From an uncultured Bacteroidales bacterium (GTDB lineage Bacteria > Bacteroidota > Bacteroidia > Bacteroidales > JAADJA01): a stretch of DNA of 64,000 bases. This document shows, piece by piece, positions 1-64,000 of this stretch. Below the pieces are notes generated by a model, which saw only the letters and a list, made by a program, of their open reading frames with translations, was not told where the DNA came from and searched no databases. The DNA lies in assembly GCA_963749345.1 (NCBI GenBank), contig CAVVMO010000001.1, positions 883,336 through 947,335 on the forward strand, written 5' to 3'. The translations under genes were made by a program, and so were the position numbers. Positions within the stretch are counted from its first letter, which is position 1, and the number at the start of each line of letters is the position of its first letter.

Positions 1-1
1 A

Positions 2-562
2 AGCTATTCAAAATCAAATGTAATTTTAATGAACCGGACAGAATCTGCAAACCAGGAACTTGTTACAAAATATCAGTTATCCGGTGCACCGCTTCCGTTG
101 ATTTTGGTCGTTGCAACAAACGGTTTAGTTGCCGGAGGTTATTTATTAGCACAGGCCACTCCTGAATTATTGGTGAAAGCAATTCCATCACCTAAAAAGG
201 CTGATGTTATGAAGGCATTAAGTGAAGGTAAGTCTGTCTTTATGGTGGTCAGCAGTAAGAGCATGACGAAAAAAAGTGATCTTGTTAACACATGTCTGAA
301 AGCATGTACGGAGATGGAGAATAATGCAAAAGTTATAGAAGTGGATATGGATAATTCACAGGAAAAGGCTTTTTTAACTGAACTTAACGTCAATATGACT
401 ATTACTGAACCCCAGACTTATGTGATCAATTCAAAAGGTCAGGTTACCGGAAATTTTAGCAGCGATGTAAATTCAACTACACTGGTTGCAACTGCAAAAA
501 AAGTTAGTGGTGGTTGCTGCCCGACCGGGAGTGGTAAAAGTTGTGCTCCGACAAAAAAGTAA
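2..562 (+). CDS. Thioredoxin-like protein with Cys-rich C-terminal tail, 5'-truncated by the window edge
   Basis: ORF 29..562, but the frame is open back to position 2. Thioredoxin-like segment (VIEVDMDNSQEKAFL...PQTYVINSKG) and C-terminal GGCCPTGSGKSC; lies upstream of the ABC genes and acr3. Confidence 0.6.
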   Translation, partial: SYSKSNVILMNRTESANQELVTKYQLSGAPLPLILVVATNGLVAGGYLLAQATPELLVKAIPSPKKADVMKALSEGKSVFMVVSSKSMTKKSDLVNTCLKACTEMENNAKVIEVDMDNSQEKAFLTELNVNMTITEPQTYVINSKGQVTGNFSSDVNSTTLVATAKKVSGGCCPTGSGKSCAPTKK

Positions 563-572
563 TTTATCCTAT

Positions 573-1790
573 ATGAATCTTTTACAATTGGTCTGGCTTG
601 AACTTGGCCAACGAAAAACACAATTGATCTCCGGGATATTAGCGATCATATTGGGGATTGGAGTCATTGTAGCCATTCGTTCTGTTTCAGTCGTATCAGA
701 AAAAGCTGTAGCTGTAAACCTTGATAATCTTGGCGCAAATATTTTAGTTCTTCCGCAGGGAACAGGAGTTGATAATTACTATACAGCAGATATTGATGCC
801 CCGACCTTTCCCGAAGAATATGTAGAACGCATTGTAACTTCCACTTTGCCGGGCGTAGATAATTTATCTCCAAAATTGACCCGCAGAATCACTATAGGCG
901 GTCAGAAGTTTGTTCTGACCGGGATATTACCGGCGAATGAATTGGCTTCAAAACCCATCTGGCAAACTTCAGGATTATTCGGAAGTGAATTACAGGCTTC
1001 ATGTGGAGAAAATCCGGTTAATGAGTCGCTGGGTTACAAAGATGAAAAATTGCAGCGGAAATCGATTGATTCGTTAGCTATAGCAGACTGCCTGATTGGA
1101 TTTTCAGCAGCTCAACGATTAAATGTTAAAGCCGGTGAAAAACTTAAAATTGAAGGGTATGACCTGAACATTGCAAAAGTACTTACTGAAACCGGCACCA
1201 TTGATGATGATCGGATTTTTGCTCATCTAAAGACGGTCCAGAACATATTAGGGATCGAAGGGCAACTTAGCGCGATTGAAATTATGGGTTGCTGCAATGC
1301 CATTTCAGATGGACTTCTGGGTAAATTGCGCAATATTTTACCAGATACACGGGTGACCACGATTGGTCAAATTGTTTCTACCCAAATTAAAACGAATAGT
1401 TTAATGAACCGGATTTCTCTGATTATATTAATTATTATTTTGTTTGTTGGCGGAATTTCGATAGGCAATTATATGTGGGCCAATGTGAACGAAAGAAAGA
1501 GGGAAATCGGCATTTTAAGAATGATAGGATACTCCAGGAATTCAATCTATTCAATTTTACTTTTAAAAGCTTCAATCATGGGAATAATTGGAGGTATCAT
1601 CGGTTATTTTGCCGGCGCTGTCATTGCTTATTTTTTAGGTCCCTCTATTGCAGGAATCAATGTTTTACCCATACCTATCCTTTTGGTTTGGTCAATATTA
1701 ATAGCTCTTTCCATTTCTTTAATTGGTTCAATTTTGCCGGCTTATTTTGCCTCGAGATTTGAACCCTATTCAAATATGCAGGATGTATGA
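573..1790 (+). CDS. MacB/FtsX-family ABC transporter permease
   Basis: Likely start MNLLQLVWLEL at 573. N-terminal TM, large periplasmic loop, then the FtsX-type motif ANVNERKREIGILRMIGYSR followed by TM helices. Confidence 0.85.
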   Translation: MNLLQLVWLELGQRKTQLISGILAIILGIGVIVAIRSVSVVSEKAVAVNLDNLGANILVLPQGTGVDNYYTADIDAPTFPEEYVERIVTSTLPGVDNLSPKLTRRITIGGQKFVLTGILPANELASKPIWQTSGLFGSELQASCGENPVNESLGYKDEKLQRKSIDSLAIADCLIGFSAAQRLNVKAGEKLKIEGYDLNIAKVLTETGTIDDDRIFAHLKTVQNILGIEGQLSAIEIMGCCNAISDGLLGKLRNILPDTRVTTIGQIVSTQIKTNSLMNRISLIILIIILFVGGISIGNYMWANVNERKREIGILRMIGYSRNSIYSILLLKASIMGIIGGIIGYFAGAVIAYFLGPSIAGINVLPIPILLVWSILIALSISLIGSILPAYFASRFEPYSNMQDV

Positions 1791-2461
1791 AGCCTATTTT
1801 AGAAGTTGAACAAATATCAAAACAATATCACCACCGCGATGGCCTGGTGGATGCTTTGAAGGATATTTCATTTTCAATCAGCAAAGGCTCCTTTGTGACC
1901 ATTACAGGTCCATCAGGTTCAGGAAAAACAACCTTACTTTTAGCATTAAGCGGATTGATCCATCCTACTTCGGGTAAAATATATTTTGAAGGTGAAAGTC
2001 TGGACTTAACAAGTGACAGCACCCTGGTCAATTTTCGCAAAAAACATGTTGGGTTTGTCATGCAGAATTTTTCGTTGATTCCATACATGACAGCACTCCA
2101 GAATGTAATGATCCCACTTTCGTTAAATGGAATGACTGGTTCAGAACAAAAGGCACGAGCAATTGAGATGCTGGAATTATCCGGACTTGAAAATCGTATG
2201 AATCATTTTCCGAGAGAACTATCTGCCGGACAGCAGCAACGAGTTGCTATTGCAAGGGCTTTGGCAAACAAGCCATCTATTATATTTGCAGATGAACCAA
2301 CCGGTAATCTTGATCCTGCTTTGGCAAGAGACATACTTGAGTTACTAAAAAAAATAAATTTAGCCCAACATCTGACTATTTTTATGGTAACCCACAGCCC
2401 ATTGGCAAGTGATTACGGAAATGTGAAAATCCGGTTAGATGATGGGCGATTATTAAACTGA
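1787..2461 (+). CDS. ABC transporter ATP-binding protein (LolD/MacB type)
   Basis: Walker A GPSGSGKT, signature LSAGQQQRVAIARAL, Walker B IIFADEPTGNLD; 4-nt overlap with the permease. Confidence 0.93.
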   Translation: MKPILEVEQISKQYHHRDGLVDALKDISFSISKGSFVTITGPSGSGKTTLLLALSGLIHPTSGKIYFEGESLDLTSDSTLVNFRKKHVGFVMQNFSLIPYMTALQNVMIPLSLNGMTGSEQKARAIEMLELSGLENRMNHFPRELSAGQQQRVAIARALANKPSIIFADEPTGNLDPALARDILELLKKINLAQHLTIFMVTHSPLASDYGNVKIRLDDGRLLN

Positions 2462-2581
2462 TTTATTAATTTCGATTTATTATCATTAGTGACGTTGAGA
2501 ATTTAAATTTTCATCAAAATAAATCAATAGCAAATCCCCGCATTTGTGCGTATGTTTTAACACTCACTCATTAGCGGCAAA

Positions 2582-3637
2582 ATGAAAATTTCTATGGAAA
2601 AATTAACCAAACGCTTATCCTTCCTTGACCGCTACCTCACGGTCTGGATTTTCCTGGCCATGCTGGTCGGGGTATTTTCGGGTTATTTATTCCCGGCAAT
2701 TGCCGGTTTCTGGGACAACATGAGTTCCGGAACAACCAACATACCTATCGCTATCGGATTGATCATTATGATGTATCCCCCGCTGGCAAAGGTTAAGTAC
2801 GAAGAGTTGGGTGATGTTTTTAAAAACTGGAGGGTTCTTACCCTCTCTCTTGTTCAAAACTGGCTGATCGGACCTATTCTGATGTTTTTCTTAGCCATTT
2901 TATTTCTTCATAATTATCCTGAGTACATGACCGGTCTTATCCTTATCGGACTGGCTCGCTGTATTGCAATGGTAATTGTCTGGAACGAACTGGCAAAGGG
3001 CGATTCGGAATATGCTGCCGGGCTGGTGGCTTTCAACAGCATTTTCCAGGTGCTGTTCTTTTCGTTCTATGCCTATGTTTTCATTACCATTTTACCGGGC
3101 TGGTTTGGATTAGCCTCTTATGAAGTGGACATTACCATTGGTCAAATCGCTAAAAGTGTCTTCATTTATCTCGGTATTCCTTTTATTGCCGGTATGATCA
3201 CCCGATTTGTCCTGATCAGATTGAAAAGTAAAGAATGGTATCAGACCAAATTCATTCCCAAAATCAGTCCGTTGACTTTGATAGCATTACTTTTCACCAT
3301 CTTCGTCATGTTTTCACTAAAGGGAGAGGTCATTGTTGAGCTTCCGTTTGATGTAGTAAGGATTGCCATTCCATTGGTTATCTATTTTGCAGTGATGTTT
3401 TTCATTTCATTTTGGATGGGTAGGAAAATCGGAGCGAATTATTCGAAAACAACCACCATCGCTTTTACTGCCGCAAGCAACAATTTTGAACTGGCAATTG
3501 CAGTCGCAGTTGCAGTATTCGGTATTAATTCAGGAGAAGCATTTGCCGCCGTCATCGGGCCGTTGGTTGAAGTGCCGGTGCTGATTGGTCTGGTAAATGT
3601 GGCTTTAAGATTTAAAACTAAGTATTTCAGCAAATAG
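2582..3637 (+). CDS. acr3: Arsenite efflux transporter, ACR3 family
   Basis: [49 protein letters not shown] and GPLVEVPV are characteristic Acr3 motifs. Confidence 0.93.
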
Positions 3638-3738
3638 TTTTTTCATCATGATTTCGACCTGCTTGTCAGAATGACATTGTTATTTATTTGGTTCTGTTTT
3701 TGATTGGTGATATGTAAACGCTAAATATTTTACAGAAA

Positions 3739-4215
3739 ATGAGAACAATACAACTTTTTATCATACTGATGGTCGCAGGTGTGATGTCAGTAAATGCACA
3801 AAATGAAATAATGGATAACCAGCAGAAAAGCGAATTATTCTTCAGTAAGCAGGTACAAGGATCTATGGAAGAAGTTTATCAACGGGTGGTTGAAGCCTTA
3901 AAAGTTGAAAAGTTTGGAGTCATCACTGAGATTGATATGGCAAAAACGCTCAATGAGAAGCTGGGTGTTGAAATGAAACCCTATAAGATTTTAGGTGTTT
4001 GCAATCCGGGATTTGCCTATGAAGCCATTCAGGCAGAACCAAACATTGGTGTGTTTTTACCCTGTAAAGTAATCCTAAAACAACTGGATGAAAATACAAT
4101 TGAAGTAGTTTCGATGAATCCGGAAACAATGATGAAGATGCTGGAAAACGAAAAGCTTGATAAAACGGCTAAATCTGTTGGACAGAAACTGGAAAAAGTA
4201 GTTTTGGGATTATAA
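3739..4215 (+). CDS. DUF302 domain protein with signal peptide
   Basis: FGVITEIDMAKTL...YKILGVCNP...IGVFLPCKVIL pattern of DUF302; hydrophobic N-terminus. Confidence 0.8.
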   Translation: MRTIQLFIILMVAGVMSVNAQNEIMDNQQKSELFFSKQVQGSMEEVYQRVVEALKVEKFGVITEIDMAKTLNEKLGVEMKPYKILGVCNPGFAYEAIQAEPNIGVFLPCKVILKQLDENTIEVVSMNPETMMKMLENEKLDKTAKSVGQKLEKVVLGL

Positions 4216-4359
4216 CGCATAGAGGCTGTCTCAAAAGCAATAAAACACGTCTTTGCGAGTCCCCACCCAAAAATTTGGGCACGATGTGGCGATGACAATT
4301 ATGTTTTTCGGAAGCAGAAATTAGGTCATCCTGAGCGTGTCTAAGGATAGACCGGTTTT

Positions 4360-4920
4360 GAAAACTAAACCACTATGGATTAGAAATCCATAGGTTGTAA
4401 ATACTGTAAAAAATGAAATTTTTTGTCTTTATTCTAATATCCAATTACCTGATTGTACATTCGGTTTATCCCGATGATGTTCAAGATATTCCTGAACCAT
4501 CTCATCCGTTATATTTCCTGTACTCCAAACACCATAACCAACTGCCCAAAAATGGCGACCCCAATACTGCTTGCCCAATGAGGGAAATTCTTGCTGAAGA
4601 AGTCGTGAAGTCCTACCCTTCAACTTCTTTACCAATTCACTTATACTCAACGAAGGAGGATACTCAACATGGATGTGAACATGATCTTTGCTTACTACCC
4701 CCTTTAGTATTTGAACATTCTCAGCATTACTTATTTGAACAACCAAATCTCGACAACGTACTTGAACATCACCCTTTAAAACATGATAACGATATTTCGT
4801 TACCCAAACGATATGAGCTGTTAAACGACTTACAGAATGTGAACCTAACCTGTATTGTTCCATCTTGTAAAACTAAAAAATTTATAGAAACTAAAGTGCC
4901 TGCAATAAATTGCAGGGTTT
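4360..4920. mobile_element. IS200/IS605-family element, tnpA only
   Basis: tnpA flanked by hairpins ctatggat-tagaa-atccatag (4373-4393) and cctgcaa-taaa-ttgcagg (4899-4916), each preceded by aaactaaa. Exact ends not determined. Confidence 0.8.
4429..4863 (-). CDS. tnpA: IS200/IS605-family Y1 (HUH) transposase
   Basis: HIVWVTKYR, HUH motif DHVH, HFWAVGY, and Tyr in VQEYLEHH. Confidence 0.95.
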   Translation of the reverse strand: MEQYRLGSHSVSRLTAHIVWVTKYRYHVLKGDVQVRCRDLVVQISNAENVQILKGVVSKDHVHIHVEYPPSLSISELVKKLKGRTSRLLQQEFPSLGKQYWGRHFWAVGYGVWSTGNITDEMVQEYLEHHRDKPNVQSGNWILE

Positions 4921-5060
4921 TAACCATTTTTTAAGATAATAAAATCTGCCATTCTTAGGAGGAACGACGAAGCAATCTGCTAATTGTCAATCTCGTCAGA
5001 TTGCTTCGCTATGCTCGCAATGACGAAAATCTGACTTTTGAGACAGGTTCAATTTTCAAT

Positions 5061-6875
5061 TTATTTTTTCAGTACCAGTTCCCTGTATTTGCTTTCATTC
5101 CATAAATCAATCATTTGCTTGAAAGCTTTGTATTCAGCCACAGGTATCGTTTGTTGAAGGATTTTAAGGTTCCGTTTAACGGTTATCTTACTTCCATCCT
5201 GTAAAATGGATATCGCAAGTTCGCCAAAGGCCGTTTTGAGTTCGGTTAAATTTAAAGGATTGACGAGTTTCATATTTTCGGGAATGGAAAAGGTGAAGTC
5301 ATATTGCTCATCCACTGGAAATGGAACTTCAAATGGTGTTTTTCTTTCGGCATTTAAATAACTGATATGCCAGCTGTCTGTCCCTTTTTTGCACAAAGGC
5401 AAATTGAAAAAATAATAATTGGCCTGTTTCTTAGCTGCCTGTTTTTTCTCAAATTCAAAATTCAGTTCTGATCGCACCTGGGTTGATTTGTCAACTTTCA
5501 CCGCTTTTATGTCTTTGGACGTTATGCCTCCACCAATGAATTGCTTTGCGGCACTGCTATCCTGTTTAATTTTATAAAAGGGATTCGCTTTTTCGGAGAG
5601 ATACAAGTCAGCATGGCCCTGTAAAACCATAGAATCATTAAGGATGAATTTTCCTTTCAGGATCAGTTTGTTTTCGTATTTTTCTTTCGTTTTACTGATG
5701 AAGGGTTTATCCTTGTTCAACATAAGGGAGGTATAACCTTCAAGCGAATAAATGTAATTTTGATCGGTAGCGCTTACTGGTGAAAGAATCATTTGTTCAA
5801 GTTCACGGGGATTTACCTGTACCAGATAATCAGTGACCTGGCTTAAAACTCCAATGGTATCATTGTAAATTGGGGTAGGAATGATGATGAAGGGTTCCGC
5901 ATTTATTTTGGCTTCACGGTACAGGGTAGTCAGCAAGAGGCATTTTTCAAAGGGAGTACCGCCATTACTTTTCCATGTTTCGAAAGGATTCCGGGCAGTG
6001 AAACCCATAAATTCAGCAGGTATAAAATAGGTGTTCATATTATTAGCGACCATATCCTGTATTTTTAAAACTAAGGCAAGATCATTCTTCGATTCTTCTT
6101 TTGCTTTTGCCACAGCATCTTTCATGCTCTGATCGGCTTTGTATTTCAAAGCTTCCTGTCCTGCCAGAAAATGCTGGCCGGCGGCAGCACTGAATGTACT
6201 GAAAATTAGTCTGGGTAAATGTCTGTTATCCAGAGGCTGATTAGATTCGTGAGTATTCTCATTAATTTCAGCAAAGTTAAACCTGTATTCAGTAATTCCA
6301 CCAATTTTAGAAATAGCTGGAGCGCTTCTATAATTAAAAACTTTGAAGTAGAGGTTCTTCCAATCAGGCACCCTAATGATAATTGCTTCTTCAAGTATTG
6401 GGGAAGATTCAGTTAAAATCTCATCTCCCATCAATGCGGGATAATACCCAGAGTCGGAATGGATTGTATATTCCAGCTCAATTACAGCATCAATTTCAAG
6501 TCCTGCATGGGTTACTACCATTTCGAGGAGATGGTTATAGTAAGGGGCGTCGGCTGCAAATTGCGGAAGTACTTCATTGAAAGCATTTTCCGGCGTCTTC
6601 ACCACTTTACCATCTTTCTGAGTAACCTGGGCCAGGCTAATTTTAAGTTGCTGGTGCAATGGATTATAGACAATGAAAGTTTCACCATAAAGCCGGTTAA
6701 ATGAATTATGAGTAAGCAGTTTCAGCTTTTTATAAAACCGGAAGTCCATGCTTCCATCATCATTGAGGGTGTAAGTTTTTTCTATTTTTTCAAAAACAGC
6801 ATCAGATGCCGGTTGTCCGGTTATTGCTATGTTACAAACAAAAACTATAATCGGGGTAAGGAAATACTTTATCAT
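5061..6875 (-). CDS. DUF3857 domain protein with degenerate transglutaminase-like core
   Basis: Signal peptide; YTLNDDGS...FNRLYGETFIVYNP...ENAFNEVLP...DAPYYNHLLEMVVTH DUF3857 pattern; core GGTPFEK lacks the catalytic Cys. Confidence 0.75.
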   Translation of the reverse strand: MIKYFLTPIIVFVCNIAITGQPASDAVFEKIEKTYTLNDDGSMDFRFYKKLKLLTHNSFNRLYGETFIVYNPLHQQLKISLAQVTQKDGKVVKTPENAFNEVLPQFAADAPYYNHLLEMVVTHAGLEIDAVIELEYTIHSDSGYYPALMGDEILTESSPILEEAIIIRVPDWKNLYFKVFNYRSAPAISKIGGITEYRFNFAEINENTHESNQPLDNRHLPRLIFSTFSAAAGQHFLAGQEALKYKADQSMKDAVAKAKEESKNDLALVLKIQDMVANNMNTYFIPAEFMGFTARNPFETWKSNGGTPFEKCLLLTTLYREAKINAEPFIIIPTPIYNDTIGVLSQVTDYLVQVNPRELEQMILSPVSATDQNYIYSLEGYTSLMLNKDKPFISKTKEKYENKLILKGKFILNDSMVLQGHADLYLSEKANPFYKIKQDSSAAKQFIGGGITSKDIKAVKVDKSTQVRSELNFEFEKKQAAKKQANYYFFNLPLCKKGTDSWHISYLNAERKTPFEVPFPVDEQYDFTFSIPENMKLVNPLNLTELKTAFGELAISILQDGSKITVKRNLKILQQTIPVAEYKAFKQMIDLWNESKYRELVLKK

Positions 6876-6900
6876 GATATAAATTTTTCAGGTTTGAGTT

Positions 6901-8868
6901 TTAATTGGTCGCTTTTTCAATTTTTAAAATCACAGGTTCTTCGGCAATTTTATTTTGCGTGATAACAGCTTCACGGAAGGATCCCCAGTCGTCGGGATCA
7001 TAAACCCGCTTGTTAAATTTAAGGTTTTCGCTAACAGTCACAGTTTTTTCACCGAACTCATAACCCCCCTTAAAAGAAGCCCCTGTTCCGCTCATCATAG
7101 AAGTTTGAGGAGAATAGATGACTGTAAAATTTTCAGGCAATGTAACCGTTTCACCCAGTTGCACCCATCTTGAACAACGGTCGCGAAACTGGTAATTTCT
7201 TTTCTCGATACTTGTTTCGACTGACAAATGCGACATGGCGCGCTTAAAAATATTGGACACGACAAGAGGTGTAAAAATGATTTCATCTGTAGTAACGATT
7301 GCATAATCGGGAATTTTATATTTGATCTTGATCTGCAAGGGCTCTGTCAGATAATTATATGGTTTTCCAAAGCTCATCGATATGATCTCTGCCCTAGGAA
7401 AAACAGTTATAAGCTCCTTTTCAAGACTTGCATTCCATGTTGAAACACTGTTTCCGGTAAACATTCTCCTGATAGCAGCATCTGATTGGCCTTCCGCATC
7501 AAGGGTAAATTCTCCGGAGAGGGTGCCATCAGCCGCCAGCTTTGAAGTTCCTTCAATTTTAAGATAATGATTTCTTGGATCAGATACCGGAGTGATCATC
7601 AGGTCAGCACCTTCGGGAACACCCATCAGGTAATTCTGCTGCTGTTCGAGACTGGACCATAATTCACGTACGAAGGGAACCCATGTTGGATCGAGGATAT
7701 GGTATTTGCCATCAGATAATTTGACGATGGTTACACTGTGATTGAACTGATCGGCAGGAATATAATCAATCCGGGAACCAGCCATCGTCATGGCTGCATA
7801 CGACTCAAACCCGGCAGCCCGCAACATCGTGATCAGCATTCCTGCTTTGTCTTTACAAACGCCGCAGCGATCGGAAAAAGTCATTTCCCCTTTATGCAGC
7901 GTAAATCCTTCGCCGCAACCCATCGAAATACCAGAATAGCGAATGTTATCAGCAACCCAGTGGGTAAGAAGGGAAACGGAATCCATTTCATCCTTAGCCC
8001 CCACTAAAATTTCTGCTACTTTCTGGTCAATTTCGGGCGTGGATTCAAAGCTGCCAAAATCCTCATTCACGCCATAGAACCAAACGGATTTTGCATTCCA
8101 GTCAGGGCTGGTAGATAAAAGTAGTTTTGGAAACTCATCCGAATAGGCCACCATATTCGGCTCATGTTCCGGTTCAGTAAAGTCATTTTTAGTAAAGGTG
8201 TAAATCATTTTATCACCGGCAGGTTTGATGGAGGATCTGATCTCTCCATGATAAAACTCATATTGAAGGTTTTTATCCTTTGGGAGTTTCACCTGGTATA
8301 CTTTCTCGATAACCGGATTACTGCTCCAGAATTCAACAATATCATAAAAATGGCCACGCATCGGCGGAATGTATTTATCATCTTCATTATCCTCCTGTAA
8401 AAGGGCATAAGTAAATCCTTTCCTGAAAAGGAAAACCTCGATGGCGTCACCCGGTTCCAGCCGGCCGACTTCGATCATTTTTTCCATGGCGCCCCAGTAT
8501 ATTGCTCTTGCAGGTGCAGGATAATCAAGCACCTTTGACATATCGAGTGAAATTTCTTCACCTGATTTCCGGTAGATTTTTACTTCCTTAATGTCGACAT
8601 AAGCCGAGAGCGGATCATAACCAAACTTGATGACAGCATTTTGTTTAGCCCCGGCGCCATTCAGCACTTTTACCAGCTTATGGATATTAACATAGCTTAA
8701 ACCGGTTCCCTGAACATCTACCAGGGTGCTGTCGAAAATAACCAGTTCGGACTTGCCGGGATATTCCTTTGTTCCACCCGATTTGGCTATCAGTGCCTTG
8801 ATGTCAGAACTTGCTTGCAGAAACGAAGCAATAAGAAAGAGAAAAATTATGAATGCAGTTTTTTTCAT
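6901..8868 (-). CDS. DUF3857 plus transglutaminase-like domain protein
   Basis: Likely start MKKTAFIIFLF at 8868. GVCKDKA (Cys), QFNH (His) and ILDPT (Asp) form a transglutaminase-like triad. Confidence 0.8.
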   Translation of the reverse strand: MKKTAFIIFLFLIASFLQASSDIKALIAKSGGTKEYPGKSELVIFDSTLVDVQGTGLSYVNIHKLVKVLNGAGAKQNAVIKFGYDPLSAYVDIKEVKIYRKSGEEISLDMSKVLDYPAPARAIYWGAMEKMIEVGRLEPGDAIEVFLFRKGFTYALLQEDNEDDKYIPPMRGHFYDIVEFWSSNPVIEKVYQVKLPKDKNLQYEFYHGEIRSSIKPAGDKMIYTFTKNDFTEPEHEPNMVAYSDEFPKLLLSTSPDWNAKSVWFYGVNEDFGSFESTPEIDQKVAEILVGAKDEMDSVSLLTHWVADNIRYSGISMGCGEGFTLHKGEMTFSDRCGVCKDKAGMLITMLRAAGFESYAAMTMAGSRIDYIPADQFNHSVTIVKLSDGKYHILDPTWVPFVRELWSSLEQQQNYLMGVPEGADLMITPVSDPRNHYLKIEGTSKLAADGTLSGEFTLDAEGQSDAAIRRMFTGNSVSTWNASLEKELITVFPRAEIISMSFGKPYNYLTEPLQIKIKYKIPDYAIVTTDEIIFTPLVVSNIFKRAMSHLSVETSIEKRNYQFRDRCSRWVQLGETVTLPENFTVIYSPQTSMMSGTGASFKGGYEFGEKTVTVSENLKFNKRVYDPDDWGSFREAVITQNKIAEEPVILKIEKATN

Positions 8869-9092
8869 TTTTAAACGGGATTGATGTAAAAATACAGCTC
8901 GTAAAACTAATAAAATATTGACAACTGCAATCAAAAAAACTTTTAACAAATAATACAAAAGAACAGGCCGAGTGCTTTAAATCCTCAAATTACAGTTAGA
9001 AAAACCGCAGGGACCGTGAAGATTAAATCAGGATTTTTTGTTAATTTTTAAAAGTTTTCAACATTTCGTGTAGAATGAGTGGCTATATATTG

Positions 9093-9100
9093 TACATTTG
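9093..9100 (+). promoter_or_regulatory. Bacteroidota sigma-70 -7 element (TAnnTTTG)
   Basis: tacatttg about 44 nt upstream of the 9144 start. Confidence 0.5.
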
Positions 9101-9143
9101 CAAACTGAAAGATAATTACAATTTAACTTAAATATTTGTTTCT

Positions 9144-10886
9144 ATGAAAAAGACAAAAGGAATTCGTTTATTTATTTATGCTTCCGCATTGCTGATCGTC
9201 AGTAGTTGTATAACCACCAAACTTCCTGATACCTATAAGGTTCAGCCTGAAGTGCTCGAAGCCAAAGGAGGAAATGTTGCTTTCACAGTTGAAGGAACTG
9301 TTCCGGCAAAATCATTCCACAAAAAAGCGGTGGTTGAGTTTACACCTTTCGTCAAATATGGCGATGGAAAGACAAAGGAGCTGAACAAATTTGTATTAAA
9401 AGGCACTAAAGCAGAAGGCGAAGGCACTGTGATCGATTCAAAAACCGGCGGAAGCTTTAAATATTCAGCCAACTTCCCTTATGAGGATGAAATGAGGGCT
9501 TCAGAGCTTCTGGTGAATGCAAAGATCACCAAAGGCAAAAAAGTCACAGAGATCAATGACACTAAACTTGCCGACGGGATCATCGATACCTATAAAAATA
9601 TTATCCATGATGAGGTGCTGATATCTGCCCCATCAGGATATGAAAAGATTACGATGGCATCCAAAAACGCAACGATTTTCTTCGTAGTCAATAAATCGAA
9701 TCTGGACATGAACATGCCCCTGAACAAAAAGGATGAATCAAAAGCCACCATGGAAGCGTTTGATAAATTCGTTCAGATGGGATGGAAAATAAAGGATATC
9801 AATATCAATGCCTGGGCTTCACCTGAAGGTGAAATCCTCTTCAACGACAACCTTGCAAACGACCGGGCGACCAGTACAAACGATTACCTTGTAAAGAAAA
9901 TTAAAAAATTCAACGAGGAAAAAGCCAAAAAACGGAATGTTGACGTTAAGACACTCGAACAGGAAATCACTTACGTTTCGAAAGGACATGGCGAAGACTG
10001 GGACGGTTTTATGCAAGCCGTGAAGAATTCGGAACTTAAGGATAAAAACCAAATATTGAATGTGATCAACACACAAACGGACAATAATAAAAGAGAGCAG
10101 GACATCAGGAATATGACAGTGGTTTACAAAGAGATTGAAGACCAGATTTTACCACTGCTCCGCCGGGCCGATGTTGTGGTAACCTGCTTTGAGCCTAAGC
10201 GCACCGATGAAGAGATTGCAAAACTGGCAACCTCAAGCCCCGACTCTCTTAAGTACCCTGAAATTCTTCATGCTGCTACGCTGACTACCGATTCGAAAAC
10301 GAAACTCAATATTTATAAAAATGCTTTCACCAATAAGGACAGGGATTGGAAAGCTTATAACAATGCCGCTGTCGAAGCCGTCAATCTTGGCATGTTGCCC
10401 GAAGCTGAAAACTATTTGGTTCAGGCTTCGAAGTTGAATGATAAAAACGGAAAAATTGAAAACAATTTTGGTGTGCTTGAATGTCATAAAAATGATTTTG
10501 CAAAAGCCGAGCAGCATTTCCTGAAATCTGCAACCTATGGAGAAAATGTTAATTTTAATCTGGGTGTTGTCAATATTCAAAAAGGCGATTATGAAAAAGC
10601 AATTACCTACTTTAAAGGGATTGATTGCAAACATAATGTAGCTCTTGCCCAGATGCTTTCAGGTAATATGAATGATGCCCTGAAAAACCTGAAATGCGCA
10701 CCACAGGGACCCGAAACTTCATACATGCTTGCTGTGTATGGCGCCAGGACAAACGATTCTAAGATGGTATATGACTACCTTAGAAAAGCTGTGACTGCAA
10801 ACCCAGCGCTCAAGACCAAAGCAAGCACCGACAGAGAATTCCTGAAGTTGTTCAATGAACAGGATTTTAAAAACATTGTGATGTAA
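9144..10886 (+). CDS. Lipoprotein with OmpA-like domain and C-terminal TPRs
   Basis: Lipobox LIVSSC; OmpA-like AWASPEG...NDNLANDRA; TPR-like helices (WKAYNN, NFNLGVV..KGDYEKA). Confidence 0.7.
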   Translation: MKKTKGIRLFIYASALLIVSSCITTKLPDTYKVQPEVLEAKGGNVAFTVEGTVPAKSFHKKAVVEFTPFVKYGDGKTKELNKFVLKGTKAEGEGTVIDSKTGGSFKYSANFPYEDEMRASELLVNAKITKGKKVTEINDTKLADGIIDTYKNIIHDEVLISAPSGYEKITMASKNATIFFVVNKSNLDMNMPLNKKDESKATMEAFDKFVQMGWKIKDININAWASPEGEILFNDNLANDRATSTNDYLVKKIKKFNEEKAKKRNVDVKTLEQEITYVSKGHGEDWDGFMQAVKNSELKDKNQILNVINTQTDNNKREQDIRNMTVVYKEIEDQILPLLRRADVVVTCFEPKRTDEEIAKLATSSPDSLKYPEILHAATLTTDSKTKLNIYKNAFTNKDRDWKAYNNAAVEAVNLGMLPEAENYLVQASKLNDKNGKIENNFGVLECHKNDFAKAEQHFLKSATYGENVNFNLGVVNIQKGDYEKAITYFKGIDCKHNVALAQMLSGNMNDALKNLKCAPQGPETSYMLAVYGARTNDSKMVYDYLRKAVTANPALKTKASTDREFLKLFNEQDFKNIVM

Positions 10887-10906
10887 ATAAGATTTTATCA
10901 GAAATT

Positions 10907-10940
10907 AAAAAACCCCGGGATGAACTTTCGGGGTTTTTTT
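10907..10940 (+). terminator. Rho-independent terminator
   Basis: aaaaaaccccg-N11-cggggttttttt directly after the 10886 stop. Confidence 0.8.
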
Positions 10941-10999
10941 ATTTGATCATATTCCTTGTAATGACAGAATTATATAAAGACGTCTCCAGATTCAACACC

Positions 11000-11035
11000 G
11001 TCTTTGCGAAGCTGCCGGAGGGGGATGAAGCAATC
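11000..11035. repeat. REP-like palindromic element
   Basis: gtctttgcgaag...gaagcaatc; shares gtctttgcga with 4249-4258 and gaagcaatc with 4969-4977. Confidence 0.6.
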
Positions 11036-11039
11036 GATA

Positions 11040-11783
11040 AGCTATAAGTTTTGAAGAGTGCCTGGGCTCTTTTTTGTTGTCTTTCTGTCCATTGATAACG
11101 ATATTTATACAACAGGTATCTGCTACGGGCTAGAATTTCAAGAAGGGTTTCCCCGTTTTCCAGTTTTTCTTCATGATAGTGAAATTTATCTGGCTTAAAT
11201 GTTTTCCCTGTTCTTTCGTATTCTTTTAATCGCGCAAGTTCAAGGGTTTTGAATTCCTGAAGCGCTTTGCGCCGTTTTTCCAGTTCTTTTTGCCGGTAGC
11301 GTATCCTGACAGATTGATGAGCTTCCATTAGGTTCTTTTTCACATGAAATTTATCGCCCACTTGCATAGCTTGGGGTATCAATCCGGAACATACTTTTTC
11401 AAATAATGCGGAGAAATCACGGGTAATGCTTTGGACCTGGTTCAGTCCGGGTTGTAATTTTTCAAATACCTGCTTTATTTCAGTATAATTTATGCTTTTG
11501 CATATCATCGCTATTTTACCCGTTTGCCGGTTGCTCAATATGGTGTAAATCTCATCGCTGATGTGTTTCTCGTCGATTGACATTTTTGCCTCAGGTTCTC
11601 CGGCTTCAGTATTGGAACTTCTATCGCTTTCCCCTTTTCAGGATGGGCGATGTCGTTTTTATGCATCATCGTTTTGTCACGGGCATAATCACTCAGTACG
11701 TTCTTGTACCATCGATAAAGGGTCGGACCCTTGATCTGTAATTCTTTGCCAAAACTTGTTATATTCATCGGGCTCAAATCCAA
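11040..11783 (-). pseudogene. ISL3-family (ISAon1-like) transposase, frameshifted and 3'-truncated
   Basis: ORFs 11535..11783 and 10939..11583 join as ...KPENL-/-MSIDEKHISDEIYTILSN (DDE start) across an A5 tract at 11583-11587. Also VGDKFHV and EILARSRYLLYK...WT..Q..RA..LF. Similarity appears to end at the REP-like element. Confidence 0.8.
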
Positions 11784-12141
11784 GCTCCTCTTTTAAAAAA
11801 ATTCCAAATTCCTTTGTGGTTTTCATACCTTCAAAATGAAGATCATATCGGTTACTGTAACTCTGTTCCGGGGTTCCTCTTTCTTTCCAGCGCCTCCGTC
11901 TTACTGCTATATAAACGGTCTTATCTTTCAATGGAAAAGTCTGCAATTCCATTTTATTTAAATAACCATCCTGCACAGCTTCTTTACCCTTTAATTCTTC
12001 TGGGATTCTTTGATCTTTTTCCTCGAAGTATAACGTGATACTCGTTGGCTTTTCTACTATCTGTACAAGTTCGAAATTCTCCGCTATTACCCTGGGCGCT
12101 ATTAAACTCACTAATTCTTTATATAACTGCTTCTTTTCCAT
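11689..12141 (-). CDS. ISAon1-like (ISL3) transposase accessory N-terminal-region protein
   Basis: ITLYFEEK...QDGY...LQTFPLKDKTVYIAVRRRRWK...GMKTTKEFGIFLK, the typical small ORF ahead of Bacteroidota ISL3 transposases. Confidence 0.8.
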   Translation of the reverse strand: MEKKQLYKELVSLIAPRVIAENFELVQIVEKPTSITLYFEEKDQRIPEELKGKEAVQDGYLNKMELQTFPLKDKTVYIAVRRRRWKERGTPEQSYSNRYDLHFEGMKTTKEFGIFLKEELGFEPDEYNKFWQRITDQGSDPLSMVQERTE

Positions 12142-12350
12142 ACCTTTTTTCGCTAAGGTAGGAGTTATTCAGCACATCAAAATAAAATATAGCCGGTAAA
12201 AGTTGATTATGCATAAGGTGTCAAATTATTAGAAATTTTCATACTCCCTTAACAAATTATCAATTTCCTGTTTCCGGAAACAATTCAATTGATTTATCCA
12301 TATTTATTAACAATTTAGCTCAAAGTTAATGTTCAGTTTTGCAATTTGAG

Positions 12351-12358
12351 TAACTTTG
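12351..12358 (+). promoter_or_regulatory. Bacteroidota sigma-70 -7 element upstream of fbaA
   Basis: taactttg about 45 nt before the ATG. Confidence 0.5.
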
Positions 12359-12403
12359 CTCTCCTTTTAATTTTAATTATTTATTATTTAAAGATTTAAT
12401 ATT

Positions 12404-13483
12404 ATGTCAGAAAGAATATCGGATCACATAAAACCCGGTGTTGCTGCCGGAGATGATCTGCAAAAATTATTTGCTTTTGCTAAAAAAAATCAATTTGCTA
12501 TACCTGCGGTAAATGTTGTCGGGACTAATTCAGTGAACGCTGTGCTTGAGGCTGCGAAATTAGTCAACTCACCCGTTATCATTCAGTTTTCGAATGGTGG
12601 TTCCATATTCTATGCAGGACAGGGTCTGCCAAATACCAATGAACAAGCTGCCATTGCCGGTGCCATTTCAGGAGCAATACATATTCATCGCATAGCTGAG
12701 TTCTATGGAATACCAGTTATTGTTCATACAGATCATGCCGCCCGCAAATTACTACCCTGGATCGATGGATTGCTTGCGAAAGGAGAGGAGCATTTTAAAA
12801 AACATGGAAAACCATTGTTCAGCTCTCACATGCTTGACCTATCGGAAGAGCCAATTAAAGAAAATATAGAAACCTGTAAAAAATACCTTGAACGAATGAG
12901 CAAAATAGGAATGGTGCTCGAAATTGAATTAGGTGTTACAGGCGGTGAAGAAGATGGGGTGGACAATACAGGTATTGACAGTTCAAGATTATACACCCAA
13001 CCTGAAGATGTTGCTTTTGCTTATGAGGAATTGTTGAAAATAAGTGACCTGTTCACCGTTGCCGCATCCTTTGGCAATGTGCATGGGGTTTATAAACCAG
13101 GCAATGTAAAATTGCAACCTGTCATTCTTAAAAATTCACAGGACTATATCCGTAAAAAATTCAATACGGGCGATAAACCGGTAAATTTTGTATTCCATGG
13201 TGGTTCCGGCTCGAGCAGGGAAGAAATCAGGGAAGCCATTTCCTATGGTGTTATTAAAATGAACATTGATACCGATACCCAATGGGCAATGTGGGATGGT
13301 GTTAGAAAATATGATGCTAAATTCCATGGCTACCTGCAGGGACAAATTGGCAACCCTGAAGGCGAAGATAAGCCGAATAAAAAATATTATGATCCCAGAA
13401 AATGGCTGCGCGAAGGCGAAAAGAGCCTGGTTGAAAGATTAAAAATTGCATTTGAGGATTTAAATAATATCAACAGTTACTAG
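12404..13483 (+). CDS. fbaA: Class II fructose-bisphosphate aldolase
   Basis: HTDHAARK, EIELGVTGGEEDG, GNVHGVYK, VFHGGSGS, KMNIDTDTQ, KKYYDPRKW. Confidence 0.97.
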   Translation: MSERISDHIKPGVAAGDDLQKLFAFAKKNQFAIPAVNVVGTNSVNAVLEAAKLVNSPVIIQFSNGGSIFYAGQGLPNTNEQAAIAGAISGAIHIHRIAEFYGIPVIVHTDHAARKLLPWIDGLLAKGEEHFKKHGKPLFSSHMLDLSEEPIKENIETCKKYLERMSKIGMVLEIELGVTGGEEDGVDNTGIDSSRLYTQPEDVAFAYEELLKISDLFTVAASFGNVHGVYKPGNVKLQPVILKNSQDYIRKKFNTGDKPVNFVFHGGSGSSREEIREAISYGVIKMNIDTDTQWAMWDGVRKYDAKFHGYLQGQIGNPEGEDKPNKKYYDPRKWLREGEKSLVERLKIAFEDLNNINSY

Positions 13484-13574
13484 ACTACAGCAATTTTTTT
13501 TCATATATAATTGTCAATTGGTAAACATAAATTAGTAGTAATATACAAATTAGTAGGTTTAAAATTTAATAGTT

Positions 13575-16500
13575 ATGACAAAGTTTAATTTACTTCCGGC
13601 TTTTGCGCTTTTCATCTTTATTTGTTTTGGCAGCGCAGCAAAATCACAAAACCTGATAGTTAACGGTGACCTCGAATCATGGACAGCAGGTGTCCCAGAT
13701 GGATGGGGTCCTCTGGTTGAAAACATAACCCAGGAAACGACGATAGTCCATGGTGGAAATTCATCAGCCAAACACACTTCAACTACAACCTCAAAAAAAT
13801 TCAATCAGGAATTGTCCGGAATTGTGGCCGGTCAGGAGTACACTATAAGTTATTGGTATTATGATAACGATCCGGCTGCAAAAACAAGAATCTGGTCATA
13901 CTGGTTATCAGGAGGGACAACTTTACCAGATAACGCAGATGTATTGCGTCCTTCAGTTTATTCAAGTGATAATCCCGGCTGGCAAAATTTCAATGCTTTA
14001 CTCACTGCCCCAACCGGAGCCGATGGATTCAGGTTTGAAGTGAGAGTATACCAGGAAAGCGGCTCAGGAGGAGGTGTTTTTTATGACGATTTCACCTTTA
14101 CCGGTGACATCATCATTGATCCTGAACCAACAAATTACCCCACTGATTTCTCGGCAACAGCGGCAGGATTAGGCATAAATCTTTCCTGGACGGATGCTGT
14201 GGGAGCACAGTTACCTTCAGATTATATCATCATGGCTGGCATTAATTCTTCACTTCCCATCCCCTCAGATGGGGAACCGGTTCCCAACGATACTGACCTT
14301 TCTGACGGAAGCGGGGCAGTAAATGTAGCTTATGGATTGGAGGCAGCATCTTTTAGCGGACTGGAGGGAAATACAACTTATTATTTTACGATATATTCAT
14401 ACACCAATAGCGGTCCAAACATTGATTTTAAAACAAATGGAACAGTTCCGGCTGCAAACGCGACAACTTCCAGTATTACGACCATTGAAGCAGAAAATTT
14501 TGATGTATCATGGGGAAACTGGACTACAATCAGTGTAATAGGAGACCAGGTTTGGGACCGCAACAATACTTATGGCATCAACAGTACTCCCTGCGCAAGA
14601 ATAAGTGGATATTCAGGTGGGCCTTTGGACAATGATGACTGGTTGATTTCTCCGGCAATGAATTTTGACAATTATGACAATGAAATTCTTGAGTTTTTTA
14701 ATGCTAAAAATTACACCGGTCCGGATTTGGAATGTAAAATTTCTACCGATTATGATGGCGGTGGGGATCCCTATTCGGCAACCTGGACTTCACTGGCTTT
14801 TACCCTATGTCCGGGAGGATGGGCCTGGACTTCTTCAGGTTTGTTAGATATTTCATCTTACAATGGAACTGTTTACATTGCTTTTCATTATACCTGCAAT
14901 ACTACTGCATCTGCAACATGGGAAATTGATGATATTGTTATCACGGGTGAAGAAGGAGCAACCATTGATCCTGAACCGTCAAATTATCCCACTGATTTCA
15001 CTGCTGTGGCAGAAGGCCTTTCAATCAATCTGACATGGACCGATGCCATCGGAACTCAGCTTCCTGATAAATACATCCTTTATGCAGGCATAAGCTCCAG
15101 CTTGCCTGTTCCGGTTGATGGTATCCCGGTTACCAATGATCCCGACCTGAGTGATGGCTCGGCAGTACTGAATATTTCTTATGGGATACAGGAAGCTTCA
15201 TTCAGCGACCTTTTACCTGCCACGATATATTATTTTACGATTTACCCTTATACCAACAGTGGTGTAAATATTAATTATAAAACCGATGGTGCAGCTCCGT
15301 CAGATGATGCCACCACAGAGAACATAGTGGTAGTGACAATAGAGTCTGAGAATTTCAATGATTCGTGGGGAAATTGGACTCCCATTTCAGTGGTAGGAAC
15401 TCAAGTTTGGGACAGGGATAATACTTTTGGCATTGGTAGTACACCTTGTGCAAGCATGAGTGGTTACGAAGGCCAGGCTTTTGAAAATGAAGACTGGCTC
15501 ATTTCTCCGGCTTTAAATTTGAATAATTACATCAATGAAACAATCACATTCCAGAATGCAAAAAACTATACAGGAAACGACCTTGAACTCAAAGTTTCGA
15601 TGAACTACGACGGAGGAGGAGATCCAAATTCAGCCACATGGACTAATCTCACTTACACTCTTGCACCCTCTGGATTTGTATGGACATTCTCAGGTGAGAT
15701 TGACCTCTCAGGATTTAATGGAACGGCGGTTTATGTTGCATTTTATTACACAAGCACCGCTGCTGCTTCAGCTACATGGGAAGTAGACGACATTGAAATT
15801 ACAGGAGAAGAAGAAGCAACTATCTTTCCGGAGCCTTCCAATTATCCAACTAGTTTTTCAGCAGATGCCACAGGCACAACAATTCTTGTCACATGGACGG
15901 ATGCCATTGGAACACAACTTCCCAGTCAATACATCATATTCGCAGGAACCAACTCTTCATTACCCTTACCGGTTGATGGAACGCCTGTTGCTGACGATCT
16001 TGACTTGAGCGATGGTTCAGGCGCATTAAATGTCGCCTTTGGTTTGGAAGAAGCTGCTTTCGCAGGGCTTGATCCTGGTCAGATATTTTATTTTGTGATC
16101 TATCCTTTTACCAATACCGGCATCAATACCGACTATAAAACGGACGGTACTGCTCCAACTGCAAATGCAACTACTACTTTAACACCAGAGCCTTCCAATT
16201 ATCCGACAGGTTTTGATGCCAATGCTACAATTAACACAATCGCGCTTTCATGGACTGACGCCATTGGTGGCCAGCTACCCGAAATGTACCTCATTTATGC
16301 CGGTAGTTCTGCCTCATTGCCGTATCCAATTGATGGCATACCAGTTGTAAATGATTTTGATTTAAGCGATGGTTCTGGTGCAATAAATGTTGCCTATGGT
16401 TTGGAAATAGCTTCTTTCGCAGGTCTTGATCCAGGGAATACTTTCTACTTTGTAATTTATCCTTATACCAATAGTGGTGCCAGCACCAACTATAAAACAG

Positions 16501-17654
16501 ATGGCACTGCACCCACTGCTAATGCGACAACATTATTTATTCCTGAACCTTCCAATTATCCCACAGGCTTTGATGCAAACGCAACGAGCAACTCTGTTGA
16601 CCTTGGATGGACAGATGCTACCGGCAGCCAATTGCCTGAAATGTACATTATTTTTGCAGGTACCTCAGCTTCATTGCCTGTGCCTGCTGATGGAACCCCG
16701 GTTCCCGATGATACTGATTTAAGCGATGGTTCCGGTGCATTAAACATTGCTTTTGGGATTGAACAAGCTTCTTTTTCCGGCTTGACATCTAATACCACTT
16801 ACTATTTCTCGATTTATCCATATACTAATAGCGGTGCAAACATTGACTTTAAAAATGACGGCACTGCTCCAACTGCTGAAGCAATAACGATCGAACCTGT
16901 TGTAGTGACCATTGAAGCTGAAAACTTCGACGAAAGCTGGGGCAATTGGACAACAATTTCGGTGACCGGCGATCAGGTTTGGGGGAGGGATAACACCTTT
17001 GGTATTGGCAATACACCTTGTGCCAGCATGAGTGGATATGAAGGTGCTCCGTTTGAAAACGATGACTGGCTGATTTCTCCTGCTCTTGACCTGGATAATT
17101 ACATCAATGAGGTTCTTACTTTCCAGAATGCTAAAAATTATACCGGAAATGACCTGGAGCTTAAAGTATCGACCGATTATGATGGCGGCGGAGATCCTTA
17201 TTCCGGCACTTGGACGACGCTTACATTTATTAAGTCTCCCGGAAGTTGGGCGTGGACTCCTTCGGGTGAAATCGATCTCTCAGGATTTAATGGTGCAGCG
17301 GTTTATATTGCATTCCAGTTTACATCAACTGCGGTTGCTTCAGCTACATGGGAAGTAGATGATATTGTATTAACCGGCGAGGAAGATTTAAGTTCTGACA
17401 AACAAATCAACTTGGACGATTTATTCAGGATTTATCCGAATCCATCGAATGGTTTGATCAGCATTGTGAAACCGGGTAATGGTTTCGAAAATGTAAAGAT
17501 CCTTTCGGTATCAGGCAGTTTAATTGAGGAATTTAAAATATCGGATACTGTTTATAATAAGGACTTATCAGATCTAAATGCCGGAGTATATTTTATTCTG
17601 TTCTCTGATGAACAAACCGGTCAAACGATCTCGAAGAAGTTGATCTTGAATTAA
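13575..17654 (+). CDS. Modular secreted protein: CBM-like N-domain, five ~119-aa repeats, three choice-of-anchor-J/DUF5017-like modules, T9SS type A CTD
   Basis: Signal peptide; PEP[ST]NYPT x5; TIE[AS]ENF..SWGNW...DWLISPA x3; C-terminal IYPNPSNG...GVYFI...KKLILN. Confidence 0.8.
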   Translation: MTKFNLLPAFALFIFICFGSAAKSQNLIVNGDLESWTAGVPDGWGPLVENITQETTIVHGGNSSAKHTSTTTSKKFNQELSGIVAGQEYTISYWYYDNDPAAKTRIWSYWLSGGTTLPDNADVLRPSVYSSDNPGWQNFNALLTAPTGADGFRFEVRVYQESGSGGGVFYDDFTFTGDIIIDPEPTNYPTDFSATAAGLGINLSWTDAVGAQLPSDYIIMAGINSSLPIPSDGEPVPNDTDLSDGSGAVNVAYGLEAASFSGLEGNTTYYFTIYSYTNSGPNIDFKTNGTVPAANATTSSITTIEAENFDVSWGNWTTISVIGDQVWDRNNTYGINSTPCARISGYSGGPLDNDDWLISPAMNFDNYDNEILEFFNAKNYTGPDLECKISTDYDGGGDPYSATWTSLAFTLCPGGWAWTSSGLLDISSYNGTVYIAFHYTCNTTASATWEIDDIVITGEEGATIDPEPSNYPTDFTAVAEGLSINLTWTDAIGTQLPDKYILYAGISSSLPVPVDGIPVTNDPDLSDGSAVLNISYGIQEASFSDLLPATIYYFTIYPYTNSGVNINYKTDGAAPSDDATTENIVVVTIESENFNDSWGNWTPISVVGTQVWDRDNTFGIGSTPCASMSGYEGQAFENEDWLISPALNLNNYINETITFQNAKNYTGNDLELKVSMNYDGGGDPNSATWTNLTYTLAPSGFVWTFSGEIDLSGFNGTAVYVAFYYTSTAAASATWEVDDIEITGEEEATIFPEPSNYPTSFSADATGTTILVTWTDAIGTQLPSQYIIFAGTNSSLPLPVDGTPVADDLDLSDGSGALNVAFGLEEAAFAGLDPGQIFYFVIYPFTNTGINTDYKTDGTAPTANATTTLTPEPSNYPTGFDANATINTIALSWTDAIGGQLPEMYLIYAGSSASLPYPIDGIPVVNDFDLSDGSGAINVAYGLEIASFAGLDPGNTFYFVIYPYTNSGASTNYKTDGTAPTANATTLFIPEPSNYPTGFDANATSNSVDLGWTDATGSQLPEMYIIFAGTSASLPVPADGTPVPDDTDLSDGSGALNIAFGIEQASFSGLTSNTTYYFSIYPYTNSGANIDFKNDGTAPTAEAITIEPVVVTIEAENFDESWGNWTTISVTGDQVWGRDNTFGIGNTPCASMSGYEGAPFENDDWLISPALDLDNYINEVLTFQNAKNYTGNDLELKVSTDYDGGGDPYSGTWTTLTFIKSPGSWAWTPSGEIDLSGFNGAAVYIAFQFTSTAVASATWEVDDIVLTGEEDLSSDKQINLDDLFRIYPNPSNGLISIVKPGNGFENVKILSVSGSLIEEFKISDTVYNKDLSDLNAGVYFILFSDEQTGQTISKKLILN

Positions 17655-17672
17655 ATTATAAAGAAAGAAGTT

Positions 17673-17707
17673 AAAAAGTCCTCTGGAATCAGGGGACTTT
17701 TCTTTTT
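17673..17707 (+). terminator. Rho-independent terminator
   Basis: aaaaagtcctctg-gaat-caggggacttt followed by a T-run. Confidence 0.75.
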
Positions 17708-17796
17708 TATATTCAATAATTCCTAAATGACTCCGTTTTGAATAAACAATACTTGTTATTTTTGTAAATTAACTTCATAAGGGTATCCGGGTCAAA

Positions 17797-19347
17797 ATGA
17801 AAATATATTCAAAATTCTTAAAACTTTGCGTCTTATTATTGATTTTCCCAATAATGACTTTTGGACAAAACGATCCGCCCCTCAGGATCGAGATTGAATC
17901 CAAATCGGATGAAGCCAATTACAGAGTTGCCACCTGTAGTGAAAATGGATTGATCCTTTTCTATGAAACAACGGTTCTGCAAGATAATTACAAATTCTGG
18001 ACTTTCATTTCCTATAATAAATTCATGCAGGAGTTTTGGAAAAAAGATGTACCGGTCTATGAAAACATGTCATTTAGAAGGAAAACACTAAAAGGTGAGA
18101 ACCTCTATCTTTTTTTTCATGACACTGAAAAAAAGAAAAAAGAAGCATTCAATTATCAGGTACTGAAGATTAATATTCCGTCTGGCAGATATGAATTATT
18201 CAGCGGAAACTTGCCTGAAAATGCAAAGCTTGTTGATTTTGATATTCTGGGAGACCATCTGGTTGCAGGCATTGACCTGGATGAGGAGCAGAGTATGATT
18301 TTCAGTCTGAACATGACCACCAAAGAGGCGAAGGTTGTTTACGAACTCAAGGAAGTTACTTCAAGGTTTGAAAATATTTATATCGATACTCTTAATAATT
18401 CCTATGTTGGGATTATCAACGTTTTTGCTTCAAAGACTGAAAACTATTTACTACTGAAAGAATTTGATTTAAATGATGCCAATATCAATTCAATTATTAT
18501 TACTCCCCTGGAAAACAAAAAGCTGAACTCCGGTAAATTGGTTACCATTAATCAAACTGAACGGATGATCATAGGAACCTACGATTATGTAAAAGGCAGT
18601 TCAATTGATAAAAAAAACTACTTTAATAATTCATCCACAGGCTTCTTTTCAATAAAGATTAACAACAACACTCAGCAGGGAAGCCAGTACTTCAGCTTTC
18701 TTGAGCTGGAAAACATGACCGGATACCTGAAAAGCAAAGAATATCAGCAGGCTCAAAAAAAGGCAAGCAAAAGCGATGAGGGTTCGGATAAGTATTCACC
18801 TGAATTCGACCTGTTAATTCACGACATCGTCCGGAAAGATTCGCTCTATTATTTTATAGGAGAAGCCTTTTATGAAGAATACCATACCGTAACCAGTACC
18901 TATTATGATTATTATGGCCGTCCCATGCCTGTTTCATACGAAGTATTCGACGGGTACAAGTATTTCAACGCATTCATCTCCTGTTTCGACAGCAATGGAA
19001 ACAAACTCTGGGATAATGGAATGGAAATATTTAATATCCTCACGTTTGATCTGACCAACCGGGTCATTGTCTATTTTATTGGGAACGAAACAGTACTTGC
19101 ATACAACCGTGAAGGTAAAATCGGTGCGAAGATATTTAATGGAACTAACGTAGTTGAAGGTGTCGAATACTATCCAATCGAATCCACGTTTGTGAATGAC
19201 AAAATCATGGCTGACTCAAAAAGCAGCATGGAATACTGGTACGACAACTACTTTCTGGCTTATGGATTCCAGACAATAAAAAACAACTCCCGATCCGATA
19301 CAGATAAAAGAGTTGTTTTCTATATGAATAAAGTTTCTTTCCAGTAA
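17797..19347 (+). CDS. Conserved hypothetical secreted protein
   Basis: 516-aa ORF with signal peptide and Tyr-rich C-terminus (YYDYYGRP, WYDNYFLAYG); no motif recognised. Confidence 0.75.
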   Translation: MKIYSKFLKLCVLLLIFPIMTFGQNDPPLRIEIESKSDEANYRVATCSENGLILFYETTVLQDNYKFWTFISYNKFMQEFWKKDVPVYENMSFRRKTLKGENLYLFFHDTEKKKKEAFNYQVLKINIPSGRYELFSGNLPENAKLVDFDILGDHLVAGIDLDEEQSMIFSLNMTTKEAKVVYELKEVTSRFENIYIDTLNNSYVGIINVFASKTENYLLLKEFDLNDANINSIIITPLENKKLNSGKLVTINQTERMIIGTYDYVKGSSIDKKNYFNNSSTGFFSIKINNNTQQGSQYFSFLELENMTGYLKSKEYQQAQKKASKSDEGSDKYSPEFDLLIHDIVRKDSLYYFIGEAFYEEYHTVTSTYYDYYGRPMPVSYEVFDGYKYFNAFISCFDSNGNKLWDNGMEIFNILTFDLTNRVIVYFIGNETVLAYNREGKIGAKIFNGTNVVEGVEYYPIESTFVNDKIMADSKSSMEYWYDNYFLAYGFQTIKNNSRSDTDKRVVFYMNKVSFQ

Positions 19348-19374
19348 TCCGGATTAATCTTATTCTACTTCAGT

Positions 19375-20760
19375 TTATATCATTTTTCGAGGATCAACCC
19401 ATTGATTGAATTCATCATCAGTCACATAACCCAGTCCTACAGAAGCTTCCCTTAAGGTCAGTCCTTCCTTGTGAGCTTTCTTGGCAATTTCGGCTGCTTT
19501 CTCATACCCGATATGGGTGTTGAGAGCGGTTACAAGCATGAGTGAATTCTCCAGGTTCTTCTTTATAAATGGCAGGTTAGCCTGAATACCAATGGCACAA
19601 TTGTCATTGTAAGATACACAAGCCTCACCCAGCAAACGAGCTGCCATCAAGAGATTATAGATCATCACCGGTTTAAAAACGTTCAACTGAAAATGTCCAT
19701 GCATACCACCCACTGTAATAGCTGCATCGTTTCCGATAACCTGAGCACAAACCATGGACAAAGCTTCAGACTGGGTGGGATTCACCTTGCCAGGCATGAT
19801 GGAAGAACCGGGTTCATTTTCCGGGAAAATAATCTCCCCTATTCCACAACGGGGTCCGGATGCAAGCATACGGGAATTGTTGGCTATATGCATCAGGCTT
19901 ACGGCAAGGGTTTTCAGAGCACCGGAAGCCTCTACCATAGCATCGTGCGCTGATAAAGACTCAAATTTATTTTCAGCCGTCAGGAAAGGATGTCCGGTGA
20001 GTTCAGCAATTTTTTCTGCAACTTTCACTGCATAGCCTTTGGGAGTATTGATCCCGGTTCCAACAGCCGTGCCGCCAAGAGCAAGTTCCTTAAGATGGTC
20101 AAGCGTTGCTTTGAGCGCTTTTATTCCATGATCAAGTTGCGAGACATAACCCGAAAACTCCTGACCCAGGGTAAGTGGAGTGGCATCCATCAGGTGTGTA
20201 CGACCAGTTTTTACAATTCCTTTAAACTCCTCTGCTTTTGCAGCCAGTGTATTTCTGAGTTTGGTAACTCCCGGAATGGTGGTTTCAACGATCATCTTAT
20301 AAGCCGCAATGTGCATGGCTGTTGGGAACGTATCGTTGGATGATTGTGATTTGTTTACGTCATCATTGGGATGGATGATCTTTTTTCCTTCACCCAGTTT
20401 GCCACCACTCAAAACATGTGCACGGTTGGCAATTACCTCATTCAGGTTCATATTGGATTGGGTACCTGAACCCGTTTGCCAGATGACAAGCGGGAAGTTA
20501 TCATCCAATTTCCCTTCAAGGATTTCATCGCAAACCTGGCTGATGAGTTTGGTTTTCTCTTCTGAAAGGACTCCCAGATCATGGTTGGTCATAGCAGCTG
20601 CTTTCTTGAGGTAAGCAAATGCCCTGATAATCTCAATGGGCATGGAGCCCGGATCACCGATCAGGAAATTCATTTTTGACCGCTGGGTTTGCGCTCCCCA
20701 GTATTTATCGGCCGGGACTTCAACCGGTCCCATCGTGTCTTTCTCAACTCTGTATTCCAT
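19375..20760 (-). CDS. fumC: Class II fumarate hydratase
   Basis: [34 protein letters not shown], signature [11 protein letters not shown]. Confidence 0.97.
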
Positions 20761-20805
20761 TTTGTAAAAAATTTATTGATGTGTGAATTTATAATTGCGT
20801 TAAAA

Positions 20806-21159
20806 TCATTTTTTCAATTTGAACAGATTATCAATCTTTTCAGGCGGATCGGCCCAGACCGCTTTATAATCTTTTTCCACTATAGGTCTTTTTATCAAGT
20901 TTGGATTCTCAATCAGTATTTTAATCCATTCCTCGTTAGTAAAATTTCTTCCTTTAAACTGTTTTAAATAAATTTGTTCCTGCTCACGAATCATCTCCTT
21001 TGGGCTTACGTTCAATTTGGCCAGAATTTCCTTAAAGCTTTCAACAGTGAAGTGTTCTTTCATATACTCCACTACCTTGAACTCCAATCCTTTTTGTTTC
21101 AGGTATTCTAAACCTGATCGCGATTTCCTGCAACGTGGATTGTGATAAATCTTGATCAT
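20806..21159 (-). CDS. ArsC/Spx-family protein (arsenate reductase-like)
   Basis: IYHNPRCRKSR...LIKRPIV pattern. Confidence 0.85.
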   Translation of the reverse strand: MIKIYHNPRCRKSRSGLEYLKQKGLEFKVVEYMKEHFTVESFKEILAKLNVSPKEMIREQEQIYLKQFKGRNFTNEEWIKILIENPNLIKRPIVEKDYKAVWADPPEKIDNLFKLKK

Positions 21160-21191
21160 ATGAATTTAAAATTAGCTGATGTACAAAAAAG

Positions 21192-23387
21192 TTAGTTCAT
21201 CTGAGTAGATTGCGGGTTTTCATTTACATTGAGTATAGTCATTTCATCAATTAAATGCTTAGCACCTGCAAATTTATCTATAATAAACAAACAATAGCGA
21301 ATGTCGAGGGCAATATTCCTGCATTGTGAAATATCGTATGCCAGGTCGCTCATTGTGCCTTCCCAACATCGGTCAAAGTTCAAACCGATCAGGTTACCTT
21401 CCGCATCCATTACGGGACTTCCTGAATTTCCACCCGAAGTATGATTGGTCGCTGTAAAACAAACGTGCATGCTGCCATCCTGGTCAGCATACTGTCCGAA
21501 ATCTTTGTTTCTGTATAGTTCCTTAAGCTTATCTTCAACAACGTAATCATAAATGTCAGGACCTTCCTTTTCGAGGATTCCGTCCAGTGTTGTAAAATAC
21601 TTAAAGTTTACCGCATCATCCGGATGATAACCTTTCACATTACCATAAGCCACCCGCAAGGTAAAATTAGCGTCAGGATAGAACTTCTTCATAGGTTGCA
21701 TTTCCATTTGGGCTTTCATATAGATTCTCATTATGCTATCAATGGCCATACTATACTTAGTCACCAGCGGCATTAACATTTTCTCGTTATATTCCAAAAC
21801 TCCGGCTGAAATTCTAAAAGCAATATCTTTTTCAATAGTCCGGTAATCCCTGGATTTATAATCATTGAGGAGGCTTGCAACCTTTTCTTCAAAACAAAAG
21901 ATTGATTTGGCAAAGACATTTTCAGCTATCTGATTGAAATCACCTTTATTATCATCAAATAATTCTTTTATGATGTCCGGCCAATCCAGTTGGTCATTAT
22001 GATGACAATAATCGGTCATCATTACGGAAAAAATATCCTTGTCAATTTTGGATTGATAATTTTTGAAATAAGACTCTGAAGATTTTATCAGTTGTTCCTT
22101 TTTCTTTTCTACTTCTGTTTGATCAGCCTTCTTATTTTTGCTCAACTTTACAAGATCACCAAAGGATCGGGCAAACCGGATGATTTCAATGCTTAAAATA
22201 GATTCGCGTATATAATTTAGCTTCATACTTAAAGGGCTAATTTCTGCATAACATTTAGCCAATTCATGCAACAAGTTTCCGTATTTTTCTTTGTTTGATA
22301 CTGAGGAATTGGCCCAGATCTGAAACTCCTGCTCAAATTCCTTTTTTTTATCAACTGTTTTCAGACGATTAATTCCGCGACTTTCTCCGATTGACTTTTT
22401 CCATCCATTTGCAAGTCCTGATCGCTTGGCTGCATACTGAATCCTGACCGCTCTGCTTTCCTTCATTGCTGAGTTATATATTTCCAGCTTCTTTTCCCTC
22501 AGGCTGATCCGAATGGGATTCAGCACATTTGACTGCAAATCAATACCGTAAGAAGGAATGTATTCCTGTGTACTACCAGGATACCCAAAGACGAAAGTAA
22601 AATCGCCTTCTTTAATTCCACTTGTCGAAATGGAAAGGTGTCTTTTGGATTTATATGGAACATTTTTATCGGAATACTTAGCTGGATTATTGGAGCTGTC
22701 GGCATAAATCCTGAACAATGAAAAATCGCCGGTATGTCTTGGCCACATCCAGTTGTCCGTATCGCCTCCAAAGTTGCCAATATTCGAAGGTGGCGCACCC
22801 ACCAGCCTGACATCTTCAAAAACCTCATTGATAAAGAGGAAGTACTGGTTCTCGTAAAAGAATGATTTTACCTCGGCACTGTAATGGGTATCTTTAATAG
22901 CCTCTTCTTTTATTTTTTTTACATTTTCGGCAATCTTAGCTAACCTGATTATATCATTCATTGTTGCATCCACCCCGTTTAGAACCTCGCTTGTAACATC
23001 TGACATTTTTATCAGAAAAGTAACTTTCAATCCCGGATTTGCAAGCTCCTCTGTGCGGTTCATAGCCCAGAAACCATCCGTTAAATAATCATGCTCAAGT
23101 GAGGAATGATATTGTATGTAGCCATTTCCGCAATGGTGATTGGTAAGGATCAGCCCTTCAGGCGAAATAACTTCGCCGGTGCAACCTCCGCCAAAAATCA
23201 CGATGGCATCCTTCAGGCTTGAATGATTCTCACTATAGATATCCTCAGCGGTAATACGCATGCCCATCGCCTGCATTTCGTCCTCGTTCAACTCTCCAAG
23301 AAACATTGGGATCCACATTCCCTCATCAGGTTTTGCGAGAAAAGCTATAAAAAGAAAAACGAAGAATAGTATAAATTTCTTAATCAT
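21192..23387 (-). CDS. S46-family dipeptidyl peptidase (DPP11-like)
   Basis: DEGMWIP, TNHHCG (His), GGDTDNWMWPRHTGDF (Asp), GGNSGSP (Ser), LNFDRCWEG. Confidence 0.92.
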   Translation of the reverse strand: MIKKFILFFVFLFIAFLAKPDEGMWIPMFLGELNEDEMQAMGMRITAEDIYSENHSSLKDAIVIFGGGCTGEVISPEGLILTNHHCGNGYIQYHSSLEHDYLTDGFWAMNRTEELANPGLKVTFLIKMSDVTSEVLNGVDATMNDIIRLAKIAENVKKIKEEAIKDTHYSAEVKSFFYENQYFLFINEVFEDVRLVGAPPSNIGNFGGDTDNWMWPRHTGDFSLFRIYADSSNNPAKYSDKNVPYKSKRHLSISTSGIKEGDFTFVFGYPGSTQEYIPSYGIDLQSNVLNPIRISLREKKLEIYNSAMKESRAVRIQYAAKRSGLANGWKKSIGESRGINRLKTVDKKKEFEQEFQIWANSSVSNKEKYGNLLHELAKCYAEISPLSMKLNYIRESILSIEIIRFARSFGDLVKLSKNKKADQTEVEKKKEQLIKSSESYFKNYQSKIDKDIFSVMMTDYCHHNDQLDWPDIIKELFDDNKGDFNQIAENVFAKSIFCFEEKVASLLNDYKSRDYRTIEKDIAFRISAGVLEYNEKMLMPLVTKYSMAIDSIMRIYMKAQMEMQPMKKFYPDANFTLRVAYGNVKGYHPDDAVNFKYFTTLDGILEKEGPDIYDYVVEDKLKELYRNKDFGQYADQDGSMHVCFTATNHTSGGNSGSPVMDAEGNLIGLNFDRCWEGTMSDLAYDISQCRNIALDIRYCLFIIDKFAGAKHLIDEMTILNVNENPQSTQMN

Positions 23388-23409
23388 AATACTGCTTTTT
23401 GTAGTCGGG

Positions 23410-23417
23410 CAAATTTA
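23410..23417 (-). promoter_or_regulatory. Bacteroidota -7 element upstream of the S46 peptidase
   Basis: Reverse complement taaatttg, about 23 nt upstream of the start. Confidence 0.45.
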
Positions 23418-23558
23418 GTAAATTGAAGTACCCGGTAATTATTCCGGGATGATTTTTATAATTTTTTGCCTGGGTTCCTCAAAGAAATTTCATAAAGGTA
23501 CTCAATAGAAAAAGCTTTTGCATTGTAATACTTCTGTGTAAAAGATTCCTAATTTAAA

Positions 23559-24914
23559 TTAGAAGCCAGAATTAATTTTGTCCAAACCTTGCTTTATATA
23601 GTTGCGGTCAAGTGCGGTTTTAAATTCATCAAATGCCTTCTCTCTCGATTCTTTCCCATTAACTCCAACACCCCTTATCCCGCTAATTTCTTTGGTCCAA
23701 ATTGTTTTACTGCTTTTATCCGTAAGTTTAATTTCGCCTTTAAGATCAACAGAAACAAGACCGCCGGCGCTGGTACCTGGATTAACATTATAACTCAGGG
23801 TAAAAGTAAAATCTGATGAATTGTTGTCAATGAATTGATAACCGCCACCTATTGCATTCTGATTAAAGACCTGTTTCAATCTGGAGCATTCATCCCCTTC
23901 ACAACAATTTTCAGAAATTCTAAGAGCCATGGAAGGAGATTCGATGGCAATTTTAACAATTGCGGGCTGAATGGACTTTTTTAAAATTAATCCACGGATG
24001 AAAGTATCCTCAACAGCTTTTGAGGCAATTTCTTTAAGATTAATAATTGCTGAAATTTGTTCCTGTTTGTTTCTGGAATAGATCACTTCGTGCTGCAGAA
24101 ACACAAATCCATCTCCATCTGAGTTCTGACGGTCAGTTTTCAGGTAGCCTCCGGTATAGCTGAATTCAACAGGGATTCCATTGGCAGGTAGATCTTTGTA
24201 GCGCACCTTGAATTTTAAACTTTGACCAAATGATTCACCTCTTTTAACTTTTATCTCCCCGATTTCGGTTTCAATGGTCAATGCCGCCAATACCTGGTCC
24301 ATGGATGAAAACAACTGGTTACCTATATCAATTTTGCCCTCATTACTGATAACTGAAGTTTCTTCCTTTAGGTAGGATTTTAAAGCTTGCAGTCCCTGCA
24401 AATAAAATGTCAATGCTTCTTTAGGCCTGGTAGATTTTTCTTCCTGAATTCCTGAATTGTATTTCGCCAAAGCAGTCATGAGTGCTTCCTGTTTCTTCAA
24501 TTCTTTCTTTGCTGCATATGTTTCTTTGCTGATGCGGAAATAAACCCAATAGGAATCATTATTTTCATAATATTCAACTGGTTCAAATCCTTCAAGATAA
24601 TCTTCTACTGTCGTTTCAATCCGCTGATCATACGATTCAACGTGACCATATTTATTTTCGATTGTATGATAAACTGAAGTGGAGCTAATTTGTGTAGAAA
24701 CTTCTCCTGACAGGTCGGCGAGAGCGTCTTTTCGCGCATTGGCAATATACTCTGAGGAAGTTCCAACTTTTTTAGCACTGCCTATTCCGACATAATATCC
24801 CGGGAAAATTGGCTTCTGCTTCATCCAGACAGGTTGTGCCTCGAATTCTGCCGCCTGTTTTTTTGCAGCACAGGCCGACAAAAGAACTATTACTATAATT
24901 AAATGTCCTCTCAC
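23559..24914 (-). CDS. LPP20-family lipoprotein
   Basis: Lipobox LLSAC; QPVW...YYVGIGSA...ARKDALADLSGEVSTQISS LPP20-like pattern. Confidence 0.7.
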   Translation of the reverse strand: MRGHLIIVIVLLSACAAKKQAAEFEAQPVWMKQKPIFPGYYVGIGSAKKVGTSSEYIANARKDALADLSGEVSTQISSTSVYHTIENKYGHVESYDQRIETTVEDYLEGFEPVEYYENNDSYWVYFRISKETYAAKKELKKQEALMTALAKYNSGIQEEKSTRPKEALTFYLQGLQALKSYLKEETSVISNEGKIDIGNQLFSSMDQVLAALTIETEIGEIKVKRGESFGQSLKFKVRYKDLPANGIPVEFSYTGGYLKTDRQNSDGDGFVFLQHEVIYSRNKQEQISAIINLKEIASKAVEDTFIRGLILKKSIQPAIVKIAIESPSMALRISENCCEGDECSRLKQVFNQNAIGGGYQFIDNNSSDFTFTLSYNVNPGTSAGGLVSVDLKGEIKLTDKSSKTIWTKEISGIRGVGVNGKESREKAFDEFKTALDRNYIKQGLDKINSGF

Positions 24915-26272
24915 TTACTTTCGGGATTGTATTTATCTACTTTCTCTACTATCAGGTCTGCAGCTTCATCCATCAACTCACTAGCCAATGCAGTTGTTGA
25001 CTTAACAGTTTGTCTGGCATTAAATAACTGCTTCAGTGTACTGATGTCCCCGGGATTGTTTTTAATCACGTCCTCCGGTGAACTGCTATCCTTATTTTTC
25101 CAGTATCCAGGGACGAGGTTCTTTTTTTCACCATCATACTTGGCATAATGAGCTTTATCAGAATTGTTAATACTGACGATATCGCTCACCAATACTAAAC
25201 CATTTTCAGTCGAAACCATCTTATAATCCAGATTCAGTTGTGCTTTATTTTCAAGCTCGTATTCCGCATATTCGATTTTATGCCAGGTAATTTTTTCAAC
25301 CTCCTGCCCTGCTTCGTTCTTTACAATATTTACTTCTTTGATGTAGCCACGCCTGACAGTTTTAATCAATTTCCCCTCTGTCTTTTCAACCTCGTTTAGA
25401 TTGCCTGAAAGAATCGCTTTAATTCCTGCAAGATTAGCTGCCTGTATGTTAATTTTACCGTTTTCGTACAATCCAATATCAATGCTTGCCGGATCAAGAA
25501 TTTTAACAAATGGATTTGTAAGTGATCCTATCCTGGTTTTCACTTTTGTTGTCACCGCTTTTGAAGCATCCAAAGTAAGGGTCTTTGCAGATCCAAATTC
25601 AGAGATGAGGATAGTCAGAGTTCCTTTTTCAAGAGCTTCTTCTTTTAAGCTCGCTGCTAGCTTATAGCCTCCTGTTCCAGCTAAAATTTCCGTAAATTTT
25701 CCATAAGCTTTCCGATAAAATCCATTTTCGAGATATTGGTTAGCCTCGCGGTATAGGGGTTCGTATCTTGCAATTGTATTCTTTTCTTTTACATCCTTAA
25801 AGTTGGGCTCAACTATTAGTATTTCATCAAAAATCTTCCGGGCTCCGGTGAAGTCTTCCCGATTTAGTTTTTCGAGCCCATCAGCATATTTTTTATTCAG
25901 GAAATCGCCTTTTGCTTCATCATAATAAGATTCATAACTTTTAGGAAAATTCAAATCAACACCAACCGTTTTTAATTTATTGGAGTAGGATTCGGCATCT
26001 TTGTATTTATAAACAGCATCCTGGAAATCTGCGCCATTGTATGCCTTCATGAAAGCGGACAATTTATTGTCCAGAGTAATTTGACCATTCTTCCGTAAAC
26101 CAAGCTTCGCTTCTACATTGCTGTCTTTTCTTTTGACAGCTTCATAGTAATATTCCGCTGCATCTAAGTACAACCCTGCTTGCTCGAACTTAGCTGCTTG
26201 TTTAGTAAACCGTTTGGAAGCGCAGCCCGAGACCAACAAAAGGACACTGATAATCAAACAAATTTTTTTCAT
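24911..26272 (-). CDS. TPR-containing lipoprotein
   Basis: Lipobox LVSGC; N-terminal TPR-like helices; 4-nt overlap with the LPP20 gene. Confidence 0.65.
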   Translation of the reverse strand: MKKICLIISVLLLVSGCASKRFTKQAAKFEQAGLYLDAAEYYYEAVKRKDSNVEAKLGLRKNGQITLDNKLSAFMKAYNGADFQDAVYKYKDAESYSNKLKTVGVDLNFPKSYESYYDEAKGDFLNKKYADGLEKLNREDFTGARKIFDEILIVEPNFKDVKEKNTIARYEPLYREANQYLENGFYRKAYGKFTEILAGTGGYKLAASLKEEALEKGTLTILISEFGSAKTLTLDASKAVTTKVKTRIGSLTNPFVKILDPASIDIGLYENGKINIQAANLAGIKAILSGNLNEVEKTEGKLIKTVRRGYIKEVNIVKNEAGQEVEKITWHKIEYAEYELENKAQLNLDYKMVSTENGLVLVSDIVSINNSDKAHYAKYDGEKKNLVPGYWKNKDSSSPEDVIKNNPGDISTLKQLFNARQTVKSTTALASELMDEAADLIVEKVDKYNPESK

Positions 26273-26441
26273 CCTGCACTATTCTAAAAGGCTTTGCAAA
26301 TTACAACAATCTTTCAGGAGTAAAACTTAAAGGCATAAAATTATAAAATAAGTTTTAATGGATACTGATGAGTGCTGGTCTTCTTGCATTATAATTTCAG
26401 ATTTCTAAAATAACGGTTGGTTATTGTAAAGGTTGTTTTCA

Positions 26442-26449
26442 TACTTTTG
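26442..26449 (+). promoter_or_regulatory. Bacteroidota -7 element upstream of the symporter
   Basis: tacttttg about 35 nt before the ATG. Confidence 0.45.
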
Positions 26450-26483
26450 TCTAACGGTTAACTTTTATTTTTAAAGTAAACAA

Positions 26484-27878
26484 ATGTTTAAACCGAGGAC
26501 AATCCTGCTTACCCTGTTGGTGATGATCACCATCACTGCCTTTACACATGTACTTAATATCTATCAGATAGCCGACGTTCCAGGAATCCTGAATTTAGTG
26601 CTTCGGTGGCTTACGATATTGGTTATCATCTTTTATGCTTTTACAAAAAAGAACCTGACCACGTGGATATTGATTAGTATGATAGTCGGAGCAGAATTCG
26701 GGTATGATCTTCCTGAATTCTCGCTGAACCTGCAATTGTTCAGTAAAATATTTCTCAATCTCGTAAAGACGATCATTGCCCCGTTGCTCTTTGCTACGCT
26801 GGTGGTTGGTATTGCCGGCCATTCTAATCTTAAGCAGGTAGGCAGGATGGGCTGGAAATCAATTGTTTATTTTGAGGTGGTTTCAACCATTGCACTTTTT
26901 ATAGGTCTTGCAGCCATCAATATAAGCCGTGCCGGATTAGGTGTTACCTTACCAGTAGGCGCTGAACAGGCAGCTGCACCTGACGTTAAAAAGCAAACAA
27001 TACAAGAGATTATCCTTCATGTTTTTCCTGAGAATATTGCCAAGGCGGTTTACGAAGGACAGGTGCTTCAAATCGTAATTTTCAGTATTATATTCGGGAT
27101 AGCGGTTGCTATGCTGAAAGAAAAGTACAAAACACCAATGCTGCGGTTTTCAGAAAGTCTGGCTGAAACCATGTTTAAATTTACCAACCTCATCATGTAT
27201 TTTGCGCCGGTAGCCGTTTTTGCAGCCATCGCCTATTCCGTGGGTCACATGGGGCTGGACATTCTGTTTAATCTTTTTAAATTGTTGATGACGCTTTATG
27301 TATCACTCACTGTCTTTCTCTTGCTGGTTCTTTTGCCGATTGCATTAATTTTAAAAATTCCAATTCGAAATTTTATCCGGGCTGTTTCCGAACCAGCATC
27401 CATCGCTTTTGCCACCACCAGCAGCGAATCAGCCTTGCCCATTGCGATGGAATCTATGGAAAAATTTGGCGTTCCCCGTAAGATCGTCGCTTTTGTGATG
27501 CCAACTGGTTACAGTTTCAACCTTGATGGAACCACACTTTACCTTTCGCTTGCCACCATCTTTATCGCCCAAATCAGCGGCATACATCTTTCTTTCGATA
27601 AACAGTTAATCATCGTATTTACACTGATGCTTACGAGTAAAGGAGTTGCCGGAGTGCCGCGTGCTTCTCTTGTGATTTTATTGGCCACTGCGGCCAATTT
27701 CGGACTACCTGTCTGGCCCATCTTTATTATACTTGGAATAGATGAATTGATGGATATGGCGCGTACTTCAGTAAATGTGATTGGGAACTGTCTTGCCACA
27801 GCTGTCATTGCCCGTTGGGAAAATGAATTCGACCGGGAGGCAGCCCTCAATTTTAATCCGAAGATGATGAATAAATAA
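26484..27878 (+). CDS. Dicarboxylate/amino acid:cation symporter (GltP/DctA family)
   Basis: FATTSSESALP, PTGYSFNLDGT, TSKGVAGVPRAS, DMARTSVNVIGN. Confidence 0.92.
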   Translation: MFKPRTILLTLLVMITITAFTHVLNIYQIADVPGILNLVLRWLTILVIIFYAFTKKNLTTWILISMIVGAEFGYDLPEFSLNLQLFSKIFLNLVKTIIAPLLFATLVVGIAGHSNLKQVGRMGWKSIVYFEVVSTIALFIGLAAINISRAGLGVTLPVGAEQAAAPDVKKQTIQEIILHVFPENIAKAVYEGQVLQIVIFSIIFGIAVAMLKEKYKTPMLRFSESLAETMFKFTNLIMYFAPVAVFAAIAYSVGHMGLDILFNLFKLLMTLYVSLTVFLLLVLLPIALILKIPIRNFIRAVSEPASIAFATTSSESALPIAMESMEKFGVPRKIVAFVMPTGYSFNLDGTTLYLSLATIFIAQISGIHLSFDKQLIIVFTLMLTSKGVAGVPRASLVILLATAANFGLPVWPIFIILGIDELMDMARTSVNVIGNCLATAVIARWENEFDREAALNFNPKMMNK

Positions 27879-27902
27879 AACAACCAAAAAATCTTTAAAA
27901 CC

Positions 27903-28595
27903 ATGAAAACGATTATTGTAAAATCAGCCGTTTGCATGATGATTCTGGGCAGCACTTTCATAGTTAATAATTTAATAGCCCAGGAAGAATGCAAAGTTCT
28001 GAAACCTGAAATCAGCGGCTCTTATACCGGTAAATGTAAAAAAGGTCTTGCTGATGGAAAAGGGAAAGCTGTTGGAAGGGACACCTACGAAGGCCAGTTC
28101 AACGAGGGAGTTCCGTGGGGAAAAGGCACGTATACCTGGGCGAATGGCGATGTTTATTCAGGTGATTGGAAAAAGGGGCAAAGGAATGGCGTGGGAGATT
28201 TCACGTTTAAGAAAAACGATAAAGATACCATCGTTTCCGGTTTATGGGAAAATGACATATACCTTGGTCCCAATCCAAAAGAACCAGAGGTGATCTCAAA
28301 AACGAGCATTGACCGATACAACATTTATAGGCAGGGAGATATTTTAAACAGAGTTTTGATTGATTTCCAGCAAAACGGAATGAGAAATACCGGTATAACC
28401 AACCTGCTGATTGCTTCAGATAGCGGAACCGAAACGCATCTTGGTTATTTAATAGGTTATGAAAATATCATTTTCCCGGTAGTAATCAAAGTAAATTATA
28501 CCACCTGGAATAAAATTCGTAGCCAGCAAATCAATGCCATCTTTGAATTTAAAATCAGTGAGCCGGGTGACTGGCGGGTAGAGATTTTTAATTAA
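27903..28595 (+). CDS. MORN-repeat secreted protein
   Basis: YEGQFNEGVPWGKGTYTWANGDVYSGDWKKGQRNGVG repeats; signal peptide. Confidence 0.8.
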   Translation: MKTIIVKSAVCMMILGSTFIVNNLIAQEECKVLKPEISGSYTGKCKKGLADGKGKAVGRDTYEGQFNEGVPWGKGTYTWANGDVYSGDWKKGQRNGVGDFTFKKNDKDTIVSGLWENDIYLGPNPKEPEVISKTSIDRYNIYRQGDILNRVLIDFQQNGMRNTGITNLLIASDSGTETHLGYLIGYENIIFPVVIKVNYTTWNKIRSQQINAIFEFKISEPGDWRVEIFN

Positions 28596-28667
28596 TTTTA
28601 TTAACCAAAAAGAAATAATATTTAATAATTCTTGTCATAGATTTTAAAAATAAAGACTAAATAAATT

Positions 28668-29588
28668 ATGGCAATTCCAACATCAAGAACAAAAGAGGTA
28701 GCCCGCATTACAATTGACCAGGAAAAATGCAATGGGTGCGGTTTATGCGTTGAAGTGTGTAATGACTTCAGCATTATAATGAAAGACGGTAAAGCACATG
28801 TCTCAGGCACTTCGTTTTTTGGCTGTATCGGTTGCGGGCACTGCATGGCTATCTGCCCAAAGGATGCTATTACAATCAATGGACGTTTTACTTCAGAGGC
28901 CGATCTTTTTCCGTTGCCTGAAAAAGAAAGTGCGGCCAATTATGAGTCCATTCTCAGCCTCTATCAGCGCCGAAGAAGTGTCCGGGAATTTAAAGATAAA
29001 CCTGTTGAACAGGAACTTATTGACAAAGTACTTGAGGCGGCTATGACAGCGCCTATGGGATTACCACCTTCGGATGTAGGCGTGGTGGTTCTGCAAAGAA
29101 AAGAAAAAGTAAGGCAGTTTGCGGAAGATTATTGCACTTACCTTGAAAAAATCAAATTCTTCGTTTCTAAAGGATTCCTTGCCATGATGCGCCCCTTTTG
29201 GGGTAAAGCCGGTGACGAGATGTTCAGGGGATTTTTGAGGCCTCTTGTTCATGGCTATATCCGTTCGATGAAAGCCGGCGACAATTATGTGACTTACGAT
29301 GCTCCTGTCGCTATGTATTTTTATGGATCGCCTTATTGCGATCCCGCCGATCCGATCATTGCCGCTACTTATGCCATGATCGCTGCAGAATCCCTTGGAT
29401 TGGGAACCTGTATGTTGGGTGGAGTTCATCCCTTTATTCAGAAAGGGAAAGCAGCGAAAAAATTCCGCGAAAAATATGGTATCAAATATACCAGCCGGGA
29501 AGGATTGATCGTCATTATGGGTTATCCGAGGGTAAAATACCACAAGGGGATTAGGAGGACATTTGCAAATGTCCAGATGATGAATTGA
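28668..29588 (+). CDS. Ferredoxin-nitroreductase fusion protein
   Basis: CNGCGLCVEVC and CIGCGHCMAIC; RRSVREF and AESLGLGTC nitroreductase motifs. Confidence 0.9.
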   Translation: MAIPTSRTKEVARITIDQEKCNGCGLCVEVCNDFSIIMKDGKAHVSGTSFFGCIGCGHCMAICPKDAITINGRFTSEADLFPLPEKESAANYESILSLYQRRRSVREFKDKPVEQELIDKVLEAAMTAPMGLPPSDVGVVVLQRKEKVRQFAEDYCTYLEKIKFFVSKGFLAMMRPFWGKAGDEMFRGFLRPLVHGYIRSMKAGDNYVTYDAPVAMYFYGSPYCDPADPIIAATYAMIAAESLGLGTCMLGGVHPFIQKGKAAKKFREKYGIKYTSREGLIVIMGYPRVKYHKGIRRTFANVQMMN

Positions 29589-29614
29589 CAAGTTAATAAC
29601 AATAATTTCTCATT

Positions 29615-30487
29615 ATGCATCCGGGCAGGTCCATATCAGACATTTGTAAAGAATATCCGGTTGTTTCTTATTGCCTGGTCGCATTTATAATTACCTGGGG
29701 ACTAAAATATCTCTATTGCATGGCGAAAATAGATAATGAAATGCCATCCTTTAACTTTAGCATCTTTGCTCAATTCGGACCTTCACTCGCAGCATTAATT
29801 CTGATTGGTTTGATCGACAGTAAGAATGGATTTGATCGCATTCTAAAAAGCCTGATCAACTGGCGGGTAGGAATTGGCTGGATTGTCCTTGCAATTTCTT
29901 TCGAATTTGTCATGTTTCTTGGTATCACCTTAGTATTTTGGTTTATATATGGCTCACTTCCAATGGATCGTAAATTTAATTTCTCTTCTGATCTTTTTCC
30001 TATGTTCTCAACTTTCTTAATGGGATTGTTTTTATGGGGACTTTCGGAAGAAATCGGATGGCGGGGGTGGATGCTACCCAAGTTGCAAAACACAATGTCG
30101 CCTTTCATTGCTTCTTTGATTATTTCAATTGTGGTGACTCTGTGGCATGCAAATCCAAACAATTTTTCGGAAATACTCACACCTAAGGACGGAACCTATA
30201 TTATTGGCTATTTCCCGGAACTTGTCGAACGACTAATCATTACATTTCCAATTACCCTTGTAATTACTTACATTTTTAACAATACCCATGGCAGCTTGTT
30301 GCTGATGGCAATTTTTCATTCTGCAAGCAATACCTCCTATTTCTGGGTTGATGATATTTTCGGAGTTGTAAAATCTGAATTTTTTAAAGCAGGCTTTCTG
30401 ATAATTTTAATAAGTTTGGCCATTATTTTCTCAATCCTTGTAATCAGGCAGGATAAGAAGGTAACTTATGAACAAACCAATTGTTAA
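29615..30487 (+). CDS. CPBP (Abi/CAAX) intramembrane metalloprotease
   Basis: SEEIGWRGWMLP, LWHA, AIFHSASN; multiple TM helices. Confidence 0.88.
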   Translation: MHPGRSISDICKEYPVVSYCLVAFIITWGLKYLYCMAKIDNEMPSFNFSIFAQFGPSLAALILIGLIDSKNGFDRILKSLINWRVGIGWIVLAISFEFVMFLGITLVFWFIYGSLPMDRKFNFSSDLFPMFSTFLMGLFLWGLSEEIGWRGWMLPKLQNTMSPFIASLIISIVVTLWHANPNNFSEILTPKDGTYIIGYFPELVERLIITFPITLVITYIFNNTHGSLLLMAIFHSASNTSYFWVDDIFGVVKSEFFKAGFLIILISLAIIFSILVIRQDKKVTYEQTNC

Positions 30488-30565
30488 ATGCCTGATATCC
30501 TGCGATAATAAGAGAACATTAGGGATCAATCAATATTTTTTTTAACTAAAAATTTATATATCAAA

Positions 30566-30976
30566 ATGAAAAGAAAAGCAACAGCCATATGGCAGGGAAC
30601 AGGAAAGGAAGGCAAAGGCCACCTTTCGACACAAAGTGGTGTTTTAAGCAAAACCCAGTATTCATTCACTTCACGTTTTGAAGAAGGGATAGGAACCAAT
30701 CCAGAAGAATTGGTAGCAGCAGCTCATGCAGGCTGTTTTACCATGAAACTGAGTTTCAACCTGACAGCAGCAGGGTTTACTCCGGACAACCTTGAAACTG
30801 CCTGCGCCATTAACTTTGAAAATGGAGCCATCATCAATTCACATTTGGATTTAAAAGCGAAAGTAAAAGGGATTGACAAAGCTAAATTTGATGAATTAGT
30901 GAAAGATGCTGAACAGAACTGCCCTATTTCAAAACTATTGAATACGAGTATTACGGTTTCGGCACAGCTAAATTAA
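30566..30976 (+). CDS. osmC: OsmC-family peroxiredoxin
   Basis: GTNPEELVAAAHAGCF and NCPISK. Confidence 0.93.
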   Translation: MKRKATAIWQGTGKEGKGHLSTQSGVLSKTQYSFTSRFEEGIGTNPEELVAAAHAGCFTMKLSFNLTAAGFTPDNLETACAINFENGAIINSHLDLKAKVKGIDKAKFDELVKDAEQNCPISKLLNTSITVSAQLN

Positions 30977-30993
30977 CATGAGATTTTACTGGA

Positions 30994-31033
30994 TTCCTGC
31001 CTGCTCGTCCAGTCAGGCGGGCTTTTGCAGGAA
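30994..31033. terminator. Hairpin between convergent genes, probable bidirectional terminator
   Basis: ttcctgc...gcaggaa outer stem with internal gcctg/caggc pairing. Confidence 0.45.
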
Positions 31034-31139
31034 TGTTTTCGGAGTATATATTTCATACCTAAAATGCGGGAATAATACTTCATAGAAAATTAAGTTTCCT
31101 TAATTTTTGAAGCAAGCGATATTCCCCTGACGGTATTCC

Positions 31140-31592
31140 CTACTTTATCTGAAAGGGATTTGAAACTACCCTAAGAGAAGAATCTGGAAGCAGTGAAATG
31201 TCGACTTGTAGAATAAATGTACCCGTTGAGTTGAACATTTCTGCTGGTAATGAATTTGTGAAGATTGCTCCGGCTTTGATTGTATTCAATAACGTGGGAC
31301 ACTTCAGAGACATATATGGAAGCCAGAGATTGTCACTCCAATTCTGAATTTCTTTCTTCTTATAGGACATCTCCAGGTAATTGCTGCATCTGAGTCCCAC
31401 AGAAATTTCATGAGCCGAACCATTTTCCAGAAGCAGCCTGATGGTATCTGACTTTGTGTATGATTCCCTGTCGGTTGATAAGATAATCTGACCCTGAATA
31501 TGTGAAGTATCCTGAATTTCATTCTCGCATGTGGAAAGAAATGAAATTATTATAAGTAAACCTAAAATTTTGAACAGATTTAATGTTATCAT
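31140..31592 (-). CDS. Hypothetical lipoprotein
   Basis: Lipobox-like FLSTC; 150 aa; beta-rich. Confidence 0.6.
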   Translation of the reverse strand: MITLNLFKILGLLIIISFLSTCENEIQDTSHIQGQIILSTDRESYTKSDTIRLLLENGSAHEISVGLRCSNYLEMSYKKKEIQNWSDNLWLPYMSLKCPTLLNTIKAGAIFTNSLPAEMFNSTGTFILQVDISLLPDSSLRVVSNPFQIK

Positions 31593-31689
31593 GTTGTTTT
31601 TTTTAATGCCTCTAAATTAATTAAAAAAAGGCTTCGAAATTGCTTTTGTCCACAATAAAATTTCCATATTCATTTTGTATTCATCAAAC

Positions 31690-33633
31690 TTATTCCACCA
31701 CTTTAAACTCAGTCCTCCGGTTATTGGCCCTGCCCGCTTCAGTTTCATTGGTATCGACAGGCTGGATTTCACCATATCCTTTAAAGCTTAAACGGTCAGC
31801 AGCAATTCCGTTTTCTGTAAGGTAGGTAATTACTGATTTTGCCCTGTTTTCCGAAAGGGTTATATTGTACTCGTGCTTACCCACATTGTCTGTATGACCG
31901 CCGATCTCGATCTTAACTGAAGGATTTTTTTCAAGAAGATCGATAAGTTTATTCAGCTCAACTTTAGAAGTCTCCATTAAATCAAAGCGATCTGTTTCGA
32001 AAAAAACGTTTTTCATTATCACTTTTGCACCAGTTTCAATAGGTTCAAGAGGTACATCCTTAAGAACAGGATCAGTGGATGGGTTTTCTTCAGAAAGATT
32101 AAAATTTTCAGAATAAAATAAATATCCGTCTTTTGAAACCGTAAGTGCATAGTCATTATTCGCCGGGAGGCAAACAAGGAATTCACCCGTAGTTTTATTT
32201 GAAAAAGATTCGATAGCTACCAGGCCGGTTTTAAGGTTAGTAAGTTCAAATCGGGCATCAAGTTTTTTACCTGAATTCCTGTCGAAGACTGTACCCTTCA
32301 TATAAGTTACAACCTGTGGGCGGGCTTCTTTATACAGATTAAAAGAATACAAATCAAGCCCGCCAAAGCCATCTTTCCGGTCGGAAGCAAACATAGCCAA
32401 TTCTCCACCGGCACTGATGAGGATACTGTTATCGTCCTTAAATGAATTAATCGGATAACCAAGGTTTACAGGTGGTCCCCATTGTCCGACACTATCCTTT
32501 CTTGACATAAAAATATCCAGGCCACCCATTCCCACATGACCATCTGACGAAAAGTACAAAGTTTGATTATCGGGATGGATAAACACCGATCCTTCATAAC
32601 CATTCGTATTAATATTTGGTCCGAGCTTCACTGGTTCAGACCATACTCCTTTATTATTCACACTTGAATACCAGATATCATAATCGTTATTCCGGTTGCT
32701 GACAAAATACAAGGTTCTGCCATCAGATGAAATAGAAGGCTGCGATTCCCAGGCACGTGAACTAATTGGAGCTCCAAGGTTATAGGGCTCCAACCAGTCA
32801 TTTCCGGACTTCTTTGAAACAAACAAATCGCACCTGCCATATCCTTTACGGCCGACACCATATCCTTCTAAACTTTCACAAGCAGTAAAAATGAGAATAT
32901 TACCATCTGCTGAAAGGGTTGGCGCACCTTCATTGTATAAGGTATTAATTGGCGGTCCAAGTTCTGAGACGGGCTGCCATCCACCTTTGTAATAACTGAC
33001 AAAGAAATCTTCCTGGCGCCCCGTTATTGACTTGGTATCCTTCAAAAGCCTTGTAAACAAAAGGGTTTGATTGTCAGCGGTAAGACAGGGAAAATATTCA
33101 TTAAACTCCGTATTCACATTTTGTCCCAGGTTAACTGGAGCAAAGGGTACAGGATTCTGCATTGCTTTTATAGCAAACTCGCAGTTGGCCAGGTGCTTTT
33201 CAGCTTTGATCTGAGATGCGCCATGAGTTCCTTCATAACTAAGGTATTTCTGGTAATGAATCACAGCATCCTGGTACCAGCCATTGTTGTACTCAATGTC
33301 CGCAAGTATTTGAAAGGCTGCAGGAAAACGATCAGGATCAAGTTCGACAGCTTTTTTATAAACCACAACTGCAGCAGAATCGTTTTTTTCCTGTTCACAA
33401 ATTTCGCCCATCAGCATGTAAGCCTCATAAAAATCAGGATCTTCATCAATGGCTTGCTGAAAATTGAGTTTTGCTTCGGCTAATTTTTGCTGTTGCAACA
33501 ATTGTTCACCAGCCTCATAATAATGTTTTGCCTTTTTTGATTTTGTTGAAAGTTCTTCCTGTGAGCGGAGAATTAAAGGATACAGGATAAGGAATGCAAA
33601 AAATAAAATAACCGCTTGAATTTTTAATGGCAT
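31690..33633 (-). CDS. OmpA-family protein with TPR and PD40 repeats (PorE-like, T9SS-associated)
   Basis: TPRs; PD40 repeats (INTLYNEGAPTLSADG, ESQPSISSDG, IHPDNQTLYFSSDGH); C-terminal GHTDNVG...N..LSENRA...NRRTEF. Confidence 0.88.
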   Translation of the reverse strand: MPLKIQAVILFFAFLILYPLILRSQEELSTKSKKAKHYYEAGEQLLQQQKLAEAKLNFQQAIDEDPDFYEAYMLMGEICEQEKNDSAAVVVYKKAVELDPDRFPAAFQILADIEYNNGWYQDAVIHYQKYLSYEGTHGASQIKAEKHLANCEFAIKAMQNPVPFAPVNLGQNVNTEFNEYFPCLTADNQTLLFTRLLKDTKSITGRQEDFFVSYYKGGWQPVSELGPPINTLYNEGAPTLSADGNILIFTACESLEGYGVGRKGYGRCDLFVSKKSGNDWLEPYNLGAPISSRAWESQPSISSDGRTLYFVSNRNNDYDIWYSSVNNKGVWSEPVKLGPNINTNGYEGSVFIHPDNQTLYFSSDGHVGMGGLDIFMSRKDSVGQWGPPVNLGYPINSFKDDNSILISAGGELAMFASDRKDGFGGLDLYSFNLYKEARPQVVTYMKGTVFDRNSGKKLDARFELTNLKTGLVAIESFSNKTTGEFLVCLPANNDYALTVSKDGYLFYSENFNLSEENPSTDPVLKDVPLEPIETGAKVIMKNVFFETDRFDLMETSKVELNKLIDLLEKNPSVKIEIGGHTDNVGKHEYNITLSENRAKSVITYLTENGIAADRLSFKGYGEIQPVDTNETEAGRANNRRTEFKVVE

Positions 33634-33667
33634 ATAGTTGGATATTTGAAACTTGAAATTTGCCCTT

Positions 33668-33703
33668 CAACTTTAAACTTTGAACTTTCAACTTTGAACT
33701 TTC
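33668..33703. repeat. Heptamer tandem repeat (NAACTTT)x5
   Basis: caacttt aaacttt gaacttt caacttt gaacttt c, between queE and the OmpA gene. Confidence 0.85.
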
Positions 33704-34330
33704 TTAAGGTATCCTCATGTATTTGTGACTTTGCAAAGATATTCTCCACTTTGGATTAGCTTTTACGTATTCAATAACCGGTTCCATAATGATATCCCTT
33801 ACACTCCATTCAGGTTGCAAAAACAAAACGCAATCCGTCCTTAACCTGCCCGTATTTTTTTCAGCCCATTCAAAATCCCCTTCCGACTGAATGATAACTT
33901 TATACTCGTCTGCTTTGGTATAAATTTCTGGTAATGGCGGGCTAAATTTCTTTGGGGAAAGGCAAATCCAATCCCACTTACCCGTTAAAGGATGTGAACC
34001 TGATGTTTCCAGAAAAATCTGAAATCCGTTTTTCTTTAGTTCAGCGCATAAGTAATCCAGGTTATACATGAGTGGCTCTCCGCCGGTAATGACAACAGAT
34101 TTCGCCGGGCAATCCAAAACTCGTCTAACAATTTCATCAGATTCTGTCAAGGGCCATAGGGATGCATTCCATGATTCCTTTACATCACACCAGCTGCAGC
34201 CTACATCACAGCCACCAATCCGCAAAAAGTAGGATGCTTTGCCGGTTTGAAATCCTTCGCCCTGCAGTGTATAAAAGTCTTCCATCAGTGGAAGAGCTAA
34301 ACCTTTTTCTAATCGCTCATTCTGCATCAT
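33704..34330 (-). CDS. queE: 7-carboxy-7-deazaguanine synthase (radical SAM)
   Basis: FYTLQGEG, CDVGCSWCD (CxxxCxxC), ITGGEP, SLQSHK. Confidence 0.93.
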   Translation of the reverse strand: MMQNERLEKGLALPLMEDFYTLQGEGFQTGKASYFLRIGGCDVGCSWCDVKESWNASLWPLTESDEIVRRVLDCPAKSVVITGGEPLMYNLDYLCAELKKNGFQIFLETSGSHPLTGKWDWICLSPKKFSPPLPEIYTKADEYKVIIQSEGDFEWAEKNTGRLRTDCVLFLQPEWSVRDIIMEPVIEYVKANPKWRISLQSHKYMRIP

Positions 34331-35250
34331 TTACTGATAAGCTTAAACACGCTTTGGAAATTTAATTCAAATACCTGCTGGGAAAAAGATTTTGTTTGTT
34401 CAGTCGAAAAAATGATTGTTTCATCATTCAGCCAGGCAATACCTTCTGTCTGCGAGTCTTTCATTTTATTGAGATTAAAACGGTAAACCCGGTCACTCTC
34501 AAATTTTCTTCCATTAAAATTGCTGAAATAAAAGATAAAAGGTAAACGATCTTTGTATCCGATTAACACCAGCCTTTTCGAATCCTTATTATAATCTGCT
34601 CCGGTAACAAGGCCATCCGCATCAAAGGTATCGAGCGGGTCAAGTTGATATTGACCGGGAATCTTAGGCATTTTATACATTCTTGTTTTTCCATCCGCCC
34701 AGTTCTTCGAAAAAATAATCAGGGAGTCGCCAAAGGAAATCAATGATTCACAATCAAAATTGTGATTCCGGTTATTTTCTTCAAATATTAGCTGGTCATT
34801 ATAGGTGAATCCTATTATCTCTGCATTAACAGCTGCTTTCTTCTTGCTGTTTATATCACTTTTTGCAACTTTATAAACTTTCAGATCGGTTCGGTTGCCA
34901 CTGTTATTTCCAAAATCACCGATATAAATAAATTTTTCATCCTGTGTGATATCTTCCCAATCCCTGTTTGAACCATTCAGTATGATCACTTTTTGAATGA
35001 CGGTTCCGGTTGTTTTGTCGATTTTATAGATTTCCGGTTCTCCCCCGCTGTCATTGATTGTCCAAACACTCCCATCAGAATATATGATACCGGAGGTTTC
35101 TTTCATATCTTCTTCCAGATCACAATATTTAGCAGGTATGGCCGGGAACTCGACGATCGTATACAGTTCTGTTGTCTGCTGTGAATAAAGAAAATTAGAA
35201 GTATAAGAAATGAGCAGAAATACCAGAAAGCTCTTTTGGAATAATTTCAT
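34327..35250 (-). CDS. Conserved hypothetical secreted protein, probable beta-propeller
   Basis: Signal peptide; ETSGI...NDSGG, DWEDIT, GDFGNN, QTEGI. Confidence 0.7.
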   Translation of the reverse strand: MKLFQKSFLVFLLISYTSNFLYSQQTTELYTIVEFPAIPAKYCDLEEDMKETSGIIYSDGSVWTINDSGGEPEIYKIDKTTGTVIQKVIILNGSNRDWEDITQDEKFIYIGDFGNNSGNRTDLKVYKVAKSDINSKKKAAVNAEIIGFTYNDQLIFEENNRNHNFDCESLISFGDSLIIFSKNWADGKTRMYKMPKIPGQYQLDPLDTFDADGLVTGADYNKDSKRLVLIGYKDRLPFIFYFSNFNGRKFESDRVYRFNLNKMKDSQTEGIAWLNDETIIFSTEQTKSFSQQVFELNFQSVFKLISK

Positions 35251-35295
35251 TTTTGATTTTAAGATAAAATACCTAAATTTCTATACTGACATAAA

Positions 35296-36177
35296 TCATG
35301 AATAAATCTCTTTCTTGTAGGCCTTCAAAGTATTCATCAGTAGCGCGGCAATAGTCATTGGCCCAACTCCTCCGGGAACCGGAGTTATGAAAGAGGCTTT
35401 TTTTGATACCTCATCGAATTTCACATCACCTATTAGCTTGTAACCTGATTTTGATGATTCAGAAGGAATCCTGTGAATACCCACATCAATCACCACTGCA
35501 CCCTCCTTTACCATATCTTTTGTAACAAATTCGGGCTGTCCCATCGCAACGATAAGTATATCGGCATTTTTAGAAATTTCTTTAAGGTTGGGTGTCCGGC
35601 TGTGGCAAACGGTTACAGTTGCATCTCCGGGATAAGCTTTTCTGGATAATAAAATACTCACCGGTGACCCTACGATATGACTTCTGCCAAGCACTACGCA
35701 ATTTTTTCCGGAAGTTTCGATTTTGTAGCGCTCGATGAGTTGTATGATTCCGAGAGGGGTTGCAGGAATATAAGCCGGTAGGTTTAATGCCATCCGACCG
35801 AAATTTTCAGGATGAAAACCATCAATGTCTTTAGCCGGATTTATTCGACAGATCATCTTTTTTTCATCAATGTGCTTTGGCAAAGGCAATTGAACGATAA
35901 ATCCACTGATGTGATCATCATTGTTAAGGTAATCGATGACTTCAAGCAATTCTTTTTCCGAAACCGATTCCGGAAGTTTATACAAGGATGAAATAATACC
36001 GACCTCCTTGCAGGCTTTCTCCTTGCCGCTGACATAAGTCTGGCTGGCAGAATCATCGCCGACAAGAACGGCTGCCAAATGCGGCCCATCATTCCCCCCA
36101 TCAATAATTGCAGCTACCTCAGCAGCAATTTCTACTTTAATTTGCCTGGCTATTTCTTTACCATCTATAATTTTCAT
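35296..36177 (-). CDS. folD: Methylenetetrahydrofolate dehydrogenase/cyclohydrolase
   Basis: VQLPLP, KDIDGFHP, GRSHIVG, VIDVGI, TPVPGGVGPMT. Confidence 0.97.
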   Translation of the reverse strand: MKIIDGKEIARQIKVEIAAEVAAIIDGGNDGPHLAAVLVGDDSASQTYVSGKEKACKEVGIISSLYKLPESVSEKELLEVIDYLNNDDHISGFIVQLPLPKHIDEKKMICRINPAKDIDGFHPENFGRMALNLPAYIPATPLGIIQLIERYKIETSGKNCVVLGRSHIVGSPVSILLSRKAYPGDATVTVCHSRTPNLKEISKNADILIVAMGQPEFVTKDMVKEGAVVIDVGIHRIPSESSKSGYKLIGDVKFDEVSKKASFITPVPGGVGPMTIAALLMNTLKAYKKEIYS

Positions 36178-36240
36178 GACAAGCTATTCAAGTTTTATTT
36201 TCCCTTCAACAATTCAGCATTTCAACAATTTAGCAATTCA

Positions 36241-37584
36241 CTACCTTCCGGGCATCTTATTCATGTTAGCCATCGCTCTCATCAGGTTTTTCCCTTTCCC
36301 ACCCGACATCATCTTCATCATTTTCTGGGTTTCTTCAAATTGCTTGATCAACTGGTTTACTTCCTGGATATCAGAGCCACTTCCCCTGGCTATTCTCTTT
36401 CGGCGACTTCCATTCATAACTTTTGGATCTTCCCGTTCTTCGGGCGTCATAGAATGAATAATTGCCTCAATTCCTTTAAAGGCATCGTCGTCGATATCCA
36501 TATTTTTAATGGCTTTTCCAACGCCGGGAATCATACCCATCAGGTCCTTCACATTACCCATTTTCTTGATTTGTTTTATCTGGTTCAGAAAGTCGTTAAA
36601 GTTGAACTGGTTCCGGGCTATTTTTTTTTGGATCTTCCGGGCATCTTCCACATCAAATTGCTCCTGGGCGCGTTCTACCAGTGAAACAATGTCACCCATC
36701 CCAAGAATTCTATCAGCCATCCGGCTTGGATGAAAGACATCAATAGCATCCATTTTCTCACCAATTCCAACAAACTTGATTGGTTTATCGACTACAGCAC
36801 GGATGGTTAAGGCTGCTCCACCCCGGGTATCACCATCAAGTTTGGTTAAGACGACCCCGTCATAATTCAGCCGGTCATTGAAAGCTTTAGCTGTATTCAC
36901 TGCATCCTGGCCGGTCATGGAATCGACCACAAACAATATTTCCTGGGGATTAACAGCATGTTTGATATTGGCAATTTCATCCATCATATCCTCATCAATG
37001 GCAAGACGGCCGGCAGTATCAATGATAATAAGGTTATACCCATACTCTTTCGCATGAACAACGGCATTTTTAGCTATTTTTACCGGGCTCTTATTCTCTT
37101 CTTCGCTATAAACTTTAACTGCTACTTGTTCTCCCAGGACTTTCAACTGGTTGATAGCGGCCGGGCGATAAATGTCGCAAGCTACCAGCAATGGGTTTCT
37201 GCCTTTTTTCGATTTCAGGTAATTGGCAAGCTTTGCAGAAAAAGTAGTTTTTCCCGAACCCTGCAAACCGGCGATAAGAATAATTGCAGGATTTCCTTTA
37301 ATGTTAATCTCCGACGATTGCGAGCCCATGAGTTCAGCAAGCTCATCATGAACGATTTTAACCATGAGCTGACCTGGTGACACTGAGGTTAAAATCTTTT
37401 GGCCAATAGCCTTATCTTTAACTGTATCGGTAAATTGCTTTGCAATTTTAAAATTAACGTCAGCATCCAATAATGCTTTCCTAACTTCTTTCAGGGTTTC
37501 CGCTACATTGATCTCAGTGATATGTCCATGCCCCTTAAGTATCTTAAATGATCGTTCTAGTTTATCTGAAAGTCCTTCAAACAT
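36241..37584 (-). CDS. ffh: Signal recognition particle protein
   Basis: GLQGSGKTT, DTAGR, TKLDGD.RGGAAL, Met-rich M-domain. Confidence 0.98.
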   Translation of the reverse strand: MFEGLSDKLERSFKILKGHGHITEINVAETLKEVRKALLDADVNFKIAKQFTDTVKDKAIGQKILTSVSPGQLMVKIVHDELAELMGSQSSEINIKGNPAIILIAGLQGSGKTTFSAKLANYLKSKKGRNPLLVACDIYRPAAINQLKVLGEQVAVKVYSEEENKSPVKIAKNAVVHAKEYGYNLIIIDTAGRLAIDEDMMDEIANIKHAVNPQEILFVVDSMTGQDAVNTAKAFNDRLNYDGVVLTKLDGDTRGGAALTIRAVVDKPIKFVGIGEKMDAIDVFHPSRMADRILGMGDIVSLVERAQEQFDVEDARKIQKKIARNQFNFNDFLNQIKQIKKMGNVKDLMGMIPGVGKAIKNMDIDDDAFKGIEAIIHSMTPEEREDPKVMNGSRRKRIARGSGSDIQEVNQLIKQFEETQKMMKMMSGGKGKNLMRAMANMNKMPGR

Positions 37585-37867
37585 GTTCTTATTTTTTTGA
37601 AGGCGTAAAATTAATTAAAATATGGCTGAACCTATGACAGTTGAAAATGATTCATTTCAGCCCCATAAAATTTTCAACCACCCTTAAAATAATAATACAT
37701 AATTAAGGCTTAAATAGAATTTCTTTTCCAAAAACAATTCCTGAAACCAAAATATTTTCCAATTTTGAGAAATTCGTGTTTTCTCAACACCCTCATTATA
37801 TGAATTTTACATAATTGTATAATTATTGAAATAGTCATAAGTGTTATAAAAATGGAGGAAACAAATA

Positions 37868-38095
37868 ATGGAAGCAAAAATGGAAATAAAAAGAGAAACC
37901 AGAAATGATGGAATTGAATTTCAAATTAAAGATGTTTATTGCATCATTAAGAATAAGGAGGATGGTTTTTATTGGGTATTGAACCTCGAGGATCACCCAA
38001 ATTCGTTTCTATTGGACCGTTCCTATCAAAATTTCCTCCGTCCCCAATTCAAAGAAGATCAAGAGTCAATGGTAGTTATCCAACCATCCATTTGA
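37868..38095 (+). CDS. Small hypothetical protein
   Basis: 75-aa ORF with upstream ggagg and a terminator directly downstream. Confidence 0.45.
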   Translation: MEAKMEIKRETRNDGIEFQIKDVYCIIKNKEDGFYWVLNLEDHPNSFLLDRSYQNFLRPQFKEDQESMVVIQPSI

Positions 38096-38122
38096 TTTTT
38101 ATTTCATATTTCTTAATTTGTA

Positions 38123-38150
38123 AAAAAGCCCGGGAAATCCGGGCTTTTTG
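38123..38150 (+). terminator. Rho-independent terminator
   Basis: aaaaaagcccgg-gaaat-ccgggcttttt. Confidence 0.8.
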
Positions 38151-38168
38151 TATTTTAGGGGCTTCAAA

Positions 38169-38630
38169 ATGGATATTTTTAATTCAATAAAAATCATTTC
38201 CGGCGGGCAAACTGGTGTAGATAGGGCAGCACTGGATTTTGCTCTTGAGCAAGGAATAGCTTGTGGTGGTTATTGCCCTAAAGGGCGAAAGGCAGAAGAT
38301 GGAATCCTTTCATATCGCTATCCCCTTATTGAAACAAACAATACTCAGTATCCTGTCAGAACAAGACGAAATATTATGGACAGCGATGGAACAATTATCC
38401 TTCACCCGGATAAGATGGACGCCGGAACGCTGCTGACCCAGAGGCTCTGCAAGGAGGCGCATAAACCACTTTGGATTCAAAATCTAAACTTTCCGATAGA
38501 TAAAAAGGAATTTATTTATTGGTTAGTGCTTAATAAAATACAAGTACTAAATATCGCCGGACCAAGAGAAAGTTTTTCGCCAGGGATTTATATCAAAGCT
38601 AAAAGTTTTATGGAAAATTCATTCTTTTAA
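38169..38630 (+). CDS. SLOG/YpsA-like 'putative molybdenum carrier' protein
   Basis: IISGGQTGVDRAALD, GGYCPKGR.AEDG, RT.RNIMDSDGT, LNIAGPRES. Confidence 0.85.
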   Translation: MDIFNSIKIISGGQTGVDRAALDFALEQGIACGGYCPKGRKAEDGILSYRYPLIETNNTQYPVRTRRNIMDSDGTIILHPDKMDAGTLLTQRLCKEAHKPLWIQNLNFPIDKKEFIYWLVLNKIQVLNIAGPRESFSPGIYIKAKSFMENSFF

Positions 38631-39491
38631 TTTGGCTGCAATTATCCTGTCATATCCATTTAAATCTTTCATGAGGTTTACATCAGCAAGTCCTACCCGG
38701 ATAAATAAATTTACAATCTCTTTACCAAGGTATTGATTGATCTCACAATATATCTTTCCTGATTTATTAAGGCTTTGCCTTGCAAAATCAGCAATGGCTT
38801 TATAAAAAATAAGAGGATTGTCATCATCAACAAATAAGGCTTTTTCGGGTTCAAAGTTTAATACATTCTTCTTCATTAATGCTTTTTCCGAATACCTGAC
38901 ATATGGGGGATTGCTGATGATAATATCCAAGAATCCAAACTTGGGCCATGTACTTTCATTTAAAAAATCAAGACAAAAGAAATTTATTTTTGTATCATTC
39001 AATTCAGCATTGCTTTTAGCTGTTTTTATAGCTTCCTGAGAAATATCGATAGCTATAATTTCAGCTGTGGGTAAATTTTTAGAAACTGCAATGGCAATGC
39101 ATCCTGAACCTGTTCCAATATCAAGAATGCGAAGATTTTTCCGATGTCGGTTTTCCCTGATAACCAATCCGACCAATTCTTCAGTTTCTTGACGGGGAAT
39201 CAGAACATTGGGATTGACTTTTATAGGCAATCCATAAAACTCCGTTTTACCAATAATATATTGGATTGGTTTATGGTTATTCAAATCTTTGACAGCAAAA
39301 TGGATTTTTAGCAGTTCTGATTCACTGACTGTAAGGTGAGGCTCAGAAATTACCCGGGATTTTGTAATACCTGAGTATTCTTCGATCAACATAAAAAGCA
39401 GGGTATCCGCCTCTCTTTCTTCATAGTTATCAAGAAGTTTCAGACGATAATGGTTCCGAATATCTCCAATCTTGTTTGATCTAACTTCCAT
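38619..39491 (-). CDS. prmC: Release factor glutamine methyltransferase
   Basis: PIQYIIG, VLIPRQETEELV, LDIGTGSGCIA, SNPPY. Confidence 0.95.
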   Translation of the reverse strand: MEVRSNKIGDIRNHYRLKLLDNYEEREADTLLFMLIEEYSGITKSRVISEPHLTVSESELLKIHFAVKDLNNHKPIQYIIGKTEFYGLPIKVNPNVLIPRQETEELVGLVIRENRHRKNLRILDIGTGSGCIAIAVSKNLPTAEIIAIDISQEAIKTAKSNAELNDTKINFFCLDFLNESTWPKFGFLDIIISNPPYVRYSEKALMKKNVLNFEPEKALFVDDDNPLIFYKAIADFARQSLNKSGKIYCEINQYLGKEIVNLFIRVGLADVNLMKDLNGYDRIIAAKLKE

Positions 39492-39551
39492 TTTTCGAAA
39501 ATACATAAAAAAATGTATTTTTGATGATGGTAAAATTTAATTTCCGATAGT

Positions 39552-40199
39552 ATGAAAGGAGATATTTTGATTATCGATAATAACCACCGGAAATCAGCCG
39601 ATCAGATTGTGGATTTCATTCTTAAAGATATTCAAAAAACCAACCACAAATTCGTAATTACTGTTGCGGGGGAATCAGGTGCTGGCAAGTCGGAAATCGC
39701 TTTATCTATTGCCGATAAACTAAAAGAATTTGGTATCCAAAGTTATATCTTTGGCCAGGACGACTATTTTAAACTTCCGCCAAAAACCAATGCCAGTCAA
39801 CGGGTAAAAAATATTTCTTGGGTTGGAATGCAAGAAGTTAAACTTGATTTACTGGATCAAAACATATTCGATATCCTGAATGGTAAAACGATGATCACAA
39901 AACCCCTGGTGGATTTCGATGCAGATGAAATTGGAGAAGAAAAAATAAATCTTGCAGAATTCAAAGTACTTATCGCCGAAGGAACGTATACCACAACTTT
40001 GAAAAATGTAAATTGCAGGATTTTTATCGACAGAAATAAAATGGACACCCTTGAATCGAGGAAAAAAAGAGCACGGGAAAAACAGGACGACTTCCTCGAC
40101 AGGGTACTTACCATTGAACATGAAATTATATTAAAGCAAAAAGATTTGGCTGATATTGTTATTTCTAAGGACTGGAATGCTTTGAAAGTAAAAAGATGA
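39552..40199 (+). CDS. P-loop kinase, uridine kinase/PRK-like
   Basis: VAGESGAGKS Walker A, QDDYF, LIAEGTY. Confidence 0.7.
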   Translation: MKGDILIIDNNHRKSADQIVDFILKDIQKTNHKFVITVAGESGAGKSEIALSIADKLKEFGIQSYIFGQDDYFKLPPKTNASQRVKNISWVGMQEVKLDLLDQNIFDILNGKTMITKPLVDFDADEIGEEKINLAEFKVLIAEGTYTTTLKNVNCRIFIDRNKMDTLESRKKRAREKQDDFLDRVLTIEHEIILKQKDLADIVISKDWNALKVKR

Positions 40200-40262
40200 T
40201 GATTCTGATGGAATTGGTTGCATCACTGAAAAAGTTTTTCTGGTTCAATAAGCTTTAAAATT

Positions 40263-41522
40263 ATGAACAGGATAAATTATAAGCATATCGCCATGCTTAG
40301 CACCCATGGCTATTTTGATCCGGCTCCAACCCTTGGAATTACCGATACCGGTGGACAGGTTGTTTATGTGCTAGAACTTGCGAAAGCACTCGCGCGAAAA
40401 GGAATAAAAGTTGATATTTACACCCGATGGTTCGACAAAACAAAGGCACAAGTTGATCCGGTTCCAGGTCATCCCGATGTTAGGGTAATCAGAATACCTT
40501 GTGGGAATTGGGAGTTTGTTCCAAAAGAGTTTATTTACAACCTGCTACCCGAATTAGCCACCAATATGATCCGGTTCATCAGTAAAAATAATCTTTCTTA
40601 TGATCTGTTACATGGGCATTATGTCGATGCCGGTATTGTTATGCTTGAAGTAGCAAATTATTTTGATAAACCATCCTATTTTACAGCTCATTCGCTGGGT
40701 GCCTGGAAACGTGACCAGATGGGAGGCGATACTAAAGAAATGGAAAAAGTGTTCAATTTCCAACATCGAATATCTGAAGAAATTAGAATATTTAAAGCGG
40801 TAAATGGACAGACAATGACTTCGTCGGTTCAGCTTGAAAAACTGGACAGCCTATATAATTTTAAAGCAGACAATATTGAAATCATCCCTCCGGGCGTTGA
40901 TATATATAGATTTCGGATGATGAGGGCATCAGAAAAGAAGATAAAAACCAACTTGCCGGAAAAATATATTTTGAACCTGAGCCGGATCGACTCAAATAAA
41001 GGTCATGACCTATTGCTCAGGGCCTATGGAAGAATTGCTCATCAGTTTGCTGATGTACATCTGGTTATTGGAGGAGGATCACCAAGTCCAAAGCCCCGTG
41101 AAATAGAAATTTTCGACATGATGCGAAAAATCATCGAAGAGAAGAACATAAAAGAAAAAGTACATATGGTAGGTTATATCGGAGACGATATGATGCTTCC
41201 GTATTACCAAAATGCAATGCTTTTTGTTTTACCATCGATTTTTGAACCTTTCGGAATGACTACCCAGGAAGCGATGGCTTGCGGTTGTCCGGTGATTGCT
41301 TCAAAATTCGGTGGTATCAGGAATGCAATTATTCAGGGTAAAAATGGATTGCTGGTCGATCCTGGGAATGAGGAAGAATTCGCAAATGCAATCAAAAATT
41401 TGTTAAATGATGAAGTTCTGCGAAAAAGGATTGGCAAGGCGGGGAGTGTCCTAATTAGGAATGAGTATAGCTGGGAAGCCATTGCTGACAGGTTTTTGGA
41501 ATTTTATCTGAAATATAAATAA
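40263..41522 (+). CDS. GT4 glycosyltransferase, sucrose-phosphate synthase/sucrose synthase-like
   Basis: STHGYF...LG.TDTGGQVVYVLELA.AL, HGHYVDAG, HSLG, EPFGMTTQEAMACG. Confidence 0.85.
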   Translation: MNRINYKHIAMLSTHGYFDPAPTLGITDTGGQVVYVLELAKALARKGIKVDIYTRWFDKTKAQVDPVPGHPDVRVIRIPCGNWEFVPKEFIYNLLPELATNMIRFISKNNLSYDLLHGHYVDAGIVMLEVANYFDKPSYFTAHSLGAWKRDQMGGDTKEMEKVFNFQHRISEEIRIFKAVNGQTMTSSVQLEKLDSLYNFKADNIEIIPPGVDIYRFRMMRASEKKIKTNLPEKYILNLSRIDSNKGHDLLLRAYGRIAHQFADVHLVIGGGSPSPKPREIEIFDMMRKIIEEKNIKEKVHMVGYIGDDMMLPYYQNAMLFVLPSIFEPFGMTTQEAMACGCPVIASKFGGIRNAIIQGKNGLLVDPGNEEEFANAIKNLLNDEVLRKRIGKAGSVLIRNEYSWEAIADRFLEFYLKYK

Positions 41523-41525
41523 ATC

Positions 41526-41550
41526 TTGAGGTCACAATCTGTGACCTCAA
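41526..41550. repeat. Perfect 25-bp palindrome upstream of the ORF6N gene
   Basis: ttgaggtcaca-atc-tgtgacctcaa; a related copy at 41761-41785 lies inside the gene. Confidence 0.85.
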
Positions 41551-41559
41551 AAAGTTAGA

Positions 41560-42111
41560 TTGATGAATAAACTTATACCAAAAGAAGAATTTATCGCCGG
41601 GAAAATTTATGTGATCCGAAATCAGAAAGTAATGATTGATGCTGATCTGGCAGCTTTATACTGTGTAGAAACTAAAACTTTAAAAAGAGCTGTCAGAAGA
41701 AATATTGAACGATTCCCTGATGATTTTATGTTTGAACTCTCATTGGAAGAATTCAATAACTTGAGGTACCAATTTGGCACCTCAAGTTGGGGAGGAAGCA
41801 GGCATCTTCCAATGGTTTTTACTGAACAGGGAGTTGCCATGTTATCCGGAATATTAAGAAGTCCGGTTGCAGCTCAGGTGAATATTCAAATTATGCGTGT
41901 TTTTGTTAAAATACGGAAGTTAATTTCCAGTTATCATGAACTACTTGAAAAAATTGAAAAAATAGAGGCCAATGTCACAGAACAAAACCAGCATATCAGT
42001 AGAATCTATGAGATTATTAAGGAGTTAATCGAACCGTCATATAAAAACAGAAATCCATTAGGATATAGATTAAAAGAAGAACGTGGAAAATATATTATTC
42101 AAAATAGCTGA
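41560..42111 (+). CDS. ORF6N domain DNA-binding protein
   Basis: IYVIRNQKVMIDADLAALY.VETKTLKRAVRRNIERFPDDFMFELS...LPMVFTEQGVAMLSGIL.S..A.QVNIQIMRVF. Confidence 0.9.
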   Translation: MMNKLIPKEEFIAGKIYVIRNQKVMIDADLAALYCVETKTLKRAVRRNIERFPDDFMFELSLEEFNNLRYQFGTSSWGGSRHLPMVFTEQGVAMLSGILRSPVAAQVNIQIMRVFVKIRKLISSYHELLEKIEKIEANVTEQNQHISRIYEIIKELIEPSYKNRNPLGYRLKEERGKYIIQNS

Positions 42112-42850
42112 AATAAAAAATACCGGCAAAAAAGCTGCATTCTGCATTATTGTTGAAACAAAGGGTAGTTTGCCGCGAAAAGCCGGATCAAAAATGTTGG
42201 TTTTCGAAGATGGGGCCATAGAAGGCACTATTGGTGGCGGCAGTCTTGAATTTAAGGTAATCGATGACGCACGAAAAGTTATTGCCCAAAATCACCCTGA
42301 AAAGTTTATTTACCATCTTGAGGAAGATTTATCGATGCACTGCGGAGGAACGGCCGAGGTTTACATTGAACCTATTGTTCCAAACCTGAACCTTTATATT
42401 TTTGGAGCTGGTCATATTGGTAAAGCACTTGCGAAATATGCTTTTGACTTTGGATTCCATATTTGCCTGGTCGATCATCGGAACGAAATGATGGATGCGA
42501 TGGATATTCCCGGAGTCCAGCTGATTCATGATGACTATATAAAAACTGCTCAGGATATAGGCTTCAATGAAAATGACTACATAGTTATAGTTACGCCCAA
42601 GCATGCATATGACGAAGAAGTGCTTGCAATCTGTGCAAAAAAAACTTTTGCTTATCTTGGTATGATTGGCAGTGCGAGGAAAGTTGCACTAGCGCGAAAA
42701 AGATTAATGGAACAAAAAATATTGACCGAGCGCGAATTAGAAAAAGTTGACATGCCCATCGGAATTAAATTCAACGCACAGACTCCTGAGGAGATTGCCA
42801 TCAGTATACTTGCAAAACTGATCGACGTAAAGAATTCTATTAATAAATGA
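42083..42850 (+). CDS. xdhC: XdhC/CoxI-family Moco insertion chaperone
   Basis: GTG start; GSLPRKAGSKM...GTIGGG, CGG, IFGAGHIG, YLGMIGS, PIG....AQTPEEIAISILA. Confidence 0.85.
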   Translation: MENILFKIAEIKNTGKKAAFCIIVETKGSLPRKAGSKMLVFEDGAIEGTIGGGSLEFKVIDDARKVIAQNHPEKFIYHLEEDLSMHCGGTAEVYIEPIVPNLNLYIFGAGHIGKALAKYAFDFGFHICLVDHRNEMMDAMDIPGVQLIHDDYIKTAQDIGFNENDYIVIVTPKHAYDEEVLAICAKKTFAYLGMIGSARKVALARKRLMEQKILTERELEKVDMPIGIKFNAQTPEEIAISILAKLIDVKNSINK

Positions 42851-44319
42851 GGCGTCAAAACCAAAATAAAATCAGCTTTGTTTTAGACGATAAGATCGTG
42901 AACATCGATTTTATTCAACAGAAACTTAGTCCAACATTAACTGTATTGAATTATTTGCGCTCACTTCCAAACCACAAAGGAGTAAAGGAAGGTTGTGCCG
43001 AAGGTGATTGTGGAGCCTGCACAGTGGTTTTGGCAGAACTGGATAGTAAAGATTCATTGATTTACAAAGCAGTTAATTCCTGTCTGGTTTTTCTACCCAT
43101 GATCCATGGTAAACAGCTGATCACTGTTGAAAACCTGGCATTAAAAAATGGTTATGAAATCGAACTTCATCCGGTACAGCAAGCGCTGGTTGACTTAAAT
43201 GGAAGCCAATGCGGATATTGTACACCAGGGATTGTTATGTCGATGTTTGCTCTTTATAAAAATTACAAAAACCCATCAAGGGAAATAATTGAGGATGCAT
43301 TGACAGGTAATCTTTGCCGTTGCACCGGATATCAGGCTATCCTAAAAGCCACTCAGGCTGCATATCAGAATATTAAAATCGACCCGTTTTCTAAAAAGGA
43401 GGAAGAGACAATATCCCTTTTGAAAACTATTACCTCGTCTTCAGGATCGATTTCAATCATCACCACTGATCAAAAATATTTTCAACCTGAAAGTCTGCTG
43501 GAAAGCTTAAACTTATCCGAAAAATATCCGAAAGCACTTTTCATAAATGGTTCAACTGATATAGCATTGAAACAAACTAAGAGATTTGAACTAATTGAGG
43601 AAATAATCGACCTTTCTGCTATTGAAGAACTAAAAGTCTTTCATGAAAACAAAAATGAATTTATCATCGGATCTGGATTACCTCTCGAGATCATCCGACT
43701 AAAATTAATCGGGTCATTACCTGCTTTTACCGAAATGCTTAACATTTTTGCATCAAAGCAAATCAGGAACCTGGCTACCTTAGCAGGCAACATTGCGACA
43801 GCTTCACCCATAGGAGATACCATTCCGCTTTTAATGGCATACAATGCCAAAATCAGGTTGATAAAAAAAAGGGGTCAAAGAACTCTTTCTATTGAAAGCT
43901 TTATTAAAGGATATCGAAAAACTGATTTAAAAAAAGGCGAAATCATTCATTCTCTGATCATACCAAAACCTAAAGAACAATTGATCAGATTTTATAAAAT
44001 CTCCAAGCGAAAAGATTTGGATATTTCTACTGTAAGCGCAGGATTTAGGATTGAATTAAAAAATGGCAAAGTCAAAGATATCTGTCTTGCCTTTGGCGGA
44101 ATGGCGGAACTGGCGAAAAGAGCCAAATCAACTGAGGATTATTTGATGGATAAAAAATGGACATTCGAAAATATTCAACATGCTCAAAAAATACTTGAAA
44201 ATGAATTTACCCCGATTTCAGATGCACGGTCAGGAGCTGAATTCAGGAAAACAGCGGCAAAAAATTTATTGATCAAATTCTTCGAAGAAACCATATATGA
44301 GCTTACTTCCGCAAGATAG
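42847..44319 (+). CDS. xdhA: Xanthine dehydrogenase small subunit (2x[2Fe-2S] plus FAD)
   Basis: KEGCAEGDCGAC, NSCL, QCGYCTPG, GNLCRCTGY, QIRNLATLAGNI..ASPIGD, YKISKR..LDIS. Confidence 0.92.
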   Translation: MRRQNQNKISFVLDDKIVNIDFIQQKLSPTLTVLNYLRSLPNHKGVKEGCAEGDCGACTVVLAELDSKDSLIYKAVNSCLVFLPMIHGKQLITVENLALKNGYEIELHPVQQALVDLNGSQCGYCTPGIVMSMFALYKNYKNPSREIIEDALTGNLCRCTGYQAILKATQAAYQNIKIDPFSKKEEETISLLKTITSSSGSISIITTDQKYFQPESLLESLNLSEKYPKALFINGSTDIALKQTKRFELIEEIIDLSAIEELKVFHENKNEFIIGSGLPLEIIRLKLIGSLPAFTEMLNIFASKQIRNLATLAGNIATASPIGDTIPLLMAYNAKIRLIKKRGQRTLSIESFIKGYRKTDLKKGEIIHSLIIPKPKEQLIRFYKISKRKDLDISTVSAGFRIELKNGKVKDICLAFGGMAELAKRAKSTEDYLMDKKWTFENIQHAQKILENEFTPISDARSGAEFRKTAAKNLLIKFFEETIYELTSAR

Positions 44320-46597
44320 CGCTAATAAACATGTCACGGGTGAATCGATTTATGTGAATGATATTCAGGTCGGTGAACAGATGCTATTCGGGCACCTGGT
44401 ATGCAGTAAACAAGCACAAGCAAAAATCAAATCTATAAGTTATGAAAAAGCCCGGACATTGAGTGGGGTTAAAGCAATCCTTTCTTATAAAGATATACCG
44501 GGTGCAAATCAAATGGGACCTGTTATCCATGATGAACCCTGCCTTGCTGAAAATGAAGTTCATTTTATCGGGCATGTAATTCTTTTGATTGCTGCCGAAA
44601 ATAAAGATATAGCCCGTGAAGCTGAAAAGCTGATTGAAATTCAGTATGAGCCGTTGGAAGCAATTCTTGATTTAGAAACTGCAATTCTAAAAGAAAACAG
44701 CTTACAACCACCACGAAAAATCGAATGCGGGGACATTTCTGCAGCCTTCAAAGTTTGTGATCATATTATTGAAGGTACGCTAAGAACGGGAAGTCAGGAG
44801 CATTGGTACCTTGAGACCCAATCCTGCCTTGCAGTGCCGGGTGAGGGAAAAGAAATAAAACTTTACAGCTCAACTCAACATCCTTCAGAAACCCAGGCCA
44901 TTGTTGCTGAAGTCCTGGGAATCCAAAAAAATGAGGTGGAAGTTGAAGTGAGGAGGATGGGTGGCGCCTTTGGAGGAAAGGAGACACAGGCCAACCATTA
45001 TGCTGCATGGGCAGCATTGCTTGCAAAAGAAACTGGCAGACCGGTTAAAATTCACCTCACCCGCGACGAAGACCAGATCATCACAGGCAAAAGGCATAAC
45101 ACCTTTTCAAACTATAAAGCGGGTTTTAATAAAAATGGCAAGATATTGTCCATCGACATCCGCCTGCATCTGGATGCCGGCTCTTCAACTGATCTCACAA
45201 TGGCTATAATGGAAAGAGCCATGTTCCATGTGGATAATGCCTACTTTATTCCTAACTTAAGGGTAATTGGTCATTCATGGAAAACCAATAAACCTTCGAA
45301 TACGGCTATGAGAGGTTTTGGAGGACCTCAGGGAATGGCTGTTATTGAAAATATAATTGACCGGATTGCAAGGTTCCTTGGAAAAGATGCCATAGAGATA
45401 AGAAAATTGAATTTTTACAGAACAGGGAAAAACAGCATTACCCATTATGGACAGAAGGTCGAAAATAATCGATTGCTTTTGTTGTATAATCAGCTCGTGA
45501 AGTCTTCAGATTATTTCAATCGAAGGAAACAAATCGACCGATTTAACCAATACAACCGATTCAATAAAAAAGGACTCGGAATGACACCGGTTAAATTCGG
45601 GATTTCTTTCACAACTGCTTTTCTTAACCAAGCCGGAGCGCTGGTTAATATTTATAAAGATGGAACAGTGCAGGTAAATCATGGTGGAACTGAGATGGGT
45701 CAGGGACTTCATACAAAAATTCTACAAATCGTTTCTTCAGAACTGGGAATCAGTCCGGAATTCATTAAGGTTGCAGCTACAAACACATCCAGAGTTCCAA
45801 ACACCTCAGCTACAGCGGCCTCATCCGGAAGCGATCTGAATGGAATGGCAGTGAAAAATGCCATTGGAAAGCTGAAATCAAGGTTAGTGAAAGTAGCATT
45901 GAATCTTTTTAAGGAAAGTCCTTCAAAAAAGAAAGAAATAGTTTTTGAAGATAACTTTGTATTTGATGGGAATTATCCTGAGCACCAAATATCTTTTAAG
46001 GATTTGATCAACGCTGCCTATCTGAATCAAACCAGCTTAAGTGCCACTGGATTCTACAAAACTCCGGGAATATATTATGACAAACAAAAAGGAAAAGGCA
46101 AACCCTTTCATTATTTTGCCTTTGGAATGGCGGTTACTGAAGTTGAACTGGATACGCTGACAGGTTATGTAAAAGTTTTAAGAACGGATATTTTACATGA
46201 CGTTGGAAAATCATTGAATGAAAAAATTGACATTGGTCAAATAGAGGGCGGATTTATCCAGGGCTTAGGATGGGTTACAACAGAAGATTTAAAATACGAT
46301 GAAGAAGGTAATTTACTGAACCATTCACCAGATACCTATAAGATACCAACCATAAAAGATATTCCCAGAGATTTCAGGGTAGGGCTGTTAAAAGATGCGC
46401 CTAATCCAAATACTATCAAGCAAAGTAAGGCAGTGGGAGAACCACCATTCATGCTGGCATTCTCGGTTTGGATGGCAATCAAGGATGCCATTTCGGCAAT
46501 TGGCGATCATAAAATTGAACCTGAGTTTTCTTTACCGGCAACAAATGAAATGATTTTAACATCAATTGAGAACCTTAAGAAAGTAATGGAAACCTAA
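44297..46597 (+). CDS. xdhB: Xanthine dehydrogenase molybdopterin-binding subunit
   Basis: QEHWYLETQ, STQHPSETQ, RMGGAFGGKET, AMRGFGGPQG, GGTEMGQG, SKAVGEPP. Confidence 0.93.
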   Translation: MSLLPQDSANKHVTGESIYVNDIQVGEQMLFGHLVCSKQAQAKIKSISYEKARTLSGVKAILSYKDIPGANQMGPVIHDEPCLAENEVHFIGHVILLIAAENKDIAREAEKLIEIQYEPLEAILDLETAILKENSLQPPRKIECGDISAAFKVCDHIIEGTLRTGSQEHWYLETQSCLAVPGEGKEIKLYSSTQHPSETQAIVAEVLGIQKNEVEVEVRRMGGAFGGKETQANHYAAWAALLAKETGRPVKIHLTRDEDQIITGKRHNTFSNYKAGFNKNGKILSIDIRLHLDAGSSTDLTMAIMERAMFHVDNAYFIPNLRVIGHSWKTNKPSNTAMRGFGGPQGMAVIENIIDRIARFLGKDAIEIRKLNFYRTGKNSITHYGQKVENNRLLLLYNQLVKSSDYFNRRKQIDRFNQYNRFNKKGLGMTPVKFGISFTTAFLNQAGALVNIYKDGTVQVNHGGTEMGQGLHTKILQIVSSELGISPEFIKVAATNTSRVPNTSATAASSGSDLNGMAVKNAIGKLKSRLVKVALNLFKESPSKKKEIVFEDNFVFDGNYPEHQISFKDLINAAYLNQTSLSATGFYKTPGIYYDKQKGKGKPFHYFAFGMAVTEVELDTLTGYVKVLRTDILHDVGKSLNEKIDIGQIEGGFIQGLGWVTTEDLKYDEEGNLLNHSPDTYKIPTIKDIPRDFRVGLLKDAPNPNTIKQSKAVGEPPFMLAFSVWMAIKDAISAIGDHKIEPEFSLPATNEMILTSIENLKKVMET

Positions 46598-47187
46598 TTC
46601 GTTCTGGTGAGGAAATGTTGTGAATATTCTTCCGGTGTATTTATATTTACTAAAATTCCAGGATCATTTACTTTGACTTCGCACCTTAGAAAAGACTTTA
46701 AGACATTCCTTAGGTTCGGATTATTTTTTTGATTTTGAATAATAGCATTCGCAACTTTTGCTGACAACAGTATTGGATGGCCTGAATTTCCTTCAAAAAC
46801 CGGTATTGCATATTCTGCATCACAAATTTCACTCTTTAATAATTCAAGGGTTTTATTATCCACAAATGGATTATCAACATTTTGCAGAAATACCAGCGAA
46901 TCATTTATCGCTTCTTTTATTCCAAGTTTTATAGAATGGAATCTTCCCTTTTCCGGATTTTTATTGATGACAAACTTGCAAGACTCCAGATTACTATATT
47001 TGATTTGTTGTAGTTGTTGATAAACGTCATCATTTACAACTACTATAATTTTATTTATAACAGTTGATTGATAAACATGTAAGATCTTTTCAAGAAAAGT
47101 AAAACTACTATTAAATCTGAGAAATGGCTTCATCTGTCCCATTCTTTCAGAATTTCCGGCTGCCAGAATTACGCAGGATGTCTTCAT
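46594..47187 (-). CDS. MocA/YgfJ-like NTP transferase (Moco nucleotidyltransferase)
   Basis: Likely start MKTSCVILAAGNSERMG; GHPILL; NINTPEEY; convergent with xdhB. Confidence 0.8.
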   Translation of the reverse strand: MKTSCVILAAGNSERMGQMKPFLRFNSSFTFLEKILHVYQSTVINKIIVVVNDDVYQQLQQIKYSNLESCKFVINKNPEKGRFHSIKLGIKEAINDSLVFLQNVDNPFVDNKTLELLKSEICDAEYAIPVFEGNSGHPILLSAKVANAIIQNQKNNPNLRNVLKSFLRCEVKVNDPGILVNINTPEEYSQHFLTRTN

Positions 47188-47288
47188 TTTATTGGCAAGA
47201 AATAACACAAAACTATACAATCTTTATTATTATTTTTGTCAGGGTTAGAATAATAAAATTCAGGGGATTTATCCATAATTTAATGTTA

Positions 47289-48233
47289 ATGCGCAATCGA
47301 TCAAACGAGTTACAGCGAGCTTCATGGATTGGAATTGCAGGGAACGCACTCCTCGCTGTCTTAAAAATTTTGGTGGGATTTATTTCCGGAAGTTTTGCTG
47401 TAATAGGCGATGGAATTGATACAGCCACTGATGTTCTCACCTATGTGATTACCTTGATTACAGCCCGCATCATTTCAAAACCCCCCGATCCGAAATACCC
47501 CTATGGATATAAAAAAGCCGAAACATCTGCTACTAAAATTCTGGCTTTCATCATCTTTTTTGCAGGTGCTGAATTGTTCCTGTCTACCATAAGGCAACTC
47601 ATTTCTGGTGAATTGCGCGAAATGCCGATGATGATAGCCATTTATGTTACCGGACTGAGCATCGTTGGGAAATCCATTCTAGCTTACTGGCAGTCCAGAA
47701 TCGGGAAACGCATCAATAGTCAGATGATCATTGCTAATGCCCGTAACATGCGGAATGATGTTTTAATATCCTCATCGGTTCTCCTGGGATTGCTTTTTAC
47801 TTTTATTCTAAAAATGCCGGTATTTGACAGTATCACCGGTATGGTTGTAAGTATCTGGATTATAAAAGTAGCTTTCGATATTTACAAGGAATCTAATCTG
47901 GAAATGATGGACGGTTTGAAGGACACTAACATTTATAGTAAAATTTTCCAATCGGTCGAAGAAGTTGAAGGGGCATTTAACCCCCATAGAATAAGGGTAA
48001 GGAAAATTGCTGAACTTTACCTGATTGCACTCGATATTGAAGTGGATAAAGACACCAAAGTGAGTGACGCCCATTTGATAGCCAAGCAGGTTGAAAACAG
48101 GTTGAAGGTAAACATTGATAACATTTTTGACATTCTGATTCACATTGAACCGCTTGGTAATATCGAGGGTGATGAATTGGTCGGGATTTCAAAGGAAAAT
48201 TTGCACTTTAAAACAGGTTTTAAAACCATCTGA
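47289..48233 (+). CDS. Cation diffusion facilitator (FieF-like)
   Basis: GSFAVIGDGIDTATD, KPPD..YPYGY.KAE, NMRNDV, LIHIEP. Confidence 0.9.
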   Translation: MRNRSNELQRASWIGIAGNALLAVLKILVGFISGSFAVIGDGIDTATDVLTYVITLITARIISKPPDPKYPYGYKKAETSATKILAFIIFFAGAELFLSTIRQLISGELREMPMMIAIYVTGLSIVGKSILAYWQSRIGKRINSQMIIANARNMRNDVLISSSVLLGLLFTFILKMPVFDSITGMVVSIWIIKVAFDIYKESNLEMMDGLKDTNIYSKIFQSVEEVEGAFNPHRIRVRKIAELYLIALDIEVDKDTKVSDAHLIAKQVENRLKVNIDNIFDILIHIEPLGNIEGDELVGISKENLHFKTGFKTI

Positions 48234-51200
48234 TGAAGGATGGTTTTGAGATATTACCTTTAAGGCAATTGGTTGAAATAACCCTCAACCAGCTTAATAA
48301 TAAAGACTCCTTCTTTGGTATTCCTAAAGAATTGTTTTTTGAACCTAAGCCAACAGACCCTTTTCGTTTAATTCGTTTTGATCAATTGCTCGAAACTCCC
48401 ATCGGCACAGCAGCGGGACCCCATACTCAGATGTCGCAAAACATTGTGGCTGCCTGGCTTTGCGGCGCCAGATACATCGAATTAAAAACCATTCAAACGA
48501 TGGACGAATTGGAAGTCACAAAACCCTGTATCGACATGCAGGATGAAGGTTATAATTGTGAATGGTCGCAGGAATTAAGGATTCATGAGTCTTTTGACCA
48601 ATACTTAAATGCATGGATATTGGTGCATATTCTGAAGGATAAGTTAGGTCATCCATTGGAAGAAAGCTTGGGAACCATTTTCAATATGAGCATTGGCTAT
48701 GACCTTAAGGGTATTTTAAAGGAAAATGTTCAATGGTTTATCGATCAGATGAAAGACTGTAGCCTTCAAAAAGTGGCTAAGATAAATGAGATTCAGGACA
48801 TTTATCCGGGAATAGAAAGACTAAATATTCCTGATTGTATCTCCGATAATGTGACTCTCTCAACCATGCATGGTTGCCCTCCGGATGAAATCGAAAAGAT
48901 CGGTTTGTACCTGATTGAAGAAAAAAAACTCCACACTATCATCAAACTTAATCCCACGCTTCTTGGTAAAGAAAAGCTAAGCAGCATTCTGAAAAAAAGT
49001 GGTTTTGAAACCATCATTCCGGATGAAGCCTTTGAGCATGACCTGAAATATCCCGACGCTCTGCAAATCATACATACCCTCAAAAAGGCTGCTGATAAAA
49101 ACAAGGTTTATTTCGGTTTGAAGCTTACCAATACTTTGGAAAGTACTAACCTTAAAAAAGTATTACCGCCTGAGGAAAAAACAATTTACATGAGTGGAAG
49201 GGCCTTGCATCCAATTGCAATTAACCTTGCAGCTAAGCTGCAAAAAGACTTTAACGGATTACTCGACATCTCACTTTCTGCTGGTGCAAATGCTTTTAAT
49301 ACTCCTAAGGTAATATCCTGTGGACTAGTTCCGGTAACTGTTTGCACTGATTTGCTGAAACCCGGCGGATATGGATTACTAAATCAATACCTGGTTAACC
49401 TTGTGGAAAAAATGGAATTCAAAAAGTCATATTCGATTGAAGATTATATAAGGAAAACGTCCGGAGATAATAATACCATTGCTGGTTCTCAAATTAATCT
49501 TTACAATTACGCAATAGAGGTTCTTGAAGAAAAAAAATATCAGCTAACTGAACTACATAAACCGGATATAAAAACAGATAGGAAGCTCAATTACTTTGAT
49601 TGTATTTATGCCCCTTGCGTCGATACCTGCCCCACCCATCAGGATATTCCGGATTATCTGCATTTTGCTGCAAAAGGTGATTTTTCAAATGCATTTGAAT
49701 CAATATTTCTGACAAATCCCTTCCCGAATACAACAGGTATGATTTGTGACCATTTTTGCCAGACAAAATGTACCCGAATAAATTATGACAATCCGCTCCT
49801 GATAAGGGAAATTAAACGTCTGGTTGCAGAAGCATTTACTGATCAGTTAACATCAAATCAACAGCCTGAAAATGGTGTTAAAGTTGCCGTTTTAGGTGCA
49901 GGACCATCTGGTCTAGCTTGCGCATTCTATCTTACACTTGGAGGTTTTGAGGTGGACGTTTTTGAATCGAAAAGCGTTGCCGGAGGGATGGTTAATGAAG
50001 CCATTCCTGCATTCCGGTTGAATGAGGCTGGACTTAAAAAGGATTTGGAAAGATTAGAAAAGGCTGGAGTTAAGATTTTCTTTAATTCGGAAATTAATGA
50101 ACTGCGATTTAAAGAAATCCGAAGCGAATACAATTTCATTTACATTTCAACGGGTGCCTGGTCATCACGAATATTTGCAATAGATGGAATTAATTCCAAG
50201 GGAGTAGTCGATCCTCTTAAATTCCTTGCTGACATGAAGAAGGGCATCCGACCAGAAATAGGAAAAAATATTGCTGTGATCGGTGGCGGAAATACGGCTA
50301 TGGATGCTGCAAGATCAGCTTTTCGGCTAACGGGTAAAAATGGAAAGGTAACCATTCTTTATCGTCGTTCAAAAGCCCTGATGCCAGCCGCCCCGGATGA
50401 AATAAAAGCAGTTGAGGAAGAGGGTATCTCAATAATAGATTTAACCTTACCTGTCAGGGTCAATTCCATAAACAACCAGGTCAAATCATTGACTTGTGTT
50501 AAAATCAATCTTGAACAAAAAAATGGAACCGGTAGACCTATGCCTTTCGAAATTCCAAATTCAGAATTTGATCTTGAATTCGACACGGTAATTCCTGCTA
50601 TTGGACAGGATGCGGAATTTAATTTTATCGAAAAAAAATTAATCGCGACGGAAACTAAAGGTTATGAAACTCAAATTCAAAATATATTTATTGGTGGAGA
50701 TGCAAAAAGAGGGGGTTCGACCATCATCAATGCAATAGCCGATGGAAGAAAAACAGCAGAATTGATCATGCAGCGGGCCGGTTATCCACTTGAGCTTTAC
50801 CAAATAAAACGGGTACAAGAAGAGTTCAATAAACTTATGGCCAAAAAAATGGTACGTGAAAGAGCTGTCAGGATTCCAGAAACCTCATTAAATGATCGAA
50901 AGAACTTCAACCTCGTTACGAATACCCTACCCGTTGACCTGGCTCAAAAAGAAGCTTCACGTTGCTTGCTTTGCGATGAATTGTGCAATATTTGTGTCAC
51001 CGTTTGTCCTAACCTGGCTTGTTATTCTTATCAGGTTGAGCCCTTTCAGGTAAACCTTCAAAAAATTCACAAAAAAAATGGTCACCTGACCATTTCAGAC
51101 GACAAAACTTTCGGGGTAAAGCAAAACTACCAGATTTTGCATATTGCAGATTGGTGCAATGACTGCGGGAACTGTTCTACGTTTTGTCCCACATCAGGTT

Positions 51201-51511
51201 CACCATACAAGGATAAGCCTCATTTATTTCTGAGCAAGAAATCCTTTGATTGCAGTGATGAGGGTTACCATTATGATCCACTGAGGGGGCGGCTTTATTT
51301 CAAGCAAAAGATGCGGTCTTATTCGTTAGTCAAATCAGGCAATAATTACATTTTCGGGAATAATAATTCTTCAGCCGTATTAGAAGCTGCGACCTTAAAA
51401 GTAATAAGTTCTGAGCTGAAGGACGACCATGCAATATATTTGGATAAAGCCGCTGAAATGTCATTAATTTTGGCGGGAGCAAAAGAATTTTGGACGGGTT
51501 CAATTAAATAA
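48233..51511 (+). CDS. ygfK: YgfK-like Fe-S flavoprotein ('putative selenate reductase subunit')
   Basis: GTAAGPHTQ..QNI...W..GARYIELKT; CIYAPCVDTCP; CDHFCQTKC; GAGPSG; GGGNTAMD; CDELCNICVTVCPN; CNDCGNCSTFCP. Confidence 0.85.
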   Translation: MKDGFEILPLRQLVEITLNQLNNKDSFFGIPKELFFEPKPTDPFRLIRFDQLLETPIGTAAGPHTQMSQNIVAAWLCGARYIELKTIQTMDELEVTKPCIDMQDEGYNCEWSQELRIHESFDQYLNAWILVHILKDKLGHPLEESLGTIFNMSIGYDLKGILKENVQWFIDQMKDCSLQKVAKINEIQDIYPGIERLNIPDCISDNVTLSTMHGCPPDEIEKIGLYLIEEKKLHTIIKLNPTLLGKEKLSSILKKSGFETIIPDEAFEHDLKYPDALQIIHTLKKAADKNKVYFGLKLTNTLESTNLKKVLPPEEKTIYMSGRALHPIAINLAAKLQKDFNGLLDISLSAGANAFNTPKVISCGLVPVTVCTDLLKPGGYGLLNQYLVNLVEKMEFKKSYSIEDYIRKTSGDNNTIAGSQINLYNYAIEVLEEKKYQLTELHKPDIKTDRKLNYFDCIYAPCVDTCPTHQDIPDYLHFAAKGDFSNAFESIFLTNPFPNTTGMICDHFCQTKCTRINYDNPLLIREIKRLVAEAFTDQLTSNQQPENGVKVAVLGAGPSGLACAFYLTLGGFEVDVFESKSVAGGMVNEAIPAFRLNEAGLKKDLERLEKAGVKIFFNSEINELRFKEIRSEYNFIYISTGAWSSRIFAIDGINSKGVVDPLKFLADMKKGIRPEIGKNIAVIGGGNTAMDAARSAFRLTGKNGKVTILYRRSKALMPAAPDEIKAVEEEGISIIDLTLPVRVNSINNQVKSLTCVKINLEQKNGTGRPMPFEIPNSEFDLEFDTVIPAIGQDAEFNFIEKKLIATETKGYETQIQNIFIGGDAKRGGSTIINAIADGRKTAELIMQRAGYPLELYQIKRVQEEFNKLMAKKMVRERAVRIPETSLNDRKNFNLVTNTLPVDLAQKEASRCLLCDELCNICVTVCPNLACYSYQVEPFQVNLQKIHKKNGHLTISDDKTFGVKQNYQILHIADWCNDCGNCSTFCPTSGSPYKDKPHLFLSKKSFDCSDEGYHYDPLRGRLYFKQKMRSYSLVKSGNNYIFGNNNSSAVLEAATLKVISSELKDDHAIYLDKAAEMSLILAGAKEFWTGSIK

Positions 51512-51514
51512 ACT

Positions 51515-52984
51515 ATGAAAAGCAAAGAGGAAGTTTTAGCTAATACTATTAAGCGCTGCCGCGAAAAGCACATCATCATACCTACGTATAAACAAATGCG
51601 CAATCCCGAATTGATCCCCCGAAGAATTCAGGATAAGCTGAAAAATATCGGGCTATGGGATTTAAATTCATTGAACCTCTTCAGGATTAACTGGAAAAAT
51701 GAACCTGTTGATTTCGGGGGAGGTTTTGGAAAAGTCAATATCCTTGAAATACCTCCCACACTTTCTGGAGTGAAGGCAAGGATTTTTATTTTAATCGGTA
51801 AATTCTTCCCCACAGGTGCACATAAAGTAGGTGCTACTTTCGGCCCTTTGGTCGAAAAACTGGTTACCGGTCAGTTCGATCCCACCTGGCAAAAAGCATT
51901 GTGGCCTTCAACAGGGAATTATTGCCGTGGAGGGGCTTACGATTCTTACCTTCTGGGATGCAATTCAATTGCAGTTCTTCCTGAAGAAATGTCGAAAGAG
52001 CGTTTCGAATGGCTTCATAGAGTGGGTGCTGAAGTTTTCGCTACACATGGCTGCGAAAGCAATGTTAAAGAGATTTATGACAAAGTAAAAGAACTCAAAG
52101 CAGAAAGAGGAGAGGAAATTGTAAACCTCAACCAGTTTGAAGAATTTGGTAATCCGCGCTGGCATTATGCAGTTACCGGACCAGCAATGGAAGAAGTATT
52201 TACAACAGTGAAAACTGAAAAAAGCAGGTTTAGTGCGGTATTTCTTACACAAGGATCAGCCGGAACGCTAGGAAGCACGGATTATCTTCGTGAACGATTT
52301 CCAATGATGAAAGTCTGCGCAGGAGAAGCCTTGCAGTGCCCTACCCTGCTTTATAACGGATATGGTGGACATCGCATCGAAGGCATTGGCGATAAACATG
52401 TGCCCTGGGTTCACAACATTAAAAACATGGACATGGTAGCTGGTATTGATGACGATGCCAACATCCGGATCATGCGGCTGTTCAACGAAGTTGCAGGCAG
52501 AAATTATTTGATCAATGAAATTGGTATTGATCCGCTCCTGGCAGATAAATTAGGATTGCTTGGCATTTCATCCATAGCTAACCTGATGGGAGCAATCAAG
52601 ATGGCAAAGTATTACGAAATGAATGGGGATGATTTTGTCTTTACCGTTGCCACCGACTCAATGGAAATGTATCGCTCCAGGCTCCGTGAAGAAAATGAAA
52701 GCCATGGCAATTTTGATGCACTTAATGCTGCCATTTCCTATGAAGCCGATTTGCTTAAACTTTCCATCGATTACATGATTGAATTGAACCATTATGACAA
52801 AAAGAGAATTCATAACCTGAAATACTTCACCTGGATCGAACAACAGGGTAAGACCGTTGAAGAACTGAATGATCAATGGTTTGACAACAATTACTGGAAA
52901 GCAAAATATTCAGGTATTGATTCATGGGATGAGAAGATCAATGAGTTCAATGAAAAGACCGGGTTATTGAAGGAATATGAGTAA
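51515..52984 (+). CDS. PLP-dependent fold-type II enzyme of unknown substrate
   Basis: FPTGAHKVG (PLP Lys), STGNY, NQF, GSAGTLG, HRIEGIGDKH (cysteine synthase-like features). Confidence 0.8.
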   Translation: MKSKEEVLANTIKRCREKHIIIPTYKQMRNPELIPRRIQDKLKNIGLWDLNSLNLFRINWKNEPVDFGGGFGKVNILEIPPTLSGVKARIFILIGKFFPTGAHKVGATFGPLVEKLVTGQFDPTWQKALWPSTGNYCRGGAYDSYLLGCNSIAVLPEEMSKERFEWLHRVGAEVFATHGCESNVKEIYDKVKELKAERGEEIVNLNQFEEFGNPRWHYAVTGPAMEEVFTTVKTEKSRFSAVFLTQGSAGTLGSTDYLRERFPMMKVCAGEALQCPTLLYNGYGGHRIEGIGDKHVPWVHNIKNMDMVAGIDDDANIRIMRLFNEVAGRNYLINEIGIDPLLADKLGLLGISSIANLMGAIKMAKYYEMNGDDFVFTVATDSMEMYRSRLREENESHGNFDALNAAISYEADLLKLSIDYMIELNHYDKKRIHNLKYFTWIEQQGKTVEELNDQWFDNNYWKAKYSGIDSWDEKINEFNEKTGLLKEYE

Positions 52985-54209
52985 AGCATTCGTTTATTAT
53001 TGCCCCAACTGCGACAAGGAATATCCCGGAACGGAGATCATCTACCTGTGTCCCGGTTGTAGCAATAACAATTTTCTCCCTCCAAAGGGAGTCCTCCGGG
53101 TCATTTACGATTATCTTGATATACCCCGGGAATCAGACATTTTCCACTACTTAATTTCGACCGGATTTATCGACCTTCTCCCTATCCGGTCATTAAATTC
53201 ACTTCCTCCTTTGCGAATAGGAAATACGCCTCTTTACGCATTCAATAGATTTGCAGGTAAACCCCTGTCATTTGAATTATTATTAAAGGATGATTCCCTA
53301 AATCCGACATTTTCTTTCAAGGATCGTGCTTCTGCTTTGGTCTCTGCTTTTGCCAAAGAACATGGTCAAAACACCATCATCACTGCTTCAACAGGAAATG
53401 CAGGCTCATCTCTCGCAGGTATATGTGCATCCCAGGGACAAAAAGCCATGATTGTTGTTCCTTCCGACGCACCGGTTGCCAAACTCACCCAGATTTTAAT
53501 GTATGGAGCGACAATTATTCCCATACTCGGAACCTATGATGATGCATTTGAACTGAGTATTCAGGCCACCCGGGAATTTGGTTGGTATAATCGCAATACC
53601 GCCTTTAATCCCCTCACCATTGAAGGCAAAAAAACAGTCGCTTTTGAGTTATTTCAGCAAATGAATGGCCGTCTCCCCGACCGGATATTTGTACCCGTTG
53701 GCGATGGTGTAATTATTTCAGGGGTCTACAGGGGCTTCGAAGACCTTTTCATTTTAAATCTTATCGAAAGAATTCCCATTATTGTTGCAGTGCAGGCCGA
53801 AGGAAGTTCTAATCTTATCAGCAATCTTCAGGCTGAAGAATTCAAAGTCAGGAAAAGTCATACCATTGCCGATTCAATTGCTGTTGATTATCCACGGAAT
53901 TTTTATATGGCTCGTGGTTACATCAACGATTACGCTGGAGAAGCGATTTCTGTCACCGATCTGGAGATTCTCGATGCCTCGCGTCAACTTGCTGTCAATA
54001 CAGGCATTTTTATCGAACCTGCATCGGCTGCTGCAGTCGCCGGAATGCTGAAATATTACAAAGAGGATAAGCTCAATACCGGCACAAGAAATGTTGTCCT
54101 GCTCACCGGCAGCGGGCTAAAGGATATTAATGCCGTTCAACCATTATTGAACTTGCCCGCTCCCATTGAACCAAAAATAGCTGAAATTCAAACCCTCCTG
54201 AAACTTTAG
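52977..54209 (+). CDS. Threonine synthase-like PLP enzyme with N-terminal Zn-finger
   Basis: CPNC...CPGC; NPTFSFKDRAS; ASTGNAG; PVGDGVI; EPASAA; LLTGSGLKD. Confidence 0.85.
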   Translation: MSKAFVYYCPNCDKEYPGTEIIYLCPGCSNNNFLPPKGVLRVIYDYLDIPRESDIFHYLISTGFIDLLPIRSLNSLPPLRIGNTPLYAFNRFAGKPLSFELLLKDDSLNPTFSFKDRASALVSAFAKEHGQNTIITASTGNAGSSLAGICASQGQKAMIVVPSDAPVAKLTQILMYGATIIPILGTYDDAFELSIQATREFGWYNRNTAFNPLTIEGKKTVAFELFQQMNGRLPDRIFVPVGDGVIISGVYRGFEDLFILNLIERIPIIVAVQAEGSSNLISNLQAEEFKVRKSHTIADSIAVDYPRNFYMARGYINDYAGEAISVTDLEILDASRQLAVNTGIFIEPASAAAVAGMLKYYKEDKLNTGTRNVVLLTGSGLKDINAVQPLLNLPAPIEPKIAEIQTLLKL

Positions 54210-54217
54210 TTTTAATT

Positions 54218-54346
54218 ATGTCCGAAAAAACCATCCTTTACATTGCAGCCACCATCGTCCTTCTCCATATCATCATAGGATTTGGCTGGGTATTATGGAA
54301 AATGAGAAGGCGCAAGCCCACACATGATAATAAACAAGGTAATTAG
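54218..54346 (+). CDS. Small single-TM protein (42 aa)
   Basis: MSEKTILYIAATIVLLHIIIGFGWVLWKMRRRKPTHDNKQGN; starts 8 nt after the threonine synthase-like stop and ends before the terminator. Confidence 0.55.
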   Translation: MSEKTILYIAATIVLLHIIIGFGWVLWKMRRRKPTHDNKQGN

Positions 54347-54390
54347 AAGAATTCTTAAATCATTTTAAATAGTTTGACGGTCAATTACCT

Positions 54391-54436
54391 GAAATAAAAA
54401 AAGGAAGCCGATTTAACTTCAACTTCCTTTTATTTC
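54391..54436. terminator. Bidirectional terminator between the PLP operon and tRNA-His
   Basis: gaaataaaaaaaggaag...cttccttttatttc. Confidence 0.65.
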
Positions 54437-54439
54437 CTG

Positions 54440-54514
54440 GGTGGAAGATGGGGCTCGAACCCACGGCCTTCAGATCCACAATCTGACGCTCTAACCAGCT
54501 GAGCTACAACCACC
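54440..54514 (-). tRNA. tRNA-His(GTG)
   Basis: Reverse complement GGTGGTTGTAGCTCAGCTGGTTAGAGCGTCAGATTGTGGATCTGAAGGCCGTGGGTTCGAGCCCCATCTTCCACC; anticodon arm TCAGA-TTGTGGA-TCTGA; G-1:C73. Confidence 0.95.
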
Positions 54515-54528
54515 GTATAAATGCGGTG

Positions 54529-54536
54529 CAAATTTA
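54529..54536 (-). promoter_or_regulatory. Bacteroidota -7 element for tRNA-His
   Basis: Reverse complement taaatttg, 14 nt upstream of the tRNA 5' end. Confidence 0.6.
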
Positions 54537-54572
54537 AGATATTTTTACAAACTCAATAATGAAATTTTTTAT

Positions 54573-54580
54573 TAATTTTG
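54573..54580 (+). promoter_or_regulatory. Bacteroidota -7 element for the 54608 gene
   Basis: taattttg about 27 nt before the ATG. Confidence 0.5.
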
Positions 54581-54607
54581 TATCGACAAATCTAACTCTT
54601 TAAATAT

Positions 54608-55885
54608 ATGAAAAAAAGTTTAACTATTTCTTCTTTTTTGGCAGTAGCCACACTTTTTATGGTGCTCCTCTTTGCAAGCTTTACATTACCTGACTACAAA
54701 AACACAAAAGCCACAACCGGAGGACTGCTAACATTTACTGTAAGAACTGTAACTGATAACGGAACCTATTCCCCAAAACATGTTCTGGCCATTTGGGTCG
54801 AAGACGCCGATGGTTTTGTTAAAACCAGAAAAGCGATGGCCAATCAGCGGAAACAATACCTGTACACATGGAAAGCAGCTTCAAACTATAACGTGGTGGA
54901 TGCAATTACCGGCTCAACACTCACCAGCCACCAAACCCATACTGTTGAATGGAACTGTACAGATCTTTCCGGTAATATTGTACCCGATGGAGATTACACT
55001 GTTTGGGTTGAATTCACAGGTAAGCATGCTCAGGGACCTTTGTACAACATTACCTTTGCCAAAGGGCCTAATGCCCAATCTTTTAGCCCAGCTGACCAAA
55101 CCTATTTTAAAGATATACAGCTCGATTTTATTCCCTATGTTGCTGAATTTACATCCGATGTAACTGATATTTGCCAAAGTGAAATTGTAACGTTTACTGA
55201 TCAGTCAGTCGGTGCAACTTCATGGTCCTGGAATTTTGGTGCAGGTGCATCACCTGCTTCAGCTATTACCATGGGTCCTCATACCGTGATATATTCAACA
55301 CCTGGTCCTAAATCAGTAAGTTTAACAATTAATAGTTCCGTTACTGAAACAAAACAAAACATGATTACAGTTAATGCTTCACCAACCGCCGAGTTCAGCT
55401 TTTCCGGAATTGAATATACAGTAGAATTTCTGAATGGTTCCGTAAATGCAACTTCATATTTATGGGATTTTGGAGATGGAAATACAAGTACTGAAAATAA
55501 TCCATCTCACACCTATGCCAGCGCTGGCACTTATATAGTTTCGCTTACTGCCACCTATATGGATTGCAATGATCTTATAACTCATGAAGTTTCGCTACCC
55601 ATGGTTGGGTTCAACAATCAATTGATTAACAATAATGAAGCAGTTTCAATATTTCCTAATCCTTCAGCTGGATTAATAAGCATAAGAATGAATGAACAAG
55701 CCCCTGGAACTGTTTCAGTAACTGTTTTTAATACTTTAGGGAAGATTATTCATGAATCAACCACTTCAAACCTGACAGTAAATCACACCATAAATCTTGA
55801 TCTGTCAAATCAGCCTAAAGGAATCTACTACATAAAAATTGGAAGCAACAACCTGAAAGCGAATAAGAAAATCATGCTTTATTAA
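54608..55885 (+). CDS. DUF2271 plus PKD domain protein with T9SS type A CTD
   Basis: HVLAIWVEDADGFVKT...DAITGST (DUF2271-like); WSWNFG and YLWDFGDG..STENNPSHTY (PKD); IFPNPS...GIYYIKI...KKIMLY. Confidence 0.82.
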   Translation: MKKSLTISSFLAVATLFMVLLFASFTLPDYKNTKATTGGLLTFTVRTVTDNGTYSPKHVLAIWVEDADGFVKTRKAMANQRKQYLYTWKAASNYNVVDAITGSTLTSHQTHTVEWNCTDLSGNIVPDGDYTVWVEFTGKHAQGPLYNITFAKGPNAQSFSPADQTYFKDIQLDFIPYVAEFTSDVTDICQSEIVTFTDQSVGATSWSWNFGAGASPASAITMGPHTVIYSTPGPKSVSLTINSSVTETKQNMITVNASPTAEFSFSGIEYTVEFLNGSVNATSYLWDFGDGNTSTENNPSHTYASAGTYIVSLTATYMDCNDLITHEVSLPMVGFNNQLINNNEAVSIFPNPSAGLISIRMNEQAPGTVSVTVFNTLGKIIHESTTSNLTVNHTINLDLSNQPKGIYYIKIGSNNLKANKKIMLY

Positions 55886-56366
55886 GCAGGAATTACTTTA
55901 AAGGCAACAAATTTTCATCCGCTATATTTAATGACGCTTCCCTTTGTCAATGTCAAAGTTCGGGATACCCTGACTCAATTGTAACATTCTGGTATTTGGC
56001 ATTTATCTTTTATTAAACTTAAAGACCCTCAATTTTCCAGATGTGCCTAAAACAAAAAGGTATATGCGGGGTACAACCTGTTATGAATTTCCAAGGATAC
56101 GAAGCTTATTGATTACTCCTAAATCTCCAAATTAGCATTCTCCTAAAATTGGGATTAATTTATTTGTTTTAAAGTCAATTAAATAATTTAAGTCTTCAAT
56201 TTGTCCTTCTATTCAATAGACCCGATTTATTCCTAAAAAAATTGGACATATGGAGCTCAATGCTAGTATAACCAAAAGGTCTTTACGGAAAGGTTATGCA
56301 TTTCTATTTTAACTTTTTTTCTTTCAAAGGAAACTAATCGTCAAATAAAATTAAATCCTGGTGATT

Positions 56367-56386
56367 AATTCAACAGTTGTTGAATT
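56367..56386. promoter_or_regulatory. Perfect 8-4-8 palindrome, candidate activator binding site
   Basis: aattcaac-agtt-gttgaatt about 155 nt upstream of the putative -24/-12 element. Confidence 0.4.
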
Positions 56387-56539
56387 TGTTTACAGCATCA
56401 TTAAAAACTTGTTTTACTGATCTATACATAATGTTTATGCCAATAGTGTTTAATTTTTAAACACCATAGTGTGAATGAATTTTAAACATCTCTTTTGTTA
56501 TAATATTGAATATAATATAGTTATAACTGATTTATAGCT

Positions 56540-56556
56540 TTGGTATCAAAGTTGAA
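56540..56556 (+). promoter_or_regulatory. Putative sigma-54 (-24/-12) promoter
   Basis: TTGGTATCAAAGTTGAA: GG-N10-GA versus consensus TGGCAC-N5-TTGC; a sigma-54 activator is encoded at the end of the same gene run. Confidence 0.45.
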
Positions 56557-56621
56557 ATACCTTTAAAAATATAAGTTAATTATATATGATTTTTTTTACA
56601 ACTATTTTAAAACTAAATATT

Positions 56622-58334
56622 ATGAAAAATACATTTCTTCTTTTCGTAAGTTTTTTACTCCTTTATTCAAGTTTTGCAATTAGTAAAGAAGTATTGAAAA
56701 AAGACAATACAGTCAAGGATAATACAATAACTATTTTGTGTTCTCCCGATTTGTATGATCTCACAAAGCAATGGACAAGCGCCTATTGCAAGTTTAATCC
56801 CAGCACTGAAATTAACTTAATTACCGCCAATCCTGATGCGTTGGGCAGCAAGTTTAACACTGGTGTAAATTTAGGTTTTATTTCAAATCGATATTATCCA
56901 TCGATTGAAAGTGTAAGCAATTCGCTATGGGTAGTGGTGATTGGTCGGGATATCATTGTTCCGATTATTAATTCTAAAAATCCATTTATCGATAAAATCA
57001 ATCAACAGGGTATTTCATCCTTTGAGTTGGCTGAAATATTTGAAAACCCACAAACGCAGAACTGGAGGTCACTCATTGAAAACGGGGAAAATGCTCCTTT
57101 GAATTACTATTTGATAGCAAATGAATCAGTAAAATCAGATGTGGCAAATTTCATGAATGTAAATCAAATAAATATTAAGGGAATAGAAGTAAATATTGGT
57201 AAAGAACTTGTCACTGCTGTTCAAAATGATCCTTACGCGATAGGTTTTTGTAAATTAACCGATATTATTAATTCCGGCAATCAGGATTTTGTTGACAATA
57301 TAAAGTTGCTGCCAATCGATAAAAACGGGAACGGGCAAATTGATTACTTTGAAAAAATATATGATAATCTGAATGATTTCTCCAGAGGTGTTTGGATAGG
57401 GAAATACCCTAAAACATTGATATGTGAGTTATATTCAGTCTCCAATGGCATTCCGAAAAATGAAACGGAAGTGGCATTTTTGAAATGGGTGCTCACCGAA
57501 GGTCAGCAAATAGTGGTAAATAATGGTTTTAGCGAACTGGTATATAATGAAAGGCAAACGAAGTTGGAAAAGCTAAATGATCATAAGATTTATGCTGAAA
57601 CCACAAAGGATCAATATGCCTTGAAAAACATACTATTTCTTATTTTTATTGTATTCATGGTATTCCTGGCAGGCGGGTTATTTGTTAACGTTATAGTCCG
57701 GAAAAGAAGGAATAATATTAAGACTCAAAATAAAGGCTTATCCAATCATCCTAAAGTGATCAATGAAAATTCTTTGACTGTTCCCAATGGATTGTACTTC
57801 GATAAAACACATACATGGGTTTTTATGGAAAAAGATGGAATTGTCAAAGTAGGTATTGATGATTTCCTGCAGCATATCACTGGACCCTATTCGCATCTGA
57901 AAATGAAAAATCCTGGTGACAAGATAAAAAAGAATGAGCAGATATTGTCTCTTATTCAAAACGGTAAACATTTAAATATATATGCAGCGATTTCAGGAAC
58001 GATAATAGATATAAATGAACATTTGATTACTGATCCTTCAATAATCAACCGCTCCCCTTATGCTGAAGGTTGGGTTTACATGATTGAACCATCCAACTGG
58101 TTACGTGAAATCCAGTTCTTACGAATGGCAGAGAGATACAAAGAATGGATACAAAATGAATTTTCAAAGTTAAAGGATTTTCTTGCTGTTTCGGTGCATA
58201 CCAAAACCGCCGGATATGCCCACGTTACGTTTCAGGAGGGTGGGGAACTTAAAGATAATGTACTACAGGATTTTGGACCTGAAGTCTGGGAAGATTTTCA
58301 AAAAAATTTCATTGATACTGCCGGATTAAGGTGA
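56622..58334 (+). CDS. PstS-like periplasmic binding domain, TM helix and GcvH-like domain fusion
   Basis: Signal peptide; IGRDIIVPIINSKNP...ELAEIF (PBP-like); TM ILFLIFIVFMVFLAGGLFVNVIV; FDKTHTWV...VKVGIDDF...ISG...N..L..DP.IIN.SPY.EGW (H-protein fold). Alternative start at 56586. Confidence 0.8.
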   Translation: MKNTFLLFVSFLLLYSSFAISKEVLKKDNTVKDNTITILCSPDLYDLTKQWTSAYCKFNPSTEINLITANPDALGSKFNTGVNLGFISNRYYPSIESVSNSLWVVVIGRDIIVPIINSKNPFIDKINQQGISSFELAEIFENPQTQNWRSLIENGENAPLNYYLIANESVKSDVANFMNVNQINIKGIEVNIGKELVTAVQNDPYAIGFCKLTDIINSGNQDFVDNIKLLPIDKNGNGQIDYFEKIYDNLNDFSRGVWIGKYPKTLICELYSVSNGIPKNETEVAFLKWVLTEGQQIVVNNGFSELVYNERQTKLEKLNDHKIYAETTKDQYALKNILFLIFIVFMVFLAGGLFVNVIVRKRRNNIKTQNKGLSNHPKVINENSLTVPNGLYFDKTHTWVFMEKDGIVKVGIDDFLQHITGPYSHLKMKNPGDKIKKNEQILSLIQNGKHLNIYAAISGTIIDINEHLITDPSIINRSPYAEGWVYMIEPSNWLREIQFLRMAERYKEWIQNEFSKLKDFLAVSVHTKTAGYAHVTFQEGGELKDNVLQDFGPEVWEDFQKNFIDTAGLR

Positions 58335-58374
58335 ATTTGTCAATAGCTTTCTCTAACAATCAAAATTAGCAGTT

Positions 58375-59238
58375 ATGAGGATAGATAGAAGAAACTTTTT
58401 CAGGGTGCTTGGTTTAACAGGGGCATCACTGGCTATTGGAAGAGAATTGAACGCAGCACCAATAAATGAAAATGAAATTGAATTCAATGGTATTCTATAT
58501 GATTCGACCCGTTGTGTTGGATGCCAGAGTTGCGAATATGCCTGCGCAAAAGCCAACGGTTTGCCGGAACCTACCGATTCACCGGAAATTGGTATGTTGC
58601 GCAAAACTAATGAATCAAGACGATCTGTAATTAACGGTTATAATACTTCGAAGGGCGAAGTTTATGTCAAACGCCAGTGTATGCAATGTAACGAACCGGC
58701 TTGCACTGCGGCTTGCCTGACACAGGCGATGCTTAAAACCAAAGAAGGGCCGGTTATTTGGAGGGGTGAAAAATGCATGGGTTGTCGTTATTGCATGGTT
58801 TCCTGCCCTTTTGATATTCCGAAATTTGAGTATTTCAGTTCGAATCCAAAGATTACAAAGTGCGATATGTGTCATGACCGTCTGCTGGAAGGCAAAATGC
58901 CTGCCTGTGTTGAAAATTGCGAGACAGAAGCACTTGTATTTGGAACGCGATGGGAACTAATCAAAGAGGCACGCAAACGTATTCAGGAAAATCCGGAATT
59001 CTATGTGGATCAAATTTATGGTGAAAAAGAAGCTGGTGGTACTGGATTCCTTTACCTTTCGCCTGTTCCATTTGATGAATTAGGCTTCAGTACAAAAATC
59101 CAAAAGACTTCATACCCCGAATTGTCAAAAGGATTTCTTTATAGTGTCCCGACCATATTTGTTCTTTGGCCGGCAATTTTACTAGGAATTCAGGAAGCCA
59201 CCAAAAATAACCATCATAACGAAGAGGAAAATGAATGA
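58375..59238 (+). CDS. HybA/HmcB-like Tat-exported 4x[4Fe-4S] protein
   Basis: RRNFF Tat motif; CVGCQSCEYAC, CMQCNEPAC...C, CMGCRYCMVSC, CDMC...PACVENC; C-terminal TM. Confidence 0.9.
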   Translation: MRIDRRNFFRVLGLTGASLAIGRELNAAPINENEIEFNGILYDSTRCVGCQSCEYACAKANGLPEPTDSPEIGMLRKTNESRRSVINGYNTSKGEVYVKRQCMQCNEPACTAACLTQAMLKTKEGPVIWRGEKCMGCRYCMVSCPFDIPKFEYFSSNPKITKCDMCHDRLLEGKMPACVENCETEALVFGTRWELIKEARKRIQENPEFYVDQIYGEKEAGGTGFLYLSPVPFDELGFSTKIQKTSYPELSKGFLYSVPTIFVLWPAILLGIQEATKNNHHNEEENE

Positions 59239-60463
59239 TATAATTAGTTATACAATAGCAAAAGGCCACGAAAGTATAAACTTATGGAAGTTTTTACTCA
59301 ACGAATTGAAACCAAAGGGTAAAATATTTACCCCATTCAACATCATTTCTCTACCCATCATACTGTTAGGCCTGGTGCTTATTGTTATCCGGTTCTGGAA
59401 AGGAATCGGATCAATAACAAATCTAACTCAGGAAGTTCCCTGGGGATTGTGGATTGGGTTTGATGTGGTAACAGGCGTTGCATTTGCAGGTGGGGCTTAT
59501 GTGATCACTTTTATGGTGTATATTCTGAATATGCAGAAATATCATTCCATTGTCAGGGTTACAGTATTGAATGGATTTCTGGCTTATGCATTTTATGCGG
59601 GCGCACTATTACTCGACCTTGGACGTCCCTGGAATGTGATCAATCCGATCATCGGTAACAGCTTTGGCACAAGCTCGGTGCTGTTCCTTGTTGCCTGGCA
59701 CTTCCTGCTGTACATGATTGCACAGTTAATTGAATTTTCACCTGCTATAGCAGAATGGCTTGGTGCCCGTCGTGCCCGAAAGATCCTTTCAAGCATGACC
59801 CTTGCAGCGGTCATTTTTGGTATCACTTTATCCACTCTGCATCAATCGGGATTGGGGGCTCTCTATCTTATGGCAAAAGACAAAATTCATCCGCTTTGGT
59901 ATTCAGAATTCATTCCCATCCTATTTTTTGTATCAAGCATCTTTGCCGGGCTCTCTATGGTTATCTTTGAGGGATCTATCAGCCGAAAAGTATTTTTTGA
60001 TCAGATCAGCGAAAGAAACCATCGTTCACATAATGGCATCATCCGTGGTTTATCAAAAATCTGTGCCGGAGCGATGTTTGCTTACTTTTTTCTTCAAATC
60101 CTCGTTTTTGTGCATGGCAAACAATGGAACTTGTTAAATACCCCGATGGGTTACTGGTACCTTACGGAGATGGTTGGGTTCGTGCTTCTCCCGATGATGC
60201 TTTTCTTTTTTAGTTACCGGAGGAATAATATTTTATTGATAAAAGTTGCATCCATCATCACCATGGTCGGAATCATTATAAACAGGTTAAATGTTACTGT
60301 AATTGGGTTCAGATGGGATGCGGCGACACACTATTTTCCATCGTGGATGGAAATTGTTGTCACTATGTCGGTTATATTCACAGAAATATGGATATTCAGG
60401 TGGGTAATTAATCGCATGCCTGTTTTACGTGAATCGCCAAAATGGATTAAAGATATAAAATAA
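59231..60463 (+). CDS. HybB/HmcC-like NrfD-family integral membrane subunit
   Basis: PWGLWIGFDVVTGVAFAGGAY, DLGRPW, STLHQSGLG, about 10 TM helices; overlaps the HybA-like gene. Confidence 0.9.
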   Translation: MNDIISYTIAKGHESINLWKFLLNELKPKGKIFTPFNIISLPIILLGLVLIVIRFWKGIGSITNLTQEVPWGLWIGFDVVTGVAFAGGAYVITFMVYILNMQKYHSIVRVTVLNGFLAYAFYAGALLLDLGRPWNVINPIIGNSFGTSSVLFLVAWHFLLYMIAQLIEFSPAIAEWLGARRARKILSSMTLAAVIFGITLSTLHQSGLGALYLMAKDKIHPLWYSEFIPILFFVSSIFAGLSMVIFEGSISRKVFFDQISERNHRSHNGIIRGLSKICAGAMFAYFFLQILVFVHGKQWNLLNTPMGYWYLTEMVGFVLLPMMLFFFSYRRNNILLIKVASIITMVGIIINRLNVTVIGFRWDAATHYFPSWMEIVVTMSVIFTEIWIFRWVINRMPVLRESPKWIKDIK

Positions 60464-60511
60464 ATTAACCTGCTTTCATTGTTAACAATGTATGGCATAA
60501 AACATAATTAA

Positions 60512-61222
60512 ATGGACGGATTTATTTATACTGACATTTTTGAGACAAAAGGAATTGAATATTTGATCATTATCTCATTCCTTGTCATCCTGATCCTGTT
60601 CTGGATCATCCTCAATAAACAAACAGAAGTGACAAATCGAATTCACAAAGCGATGGGTGCACTTACAGCCAGTATTTTAAGAATTCCGCATGGACTGTTC
60701 TACAGTAAAAATCACACATGGGCACACTTAGAAAAATCAGGCAATGCAAAAGTAGGACTGGATGACTTTTTGCTCCAAATTGTTGGGGATGTAAAAGTCA
60801 ACCCTCTTAAATTTCCCGGTGAAAAACTCAGAAAGAATGAGATCCTTGCAGAAATTTATCAAAATGGTAAACGGCTTAGAATAATTTCTCCTATATCAGG
60901 TGAAGTTGTCAGCACAAATACCTTGATCAGGGATAATCCTGAACTGCTGCATGATGATCCTTACGGAAAGGGCTGGATTTATGCCATAAAACCGTCAAAC
61001 TGGAAGGAAGATATTCATTCGTATTACCTGGCAGAGGAAGCAACGCATTGGATAACAAAAGATCTGGACCGATTTAAGGATTTTTTGGCCATATCGATTG
61101 GAAAATATTCCACCGAACCATCGATGATTGCGCTCCAAGAAGGAGGTGAACTTCGTCGGAACATCCTTTCAGAATTAGATCATGAAATATGGAATGAATT
61201 TCAGGAATCATTTTTAGACTAA
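60512..61222 (+). CDS. Membrane-anchored GcvH-like protein
   Basis: N-terminal TM (EYLIIISFLVILILFWIIL); NHTWA...KVGLDDF...SPISGEVV..N...DNPELLHDDPYGKGWIY. Confidence 0.85.
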   Translation: MDGFIYTDIFETKGIEYLIIISFLVILILFWIILNKQTEVTNRIHKAMGALTASILRIPHGLFYSKNHTWAHLEKSGNAKVGLDDFLLQIVGDVKVNPLKFPGEKLRKNEILAEIYQNGKRLRIISPISGEVVSTNTLIRDNPELLHDDPYGKGWIYAIKPSNWKEDIHSYYLAEEATHWITKDLDRFKDFLAISIGKYSTEPSMIALQEGGELRRNILSELDHEIWNEFQESFLD

Positions 61223-61331
61223 TTTAGACTTGCATAAATTTTAGTACCCTATCGTAGTAATTTTTATTATCTTGCGGTCATATAAATCGGTCAGTTATTT
61301 TACATTGATCGATTAAAAAAAATGAGGTTAT

Positions 61332-63005
61332 ATGGCGCTTATTAATAAATCAGGATTCCAAAAAAGCAGAGGATATAAGTTTTACGAAAAGTATTTAAGA
61401 TTCCGGTCTTCGATCTATAGCCGGGTTATATTTATCATTACCATATTGTCGGTATTCTTGTTTGTATCCTTTGGGTTAATTTTCAGATCCGTATACGAAG
61501 ATTACCTGAACACTGTCATCCGCCAAAGTGGAAATAACATCGGATCCATCGTGGAGGGAGCATTATATTATTCCATGCTCCAAAACGATAAAAGCTCGCT
61601 GCAAAGCACACTTGATATCATCAATACCATGCCGGGTATTGATGAAGTTAATATGTACAATAATCAGGATAGCCTTGTATATTCATCCTTCTCTTTCGAC
61701 ACAACCACCGAGAGCAATCCCAATTGCAAAAGTTGCCACGAGGATATTAAATCAATGTTTCCCGGTAATGAAAAATCATACAAGATTATTGACAAGGCCA
61801 GTGCTTGTTTAATGAGTCAGAACGAAAATGGTCACAGACAATTGTTAATACGGTCCCCAATATACAATGAAAGATCCTGTTACCTGAGTTCCTGTCATGC
61901 GCATCAGCAATCAGATGTTGAGCTCGGATCTCTGATTATCAAAGTTCCATTGCAAGACCTTGATGTGGCGGTTATAAAATCTTCCCGGGATTTTTTTCTG
62001 TTTGCTACAATTACCACCATCTTACTTGTTTCCTTTTTAATATTTTTTACGAGAAAAAAAATTAAAAACCCACTCAAGGCTATTATCAAAGCAAGCGAAG
62101 CTGTAGCTAGGGGTGACAAAAGTATGCGACTGGAAATTACACCCTACCTTTTAGATGACATGAGGATGGTTTCCATTGCCTTCAATAATATGCTCGATAA
62201 TCTTAATTTAGCAACCAAGGAATTGGAAAACTGGTCGCATCAGCTCGAATACAAGGTCCAAAAAAAATCAGAAGAATTATCCGAAATTCAAAATGAATTA
62301 ATCCATGTGGAGAGAATCGCATCCCTCGGGAAACTCTCTTCATCTGTCGCCCACGAAATAAATAATCCATTATCGGGTGTTTTAACTTATACCAAGTTGG
62401 TTCATAAACAGTTGAACAAACTGGATTTGGATAGTAAAGCAAAAGAATCCATGTTAAAATATCTGACAGTGATTGAAACAGAAACCAAGCGGTGTGGTGA
62501 CATTGTTAAAGGATTGCTCGATTTTTCAAGAAAAGACCAGGAGAATTTTGAGAATAAACAATTGCATAAAATATTAAAGGATACTTATGATTTGATGGCA
62601 CACCAGATGAAAATGGCAAATATTAACTTTTATACCGATTTTTCAGCCCTTTCGGATTTAATATATTGCAGTGAAAATCAAATAAAACAGGCTTGTGTTG
62701 CCATTTTGGTAAATGCTTCTGAAGCGGTTCCGGAGAATGGGGAAATTCTGATAAAAACAATGAATCCTGACGAGGATCATATAAGGCTCGAAATTACTGA
62801 TGACGGTGTGGGCATCGCACCTGAAGATATGCCCCATATTTTTGAACCATTTTTCTCAGCCAAGCAAAAAGCCAGCGGTATTGGTTTGGGACTGGCCATT
62901 GTTCATGGAATAGTTCAAAGCCACAAAGGCAAATTAGAAATAAAATCCGAGCCTGGAAAGGGAACAACCCTTGCCATAATTTTACCATTGGTCAAGAAAC
63001 AATAA
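61332..63005 (+). CDS. Sensor histidine kinase with periplasmic CxxCH, HAMP, HisKA and HATPase domains
   Basis: Two TMs; CKSCH and CYLSSCH between them; VAHEINNPL; NQIKQ...LVNASEA; DDGVGI; FEPFFS; GIGLGL. Confidence 0.92.
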   Translation: MALINKSGFQKSRGYKFYEKYLRFRSSIYSRVIFIITILSVFLFVSFGLIFRSVYEDYLNTVIRQSGNNIGSIVEGALYYSMLQNDKSSLQSTLDIINTMPGIDEVNMYNNQDSLVYSSFSFDTTTESNPNCKSCHEDIKSMFPGNEKSYKIIDKASACLMSQNENGHRQLLIRSPIYNERSCYLSSCHAHQQSDVELGSLIIKVPLQDLDVAVIKSSRDFFLFATITTILLVSFLIFFTRKKIKNPLKAIIKASEAVARGDKSMRLEITPYLLDDMRMVSIAFNNMLDNLNLATKELENWSHQLEYKVQKKSEELSEIQNELIHVERIASLGKLSSSVAHEINNPLSGVLTYTKLVHKQLNKLDLDSKAKESMLKYLTVIETETKRCGDIVKGLLDFSRKDQENFENKQLHKILKDTYDLMAHQMKMANINFYTDFSALSDLIYCSENQIKQACVAILVNASEAVPENGEILIKTMNPDEDHIRLEITDDGVGIAPEDMPHIFEPFFSAKQKASGIGLGLAIVHGIVQSHKGKLEIKSEPGKGTTLAIILPLVKKQ

Positions 63006-63012
63006 AAAAATA

Positions 63013-64000
63013 ATGATAAAAAAAATTTCACTGTTGATCGTTGACGATGAAGAATCGGTAAGAGATTCTTTATACAACTGGTTCATCGAAGATGGCTATA
63101 ATGTTGATGGTGCCGAAAATGCCAAGGAGGCCTTATCAATGCTTGAATCAAAAAATTATGACATTATCCTGGCTGATATCAAAATGCCCGGAATGGACGG
63201 GCTTGAGATGCACAGAAGAATCAAATCCCTGAATAAGGATTCCATTGTCATTGTTATGACCGCATTTGCGTCTGTTGAAACGGCAGTTCAGGCATTAAAA
63301 GACGGAGCGTATGATTACGTAACGAAGCCTTTTGACCCGGATGATCTGTCTCATTTAATTCGCAATGCAGCAAGCCAGATAACCCTTAAAGCTGAAAATG
63401 AGGCCCTGAAAAACAAAATCATCTCCCTTGAAAACATTGAAGATATTATCGGGAACAGCGATGCCATGATGAAGGTTCTCAAGGAAGTTGAGAGTGTCGC
63501 CCAATCGAATTCATCGGTGATCATCACCGGTGAAAGCGGCACGGGGAAAGAGCTTATCGCCAGGGCTATTCATTCCAATTCCCCGCGTAAATATTTTCCC
63601 ATGGTGAGTGTACATTGCGGGGCTTTATCAGAAAGTTTGCTGGAAAGTGAGTTATTCGGACATGAAAAAGGGGCATTTACCGGTGCTATGTTTAACCGTA
63701 AAGGAAGATTTGAAATGGCTGATGGTGGTACTATATTTCTAGATGAAATAGCTACTATTTCTGCAAAAATGCAAATTGAATTGTTGAGAGTATTGGAATC
63801 AAAAACTTTTATGCGTGTAGGAGGCAATAAGGAAATTAAATCAGATTTCAGGGTTATTTGCGCCACCAACAGGGATTTAAAAAAACTGGTTGAATCCGGC
63901 ACTTTTCGCGAAGACCTATATTACAGGCTGAATGTTGTGAATATTAAAATTCCTCCCCTTCGTGAGAGACCTGAGGATATTCCCCAGCTTGTTGATCACT
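63013..64000 (+). CDS. Sigma-54-dependent (NtrC/AtoC-type) response regulator, 3'-truncated by the window edge
   Basis: Not in the ORF track. MIKKISLLIVDDEE, ADIKMPGMDG, TGESGTGKELIARAIH, ESELFGHEKGAFTGA, FREDLYYRLNV. Confidence 0.93.
   Translation, partial: MIKKISLLIVDDEESVRDSLYNWFIEDGYNVDGAENAKEALSMLESKNYDIILADIKMPGMDGLEMHRRIKSLNKDSIVIVMTAFASVETAVQALKDGAYDYVTKPFDPDDLSHLIRNAASQITLKAENEALKNKIISLENIEDIIGNSDAMMKVLKEVESVAQSNSSVIITGESGTGKELIARAIHSNSPRKYFPMVSVHCGALSESLLESELFGHEKGAFTGAMFNRKGRFEMADGGTIFLDEIATISAKMQIELLRVLESKTFMRVGGNKEIKSDFRVICATNRDLKKLVESGTFREDLYYRLNVVNIKIPPLRERPEDIPQLVDH

Follow-up and report, generated by a model that had tools for sequence, protein, structure and literature searches.

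A palindrome within an ORF6N gene as a candidate binding site of the protein it encodes, with a labile upstream copy, at a purine-breakdown operon of an uncultured Bacteroidales bacterium

A short ORF6N gene stands between a GT4 glycosyltransferase gene and xdhC in the 64,000-nucleotide stretch of Bacteroidales DNA analysed here (the window), and two look-alike palindromes accompany it, one just ahead of the gene and one inside its coding sequence. The question is what these palindromes are for. The first-pass annotation of the window offered two answers: that they are the protein's own DNA target, serving autoregulation, or that they are the recombination or mobility end of a minimal selfish cassette. 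The family of the gene product is clear, since profile PF10543 scores 118.7 bits (E = 1.3 × 10−34) against a cut-off of 27.8, with residues 14-96 aligned to profile positions 2-85 of 86, which makes the protein a member of the ORF6N family. There is no second ORF6N gene within the 64-kb window. The features on which the argument depends are these.

40263..41522, plus strand: GT4 glycosyltransferase gene, the upstream neighbour; stop TAA at 41520-41522; conserved synteny
41526..41550, no strand: upstream palindrome, TTGAGGTCACAA-T-CTGTGACCTCAA; half-sites TTGT and CTGT, Gln-42 class
41563..42111, plus strand: ORF6N gene, 182 aa; PF10543 match, AlphaFold2 model, dN/dS 0.04-0.15
41671..41700, plus strand: predicted recognition helix TKTLKRAVRR, codons 37-46, from the AlphaFold2 helix and covariation
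41677-41679 and 41686-41688, plus strand: Thr39 and Arg42, whose identities covary with positions 4 and 5 of the half-site
41758..41788, no strand: internal 31-bp palindrome, AACTTGAGGTACCAA-T-TTGGCACCTCAAGTT; half-sites TTGGT and TTGGC, Arg-42 class
41863..42030, plus strand: two long helices, codons 101-156, predicted at 101-140 and 143-156
42083..42850, plus strand: xdhC, the downstream neighbour; GTG start within the last 29 nt of ORF6N

The gene is wedged between the GT4 stop and xdhC just as first described, with the TAA at 41520-41522 on one side and, on the other, a 29-nt overlap that opens with the GTG at 42083. The gap between GT4 and ORF6N is 40 nt and nearly all of it is taken up by the upstream palindrome, which presumably leaves ORF6N without a promoter of its own at the junction. 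A promoter scan with the sigma-70 consensus, from which Bacteroidota promoters differ, lists no plus-strand match in the last 150 nt of GT4. The 40-nt gap, together with the tight junctions in sister lineages, suggests that ORF6N may be co-transcribed with GT4, and the conserved 29-nt overlap suggests that it may be translationally coupled to xdhC. The xdhC start falls inside the conserved C-terminal tail of ORF6N (…RGKYIIQNS, then stop), and the overlap is kept in both of the deep clades described below; the start codon is GTG in the window and ATG at the same position in L019 and L012. ORF6N, a small gene for a predicted DNA-binding protein, thus sits within an operon for the breakdown of purines.

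Both palindromes are genuine and lie far above chance expectation. The upstream one, TTGAGGTCACA-ATC-TGTGACCTCAA, is a perfect 11 + 3 + 11 arrangement at 41526-41550 and begins 3 nt past the GT4 stop; dinucleotide shuffles of the window return 0.00 matches. Its extent and perfection agree with the first-pass annotation, as does its hypothetical translation, LRSQSVTS. The distance to the start codon has to be corrected. It was given as 9 nt before the ATG, but the codon at that distance is a TTG at 41560 that is not conserved in orthologues, and the conserved ATG at 41563 is 12 nt from the palindrome. The internal one was described as 10 of 11 pairs, TTGAGGTACCA-ATT-TGGCACCTCAA at 41761-41785, in frame as LRYQFGTS. 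All of that is right, and the real extent is larger: arms of 15 nt surround a single central T at 41773, with 14 of 15 pairs, to give a 31-bp palindrome in the codons of residues 66-76, NLRYQFGTSSW. The palindrome is odd-centred with a CAA-N-TTG core, and it lies at the codon position where the self-encoded palindromes of this family are found. No other palindrome of the family type reaches 10 of 12 pairs anywhere in the 64-kb window.

The second of the original answers, that the two palindromes are ends or recombination sites of a minimal mobile ORF6N cassette, can draw on several facts. The sites repeat each other in direct as well as in inverted orientation, ORF6N genes are found in many unrelated contexts, and no homologue of 60% identity or less is located in the GT4/xdhC context. 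Yet one palindrome lies within the gene, so the pair does not bracket ORF6N, and the junction is an old one. Relatives with 70-97% identity, in uncultured Bacteroidales bins and metagenome contigs, occupy the identical position in a shared gene order of ffh, a SLOG gene, prmC, a PRK-like kinase, GT4, ORF6N, xdhC, xdhA and xdhB. The GT4-ORF6N-xdhC arrangement is kept in 11 lineages over which identity falls from 98% to 64% for GT4 and from 98% to 62% for XdhC, and a tree rooted with GT4 from two other phyla has two deep clades. The orthologous ORF6N genes are under strong purifying selection, with dN/dS of 0.04-0.15 where dS is saturated (>1).

A search for relatives with an empty site, as proposed with the cassette idea, took the form of a single genome-contig scan with GT4 as the query. 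It gave gene-bearing loci, one remnant and two distant GT4 homologues without xdhC, and no clean empty site. The remnant belongs to L012, a Bacteroidales bin whose GT4 is 88% identical, and here the gene has been lost by an internal deletion (L012:4746-4880) that leaves a decayed upstream palindrome, about 10 of the 5′ codons, and the last 20 or so codons holding the xdhC start (ATG). Keeping both ends of the gene in this way is deletion, not excision. The assembled contigs of four metagenomes, in which rare variants could go unseen, contain no excision or inversion joint from the window organism, the joints seen there being other organisms' ORF6N genes that align to the palindromes, and no target-site duplication was seen in the junctions that were read. 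Because the junction is shared, because the L012 loss is an internal deletion, and because no joint comes from the window organism, the cassette reading is unsupported, whether one thinks of a cassette or of a MITE, and we hold it to be highly improbable. On these comparisons, ORF6N is an old, vertically inherited resident and not a recent insertion.

The internal palindrome is kept as DNA, with pairing far above what the peptide requires. The metagenomic sample consists of 87 distinct ORF6N genes with 48-100% identity. The 31 nt at the homologous codon position form 10-15 of 15 pairs (mean 13.2), as against a mean of 3.9 at all other positions in the same 87 genes, where 12 or more pairs are reached at 0.013% of positions. 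When the peptides are kept and their synonymous codons redrawn, 6.5 ± 1.9 pairs result. An independent sample of viral contigs behaves the same way, with at least 9 of 12 pairs at 35 of 35 distinct sites versus 0.8% of control searches. Changes on both sides are found in 10 of the 15 pairs, in 125 cells compared with 49 in shuffles, and the covariation score is 0.294 versus 0.120 ± 0.009 for shuffles and no more than 0.071 for slid controls. The compensation reaches across amino acids: Ser (TCA) goes with Val (GTG) and Ser (TCG) with Ala (GCG), Cys or Tyr (TGC, TAC) goes with Gly (GGC, GGT), a Leu to Trp change (TTG to TGG) is accompanied by TCA to TCC, and Arg to Met (AGG to ATG) by ACC to ACA. 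Degenerate codons for amino acids that are invariant in the 11 orthologues occupy 78 columns outside the palindrome and 4 inside; at saturated dS (>1), 74 of the 78 vary and 0 of the 4. It had been asked at the outset whether synonymous variation freely breaks the internal palindrome, and here the palindrome is untouched.

The family also contains variations in how the site is accommodated. In 6 viral genes the core TCACAA-N-TTGTGA is read in another frame, giving ELITNCDKL instead of LRSQIVTS. Viral loci with the core shifted by one frame include L150, L155, L158, L169 and L172, where it is encountered about 200 nt into ORF6N, is translated E-L/V-I-T-N-C-D-K/N-L, and takes the form TCACAA-N-TTGTGA or TCGCAA-N-TTGCGA, still in obedience to the rule for Gln or Glu at residue 42 that is described below. 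Some genes have a second family-type palindrome 27-51 nt away within the ORF6N coding sequence (L082, L089 and L096 near position 1762, and L146), sometimes of a different class. A search of phage GenBank with a 35-mer matched four unannotated records and none further.

Pairing alone would also preserve a hairpin or a cruciform, and the palindromes might accordingly be nucleic-acid structures, such as an RNA hairpin ahead of the start codon and within the mRNA, a terminator for GT4, or a DNA cruciform for recombination. Both fold stably when single-stranded, at about −11 kcal/mol and with z of about −5 to −6, and non-coding upstream copies elsewhere keep 12-15 perfect pairs even with quite different outer arms. 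The upstream hairpin is terminator-like on the minus strand, but no gene converges there that would need termination, while on the plus strand, where an intrinsic terminator for GT4 would act, the hairpin runs into AAAAAG and has no T-run. Among the mismatches, G-T pairs of the wobble type number about 19 of about 143 (about 13%), which is near the chance level of one in six and is no enrichment; because of this, the element is better regarded as DNA than as RNA. The curated covariance models of Rfam give no match at E up to 1, so neither measure points to a structured RNA. Furthermore, the centre CAA-N-TTG is invariant and base 4 is tied to residue 42, as given next, which fits the read-out of a duplex by a protein and not a plain hairpin. 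We consider a structural role for the palindromes to be very unlikely.

The AlphaFold2 model of the ORF6N protein has a mean pLDDT of 77 and consists of a small alpha/beta domain with helices at 26-33, 37-46 and 61-71, a low-confidence loop at 72-83, and then the long C-terminal helices at 101-156. The N-terminal domain in this model looks like a winged helix-turn-helix. A PDB search by sequence has no match to that domain and found no solved structure of an ORF6N domain, and a fold search gives a weak resemblance to the winged-helix-like Ski/Dachshund domain (E = 0.2-0.5). Codons 101-156, as modelled, are probably a coiled-coil module for dimerisation or oligomerisation; the PDB sequence search finds a weak match to the coiled coil of SMC1. 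The internal palindrome in the model codes for the end of helix 61-71 plus the start of the loop 72-83.

A relation between the protein and the palindrome emerges when residues are compared with bases. Measured by mutual information over the 87 genes, residues 42 and 39 account for about 1.0-1.25 of the 1.3-1.5 bits available at positions 4 and 5 of the half-site, and every residue other than these two for 0.5 bits or less. For residue 42 and the fourth base of 5′-TTGN the rule is that Arg or Lys goes with G, Gln with T and Glu with C, and it is followed by 82 of 87 metagenomic genes and 35 of 36 viral genes, divided as follows.

Arg or Lys at residue 42, fourth base G: 43/44 metagenomic, 6/6 viral
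Gln at residue 42, fourth base T: 32/36 metagenomic, 24/24 viral, shifted frame included
Glu at residue 42, fourth base C: 7/7 metagenomic, 5/6 viral

The sole viral exception with Glu42 is a gene that has two palindromes, and most of the viral genes (24 of 36) are of the Gln-42 class. The pairings agree with textbook contacts, which are Arg to guanine, Gln to adenine and Glu to cytosine. A contact between residues within the protein can be excluded as the cause because residue 42 predicts which synonymous codon is used for Ser69: Gln accompanies TCA in 32 genes, Arg accompanies AGC or AGT in 21, and Glu accompanies TCG in 5, with 4 exceptions. The rule holds as well in the 6 viral genes with the other reading frame. 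When the trait columns are left out of the tree, at least 24 changes of class are needed on it, and the phylogenetically independent pairs are concordant in 5-6 of 6 and never opposite. The window protein has Thr39 and Arg42, and its internal half-sites TTGGC/TTGGT are those that the rule calls for. L009 is an exception: its protein has Arg42, the internal site is decayed and resembles TTGT, and a perfect TTGG site stands ahead of the gene. Because conservation at the DNA level, compensation and the residue-42 rule all come together on it, the internal palindrome is most likely the ORF6N protein's own binding site. The early suggestion that the protein targets its own locus is thus well supported for the internal site, by virtue of conservation, compensation and a residue-42 rule that operates in two frames; autoregulation from the upstream site is the part that lacks support.

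The upstream half-sites are TTGT/CTGT, which for an Arg42 protein break the residue-42 rule. The upstream and internal sites differ at positions 4 and 5 of both half-sites, the same positions that residues 42 and 39 track, and since they differ exactly where specificity is set, the two palindromes of the window are not equivalent. Both this mismatch between a TTGT class and an Arg-42 protein and the history of the copy, which is intact, half-decayed or absent among the 11 lineages, speak against autoregulation via the upstream copy. It is near-perfect in the trio to which the window belongs, with a different single change in each member. In L004 the right arm alone remains, and in L005, L013 and L020 the copy is absent and GT4 abuts or overlaps ORF6N. 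In L003 (L003:3960-4000) the GT4 frame enters the upstream palindrome and stops at a TGA in its left arm (cTTGAgg), and the right arm has decayed. The upstream site in L009 and L019 is of the TTGG class, and the one in L009 is a perfect 31 bp. The protein of L019 is Gln-42, its internal site is TTGT and its upstream site TTGG, which makes L019 a second case of a protein that is matched by the internal site and not by the upstream one. The gap in L006 is 74 nt (L006:3927-4000) and accommodates two upstream palindromes, one of each class, AAGGTACCAtttTGGCACCTT and then a perfect TTGAGGTCACAAaTTGTGACCTCAA; L019 retains the first of these types together with a decayed trace of the second.

An alternative would be for both palindromes to be operators of the window protein, with looping over the 235 bp between them repressing the protein's own gene. 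The upstream enrichment of family-type palindromes is in its favour: in the 300 nt upstream of ORF6N genes they occur at 0.66/kb versus 0-0.07/kb in the far flanks, or about ten-fold, and they are present at 13 of 71 unrelated loci where shuffles lead one to expect 0.2 per 254 kb. With Gln-type genes the upstream site is almost always of the TTGT type (18 of 19), and the long C-terminal helices could support higher-order assembly. The mismatch at positions 4 and 5, tracking residues 42 and 39, nevertheless counts against looping, as does the gene's being under strong purifying selection even in L005, L013 and L020, which have no upstream copy, and in L003 and L004, where it is half-decayed. 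Variation in the population, too, strikes the upstream palindrome and spares the internal one; variants from four sediment metagenomes fall inside the former at 41532 and 41539 (T>C and C>T), and none is listed from these metagenomes between 41716 and 41852, the interval that holds the latter. The 40-nt gap is filled by the palindrome and presumably has no promoter for an upstream operator to control. We regard looping between two operators as unlikely.

If the window protein is not the partner of the upstream palindrome, a Gln-42-type ORF6N paralogue elsewhere in the genome or on a phage might be, in what would be a cross-regulatory network. The sampled loci can be examined for this. Of 30 upstream sites, 20 agree in class with the protein next to them, a weak correspondence (permutation p = 0.04) that is concentrated in the Gln-type genes already mentioned, at 18 of 19, versus 2 of 10 for the Arg/Lys type. 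Upstream sites are not significantly nearer to their own internal site than to those of other genes (18.8 vs 17.6 of 24, p = 0.18). TTGT-type sites stand ahead of most of the sampled Arg/Lys-type genes (7 of 10 sites), intact upstream palindromes persist over saturated divergence, and Gln-42 is the class most often found in viruses, all of which a paralogue would account for. But random draws from a pool dominated by TTGT produce an equal pattern, and the 64-kb window itself offers no second ORF6N gene to play the part. We therefore place this reading among the distinctly unlikely ones.

All this makes the upstream copy an accessory that recurs but can be dispensed with. That it has stayed intact across saturated dS in the window, L006, L009 and L019 argues against pure neutrality. 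We had also entertained the idea that the upstream site is a simple fossil of a Gln-42 ancestor and dropped it: concatenating six proteins still leaves clade B as a polytomy, and over its residues 41-80 the window protein is closer to clade A than to its clade B sisters. Arg42 may be ancestral in the window lineage.

The account that we favour, and that we think probable, is that the internal 31-bp palindrome is the dyad double-stranded DNA site of the self-encoded ORF6N dimer, read out by residues 42 and 39, and that the upstream palindrome is a labile, non-mobile copy. An ORF6N dimer would bind the dyad-symmetric internal palindrome within the gene that encodes it, although both the binding and the dimer stoichiometry are things that we infer. 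Residue 42, in the helix at 37-46, would read base pairs 4 and 5 of 5′-TTGNN with the aid of residue 39, and in the window Arg42 would be reading TTGG. Codon choice, and at times the amino acids, would yield to the symmetry of the DNA in codons 66-76, where the end of a helix and a flexible loop may be able to afford it. Any regulatory effect is a matter of conjecture, and the form we would propose is that binding inside ORF6N dampens transcription of ORF6N and of the coupled xdhCAB, either as a roadblock or as a self-limiting loop. The upstream palindrome would be a second, evolutionarily labile copy of the element at the GT4/ORF6N junction, and because it belongs to the commonest class, TCACAA-N-TTGTGA of the Gln-42 type, it is unmatched to the Arg-42 protein of the window. 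Its partner could be the window protein at lower affinity, a Gln-42 paralogue, or nothing, the copy no longer being needed. A more elaborate proposal, which we find doubtful, is that the ORF6N proteins are orthogonal dimeric binders, each having an in-gene address set by one residue, and that upstream copies of the other class wire a network of host paralogues and phages that gates the GT4/xdh junction.

There are known systems with which the favoured account can be compared. In Bacillus subtilis, a parS site lies inside spo0J/parB, so that ParB has a site within its own gene. The likeness is a palindromic site in the coding sequence of the gene for its binder, which in the case of ORF6N would follow if the protein binds as proposed. 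That parS differs in being one member of a set of centromere sites spread over the chromosome, all with the same fixed sequence, whereas the ORF6N site has one fixed codon position throughout the family, is variable, co-varies with a residue of the predicted recognition helix, and has no partition role indicated. Auxiliary operators are also found within coding sequences, as with lacO2 in lacZ and galOI in galE. These resemble the present locus in having one upstream and one coding palindrome a few hundred bp apart, which is what suggests looping, but they are in the regulated target gene and not the repressor's own, and the operators share one specificity; the ORF6N pair differs at the specificity positions, and its upstream site is dispensable in sister lineages. 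The O protein of phage lambda binds the iterons of ori-lambda inside gene O, which is again binding to repeats within the protein's own coding sequence and in a part of the protein that tolerates constraint. That case is a replication origin with four iterons, and the ORF6N site is a single odd-centred palindrome in a chromosomal operon without replication genes. REP sequences and their RAYT proteins are similar in tying short palindromes to one protein family with additional copies near the gene; REP sequences, however, exist as hundreds of dispersed intergenic copies outside the RAYT coding sequence, versus two ORF6N palindromes in 64 kb, the main one being coding.

Iyer and colleagues reportedly defined, in 2002, the KilA-N/Bro-N/APSES group of predicted DNA-binding domains, to which we take ORF6N to belong. 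Like others in the group, it is an alpha/beta domain of small size at the N-terminus, is often met in phages and mobile elements, and is annotated as DNA-binding or antirepressor-like. The titles and abstracts of the ORF6N papers listed contain no description of a conserved ORF6N palindrome or of a residue-to-base code. If the binding is as we propose, the conserved protein motif LRSQxVTS of ORF6N would be largely a translated DNA operator, and the reading of a very common and functionally obscure family, found in prophages, in defence islands and wedged in operons, would change with it. The family would also have a specificity code of one residue that is readable from sequence alone. The locus is a natural evolutionary series in which the internal site follows the specificity of the protein through at least 2 class changes and the upstream copy does not, and this sets what would be the essential cognate site apart from an accessory copy that can be spared. 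The locus further indicates that ORF6N genes can be stable, vertically inherited residents of metabolic operons.

Some smaller observations concern the family and its expression. The longer relatives P0029 and P0030 (282-312 aa) have the ORF6N domain fused to a Phage_pRha domain (PF09669). A tandem pair of ORF6N genes occurs at L091:447-1538, 51% and 44% identical to the window protein, with one palindrome each. Finally, contigs from sediment metatranscriptomes, sparse in number and about 95-97% identical, span the 3′ part of ORF6N (window positions 41962-42112), and because they cover that part, ORF6N or a close relative's gene is transcribed in nature.

Follow-up and report, generated by a model that had tools for sequence, protein, structure and literature searches.

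The window, i.e., the whole 64,000-nt stretch of DNA that was analysed, ends in a run of six genes, g1 to g6. All six lie on the + strand and are tightly packed, with intergenic gaps of -8 to 110 nt, and terminator-like sites within the run showed no excess over chance. By their ORFs and Pfam and NCBIfam matches, the genes were present as the first-pass annotation had claimed, i.e., co-directional, closely packed and in one run. A seventh gene, encoding a Peptidase_M54 metalloprotease, lies past the window end, 3' of g6. This gene and the promoter and enhancer sites 5' of position 56540 had been overlooked. As judged from the sequence, the locus is a seven-gene operon, carried mostly by uncultured Bacteroidales, which combines an Fe-S/quinone module with two non-canonical GcvH-like membrane proteins, a sensor kinase, a sigma-54 activator and the M54 peptidase.

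The g1 product (56586..58334, +) is composed of a signal peptide, a PstS-like periplasmic binding protein (PBP) domain, a transmembrane (TM) segment, a GcvH-like domain and a C-terminal extension. Its start is probably at M13 (56622). The TM segment was found at aa 349-371 (57630-57698, +) and the GcvH-like domain at aa 403-524 (57792-58157, +; Pfam GCV_H, E 3e-26), with the hairpin QNGK at 57957-57968 (+). The PBP domain matched Pfam PBP_like_2 (E 6e-4), and the family profile matched the PstS structures 4omb and 4pqj (E 6e-9 to 9e-9) and 4h1x (E 3e-7), which indicates a PBP fold homologous to PstS. The motifs that we take to be the phosphate-ligand residues of PstS, i.e., the N-terminal G-S-x-T and R...S-G-T, were not kept in the g1 family in the HMM alignment. 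In that alignment, S-S-P-D-L-Y of the family stands opposite G-S-D-T-L-A of 4omb, and Y-x-x-N-x-E-S opposite F-G-R-N-S-V-S. An EF-hand-like loop was found in the periplasmic PBP domain (57318-57353, +), and the invariant columns of the family alignment were M13, K14, D245, N247, N249, G250, D253 and E256. Of all parts of the module, the PBP domain is conserved least, with a median identity of 42%.

The second GcvH-like protein, g4 (60512..61222, +), has a conserved short N-tail, a TM helix (~60560-60616, +), a flexible linker, a GcvH-like domain (60680-61021, +; Pfam GCV_H, E 2e-21) with the hairpin QNGK (60860-60871, +), and a C-terminal extension. About 2000 homologues were found, and the family alignment shows hardly any variation in the N-tail and TM helix. 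The C-terminal extension of 60 residues is family-specific and common to g1 and g4. The AF2 model of g4 (pLDDT 83) was compared with the GcvH structures 1onl, 3a8i and 3ab9 in Foldseek, giving a target TM-score of 0.90-0.92 and an rmsd of 1.3-1.7 Å. As modelled, the GcvH-like domains are true barrel-sandwich H-folds. The positive-inside rule predicts both of them on the cytoplasmic side in the g1 and g4 topology, a placement absent from the first-pass annotation.

In the HMM alignment with T. thermophilus and E. coli GcvH, the position of the lipoyl-lysine is occupied by Gly119 in the family, and a Lys follows one residue on; the E-S-V-K lipoyl-lysine motif is missing from the hairpin tip. The Lys beside the hairpin Gly is retained in 94% of g4-type proteins and is R, N, Q or H in 15 of 250 (6%). 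It is retained in 65 of 66 g1 proteins, so g1 may still undergo some modification. No conserved Cys was found in the GcvH-like domains of either family alignment. The g1 and g4 scores lie beneath all four NCBIfam GcvH-type cut-offs, e.g., 88 and 78 bits for PRK01202 (cut-off 117) and 76 and 70 bits for TIGR00527 (cut-off 116). P/T/L partners were absent from the window and were not conserved in the flanks of related loci. An ordinary role in carrying lipoyl groups is unlikely for the H-fold proteins, which we infer to act as non-catalytic subunits or adaptors.

Between the two GcvH-like genes lie g2 and g3, whose reading frames overlap. The g2 product (58375..59238, +) is a 4x[4Fe-4S] protein exported by the Tat route and anchored in the membrane at its C terminus, similar to HmcB and HybA. 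The Tat motif RRNFF, 16 Cys residues accounting for 4x[4Fe-4S], and a Pfam match to Fer4_11 were identified. HmcB was the best NCBIfam match (315 bits, cut-off 420), and HybA scored 229 bits. The Tat motif was present in 64 of 66 family members, and the C-terminal hydrophobic segment was present as well. The g3 product (59231..60463, +) is an NrfD-like integral membrane subunit, similar to HmcC and HybB and predicted to interact with quinone. It scored 48.5 bits against Pfam NrfD (PF03916), above the gathering score of 25.8, and is paired with a periplasmic 4x[4Fe-4S] subunit; its NCBIfam scores were 409 bits for HmcC (cut-off 550) and 258 bits for HybB. Conservation within the module is highest for g3 and g6, with median identities across species of 81% and 82%, respectively. 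The HybB residues D58, D109, S129, R89, Y99, E148, H184, K198, H200, E291 and R329 were kept in 56-65 of 65 g3 family members; D109 (as D/E), R89 (as R/K), R329, Y99, E148 and H184 were each kept in 65 of 65. In HybB, D58 and D109 form the quinone site, R329 is central, and mutations of R89, Y99, E148 and H184 impair Hyd-2 (PMC8076601). NrfD subunits themselves are cofactor-less (PMC8076601). From these profiles and residues, g2 and g3 are assigned as a menaquinone-linked electron-transfer pair of the HmcBC/HybAB type, with intact quinone-site and proton-path residues and no catalytic subunit attached.

The sensor kinase g5 (61332..63005, +) consists of TM1, a periplasmic single-Cache-like domain, TM2, HAMP, HisKA (H341) and HATPase, as recognized by Pfam. 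The sensor carries CKSCH (CxxCH; 61725-61739, +) and CYLSSCH (Cx4CH; 61878-61898, +). The first-pass annotation had noted a CxxCH heme motif in the kinase, but it mentioned neither the second motif nor the Cache fold. Both motifs were present in 77 of 84 family kinases, and C132, C135, H136, C159, C183, C188, H189 and H191 are invariant in the family alignment. The AF2 model of the sensor (pLDDT 73, lowest round the motif loops) showed a long helix and a 5-stranded sheet, i.e., a Cache fold with an inserted CxxCH. In Foldseek it matched the WalK extracellular domain, KinD, DctB, GSU0935 (3b42, E 8e-6) and GSU0582 (3b47). Weak Pfam similarities were found to sCache_4 (E 0.11) and Cytochrome_C7 (E 0.18), PF11845 (DUF3365) gave no match up to E 10, and a word-indexed search found no sensor homologues outside this kinase family. 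CxxCH together with Cx4CH, with the His, is the classic signature of c3-type hemes. HmcB-type Fe-S proteins normally receive electrons from c3-type cytochromes, which bear this pair of motifs. It is likely that the periplasmic sensor of g5 bears heme, with H191, C159, M82 and M161 as candidate distal ligands.

The last gene of the window, g6 (63013..64000, +), encodes an NtrC-type regulator with REC and sigma-54 AAA+ domains and is ended by the window edge. The Asp within ...LADIKMP... of REC, GAFTGA in AAA+, and NCBIfam AtoC/NtrC-type matches were identified. Full-length relatives have 445-447 aa and a C-terminal HTH_8; one full-length orthologue (locus L001) comprised Response_reg, Sigma54_activat, AAA_lid_14 and HTH_8. 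As for the seventh gene, the M54 orthologue of another locus (L018) scored 72.9 bits against PF07998 (cut-off 24.4), and the HExxHxxGxxH zinc motif was found in 54 of 54 M54 proteins. The product is assigned as a cytoplasmic zinc peptidase of the archaemetzincin family.

A sigma-54-type -24/-12 promoter element, TGGTATCAAAGTTGA, was found at 56541..56555 (+), and the motif is conserved across loci. The pattern TGG[CT]A[CT]-N5-TTG[AGC] occurred at most 220 nt 5' of g1 in 57 of 67 loci, against 0.15 expected. In the window it had just two matches, the second at 16482 on the - strand, inside a + strand ORF. The -12 element of the loci is TTGA or TTGG, whereas the canonical one is TTGC. Two palindromes upstream are putative activator sites, i.e., a distal one, AATTCAACAGTTGTTGAATT (56367..56386, +), read directly in the sequence, and a proximal one, GTGTTTAA-TTT-TTAAACAC (56446..56464, +). 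The proximal site is the sole match of TGTTKAA-N2-6-TTMAACA in the 64-kb window, where 0.03 were expected. In most related loci, TTCAACA/TGTTGAA half-sites lie ~150-200 nt 5' of the promoter, and 7-mer enrichment found TGTTGAA in 58 of 68 upstream regions. Palindromic sites numbered 68 in the 400-nt windows 5' of g1 against 21 in ~1 Mb elsewhere, i.e., about 120-fold enriched. The locus thus has the parts of an NtrC-type sigma-54 system: a regulator with REC, AAA+ (GAFTGA) and HTH_8, a HisKA/HATPase kinase, a -24/-12 promoter and upstream sites. These promoter counts and the palindrome enrichment directly support, at the sequence level, the earlier claim that the two-component system controls this operon. 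The g6 protein would bind the upstream palindromes, and the promoter would depend on rpoN; g6 is most likely the switch that turns the operon on.

The order and strand of all six genes were the same in every one of the 64 species-level loci of other species that could be evaluated, so the arrangement is not due to chance. The Peptidase_M54 gene directly followed g6 in all 64. The most divergent relative found, with 33% identity, showed the same seven genes with overlapping stop/start codons, and the seven-gene set was also seen at loci L083 and L001. The genes had been expected to co-occur in other genomes if they formed a module, and these loci, down to the 33%-identity relative, bear this out. 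Close relatives are held by 185 species-level genomes; the intact operon is present in at least 64 species and probably in about 185. The distribution survey reached close family members, and nearly all of the 80 listed loci were labelled Bacteroidales or Bacteroidota. The first-pass annotation had proposed a survey of Bacteroidota, Ignavibacteriota and Desulfobacterota; a spread to the latter two was not seen among these close family members. No description of the operon was found in the literature, and it is undescribed so far.

Flanking genes were not conserved across related loci. Beyond 64000, the M54 gene is followed by unrelated genes, which rules out the standard hydrogenase or Hmc operon that might have lain there, and no hydrogenase, Hmc remainder or Mo-bisPGD subunit was attached at any locus. 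Catalytic subunits of the Mo-bisPGD, NiFe or multiheme reductase type were absent from all 64 complete loci and their flanks. No output beyond the sensing apparatus was found in the window or the 8-kb flanks. The output of the operon would be either the complex itself or a regulon situated elsewhere. Within the window, Pfam families for glycine-cleavage P/T/L, lipoate and hydrogenase genes had no match in 49 of 50 ORFs (at least 110 aa) that were scanned, several of which had no Pfam match whatever; this accords with the absences claimed earlier. The accompanying claim that the window holds no Mo-catalytic subunit was wrong as worded. A xanthine-dehydrogenase (XDH)-family molybdoenzyme cluster, i.e., XdhC, an FAD/2Fe-2S subunit and a MoCoBD subunit, lies at 42194-46594. 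It is a cytoplasmic XDH-type enzyme, whereas Fe-S/NrfD modules are paired with Tat-exported enzymes of the Mo-bisPGD type, and its adjacency to the module is not conserved, so the point survives in substance.

We tentatively favor a reading, with slightly less than an even chance of being right, in which the Fe-S/NrfD pair connects the menaquinone pool with the periplasmic hemes of the kinase, the operon is autoactivated by its kinase and regulator, and the GcvH-like proteins take a non-catalytic part, as subunits or adaptors. The contacts that it supposes among the module proteins are all drawn from co-conservation. The putative two-heme domain of g5 is the sole encoded periplasmic redox partner for g2, so electrons would pass between the menaquinone pool, by way of g3 and g2, and the kinase hemes, or between the hemes and an external oxidant. 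The redox or ligand state of the hemes would set the kinase activity. Phosphorylated g6 would then bind the TGTTGAA-N-TTCAACA sites and activate the sigma-54 promoter, i.e., positive autoregulation, and may act on other targets in the genome as well. The g4 protein would be a stoichiometric subunit, with its N-terminal membrane helix, which is strongly conserved, holding it to the complex. Like TorT, LuxP and AioX for their own kinases, g1 may provide a periplasmic ligand input beside the kinase sensor domain. The cytoplasmic GcvH-like domains would serve as non-catalytic docking or regulatory modules and might be a substrate of the M54 peptidase. The signalling adaptors of the first-pass annotation fit here as a supposition, with the GcvH-like proteins possibly contacting the kinase or NrfD and the PBP domain possibly binding a ligand.

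It is possible, if unlikely, that the physiological output is an oxidoreductase of respiratory or detoxifying function (quinol:acceptor or donor:quinone) made up of the four membrane proteins, with g5 and g6 as its dedicated inducer. The PstS-like domain would then hold an anionic substrate in the periplasm close to the Fe-S protein, or it would recruit a partner encoded elsewhere, and the kinase hemes would respond to that substrate or to a gas, e.g., NO. An inducible sigma-54 promoter lies ahead of the module, as with many respiratory operons, and the g3 residues of an energy-coupled NrfD subunit are kept under very strong purifying selection. Arsenite oxidase is controlled by a triad of PBP, kinase and sigma-54 regulator, AioXSR. 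In PMC12889525, heme-Cache sensors fused to signalling modules behave as NO sensors. However, the 64 complete loci and their flanks lack a catalytic subunit, and the PBP fold has no redox cofactor, is the part conserved least (median 42% identity) and does not keep the phosphate-ligand motifs, with no alternative ligand that can be named. Another reading, which we consider improbable, is that the Cys/His motifs of g5 bind metal or form disulfides, so that metal or thiol stress is sensed and the Fe-S/NrfD pair is functionally separate. The sensor has no significant Pfam match to cytochromes or DUF3365, besides the motifs the family has a third invariant Cys, C159, and one more His, H191, and the model confidence is lowest at the motif loops. 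Yet CxxCH and Cx4CH with invariant His are the textbook c3-type heme signature, the heme-c sensors GSU0935 and GSU0582 are among the best fold matches, and the strictly linked periplasmic Fe-S carrier would be left without a partner.

On the cytoplasmic side of the complex, the GcvH-like domains might also act as lipoylated or otherwise acylated carriers, whether of reducing equivalents or of an acyl/aminomethyl group. Their H-protein fold (target TM-score 0.9) and the Lys by the hairpin tip in 65/66 g1 and 94% of g4-type proteins would allow this, and GcvH-like proteins that bind lipoate are active in processes other than glycine cleavage, namely in the Hdr-like systems of sulfur oxidation. 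It is nevertheless very doubtful, given the Gly at the canonical Lys position, the replacement of the neighbouring Lys by R, N, Q or H in some members, the scores beneath the GcvH equivalog cut-offs, and the lack of conserved lipoate ligase/synthase, P/T/L or Hdr genes nearby. Moreover, as NrfD subunits are free of cofactors, they offer electrons no route from g2 to the cytoplasm (PMC8076601). It is scarcely credible that the run is what a decaying Hmc or hydrogenase-2 operon left behind, by chance next to GcvH-like and regulatory genes of no relation to it. The best-scoring families for g2 and g3 are indeed HmcB/HmcC and HybA/HybB, but the comparative data contradict decay: the seven-gene order is the same in 64/64 loci and down to 33% identity, stop/start codons overlap, promoter and enhancer are shared, functional residues are intact, and the Hmc/Hyb partner genes are absent from every locus.

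Several known systems resemble parts of this operon. GcvH and its non-canonical relatives, i.e., S. pyogenes GcvH-L (5a35), not_gcvH (TIGR03077) and GcvH_rel_desulf (NF045810), share the H-fold and a significant GCV_H match with g1 and g4, which differ by their membrane anchors, the Gly at the lipoyl-Lys position and the 60-residue C-terminal extension. Desulfovibrio Hmc (HmcB/HmcC) and E. coli hydrogenase-2 (HybA/HybB) likewise have a Tat-exported, anchored 4x[4Fe-4S] protein and a cofactor-less NrfD-like subunit. However, g2 and g3 score below the HmcB and HmcC equivalog cut-offs (315 vs 420 and 409 vs 550 bits). HmcA (16-heme cytochrome), HmcD, HmcE (cytochrome b) and HmcF (CCG protein) are absent among the conserved neighbours at 81 loci, and the NiFe subunits HybC and HybO from the window and every related locus. 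In their place, g2 and g3 are accompanied by the two GcvH-like membrane proteins and the two-component system. In DsrMKJOP, DsrJ carries heme c, possibly with an unusual Cys ligand, DsrO is the Fe-S protein and DsrP the NrfD subunit. The likeness lies in a periplasmic c-type heme protein that partners an Fe-S/NrfD pair (in part from PMC8076601). DsrM and DsrK are absent here, so the operon has no transmembrane electron path, and its heme domain sits in the kinase. The NrfD-type complexes catalogued in PMC8076601 include none that is composed in this way.

Heme-c single-Cache sensors (sCache_heme, DUF3365/Tll0287; GSU0582, GSU0935; PMC12889525) resemble g5 in their periplasmic Cache/PAS-like fold, CxxCH and fused signalling module. 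They have one motif, whereas g5 has CxxCH and Cx4CH and always stands beside the Fe-S/NrfD pair. In TorT-TorS-TorR and AioX-AioS-AioR, a periplasmic binding-protein fold and a sensor kinase control a periplasmic redox system. The Aio regulator is an NtrC-type sigma-54 activator, and in Tor the cytochrome TorC feeds back on TorS. In contrast to these systems, the present locus has no catalytic subunit of a reductase or oxidase under cis control. A TM segment joins the PBP fold to a cytoplasmic GcvH-like domain, and the heme motifs lie within the kinase itself.

Six plus-strand genes, here called g1 to g6, were recognized from 56586 to the window end at 64000. ORF listing and domain scans bore out the co-directional, closely spaced run of the first-pass annotation, which had proposed a redox-sensing and electron-transfer module. 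g1 (56586-58334, +) was predicted as a 582-aa protein with an N-terminal signal sequence, a weak PBP_like_2 match, i.e., a periplasmic binding protein (PBP)-type domain, a transmembrane (TM) segment at aa 349-371, a GCV_H domain at aa 403-524 (Pfam, E 3e-26) and a C-terminal extension of about 60 residues; the family alignment indicated M13 (nt 56622) as its start. g2 (58375-59238, +) has a Tat motif (RRNFF), 16 cysteines in four ferredoxin-type groups, a Fer4_11 match and a hydrophobic C-terminal anchor, and its reading frame is overlapped by the NrfD protein gene g3 (59231-60463, +). g4 (60512-61222, +) encodes 236 aa, i.e., a short N-tail, a TM helix, GCV_H (E 2e-21) and the same C-terminal extension as in g1. 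The sensor kinase g5 (61332-63005, +) is arranged as TM, periplasmic domain, TM, HAMP, HisKA and HATPase and contains CKSCH and a second motif, CYLSSCH, which the first-pass annotation had not listed. g6 (63013 to the window end, where it is cut off, +) is an NtrC-type regulator with REC and AAA+ domains, the latter with GAFTGA.

The Pfam scan covered 49 of the 50 window ORFs of at least 110 aa, several of them without any Pfam match, and no glycine-cleavage P, T or L, lipoate or hydrogenase family was matched among them, in line with the reading from sequence. The claim that no Mo-catalytic subunit is in the window was not literally true, because a xanthine-dehydrogenase (XDH)-family molybdoenzyme cluster lies inside it at 42194-46594; it stands in the sense that other genomes show no linkage of this enzyme to the module. 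This cytoplasmic XDH-type enzyme is encoded by XdhC (42194-42847, +), FAD/2Fe-2S subunit (42847-44316, +) and MoCo subunit (44297-46594, +) genes. A 1092-aa Fer4_20 and Pyr_redox_2 protein, presumably YgfK/GltD-like, was found at 48233-51508 (+), and two PLP-dependent (PALP) enzymes at 51515-54209 (+). We take the cluster at 42194-54209 to resemble those by which enterobacteria and gut anaerobes degrade purines and xanthine anaerobically.

A tRNA gene (54440-54513, -), the sole match of the Rfam scan of the window, was placed between the PLP-enzyme pair and the gene of a secreted 425-aa protein with DUF2271, FlgD_ig, PKD and a type IX secretion C-terminal sorting domain (54608-55885, +). Such a sorting domain was also found in a secreted 1359-aa protein with DUF5017 and fn3 (13575-17651, +). 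These two type IX-secreted proteins and a Peptidase_S46 (21195-23387) fit the Bacteroidota origin of the window. Two paralogous transglutaminase-like proteins with DUF3857/DUF3858 (604 and 655 aa) are encoded in tandem at 5064-8868 (-). A 214-aa ORF at 10942-11583 (-) covered the ISL3 transposase profile incompletely and probably represents a truncated IS element.

About 2000 full-length homologues of g4 (approximately 236 aa) were found, and their named sources are Bacteroidales or Bacteroidota metagenome-assembled genomes. With one genome scanned per species, by a family-specific peptide pattern, close relatives occurred in 185 genomes, of which the best 80 were retrieved. By tblastn, g1 to g6 were all present in identical order and strand in 64/64 loci with enough flanking DNA. 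Median identity to the window proteins was highest in g6 (82%) and g3 (81%), followed by g2 (68%), g5 (67%), the g1 GcvH-like domain (58%), g4 (57%) and the g1 periplasmic domain (42%). Clustering of flanking ORFs gave one extra conserved gene, directly after g6, and no other on either side of the module. The gene, M54, encodes a Peptidase_M54 (archaemetzincin) of 175-180 aa with HExxHxxGxxH and Cys pairs, and tblastn placed it directly 3' of g6 in all 64 evaluable loci, e.g., at 13981-14517 in L001 and 13791-14321 in L082, two related loci from other genomes. In L082, its start overlaps the stop codon of the regulator gene. Judged by gene order, M54 is an obligate seventh operon member, and orthologous loci suggest that the copy of the source genome would lie just past window base 64000.

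An exhaustive profile search over 1.8 billion representative proteins gave 425 clusters at E <= 1e-30, and only two architectures were seen among the best 150 of them, i.e., approximately 236 aa (g4-type) and 560 aa (g1-type). Around the most divergent member of the g4 type, at 33% identity, all seven genes were found again, their stop and start codons overlapping; another distant g4-type protein also sits in such a unit. In a subclade (L019, L026, L041, L055, L066, and L059), g5 and g6 are separated by the gene of a second HAMP-HisKA-HATPase kinase, a paralogue of about 555 aa, and identity to the window is only about 55-60% for g2 and g3. In two genomes labelled as other phyla, Chlorobiota (L011) and Omnitrophica WOR_2 (L034), the module is 55-82% identical to the Bacteroidales versions, owing to either mis-binning or recent transfer. 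The seven-gene module is real, strongly conserved and built from known kinds of parts. It is apparently undescribed; no description was found in literature on GcvH-like with NrfD, HmcB/HmcC with Bacteroidetes, or archaemetzincin with Bacteroidetes. In PADLOC, only the generic AAA+ domain of g6 was matched, and a defence-system reading was dropped.

The pattern TGG[CT]A[CT]-N5-TTG[AGC] was found within 220 nt upstream of g1 in 57/67 loci, where the background of these loci predicts 0.15; in the window it reads TGGTATCAAAGTTGA (56541-56555). With TTGA or TTGG in its -12 element, this promoter became visible only by locus comparison; the strict form TGGCAC-N5-TTGC had no match upstream of g1 and no excess in the window overall. 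One other window match to the relaxed pattern, at 16482 (-), lies inside a plus-strand ORF and was discarded. Two or three palindromes, GTGTTGAA-N3-5-TTCAACAC, are located 100-200 nt further upstream, with 68 sites in the 400-nt upstream windows versus 21 in approximately 1 Mb elsewhere. The window has them at 56367-56386 and 56446-56464, the latter being the sole such palindrome within 64 kb. As far as sequence can tell, this is how NtrC-activated sigma-54 promoters are normally arranged. GAFTGA and a C-terminal HTH_8 are both present in the regulator, and linkage suggests that g6 is the protein binding the palindromic sites. Terminators within the run showed no excess, and the Bacteroidetes-type -7 motif TAnnTTTG, searched as an internal promoter, was present in the g4-g5 gap in 9/78 loci, near expectation.

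The best matches of g2 and g3 were HmcB/HmcC, then HybA/HybB, all under the equivalog cut-offs. Aligned with E. coli HybB, the g3 family keeps D58 and D109 of the quinone site and the central R329 (PMC8076601). R89, Y99, E148, and H184, at which replacements impaired hydrogenase-2 (PMC8076601), are kept as well. Because these functional residues are kept, the pair looks like a working quinone-coupled module and no relic.

The g5 sensor domain had no significant Pfam match. Its model (pLDDT 73) showed a single-Cache/PDC fold matching the WalK, KinD, and DctB sensors and the heme-c sensors GSU0935 and GSU0582, and a homologue search returned 85 fragments, all from the same family. Residues C132, C135, H136, C159, C183, C188, H189, and H191 are invariant, M82 and M161 almost so, and both heme-type motifs are present in 77/84 family kinases. 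A 2026 study described heme-c Cache sensors in the DUF3365/Tll0287 family, which has one CxxCH motif (PMC12889525), whereas g5 has two motifs and did not match that profile.

The g4 model (pLDDT 83) reached a target TM-score of about 0.91 on solved H-proteins. The lipoyl-lysine position is occupied by glycine within a conserved Q-N-G-K turn; the lysine after it is replaced by R, N, Q or H in 15/250 g4-type proteins and retained in 65/66 g1 proteins. No conserved cysteines were found in the GcvH-like domains of the family alignment. By the positive-inside rule, both GcvH-like domains are predicted as cytoplasmic and the g1 PBP domain as periplasmic. The N-tail and TM helix of g4 (MDGFxYxNIFETKGIEYL...) are almost invariant, which suggests a specific contact within the membrane. 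The C-terminal extension of g1 and g4, i.e., a long helix, short strands and a helix with the motifs KDF, Q-x-G-G-E, and W..FQ..F, had no structural match in the fold search with the g4 model. Homology to PstS structures (E 6e-9) was seen for the g1 periplasmic domain, which lacks their phosphate-ligand motifs. Inside it, aa 245-256 (57318-57353) form an EF-hand-like, candidate calcium-binding loop, DKNGNGQIDYFE, with the pattern D-K-N-G-N-G-x-I-D-x-x-E; in 34 species, the residues at EF-hand positions 1, 3, 5, 9, and 12 never vary, and at least 90% have Gly at position 6.

The unit's composition, gene order, conservation and predicted topology are established, as are the intact functional residues of g3, the non-canonical hairpin of the GcvH-like domains, the Cache fold with heme-type motifs in g5 and the promoter with its enhancer; the function of the unit is inferred. 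The usual partners of HmcB-type proteins are c3-type cytochromes, in which the same CxxCH/Cx4CH motif pair occurs, and the only periplasmic partner encoded for g2 is the putative two-heme domain of g5. The most economical reading would be that g3 and g2 link the menaquinone pool to the kinase hemes, whose redox or ligand state would set kinase activity, and that the regulator would then switch on the sigma-54 promoter of its own operon. In the membrane, g4 and the TM segment of g1 would belong to the assembly as subunits, the g1 PBP domain would be a ligand input on the periplasmic side, and the cytoplasmic GcvH-like domains would act as non-catalytic docking or regulatory modules, perhaps as substrates or partners of the M54 peptidase. 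As a whole, this mechanism is quite possible, with our confidence just short of evenly balanced.

The main rival is that the membrane complex itself is an inducible oxidoreductase for a periplasmic substrate, merely regulated by the two-component system. The kept quinone-site residues would suit such an enzyme, but no catalytic subunit was found in the 64 loci or their flanks, and we consider this rival rather unlikely. The invariant Cys and His residues of g5 could also be read as a non-heme metal or thiol sensor, which is improbable beside the two heme-type motifs. True lipoylation of the H-domains would agree with their fold and the adjacent lysine, and is very improbable given the glycine at the lipoyl position. 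That the run is an incidental remnant is hardly credible beside its constant order in distant loci. In the most novel form of the quinone-to-heme reading, a respiratory-type Fe-S/NrfD module would serve as two-component input, so that the menaquinone pool and the covalent hemes of the kinase stay in redox equilibrium, and membrane-tethered, non-lipoylated GcvH-fold domains would be a new class of cytoplasmic signalling adaptors, possibly controlled by M54; jointly, these propositions are tentative and on balance doubtful.

If the adaptor and input reading is true, it would be a new bacterial way to read the state of the electron-transport chain. NrfD-type complexes are catalogued by catalytic partners, of which this module has none, and their family would reach beyond energy conversion into signalling; the H-protein fold would gain a new, non-lipoyl, membrane-tethered function, and the newly recognised heme-Cache sensors would gain a two-heme member. 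The hosts, approximately 185 species, are anaerobic, mostly uncultured Bacteroidales of sediments, groundwater, and digesters, and the cue sensed is probably a common redox cue there. The conserved promoter and enhancer are a handle for reporter assays and regulon finding.

Compared with known systems, the module belongs to the NrfD-like/Fe-S pair class and to the NtrC-type sigma-54 systems. Some fifteen types of NrfD-like complexes, each defined by catalytic partners, were reviewed, and no listed type shares the module's composition; HybB was reported in no Bacteroidetes (PMC8076601). The module falls outside Hmc and Hyd-2, and its H-domains outside GcvH proper, because the defining features were tested and found lacking. 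Some kinases are assisted by a PBP, i.e., TorT/TorS and AioX/AioS/AioR, and these would be the closest to the module in logic.

Follow-up and report, generated by a model that had tools for sequence, protein, structure and literature searches.

Gene A encodes a single-pass membrane protein that joins a periplasmic binding-protein domain to a cytoplasmic domain of the H-protein fold, and it stands first, behind a sigma54-type promoter, in a seven-gene cassette that is conserved across Bacteroidia. The gene is genuinely tied to signalling: it comes first behind the candidate promoter and enhancer and is kept together with a histidine kinase and a response regulator after loss of genes B, C and D. 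With a probability of roughly 40%, we propose that A is an accessory component of this adjoining two-component system, serving input and/or feedback, and that it acts as a two-sided tether, not as an allosteric receptor. The window referred to below is the whole 64-kb stretch of DNA that was analysed.

Architecture and conservation of A

The features of gene A and its product are the following:

56622 to 58334, + strand: gene A, 570 aa (signal peptide, PstS-fold domain, transmembrane (TM) helix, H-protein-like domain, helical tail)
56622 to 56687, + strand: signal peptide, aa 1-22, read from the sequence and having no lipobox cysteine
56724 to 57581, + strand: aa 35-320, the periplasmic domain, a type II binding-protein fold assigned to the PstS family from fold and profile, phosphate-ligand motifs degenerate
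57318 to 57353, + strand: insertion in the binding domain, an EF-hand-like loop of 12 residues (aa 233-244), DKNGNGQIDYFE
57627 to 57701, + strand: single TM helix, aa 336-360, then RKRR
57774 to 58121, + strand: cytoplasmic H-protein (GcvH) fold, aa 385-500
57966 to 57968, + strand: codon of Lys449, which is invariant and lies in the hairpin at [QRH]-x-G-K-[QH], offset by one residue towards the C-terminus from the canonical place of the lipoyl lysine
58122 to 58322, + strand: helical C-terminal extension, aa 501-567 (~65 aa), conserved, common to D and missing from ordinary GcvH

The open frame of gene A ends at 58334 and can be read on the + strand from 56586 or 56622. We place the start at 56622 (MKNTF...), since M1 and K2 of this product are nearly invariant in an alignment of 81 homologues; the alternative start at 56586 (582 aa) was dropped because N-terminal conservation favours the shorter form. 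A helix predicted by AF2 at aa 2-25 overlaps the signal peptide.

A pattern scan matched relatives of A in 418 species-representative genomes; the best 80 of these 418 are all full-length and almost all labelled Bacteroidota. Full-length homologues of identical architecture number in the hundreds (45-60% identity), so that the fusion is neither a chance event nor an assembly artefact. An origin by frameshift or misassembly is ruled out by the recurrence of the ~560-aa architecture in about 115 of the 150 best representative clusters and in the best 80 loci, which come from separate projects. Gene A is thus confirmed as a real gene. The earlier note had allowed that the fusion might be a one-off, or that its N-terminal region might lack a binding-protein fold; relatives occur in 418 genomes, and the fold is present. 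The named relatives among the best matches listed are nearly all Bacteroidota, and the few labels of other kinds on metagenome-assembled genomes ('Eubacteriales', 'Syntrophothermus', 'bacterium') probably reflect errors of binning or labelling. The carriers of the cassette, hundreds of species, are sediment, lake and anaerobic Bacteroidota/Bacteroidia; cultured carriers may exist in Draconibacterium, Mariniphaga, Maribellus and Prolixibacteraceae. A full-text search of the literature found no account of the A protein or its cassette.

The architecture read in the earlier note (a signal peptide, a periplasmic binding-protein fold, one TM helix followed by RKRR, and an H-fold) was borne out by Pfam, profile comparison, AF2 and Foldseek. 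Its predicted topology, with the binding domain outside and the H-fold inside, agrees with the charge bias around the TM helix, since the mean net charge over the 81 homologues is -0.7 before the helix and +4.2 after it, placing the C-terminus in the cytoplasm. The AF2 helix that spans the TM region runs from aa 330 to 366. Column identity is lowest in the juxtamembrane segment, TM helix (0.39) and cytoplasmic linker (0.36-0.41, versus 0.62-0.77 in the domains), and the linkers on either side of the helix have a pLDDT below 50. These values disfavour a receptor that passes a signal through the membrane by itself; the pattern fits a two-sided membrane tether or an accessory protein of the adjoining kinase. 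Of the transmembrane receptor suggested in the earlier note, the receptor-like layout and the signalling setting therefore stand, whereas the poor conservation of the TM helix and the disorder predicted for its linkers speak against signal transfer.

The periplasmic domain is confirmed to belong, by its fold, to the type II binding proteins of the PstS family. Pfam PBP_like_2 reaches 20.2 bits over aa 35-259, under its gathering score of 27 (a PF12849 label is nevertheless precomputed on many homologues), and a profile built from 28 periplasmic domains of A matches the solved phosphate-binding protein 4pqj in the PDB with an E-value of 2.5e-8. In Foldseek searches with the AF2 model, PstS-type proteins rank first (4jwo, 4pqj, 4n13 and 1twy), with an E-value of 1e-16 for 4jwo and TM-scores on the target of 0.70-0.71 for 4n13 and 1twy. 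The description 'PstS-like' is thus justified for fold and profile and fails for the phosphate ligands. The SDT of 4pqj, from the phosphate motif GS[DST]T, is aligned with SPD in the A family; the AGSST loop that carries the GSS motif pairs with a variable segment, so that this motif is lost; the MSR of the S-R motif lies opposite IS-x, the arginine not being conserved; and the R...SGT segment of PstS corresponds, by eye, to a consensus Y..D.S. Since these motifs are not conserved, phosphate is unlikely as a ligand, and we rejected the reading of A as a phosphate receptor. The most conserved stretch of the domain (column identity 0.85) is the inserted EF-hand-like loop, in which the 81 homologues share D233, N237, D241 and E244 without exception and N235 and G238 almost without exception; by our own reading of its match to the EF-hand consensus, it is probably a Ca2+ site. 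The periplasmic domain could also be a pure protein-protein module. Like PstS and the binding proteins that feed kinases (PstS/PhoU-PhoR, TorT-TorS, LuxP-LuxQ), A has an extracytoplasmic type II fold of the PstS family and is encoded beside a histidine kinase. Unlike PstS-type proteins, it lacks conserved phosphate ligands, has gained the EF-hand-like loop, is covalently joined through a TM helix to a cytoplasmic domain and has no ABC transporter: pstCAB genes were not found in the cassette at any locus with a gene table examined. At one locus (L086) an ABC-2 pair lies upstream on the opposite strand and is unrelated.

The cytoplasmic part is confirmed to have the H-protein fold. Pfam GCV_H (PF01597) matches clearly, with 92.1 bits (E 3e-26, gathering score 22.2), and positions 1-121 of its 122 are covered by aa 391-512. 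A phmmer search of the PDB retrieved 1onl (E 4e-17), and Foldseek superposed the AF2 model on the solved H-proteins 1onl, 3ab9 and 3klr with TM-scores of 0.93-0.95, rmsd of 1.1-1.5 A and 28-30% identity. The cutoffs of the NCBIfam GcvH models are missed by a wide margin (TIGR00527, 76.6 vs 115.85; NF002270, 88.4 vs 117). Searches with Pfam and NCBIfam gave GCV_H only in this part of the protein and no recognised output domain (HisKA/HATPase, MCP signal, GGDEF/EAL, kinase or DNA-binding).

G448 and K449 are invariant in the 81 homologues, and the motif [QRH]-x-G-K-[QH] is found in every homologue counted from the loci. In an ungapped register K449 lies at +1 of the lipoyl lysine, and aligning lysine on lysine costs HMMER a compensating indel. 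The spacing says the same: K449 is 11 residues from the glycine of 'KGE', versus 10 for the canonical lysine, and 7 from the proline of 'P.SG', versus 8. AF2 places the hairpin turn at N447-G448. The lysine is flanked as QNGKH, where the canonical context is E-[SA]-[VIM]-K-[AST], and a hand check found the PROSITE lipoyl pattern unsatisfied. Lipoylation of K449 is uncertain because of this shift by one and the non-canonical flanks, and the name 'GcvH-like' accordingly holds for the fold and the invariant lysine but not for its position and surroundings. The tail that follows is predicted by AF2 to form helices at aa 503-526, 530-536, 547-550 and 553-564; E513, Q538, G540, G541, P553, W556, F559, Q560 and F563 are invariant in the 81 homologues, and the motifs QEGGEL and W..F...F recur in D. 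A thus resembles GcvH, LbpA of sHdr sulfur oxidation and GcvH-L of Firmicutes over the whole domain fold and in keeping a lysine in the hairpin that bears the lipoyl arm. It differs from them in its membrane anchor, its conserved 65-aa helical tail, its lysine one residue off in a QxGK[QH] context and its scores under the GcvH equivalog cutoffs. GcvH is a soluble protein of ~130 aa that works with the P-, T- and L-proteins, whereas A is a membrane-anchored protein of 570 aa. The gene partners differ as well, being a two-component system and HmcBC-like genes in place of the gcvT/P, lpd, hdr or ligase genes of GcvH relatives; neither the window's copy of the cassette nor those of the related loci with gene tables examined contain gcvT or gcvP.

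The seven-gene cassette and its predicted promoter

The features around gene A in the window are the following:

56446 to 56464, + strand: candidate enhancer (UAS), palindrome GTGTTTAA-N3-TTAAACAC, ~95 bp upstream of the -24 element
56541 to 56555, + strand: sigma54-type -24/-12 promoter, TGGTATCAAAGTTGA; family consensus TGGCAY-N5-TTGA
58375 to 59238, + strand: gene B, HmcB/HybA-like tetra-[4Fe-4S] protein, exported by Tat and anchored by a C-terminal TM segment; Fer4_11
59231 to 60463, + strand: gene C, NrfD-family quinone-interacting membrane protein, HmcC/HybB-like; Pfam NrfD
60512 to 61222, + strand: gene D, 236 aa; short periplasmic N-tail, TM helix, H-protein fold and A-like helical tail
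61332 to 63005, + strand: gene E, histidine kinase with periplasmic Cache/PDC-like sensor, HAMP, HisKA and HATPase (Pfam)
63013 to 64000, + strand: gene F, 5' part, running past the window end; frame starts MIKKISLLIVDDEE; NtrC-type sigma54-dependent response regulator

Among loci of sufficient length to cover all seven genes, the great majority have the order A-B-C-D-kinase-regulator-M54 peptidase (A to G), and the same order was recovered starting from D. In the related loci the orthologues of gene F have Response_reg, Sigma54_activat and HTH_8 domains, and a Peptidase_M54 gene comes next. In 77 of 84 loci the promoter consensus TGGCAY-N5-TTGA precedes the start of A by 44-116 bp. A strict search of the window for TGGC-N8-TGCW gave no match near gene A because the -12 element of the family is TTGA, and a generic scan of the operon for sigma70 promoters and terminators was uninformative (34 found vs 30.6 expected). 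The element GTGTTKAA-N3-5-TTMAACAC keeps the same distance across loci. The palindrome is essentially specific to the position upstream of A: it is seen once within the 64-kb window, and of its 53 matches across 1.3 Mb of related loci, 52 are found upstream of gene A at a distance below 400 bp. The cassette therefore has the features of a sigma54 regulon, namely a -24/-12 promoter, an upstream palindrome and an NtrC-type activator, all predicted from sequence.

Genes B and C have as best NCBIfam models HmcB (315 bits, cutoff 420; HybA, 229 bits) and HmcC (409 bits, cutoff 550; HybB, 258 bits), in both cases under the equivalog cutoffs. The Tat motif RRNFF and the C-terminal hydrophobic segment of B were read from the sequence. 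The pair has the same architecture as in the Hmc complex of Desulfovibrio and in HybA-HybB of E. coli hydrogenase 2, but, unlike these, comes without an HmcA cytochrome, HmcE/F or a hydrogenase. No gene for a multihaem cytochrome, a cytochrome b or an HdrD-like protein is present in the cassette, in which the kinase sensor is the sole candidate periplasmic haem partner for B and C. Gene D matches GCV_H with 77 bits (Pfam) and shares 35-39% identity with the A modules of related loci in tblastn, showing that it is a paralogue of the C-terminal half of A and that the module of H-fold and helical tail is common to both. D is most conserved in its N-tail (0.87) and TM helix (0.77); its K120 is conserved in at least 90% of homologues, one of which has an arginine there.

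Kinase E resembles AtoS and ZraS. The motifs CxxCH and Cx4CH of its sensor are invariant (C132, C135, H136, C159, C183, C188, H189 and H191) and are probably c-type haem sites. The homology search with the sensor gave 95 matches, many of them short or partial, which sufficed for a structure model and among which the family is confined to Bacteroidota. In Foldseek, this AF2 model matches the extracellular domain of WalK, the WalK-YycH model ranking first, and the haem-c sensor domains 3b42 and 3b47. The kinase is thus like the haem-c PAS/Cache sensors (Geobacter GSU0935/GSU0582; sCache_haem/DUF3365, PMC12889525) in its predicted Cache/PDC-like fold and CxxCH motif, and differs from sCache_haem/DUF3365 in having no Pfam DUF3365 match, two motifs and an extra invariant cysteine.

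Eight loci have A-E-F-G and lack B-C-D, one of them with an NrfD remnant. In the tree of A each is closest to loci with the full cassette, so that the block was lost independently at least eight times, and wherever it was lost A was kept with kinase, regulator and peptidase. All of these variants have a sigma54-type promoter, and the haem motifs of the kinase are retained. Identity is 67-80% for kinase and regulator against 45-50% for A, a difference suggesting that A is an accessory which evolves faster than a signalling core under tight constraint. Two family variants (P0270 and P0303) have no binding domain and retain the TM helix and the H-module.

Proposed role of A and competing readings

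As an accessory component, A would be a type I single-pass inner-membrane protein serving the kinase, with its probable haem-c Cache-like sensor, and the sigma54 regulator. The regulator would bind the palindrome and turn on A, along with B-C-D. The PstS-fold domain, its phosphate binding gone, would bind another periplasmic ligand or dock on the kinase sensor, and the H-like module would dock on a partner common to A and D, be it the cytoplasmic part of the kinase, the regulator or the M54 peptidase. D would report likewise on the HmcB/HmcC-like module, which would connect the menaquinone pool with redox centres in the periplasm and may pass electrons to or from the haems of the kinase. The variability and predicted flexibility of the TM helix and of the linker on each side of it lead us to favour a tether or scaffold over an allosteric transmembrane receptor.

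ZraR, which acts on zraP in ZraPSR, and CpxR, which acts on cpxP, are precedents for a regulator that induces an accessory protein of its own system. Kinases have binding-protein partners in TorT-TorS, LuxP-LuxQ and PstS/PhoU-PhoR, and membrane accessory proteins in YycH/YycI-WalK. ZraPSR and CpxP-CpxAR are like the cassette in having the accessory gene directly behind the regulated promoter (a sigma54 promoter here), and the likeness to ZraPSR extends to the AtoS/ZraS-like kinase and the NtrC-type regulator. Their accessory protein is a small periplasmic chaperone, whereas A spans the membrane and has two domains, one with the H-fold. Two considerations count against an accessory role. We know of no signalling role for the H-protein fold, and if A were a pure co-sensor in the A-E-F-G lineages, the visible targets of the system would be only itself, A and the peptidase; other members of the regulon may lie elsewhere in these genomes. 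In addition, the place of the invariant lysine, beside the tip of the hairpin, is suggestive of a covalent cofactor, and this would fit a redox or carrier function better than docking.

The main rival, possible though on balance unlikely, is that A and D serve as lipoyl-arm subunits in an inducible redox complex of the membrane that also contains B and C; the two-component system would only switch this complex on. The HmcB/HmcC-like pair would join periplasmic electron carriers to menaquinone, and a lipoyl-like arm on the invariant lysine would couple to cytoplasmic dithiol/disulfide or sulfane-sulfur chemistry, perhaps by analogy with DsrC and DsrMKJOP or with LbpA and sHdr. Such a complex is consistent with an H-fold in A very near that of true lipoyl carriers, a lysine that never varies in A and is kept in at least 90% of D homologues, the grouping of A to D behind one regulated promoter, scores of B and C near the HmcB/HmcC models, and the high conservation of the N-tail and TM helix of D, as expected of an intramembrane subunit contact. 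The TM helix of A, however, is poorly conserved, unlike that of a fixed subunit, and A survives without B-C-D in at least eight independent lineages. The lysine itself is off the canonical position by one, in QxGK[QH] and not E[SA]VK[AST], fails the PROSITE lipoyl pattern when checked by hand and is replaced by arginine in one homologue of D; moreover, NrfD-type proteins are not known to carry a cofactor by which electrons could be wired to the cytoplasmic side, and a haem-b or HdrD-like subunit is missing from the cassette. In the boldest reading, the H-module of A and D might be a so far unrecognised, membrane-tethered swinging-arm device for signalling or coupling, lipoylated or otherwise modified on the invariant lysine, whose state is read by the sigma54 two-component system. 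The chemical state of the module would then report on the HmcBC-like quinone module through D and on the periplasmic binding domain through A, and the M54 metallopeptidase might process or de-modify it; we regard this as a distinctly unlikely, speculative scheme.

Two further readings take A by itself. The receptor-like layout and the place of the gene in a signalling operon would suit an autonomous one-protein receptor, in which periplasmic ligand binding alters the H-domain, as a new kind of output domain, through the TM helix. We find this unlikely, because conservation is poorest in the TM helix and in the juxtamembrane segment and cytoplasmic linker that adjoin it, the protein has no known output domain, both linkers are predicted to be disordered, and P0270, P0303 and D keep TM helix and H-module alone, so that the module works without a binding domain. 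It is very improbable that the automatic names are correct and that A works in phosphate binding and/or, as an H-protein, in glycine cleavage, being an ordinary protein of metabolism or transport that was fused by chance. Both folds do match, as in the JGI name 'glycine cleavage system H lipoate-binding protein / ABC-type phosphate transport system substrate-binding protein', but the phosphate-ligand motifs are lost, PBP_like_2 stays under its gathering score and the GcvH equivalog models far under their cutoffs, the protein has a membrane anchor and an extra helical tail, and a kinase, a regulator and HmcBC-like genes lie nearby in place of pstCAB and gcvT/gcvP.

Implications for Bacteroidia and for H-protein folds

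Most of the information on A is held by the operon context, which the earlier note had missed, and the automatic names 'GcvH' and 'phosphate-binding protein' mislead for several hundred database entries. To our knowledge, H-protein and lipoyl-carrier folds have so far been found only in soluble metabolic complexes, lately including sulfur oxidation. Here the fold is membrane-anchored in two paralogues of one conserved cassette with predicted sigma54 control, and in one of them is fused to an extracytoplasmic binding domain; if the swinging-arm reading were true, bacterial signal transduction would for the first time be seen to use a lipoyl-carrier fold. In the Bacteroidia that carry the cassette, redox sensing and sigma54 regulons are, as far as we know, almost unstudied. 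Once understood, the cassette would define a new class of accessory proteins for two-component systems and a function for NrfC/NrfD modules without a catalytic subunit, and would show whether lipoyl-type arms serve outside metabolism.

Architecture and distribution of the fusion protein

Gene A encodes a 570-aa protein whose first residues, M1 and K2, are nearly invariant in an alignment of 81 homologues, so that 56622, the start proposed in the earlier note, is the right one. The open reading frame and the parts of the AlphaFold2 model, built from that 81-sequence alignment (mean pLDDT 81), are:

56586/56622–58334, + strand: open reading frame of gene A
N-terminal, before the aa 35 domain: signal helix
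aa 35–320: alpha/beta domain
aa 330–366: single long helix
aa 385–500: beta-rich domain
aa 503–564: helical tail

HMM scan and structure prediction recovered both the H-fold and the PBP fold that the earlier note had read from the sequence. Pfam places GCV_H at aa 391–512 (92 bits, E 3e-26, profile positions 1–121 of 122) and PBP_like_2 at aa 35–259 (20.2 bits, under the gathering score of 27). In Foldseek searches against the PDB, the first domain matches PstS-type phosphate-binding proteins (4jwo, E 1e-16; 4n13 and 1twy, target TM-score 0.70–0.71) and the second matches the genuine H-proteins 1onl, 3ab9 and 3klr (TM-score 0.93–0.95, rmsd 1.1–1.5 Å, 28–30% identity). A profile of 28 periplasmic domains also reaches the solved phosphate-binding protein 4pqj (E 2.5e-8). 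Among homologues, the 15 residues ahead of the TM helix have a mean net charge of −0.7 and the 20 behind it one of +4.2, which puts the binding domain outside and the H-domain inside, as had been proposed.

The label 'PstS-like' holds for the fold but not for the phosphate-ligand motifs. In the alignment with 4pqj these are not kept: GS-D-T stands opposite S-P-D, the G-S-S-T loop faces a variable segment, the arginine of 'MSR' is not conserved and, in our own reading, the 'R...SGT' segment of PstS becomes Y..D.S in the family consensus. The most conserved periplasmic stretch of A (0.85 column identity) is a 12-residue loop, DKNGNGQIDYFE, placed between the last strands of the binding domain; D233, N237, D241 and E244 are invariant in the homologue alignment, N235 and G238 nearly so, and in our reading the loop fits the EF-hand loop consensus.

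The dipeptide G448-K449 is invariant across A homologues, and all of those counted from the loci carry the motif [QRH]-x-G-K-[QH]. The hairpin is as long as that of true H-proteins and its lysine comes one residue later, 11 (vs 10) residues past the 'KGE' glycine and 7 (vs 8) before the 'P.SG' proline, with a two-residue turn at N447-G448 in the model. K449 falls on the lipoyl lysine only via a compensating indel (HMMER, 1onl), and lies at +1 in the ungapped comparison with 2ka7. By hand check, A has no match to the PROSITE lipoyl-site pattern, and it misses the GcvH equivalog models widely (76.6 vs 115.85 and 88.4 vs 117). In D, a paralogue of the C-terminal half of A, conservation of the lysine reaches at least 90%; one homologue has Arg in its place and in another it is shifted. 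In the lipoyl-domain work of Wallis and Perham, moving the target lysine by one position reportedly impaired lipoylation; here lipoylation is kept as a rather doubtful possibility.

The fusion recurs and is no one-off. More than 100 homologues, full-length at about 565 aa and 48–60% identical, came from a protein search; the named ones are from MAGs of Bacteroidales, Prolixibacteraceae, Saprospiraceae and Mariniphaga. When one genome for each GTDB species was scanned by pattern, 418 stretches were found to encode a relative; the best 80 loci match nearly the whole protein and are almost all labelled Bacteroidota, with Bacteroidales, Prolixibacteraceae, Lentimicrobiaceae, Draconibacterium, Mariniphaga and Maribellus among the labels. 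A profile search with D against 1.84 billion representatives (E ≤ 1e-30) gave 403 clusters, the best 150 of which include about 30 of D type (~236 aa), about 115 of A type (~560 aa) and a few variants, such as a short binding domain joined to a D-type module (P0260) or a TM and H-module without any binding domain (P0303 and P0270). This makes 'TM + H-fold + helical tail' the constant unit, with the binding domain as the usual, non-obligatory partner of one paralogue.

The cassette and its promoter

By tblastn over 85 loci, the order A-B-C-D-E-F-G is found in nearly every locus long enough to reveal it, and the genes flanking the cassette on either side vary from locus to locus. The features in the window, and gene G beyond it, are:

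56446–56464: palindrome, copy of GTGTTKAA-N3-5-TTMAACAC
56541–56555: sigma54-type element, TGGTATCAAAGTTGA
56622–58334: gene A, the protein under study
58375–59238: gene B, Tat-exported, four 4Fe-4S motifs, C-terminal anchor
59231–60463: gene C, NrfD family (HmcC 409 bits, HybB 258 bits)
60512–61222: gene D, TM, GCV_H and A-type tail
60512–60613: N-tail of D, first 17 residues MDGFIYTDIFETKGIEY, predicted periplasmic, D's most conserved segment
61332–63005: gene E, histidine kinase
about 61485–61980: sensor part of the kinase
63013 to beyond 64000: gene F, NtrC-type response regulator, partial in the window
outside the window, downstream in related contigs: gene G, Peptidase_M54

The best NCBIfam models for B are HmcB (315 bits) and HybA (229 bits), and D is 35–39% identical to the A modules of related loci. 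The kinase is duplicated in tandem in L004, L005, L016, L038 and L057, and L006 has a second D match. In related loci (e.g., L001 15781–16329, L002 8323–8856, L086 10981–11517), the gene after the response regulator is always that of the Peptidase_M54 (archaemetzincin-like), also where B-C-D is lost.

Upstream of A on the same strand, 48233–54209 holds three genes, encoding a 1092-aa glutamate-synthase-like Fer4_20/Pyr_redox_2 protein, a 489-aa PALP enzyme and a 410-aa threonine-synthase-like PALP enzyme, whose N-terminal Cys-rich segment has a weak, sub-threshold zinc-ribbon match. L001 has this trio too, but more distant loci lack it ahead of A, which places it outside the cassette. Close relatives alone keep the gene at 54608–55885 upstream of A. 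Its secreted product combines DUF2271, two PKD domains and a C-terminal sorting domain for type IX secretion, which fits a Bacteroidota origin of the window. The G+C content drops to 0.31 at 56001–58000, across a 736-bp AT-rich intergenic region and most of gene A, vs about 0.39 in the rest of the window.

In 77 of 84 loci, a sigma54-type element, TGGCAY-N5-TTGA, precedes A by 44–116 bp; TTGA stands in the −12 position in place of the textbook TTGC. About 95 bp further upstream is the conserved palindrome, single-copy in the 64-kb window; across 1.3 Mb of related loci, 52 of its 53 matches fall less than 400 bp upstream of A. Together they have the usual layout of an enhancer-dependent promoter, and the regulator encoded in the cassette is the simplest candidate for its activator.

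Loss of B-C-D and the kinase sensor

In eight loci, A directly precedes the kinase, regulator and peptidase, and B, C and D are absent. A neighbour-joining tree of the A proteins places each of them nearest to full-cassette loci and pairs none of the eight with another, so B-C-D was lost as a block at least eight times. One of the eight, L039, keeps an NrfD fragment (3117–3353). L087 has a truncated 103-aa C gene (6588–6899) between intact B and D, and the two represent two decay states of gene C. The sigma54 promoter is kept in all eight, the haem motifs in 7/7 whose kinase was aligned, and A was present in both contigs checked starting from D. Given this repeated loss with A kept, D goes functionally with B-C, and A with the kinase, regulator and peptidase.

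The most conserved parts of D are its N-tail (0.87; F10, T12, K13, G14, E16 and Y17 invariant) and TM (0.77), pointing to a specific contact in the periplasm or within the membrane, with B or C as possible partners. The least conserved parts of A are the juxtamembrane segment (0.36), TM (0.39) and cytoplasmic linker (0.41), and the linkers flanking its TM (aa 322–332 and 363–376) have pLDDT below 50.

Cytochrome c3 uses CxxCH and Cx4CH motifs. The periplasmic part of the kinase, which has no Pfam match, carries one of each among its invariant residues (C132-x2-C135-H136, C183-x4-C188-H189 and H191), C159 being an extra invariant Cys. Its AlphaFold2 model (pLDDT 75) shows a long helix, then a five-stranded sheet; the best Foldseek matches are the WalK extracellular Cache-type domain and also the Geobacter haem-c sensor domains GSU0935 and GSU0582. 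NO or redox sensing was recently described for haem-c Cache sensors (PMC12889525); by Pfam, the kinase is not a member of the DUF3365 haem-c sensors of that study. Homologues of the sensor were found only in Bacteroidota, and this Cache/PDC-like domain probably represents a new haem-c sensor family. In Desulfovibrio, the partner of HmcB is a periplasmic multihaem cytochrome, which makes the kinase haem domain the obvious candidate partner of B.

Proposed role of the fusion protein

Our favoured reading, at a probability of about 0.4, is that A serves the haem-c kinase/sigma54 regulator system as an accessory protein for input or feedback. This system would induce A, as ZraSR does zraP; the periplasmic domain of A would bind a non-phosphate ligand or the kinase sensor, its H-module would share a binding partner with that of D, and D would couple in the HmcBC-like quinone module. 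The TM and linkers of A vary and are flexible, which makes a two-sided tether likelier than an allosteric receptor. The same features weigh against the autonomous receptor of the earlier note, which we consider quite unlikely: the layout and topology stand, by folds and charge bias, and the doubt falls on autonomous allosteric action.

The main rival reading makes A and D lipoyl-arm subunits of an inducible B-C redox complex, with the invariant lysine and the operon structure in its favour. We think this rather unlikely, because A is kept independently without B-C-D, the lysine is off-register and there is no transmembrane electron wire. The literal annotation of A, phosphate binding and glycine cleavage, is hardly credible.

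A full-text literature search found no description of A or its cassette, and database names for A are automatic only. All parts fall into known folds or families; what is new is their combination, the membrane-tethered H-module with its tail and the link of an H-module to a sigma54 two-component system. The cassette is nearest in kind to two-component accessory proteins and NrfCD-type modules, and there is a smaller chance that a new signalling principle lies in the H-module. The TTGA promoter and its highly specific palindrome could be used together to look for sigma54 regulons across Bacteroidia.

Follow-up and report, generated by a model that had tools for sequence, protein, structure and literature searches.

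Glycine at the lipoyl-lysine position of two GcvH-fold domains in a conserved Bacteroidota gene cluster

Two proteins encoded in a 64,000-nucleotide stretch of an uncultured Bacteroidales genome (GCA_963749345.1, CAVVMO010000001.1:883336-947335; this whole stretch is the window analysed here) contain GcvH-like domains with glycine at the canonical lipoyl-lysine position, an observation from an earlier note on this DNA that is confirmed by gap-free phmmer and MAFFT alignments and by AlphaFold/Foldseek comparison. We consider it likely that both domains are cofactor-free, non-lipoylated derivatives of GcvH that a conserved Bacteroidota module has taken up as membrane-tethered subunits on its cytoplasmic side.

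Fold and hairpin of the two domains

ORF1 (56586..58334, + strand, 582 aa; GCV_H E 3.4e-26) joins a PstS-like domain, a transmembrane (TM) helix and an H-protein fold, and its conserved start is probably M13, at nt 56622. A signal peptide is followed by a periplasmic binding-protein domain of the PstS/ModA type (~aa 47-331, with a weak Pfam match to PBP_like_2), and the C-terminal part consists of the TM helix (~aa 348-372), the H-fold (aa 403-524) and a helical extension (aa 525-582). ORF4 (60512..61222, + strand, 236 aa; GCV_H E 1.7e-21), which contains no Cys, begins with a conserved short N-terminus and continues with a TM helix (~aa 17-35), the H-fold (aa 63-177) and a helical extension (aa 178-236). 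The topology of ORF1 was read from the strongly basic stretch RKRRNNIK; because this stretch follows the TM helix, the H-fold domain is placed in the cytoplasm, and both ORF1 and ORF4 are predicted to be single-pass membrane proteins with the N-terminus outside and the C-terminus inside. Judged by their 36% identity (E 2e-54) over TM helix, H-fold and C-terminal extension, the C-terminal half of ORF1 and ORF4 are paralogues. The extension of ~60 aa, strongly conserved and common to both paralogues but absent from GcvH, holds an invariant Q-x-G-G motif, and in the homologue alignments the invariant residues cluster in this extension and in the hairpin, around which the surface residues are conserved.

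Both domains have the GcvH fold. The AF2 models (pLDDT 82 for ORF1; pLDDT 83.8 and pTM 0.72 for ORF4) were compared with known structures using Foldseek, which matched ORF1 to PstS-like chains (E 1e-15 to 1e-12) and to GcvH chains (TMt 0.92-0.95, rmsd 1.2-1.5 Å) and ORF4 to GcvH chains (TMt 0.89-0.92, rmsd 1.4-1.9 Å), the GcvH chains including 1onl, 3a8k and 3a7l, with the E. coli and Thermus proteins among them. Compared with GcvH (PF01597/TIGR00527), the pair retains the fold (TMt 0.90-0.95, rmsd 1.2-1.9 Å), the hairpin length and the motifs K-x-H-x-W, G-[IL]-[TD]-D, P-[IV]-S-G-x-[IV]-x-x-x-N and P-Y-x-x-G-W, but has Gly for the lipoyl-Lys and Thr for the Glu of HEW, is membrane-anchored with the helical extension, and in ORF1 also carries the periplasmic binding-protein domain. 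Both proteins fall below the curated cut-offs, scoring 76.5 and 69.5 bits against the GcvH equivalog model TIGR00527 (cut-off 115.85), 88.4 and 77.7 against NF002270 (also equivalog; 117), 42.8 and 30.9 against TIGR03077 (not_gcvH; 144.05), and 34.5 and 40.8 against NF045810 (GcvH_rel_desulf; 150). The glycine-cleavage context is also missing, with no gcvT or gcvP beside the window cluster or as a recurrent neighbour in 81 related loci.

The two segments quoted in the earlier note were both found in the window. In ORF1, SLIQNGKHLNIYAAISG contains Q458-N-G460-K461 (hairpin at 57957..57968, + strand), and in ORF4, EIYQNGKRLRIISPISG contains Q117-N-G119-K120 (60860..60871, + strand). When phmmer aligned the domains, without gaps, to the GcvH of Thermus and of E. 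coli, the G fell in the lipoyl-Lys (ESVK) column, and the gap-free MAFFT alignment likewise assigns G119 and G460 to this column and K120 and K461 to that of the following Ala, so the note had counted correctly in placing Gly at -8 and Lys at -7 from the motif proline. The structural alignment to E. coli GcvH that it proposed as a check gives the same result, with Gly in the lipoyl-Lys column and Lys one residue later. DSSP analysis of the AF2 models yields strands at 452-458 and 461-466 in ORF1 and at 111-117 and 120-125 in ORF4, with only N459-G460 and N118-G119 as turn; the hairpin tip is accordingly modelled as a two-residue N-G turn, in which the Lys starts the returning strand opposite the conserved Gln. 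Across homologues the turn uses N, D, K or E and then the G, with D, N, S or E where the G is replaced, a choice of residues that matches the preference of type I' turns. A one-residue indel shifting the Lys onto the tip was ruled out by the gap-free alignments, the structural coverage and the DSSP strand; because the structural alignments span ~126 columns of GcvH chains that are 126-128 residues long, there is no room for a hairpin indel.

Across more than 500 homologues, Lys never occupies the canonical lipoyl-Lys column. Gly stands there in every ORF1-type relative (111/111, and 136/136 in a set clustered at 50%) and in 105 of 113 ORF4-type relatives, the others having D, N, S or E and never K. 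The +1 residue is Lys in 111/111, 80/80 and 134/136 ORF1-type relatives (2 Arg in the clustered set), in 109/113 ORF4-type relatives (3 Arg, 1 Asn) and in 72 of 78 ORF4-type species representatives (Arg in 6/78), which amounts to at least 92% Lys overall, with Arg in 2-8% of species. This conservation exceeds the need of a purely structural residue. The Arg variants were taken from metagenome-assembled genomes, and the Arg-bearing ORF4-type genes show no truncation, retain every other family motif and lie mostly within complete clusters. The QNGK turn that the earlier note described as shared does occur in both window proteins, but it is not the family pattern, which is [QRH]-x-G-[KR]; across homologues the G and K/R are kept while the second position varies among N, D, K, E and Q. 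The shared motif is not a chance resemblance, since ORF1 and ORF4 are paralogous and purifying selection acts strongly on the motif in hundreds of homologues. The motif Pro is kept in 107/111 relatives, the 'YAAISG' of the window ORF1 being a minority variant, and the Thr that replaces the HEW Glu (T69) is at least 90% conserved. In addition, a profile search over 1.84 billion representatives, with a profile that retained the PstS-domain columns, returned full-length ORF1-type proteins for all of the 150 matches listed.

The gene cluster and its redox-type components

The genes for the two H-fold proteins flank an iron-sulfur protein and a membrane subunit and are followed by a two-component system, so that the cluster reads PstS-like-TM-H-fold protein, HmcB/HybA-like 4x[4Fe-4S] protein, HmcC/HybB-like NrfD protein, TM-H-fold protein, histidine kinase and sigma-54 regulator, usually joined by an archaemetzincin gene (Peptidase_M54). 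The membrane tethering and this six- to seven-gene HmcBC-like/two-component cluster, the more informative part of the locus, were missed in the earlier note. In 49 complete loci the six genes follow one and the same order, and of the other 32 loci most are interrupted by nothing but a contig end; both H-fold paralogues always occur together with the FeS protein, the NrfD protein, the kinase and the regulator, and the synteny of the last two is as strict as that of the structural genes. At least 566 matching stretches were found in GTDB species representatives, and the only recurrent neighbour beyond the six genes in the 81 loci is the Peptidase_M54 gene. No description of the H-fold family or of the cluster was found in the literature.

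On the + strand of the window, no terminator-like sites were found in the intergenic gaps of the cluster, which is compatible with one transcription unit, and ORF2 and ORF3 overlap by 8 nt. Coverage by metatranscriptome contigs is limited to scattered fragments of low depth on ORF1, ORF2, ORF4, the kinase and the regulator; it is compatible with expression in sediment and too thin for transcript definition. A pseudogene or a sequencing or annotation artefact was ruled out, as the frames are intact and synteny and conservation extend across hundreds of genomes.

ORF2 (58375..59238, + strand, 287 aa; Fer4_11 E 3e-19) is an HmcB/HybA/NrfC-like ferredoxin whose translation shows a Tat signal (DRRNFF), 16 Cys arranged as four [4Fe-4S] motifs and, at the C-terminus, a TM anchor, features that predict a Tat-exported, TM-anchored periplasmic protein. 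ORF3 (59231..60463, + strand, 410 aa; NrfD E 1.2e-12) belongs to the NrfD family, is HmcC/HybB-like and is presumed to be an integral membrane subunit that interacts with quinone. The best NCBIfam matches of the two are HmcB/HmcC, then HybA/HybB, although all scores fall below the equivalog cut-offs (ORF2: HmcB 314.9 bits vs 420, HybA 229.4 vs 263; ORF3: HmcC 408.7 vs 550, HybB 257.7 vs 450). In Hmc, Hyb and Nrf modules, electrons pass between the FeS subunit and c-type haem proteins of the periplasm or a hydrogenase. The pair resembles HmcB/HmcC, HybA/HybB and NrfC/NrfD in combining a Tat-exported, C-terminally anchored 4x[4Fe-4S] protein with an NrfD-family subunit; unlike in those systems, there are no genes for HmcA/D/E/F, hydrogenase or NrfA/B, and their place is taken by two membrane proteins with the H-fold and by a two-component system. 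No multihaem cytochrome or HdrD-like gene was found in the cluster, and no hydrogenase genes were found in the window region or in the related locus L001.

The sensor histidine kinase (61332..63005, + strand, 557 aa) consists of TM1, a periplasmic domain, TM2, HAMP, HisKA and HATPase. Its periplasmic Cys and His residues (C132xxC135H136, C159, C183x4C188H189, H191) are kept in 66-67 of 67 orthologues, with CxxCH in 66/67, and on the strength of these motifs the kinase is a probable haem-c sensor. Pfam gave weak hints of sCache_4, Mcp40H-20_sensor and Cytochrome_C7 in the sensor domain (E 0.04-0.13, with sCache_4 at E 0.13), and no match to DUF3365 even at E<=10. A periplasmic sensor domain with a conserved CxxCH is also found in sCache_haem/DUF3365 proteins and in the Geobacter haem-PAS chemoreceptors; the kinase differs from sCache_haem/DUF3365 in lacking a DUF3365 match and in its second motif, Cx4CH, and its haem is putative. 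The sigma-54-dependent response regulator (63013..64000, + strand) shows a receiver and an AAA+ domain in translation and is cut by the window end; its orthologue in locus L001 is 447 aa long, with Response_reg, Sigma54_activat and HTH_8.

Proposed role and alternatives

The best reading of these features is that the H-fold proteins would serve in docking, as subunits of a sensory or redox module linked to quinone. Their domains most likely work like cofactor-free barrel-sandwich-hybrid domains, by analogy with the N-terminal domains of RnfC/NqrA and the 'lipoyl' domains of membrane-fusion proteins, which are lipoyl/biotinyl-type beta-sandwiches without a modified Lys on membrane complexes. 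Foldseek with the ORF4 model returned RnfC (8rbm_C) at E 0.085, and some homologues give weak PF25917 BSH_RND matches, although the RnfC_N and membrane-fusion domains are distant in sequence and the window domains, with Pfam E 1e-21 to 1e-26, clearly belong to the GcvH subfamily. The working end of each domain would still be the hairpin, which in its altered form, with the basic residue, would dock to a protein and no longer carry a swinging arm. The shared C-terminal extension probably joins the two paralogues as a pair, and the H-fold domains may lie on the cytoplasmic side of the NrfD-like subunit, of the kinase or of both. In a model patterned on electron transfer from NrfCD to NrfB and between HmcBC and HmcA, the FeS/NrfD pair would link the menaquinone pool to the putative periplasmic haem(s) of the kinase, setting or resetting their redox state, while an oxyanion signal would enter through the PstS-like domain of ORF1 and the H-fold domains, in the cytoplasm, would relay the signal or provide a scaffold for it.

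ORF1-4 might instead constitute an ordinary respiratory quinone oxidoreductase of the Hmc/Hyb/Nrf type with its periplasmic partner encoded elsewhere, the H-fold proteins being assembly or stabilising subunits, comparable to the small subunits with one TM helix in other NrfD complexes, and the kinase and regulator having a purely transcriptional role uncoupled from it. The nearest relatives of ORF2 and ORF3 and the terminator-free gaps fit such an operon, and two-component genes commonly adjoin the operon under their control. We nevertheless judge it unlikely, as none of the conserved neighbours in the 81 loci encodes a catalytic or cytochrome partner, as the kinase sensor domain is the sole other conserved periplasmic protein with redox-type motifs, and as the kinase and regulator are as firmly fixed in the cluster as the genes they would merely control. 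Searches of the window for the sigma-54 promoter TGGCAC-N5-TTGC with at most 2 mismatches yielded 45 matches vs 47 expected, with none in the intergenic region 55886-56585, and a site with at most 1 mismatch lies upstream of ORF1 in only 3/80 loci. With no sigma-54 promoter signal found upstream of the operon, either in the window or across the loci, nothing points to control of the operon by the regulator next to it.

The earlier note had offered either non-lipoylated H-fold proteins or a modified, shifted Lys; the former is favoured by the near-invariant Gly column in a two-residue turn, the Lys-to-Arg replacements in full-length proteins, the loss of the HEW Glu and the lack of a conserved modifying-enzyme neighbour, and the latter is disfavoured. 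If K461 and K120 did accept a lipoyl, octanoyl, biotinyl or other acyl group from a ligase encoded elsewhere, they would provide a membrane-tethered swinging arm for the HmcBC-like module. The Lys is >=92-100% conserved beside the tip of a hairpin in a fold which elsewhere serves to present a modified Lys, the remaining GcvH fold determinants are kept, and the predicted topology has the domains facing the cytoplasm, where ligases act. LbpA of sHdr sulfur oxidation offers a precedent, in that it is GcvH-derived, serves a non-glycine redox system from inside its own cluster and shows that a GcvH-like protein can have specialised ligases which leave canonical substrates alone (PMC6067878). However, LbpA has a strictly conserved lipoyl-Lys and two conserved Cys, is soluble and has dedicated ligase genes in its cluster (PMC6067878), whereas ORF1 and ORF4 lack the canonical Lys, are membrane-tethered and have no ligase neighbour; ORF4 has no Cys and A1 no conserved Cys, and the conserved neighbours are HmcB/HmcC-like, kinase, regulator and Peptidase_M54 genes, with no shdr or LipS genes. 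In the 81 loci, no ligase, LipA, LipB or BirA-like gene and no radical-SAM sulfur-insertion gene is a conserved neighbour. Further, the Lys gives way to Arg or Asn in full-length proteins, most of them in complete clusters, an adjacent hairpin residue points to the opposite face, the Glu of HEW is lost, and the HmcB/HmcC-like pair, by its domain content, offers a dithiol arm no redox centre in the cytoplasm. In lipoyl-domain mutagenesis, a Lys one position off the turn tip was not lipoylated (Wallis & Perham 1994, as summarised in PMC6270654). Taken with the points in its favour, a modified K461/K120 appears distinctly improbable.

Finally, a non-covalent small ligand (free lipoate or octanoate, or a nucleotide) in the cleft that receives the lipoamide arm in GcvH, which would make the domains cytoplasmic metabolite sensors for the kinase, could draw on the retained fold, the conserved surface around the hairpin and the invariant Q-x-G-G of the extension, but is hardly credible, as Pfam detected no known ligand-binding motif in the domains and we know of no precedent for such sensing by H-protein folds.

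Meaning for annotation and biology

The annotations of hundreds of genomes, from Bacteroidota of anoxic sediments, wetlands and reactors, label these proteins 'glycine cleavage system protein H' or 'lipoate-binding protein'. Such labels are almost certainly wrong here, and glycine-cleavage and lipoate metabolism inferred from them is therefore inflated. The H-fold pair instead marks a strictly syntenic module of six to seven genes that brings together an NrfCD/HmcBC-type quinone module, a PstS-like domain, a probable haem-c kinase and a sigma-54 activator. Were the shifted Lys modified after all, this would represent new carrier chemistry on the cytoplasmic face of an NrfD-type module, coupled to a haem-based two-component sensor. 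If, on the favoured reading of cofactor-free docking subunits, the module is a quinone-wired sensor of redox state, NO or oxyanions, it would constitute a new route from respiratory-chain status to transcription, as well as a new cofactor-free use of the H-protein fold.

Register of the hairpin in two membrane-tethered H-fold domains

ORF1 (nt 56586-58334, plus strand, 582 aa; Pfam GCV_H at aa 403-524, E 3.4e-26) and ORF4 (nt 60512-61222, plus strand, 236 aa; GCV_H at aa 63-177, E 1.7e-21) are paralogous single-pass proteins with cytoplasmic H-fold domains that lack the lipoyl-lysine. Their paralogy covers the transmembrane helix, the H domain and a common C-terminal extension (36% identity, E 2e-54). 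The earlier note had claimed that both domains carry glycine at the canonical lipoyl-lysine position, with a lysine one residue later in a QNGK turn. Both peptides are present as quoted, at nt 57957-57968 (aa 458-461) in ORF1 and nt 60860-60871 (aa 117-120) in ORF4, each on the plus strand, and the claimed register is borne out concordantly by gap-free phmmer and MAFFT alignments, Foldseek and DSSP, making the observation solid. Using phmmer against all PDB sequences, ORF4 aligned without gaps to GcvH of Thermus (1onl, E 2.5e-17) and of E. coli (3a8i, E 4.1e-15), with “yqnGKrlriisPisG” of ORF4 lying over “aesvKaasdiyaPvsG” of GcvH. A MAFFT alignment of both domains with E. coli and Thermus GcvH gave the same register with no gap over the whole H domain, placing G119 of ORF4 and G460 of ORF1 in the lipoyl-lysine column and the lysine in the following one.

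AlphaFold2 models built from family alignments contained a confident H domain for both ORF4 (mean pLDDT 83.8, reaching 90-95 in blocks) and ORF1 (mean pLDDT 82.0), and Foldseek returned GcvH structures as the top matches of both H domains (TMt 0.89-0.92 and rmsd 1.4-1.9 Å for ORF4; TMt 0.92-0.95 and rmsd 1.2-1.5 Å for ORF1). As the ORF4 alignments span 125-129 columns on GcvH chains of 126-128 residues, there is no space for a one-residue indel that would place the lysine on the hairpin tip, and this possibility is excluded. For ORF4, DSSP on the model assigned strands 111-117 and 120-125; for ORF1, the strands are 452-458 and 461-466. The turn consists of N-G alone, and the QNGK lysine is not on the hairpin tip; the strand that leads back from the turn begins with this lysine, which faces the conserved glutamine.

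About 2,000 relatives were recovered for each protein (90% clustering), and hairpin positions were numbered backwards from the proline of P-x-S-G. ORF4-type sequences have glycine at -8 in 105 of 113 (otherwise D, N, S or E), lysine at -7 in 109 (arginine in 3, asparagine in 1), glutamine at -10 in 103 and leucine at -5 in all 113. Among ORF1-type sequences the glycine and lysine are both kept in 111/111, the lysine in 80/80 species loci, and a set of 136 representatives (50% clustering) has glycine throughout, with lysine in 134 and arginine in 2. Various polar residues (N, D, K, E, Q) occupy position -9, and therefore the family pattern read from these alignments is [QRH]-x-G-[KR] instead of QNGK. 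No sequence among more than 500 has lysine in the lipoyl-lysine column. The turn prefers N or D followed by the otherwise invariant glycine, swapped only for D, N, S or E, and these N/D-then-Gly preferences are those of a type I' two-residue β-turn. The glutamate of the GcvH HEW motif, which in plant H protein helps keep the loaded lipoamide arm in place, is threonine throughout the family (T69, at least 90% conserved). The helical extension, about 60 aa long and absent from GcvH, contains invariant K189, Q209, G211, G212, W227, F230 and F234. Because hairpin and extension are both strongly conserved, the hairpin would appear to be a functional contact site still.

Modification state of the hairpin lysine

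The earlier note had offered two readings, an H-fold that is not lipoylated or a shifted lysine that is modified. The first is favoured by arginine substitutions, displaced-lysine mutagenesis and the lack of a neighbouring ligase gene, and we consider it very probable that K461 of ORF1 and K120 of ORF4 are unmodified. A covalent modification, which we regard as improbable, would agree with the 92-100% conservation of the lysine, with its place adjoining the tip of a fold built for lysine presentation and with the cytoplasmic location of the domains, where ligases act. This location follows from the charge flanks of the transmembrane helices and the periplasmic N-terminal part of ORF1, as the ORF4 helix has an acidic flank before it and a basic one after it, and that of ORF1 is preceded by a signal peptide and periplasmic binding domain and followed by RKRRNNIK. 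However, arginine replaces the ORF4-type lysine at -7 in 6 of 78 GTDB species representatives, in genes of full length with every other family motif intact, most of them in complete clusters. Such substitutions in apparently functional genes suggest that a positive charge, not an amide-forming amine, is conserved. An adjacent hairpin residue would, in addition, be expected to face the opposite side. In the account of Wallis & Perham 1994 given in PMC6270654, the lipoyl domain variant D41K/K42A (lysine at -1) was not lipoylated, A43K (lysine at +1) gained no additional lipoylation, and exact turn-tip placement was concluded to be crucial for lipoylation. Finally, when every flank ORF of 81 related loci was clustered, the only recurrent neighbour was an archaemetzincin-like Peptidase_M54 gene (58 of 81), with no further flank gene in more than 7 of the 81 loci; therefore no lipoyl- or biotin-modifying enzyme gene (ligase, octanoyltransferase, lipoyl synthase or biotin ligase) accompanies the cluster.

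Comparison with known families also argues against modification. By fold and Pfam domain, the two H domains belong to the GcvH superfamily, but they score well under every curated GcvH-type cut-off in NCBIfam, including those of two named GcvH-like families. GcvH proper has the lipoyl-lysine, an equivalog score and P/T/L context, none of which is found for ORF1 or ORF4. Lipoyl-like domains without a cofactor are a known idea, and to our knowledge LbpA is the single GcvH-like family recruited to another redox system. LbpA retains a strictly conserved lysine and dedicated ligases encoded in its own cluster (PMC6067878), whereas ORF1 and ORF4 are without its lysine, Cys pair, and sHdr and ligase context. 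Our literature search found nothing on a membrane-tethered, lysine-less H-domain pair that accompanies a haem-type sensor kinase and an HmcBC-like module. Relatives are labelled “glycine cleavage system protein H”, “lipoate-binding protein” or “hypothetical” in databases; mis-annotation of these proteins is widespread, and the key claim on the H-fold lysine is cheap to test.

The conserved gene cluster

Both hairpins lie in an unusual co-directional plus-strand gene array, which continues with ORF2 (58375-59238, 287 aa; Pfam 4Fe-4S dicluster domain) and ORF3 (59231-60463, 410 aa; Pfam NrfD, overlapping ORF2 by 8 nt) between ORF1 and ORF4, and with a histidine kinase (61332-63005, 557 aa; Pfam HAMP/HisKA/HATPase) and a sigma-54-type response regulator (from about 63013, cut by the window end) after ORF4. 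Intergenic gaps measure 7-109 nt, and no terminator-like sites were found in them on the plus strand. The order PstS-TM-Hfold, HmcB-like, HmcC-like, TM-Hfold, kinase, regulator recurs in a Tenuifilaceae genome and in 49 complete loci, most of the remaining 32 being incomplete solely through contig ends, and ORF1 and ORF4 obligately co-occur with the periplasmic FeS protein, the NrfD-type protein, the haem-c-motif kinase and the sigma-54 activator. The Peptidase_M54 gene follows the regulator on the same strand in those 58 loci and is likely a seventh cluster member; in the related locus L001 it occupies 13981-14517, beyond the point matching the window 3' end, and encodes about 178 aa with HExxHxxGxxH and a Cys-rich motif. 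No catalytic or cytochrome partner gene was found in the cluster. GTDB species representatives hold at least 566 matching stretches, the best 80 of which are almost all from Bacteroidota (Bacteroidales, Marinilabiliales, Prolixibacteraceae, Lentimicrobiaceae, Rikenellaceae, Tenuifilaceae). DNA near-identical to 57880-64000 occurs in freshwater-sediment, wetland and soil metagenomes of many studies (runs X1-X28), and three sediment metatranscriptomes gave thin coverage, with short low-depth contigs on ORF1, ORF2, ORF4, the kinase and the regulator.

The first annotated ATG of ORF1 (56586-56621) adds 12 residues absent from relatives; because of this, and because relatives keep M13-K14 (nt 56622) as the signal peptide start with at least 90% conservation, the true start is probably 56622. 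Upstream lies a 700-nt AT-rich non-coding stretch (55886-56585, about 31% GC), preceded by a gene (54608-55885) for a 425-aa secreted protein that, judged by eye, has PKD-like repeats and ends at its C-terminus in what looks like a type IX secretion sorting domain, in line with a Bacteroidota origin.

ORF2 carries a twin-arginine signal (DRRNFF) and a C-terminal transmembrane helix, and its 16 Cys are distributed over four ferredoxin-type motifs; its top NCBIfam matches are HmcB (314.9 bits, cut-off 420) and HybA (229.4, cut-off 263), and those of ORF3 are HmcC (408.7, cut-off 550) and HybB (257.7, cut-off 450). On its periplasmic side ORF1 has a binding-protein domain of PstS/ModA type (weak Pfam PBP_like_2; Foldseek PstS-like chains, E 1e-15 to 1e-12, TMt 0.6-0.74). 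Within it, aa 245-256 (57318-57353) form an EF-hand-like 12-residue loop, D-K-N-G-N-G-Q-I-D-Y-F-E, with D245, N249, D253 and E256 invariant and N247 and G250 nearly so in 115 relatives, possibly a Ca2+ site inserted in the binding-protein fold.

In the kinase periplasmic domain (aa ~56-220, about nt 61497-61991), C132xxC135H136, C159, C183x4C188H189 and H191 are kept in 66-67 of 67 orthologues. The CxxCH and Cx4CH spacings are those of c-type haem attachment sites, CxxxxCH being found in cytochromes c3, and the domain is probably a sensor with one or two c-type haems. It has no significant Pfam family, with weak hints of sCache_4, Mcp40H-20_sensor and Cytochrome_C7 (E 0.04-0.13). Cache-type extracytoplasmic sensors can bear covalent haem c (preprint, PMC12889525), but the model of that family is not matched by this kinase.

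Proposed working of the module

At the level of the whole system, the chief alternative is a plain respiratory module over which the adjacent two-component system has only regulatory control; against it, no sigma-54 promoter that would tie the regulator to the operon was recognisable in 55886-56585, and a sigma-70 scan is uninformative for Bacteroidota. How the H-fold module works remains a matter of inference. Lipoyl-like barrel-sandwich domains are used as docking or scaffold modules in RnfC/NqrA and membrane-fusion proteins, and by analogy the H-fold domains are most likely cofactor-free docking or scaffolding modules. ORF1 and ORF4 would probably form a heterodimer via their common extension, and the Q-x-G-K/R hairpin would probably touch the NrfD-like subunit on its cytoplasmic side, the kinase or both. 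Because the electron acceptors of NrfC- and HmcB-type proteins are c-haem proteins of the periplasm (NrfB, HmcA) and the only conserved haem-type protein of this cluster is the kinase, an economical model is that ORF2 and ORF3 connect the menaquinone pool to the putative sensor haem of the kinase. The PstS-like domain of ORF1 may provide a second periplasmic input, and the electron path may serve either to report the redox state of the pool or to keep the haem reduced for ligand sensing.
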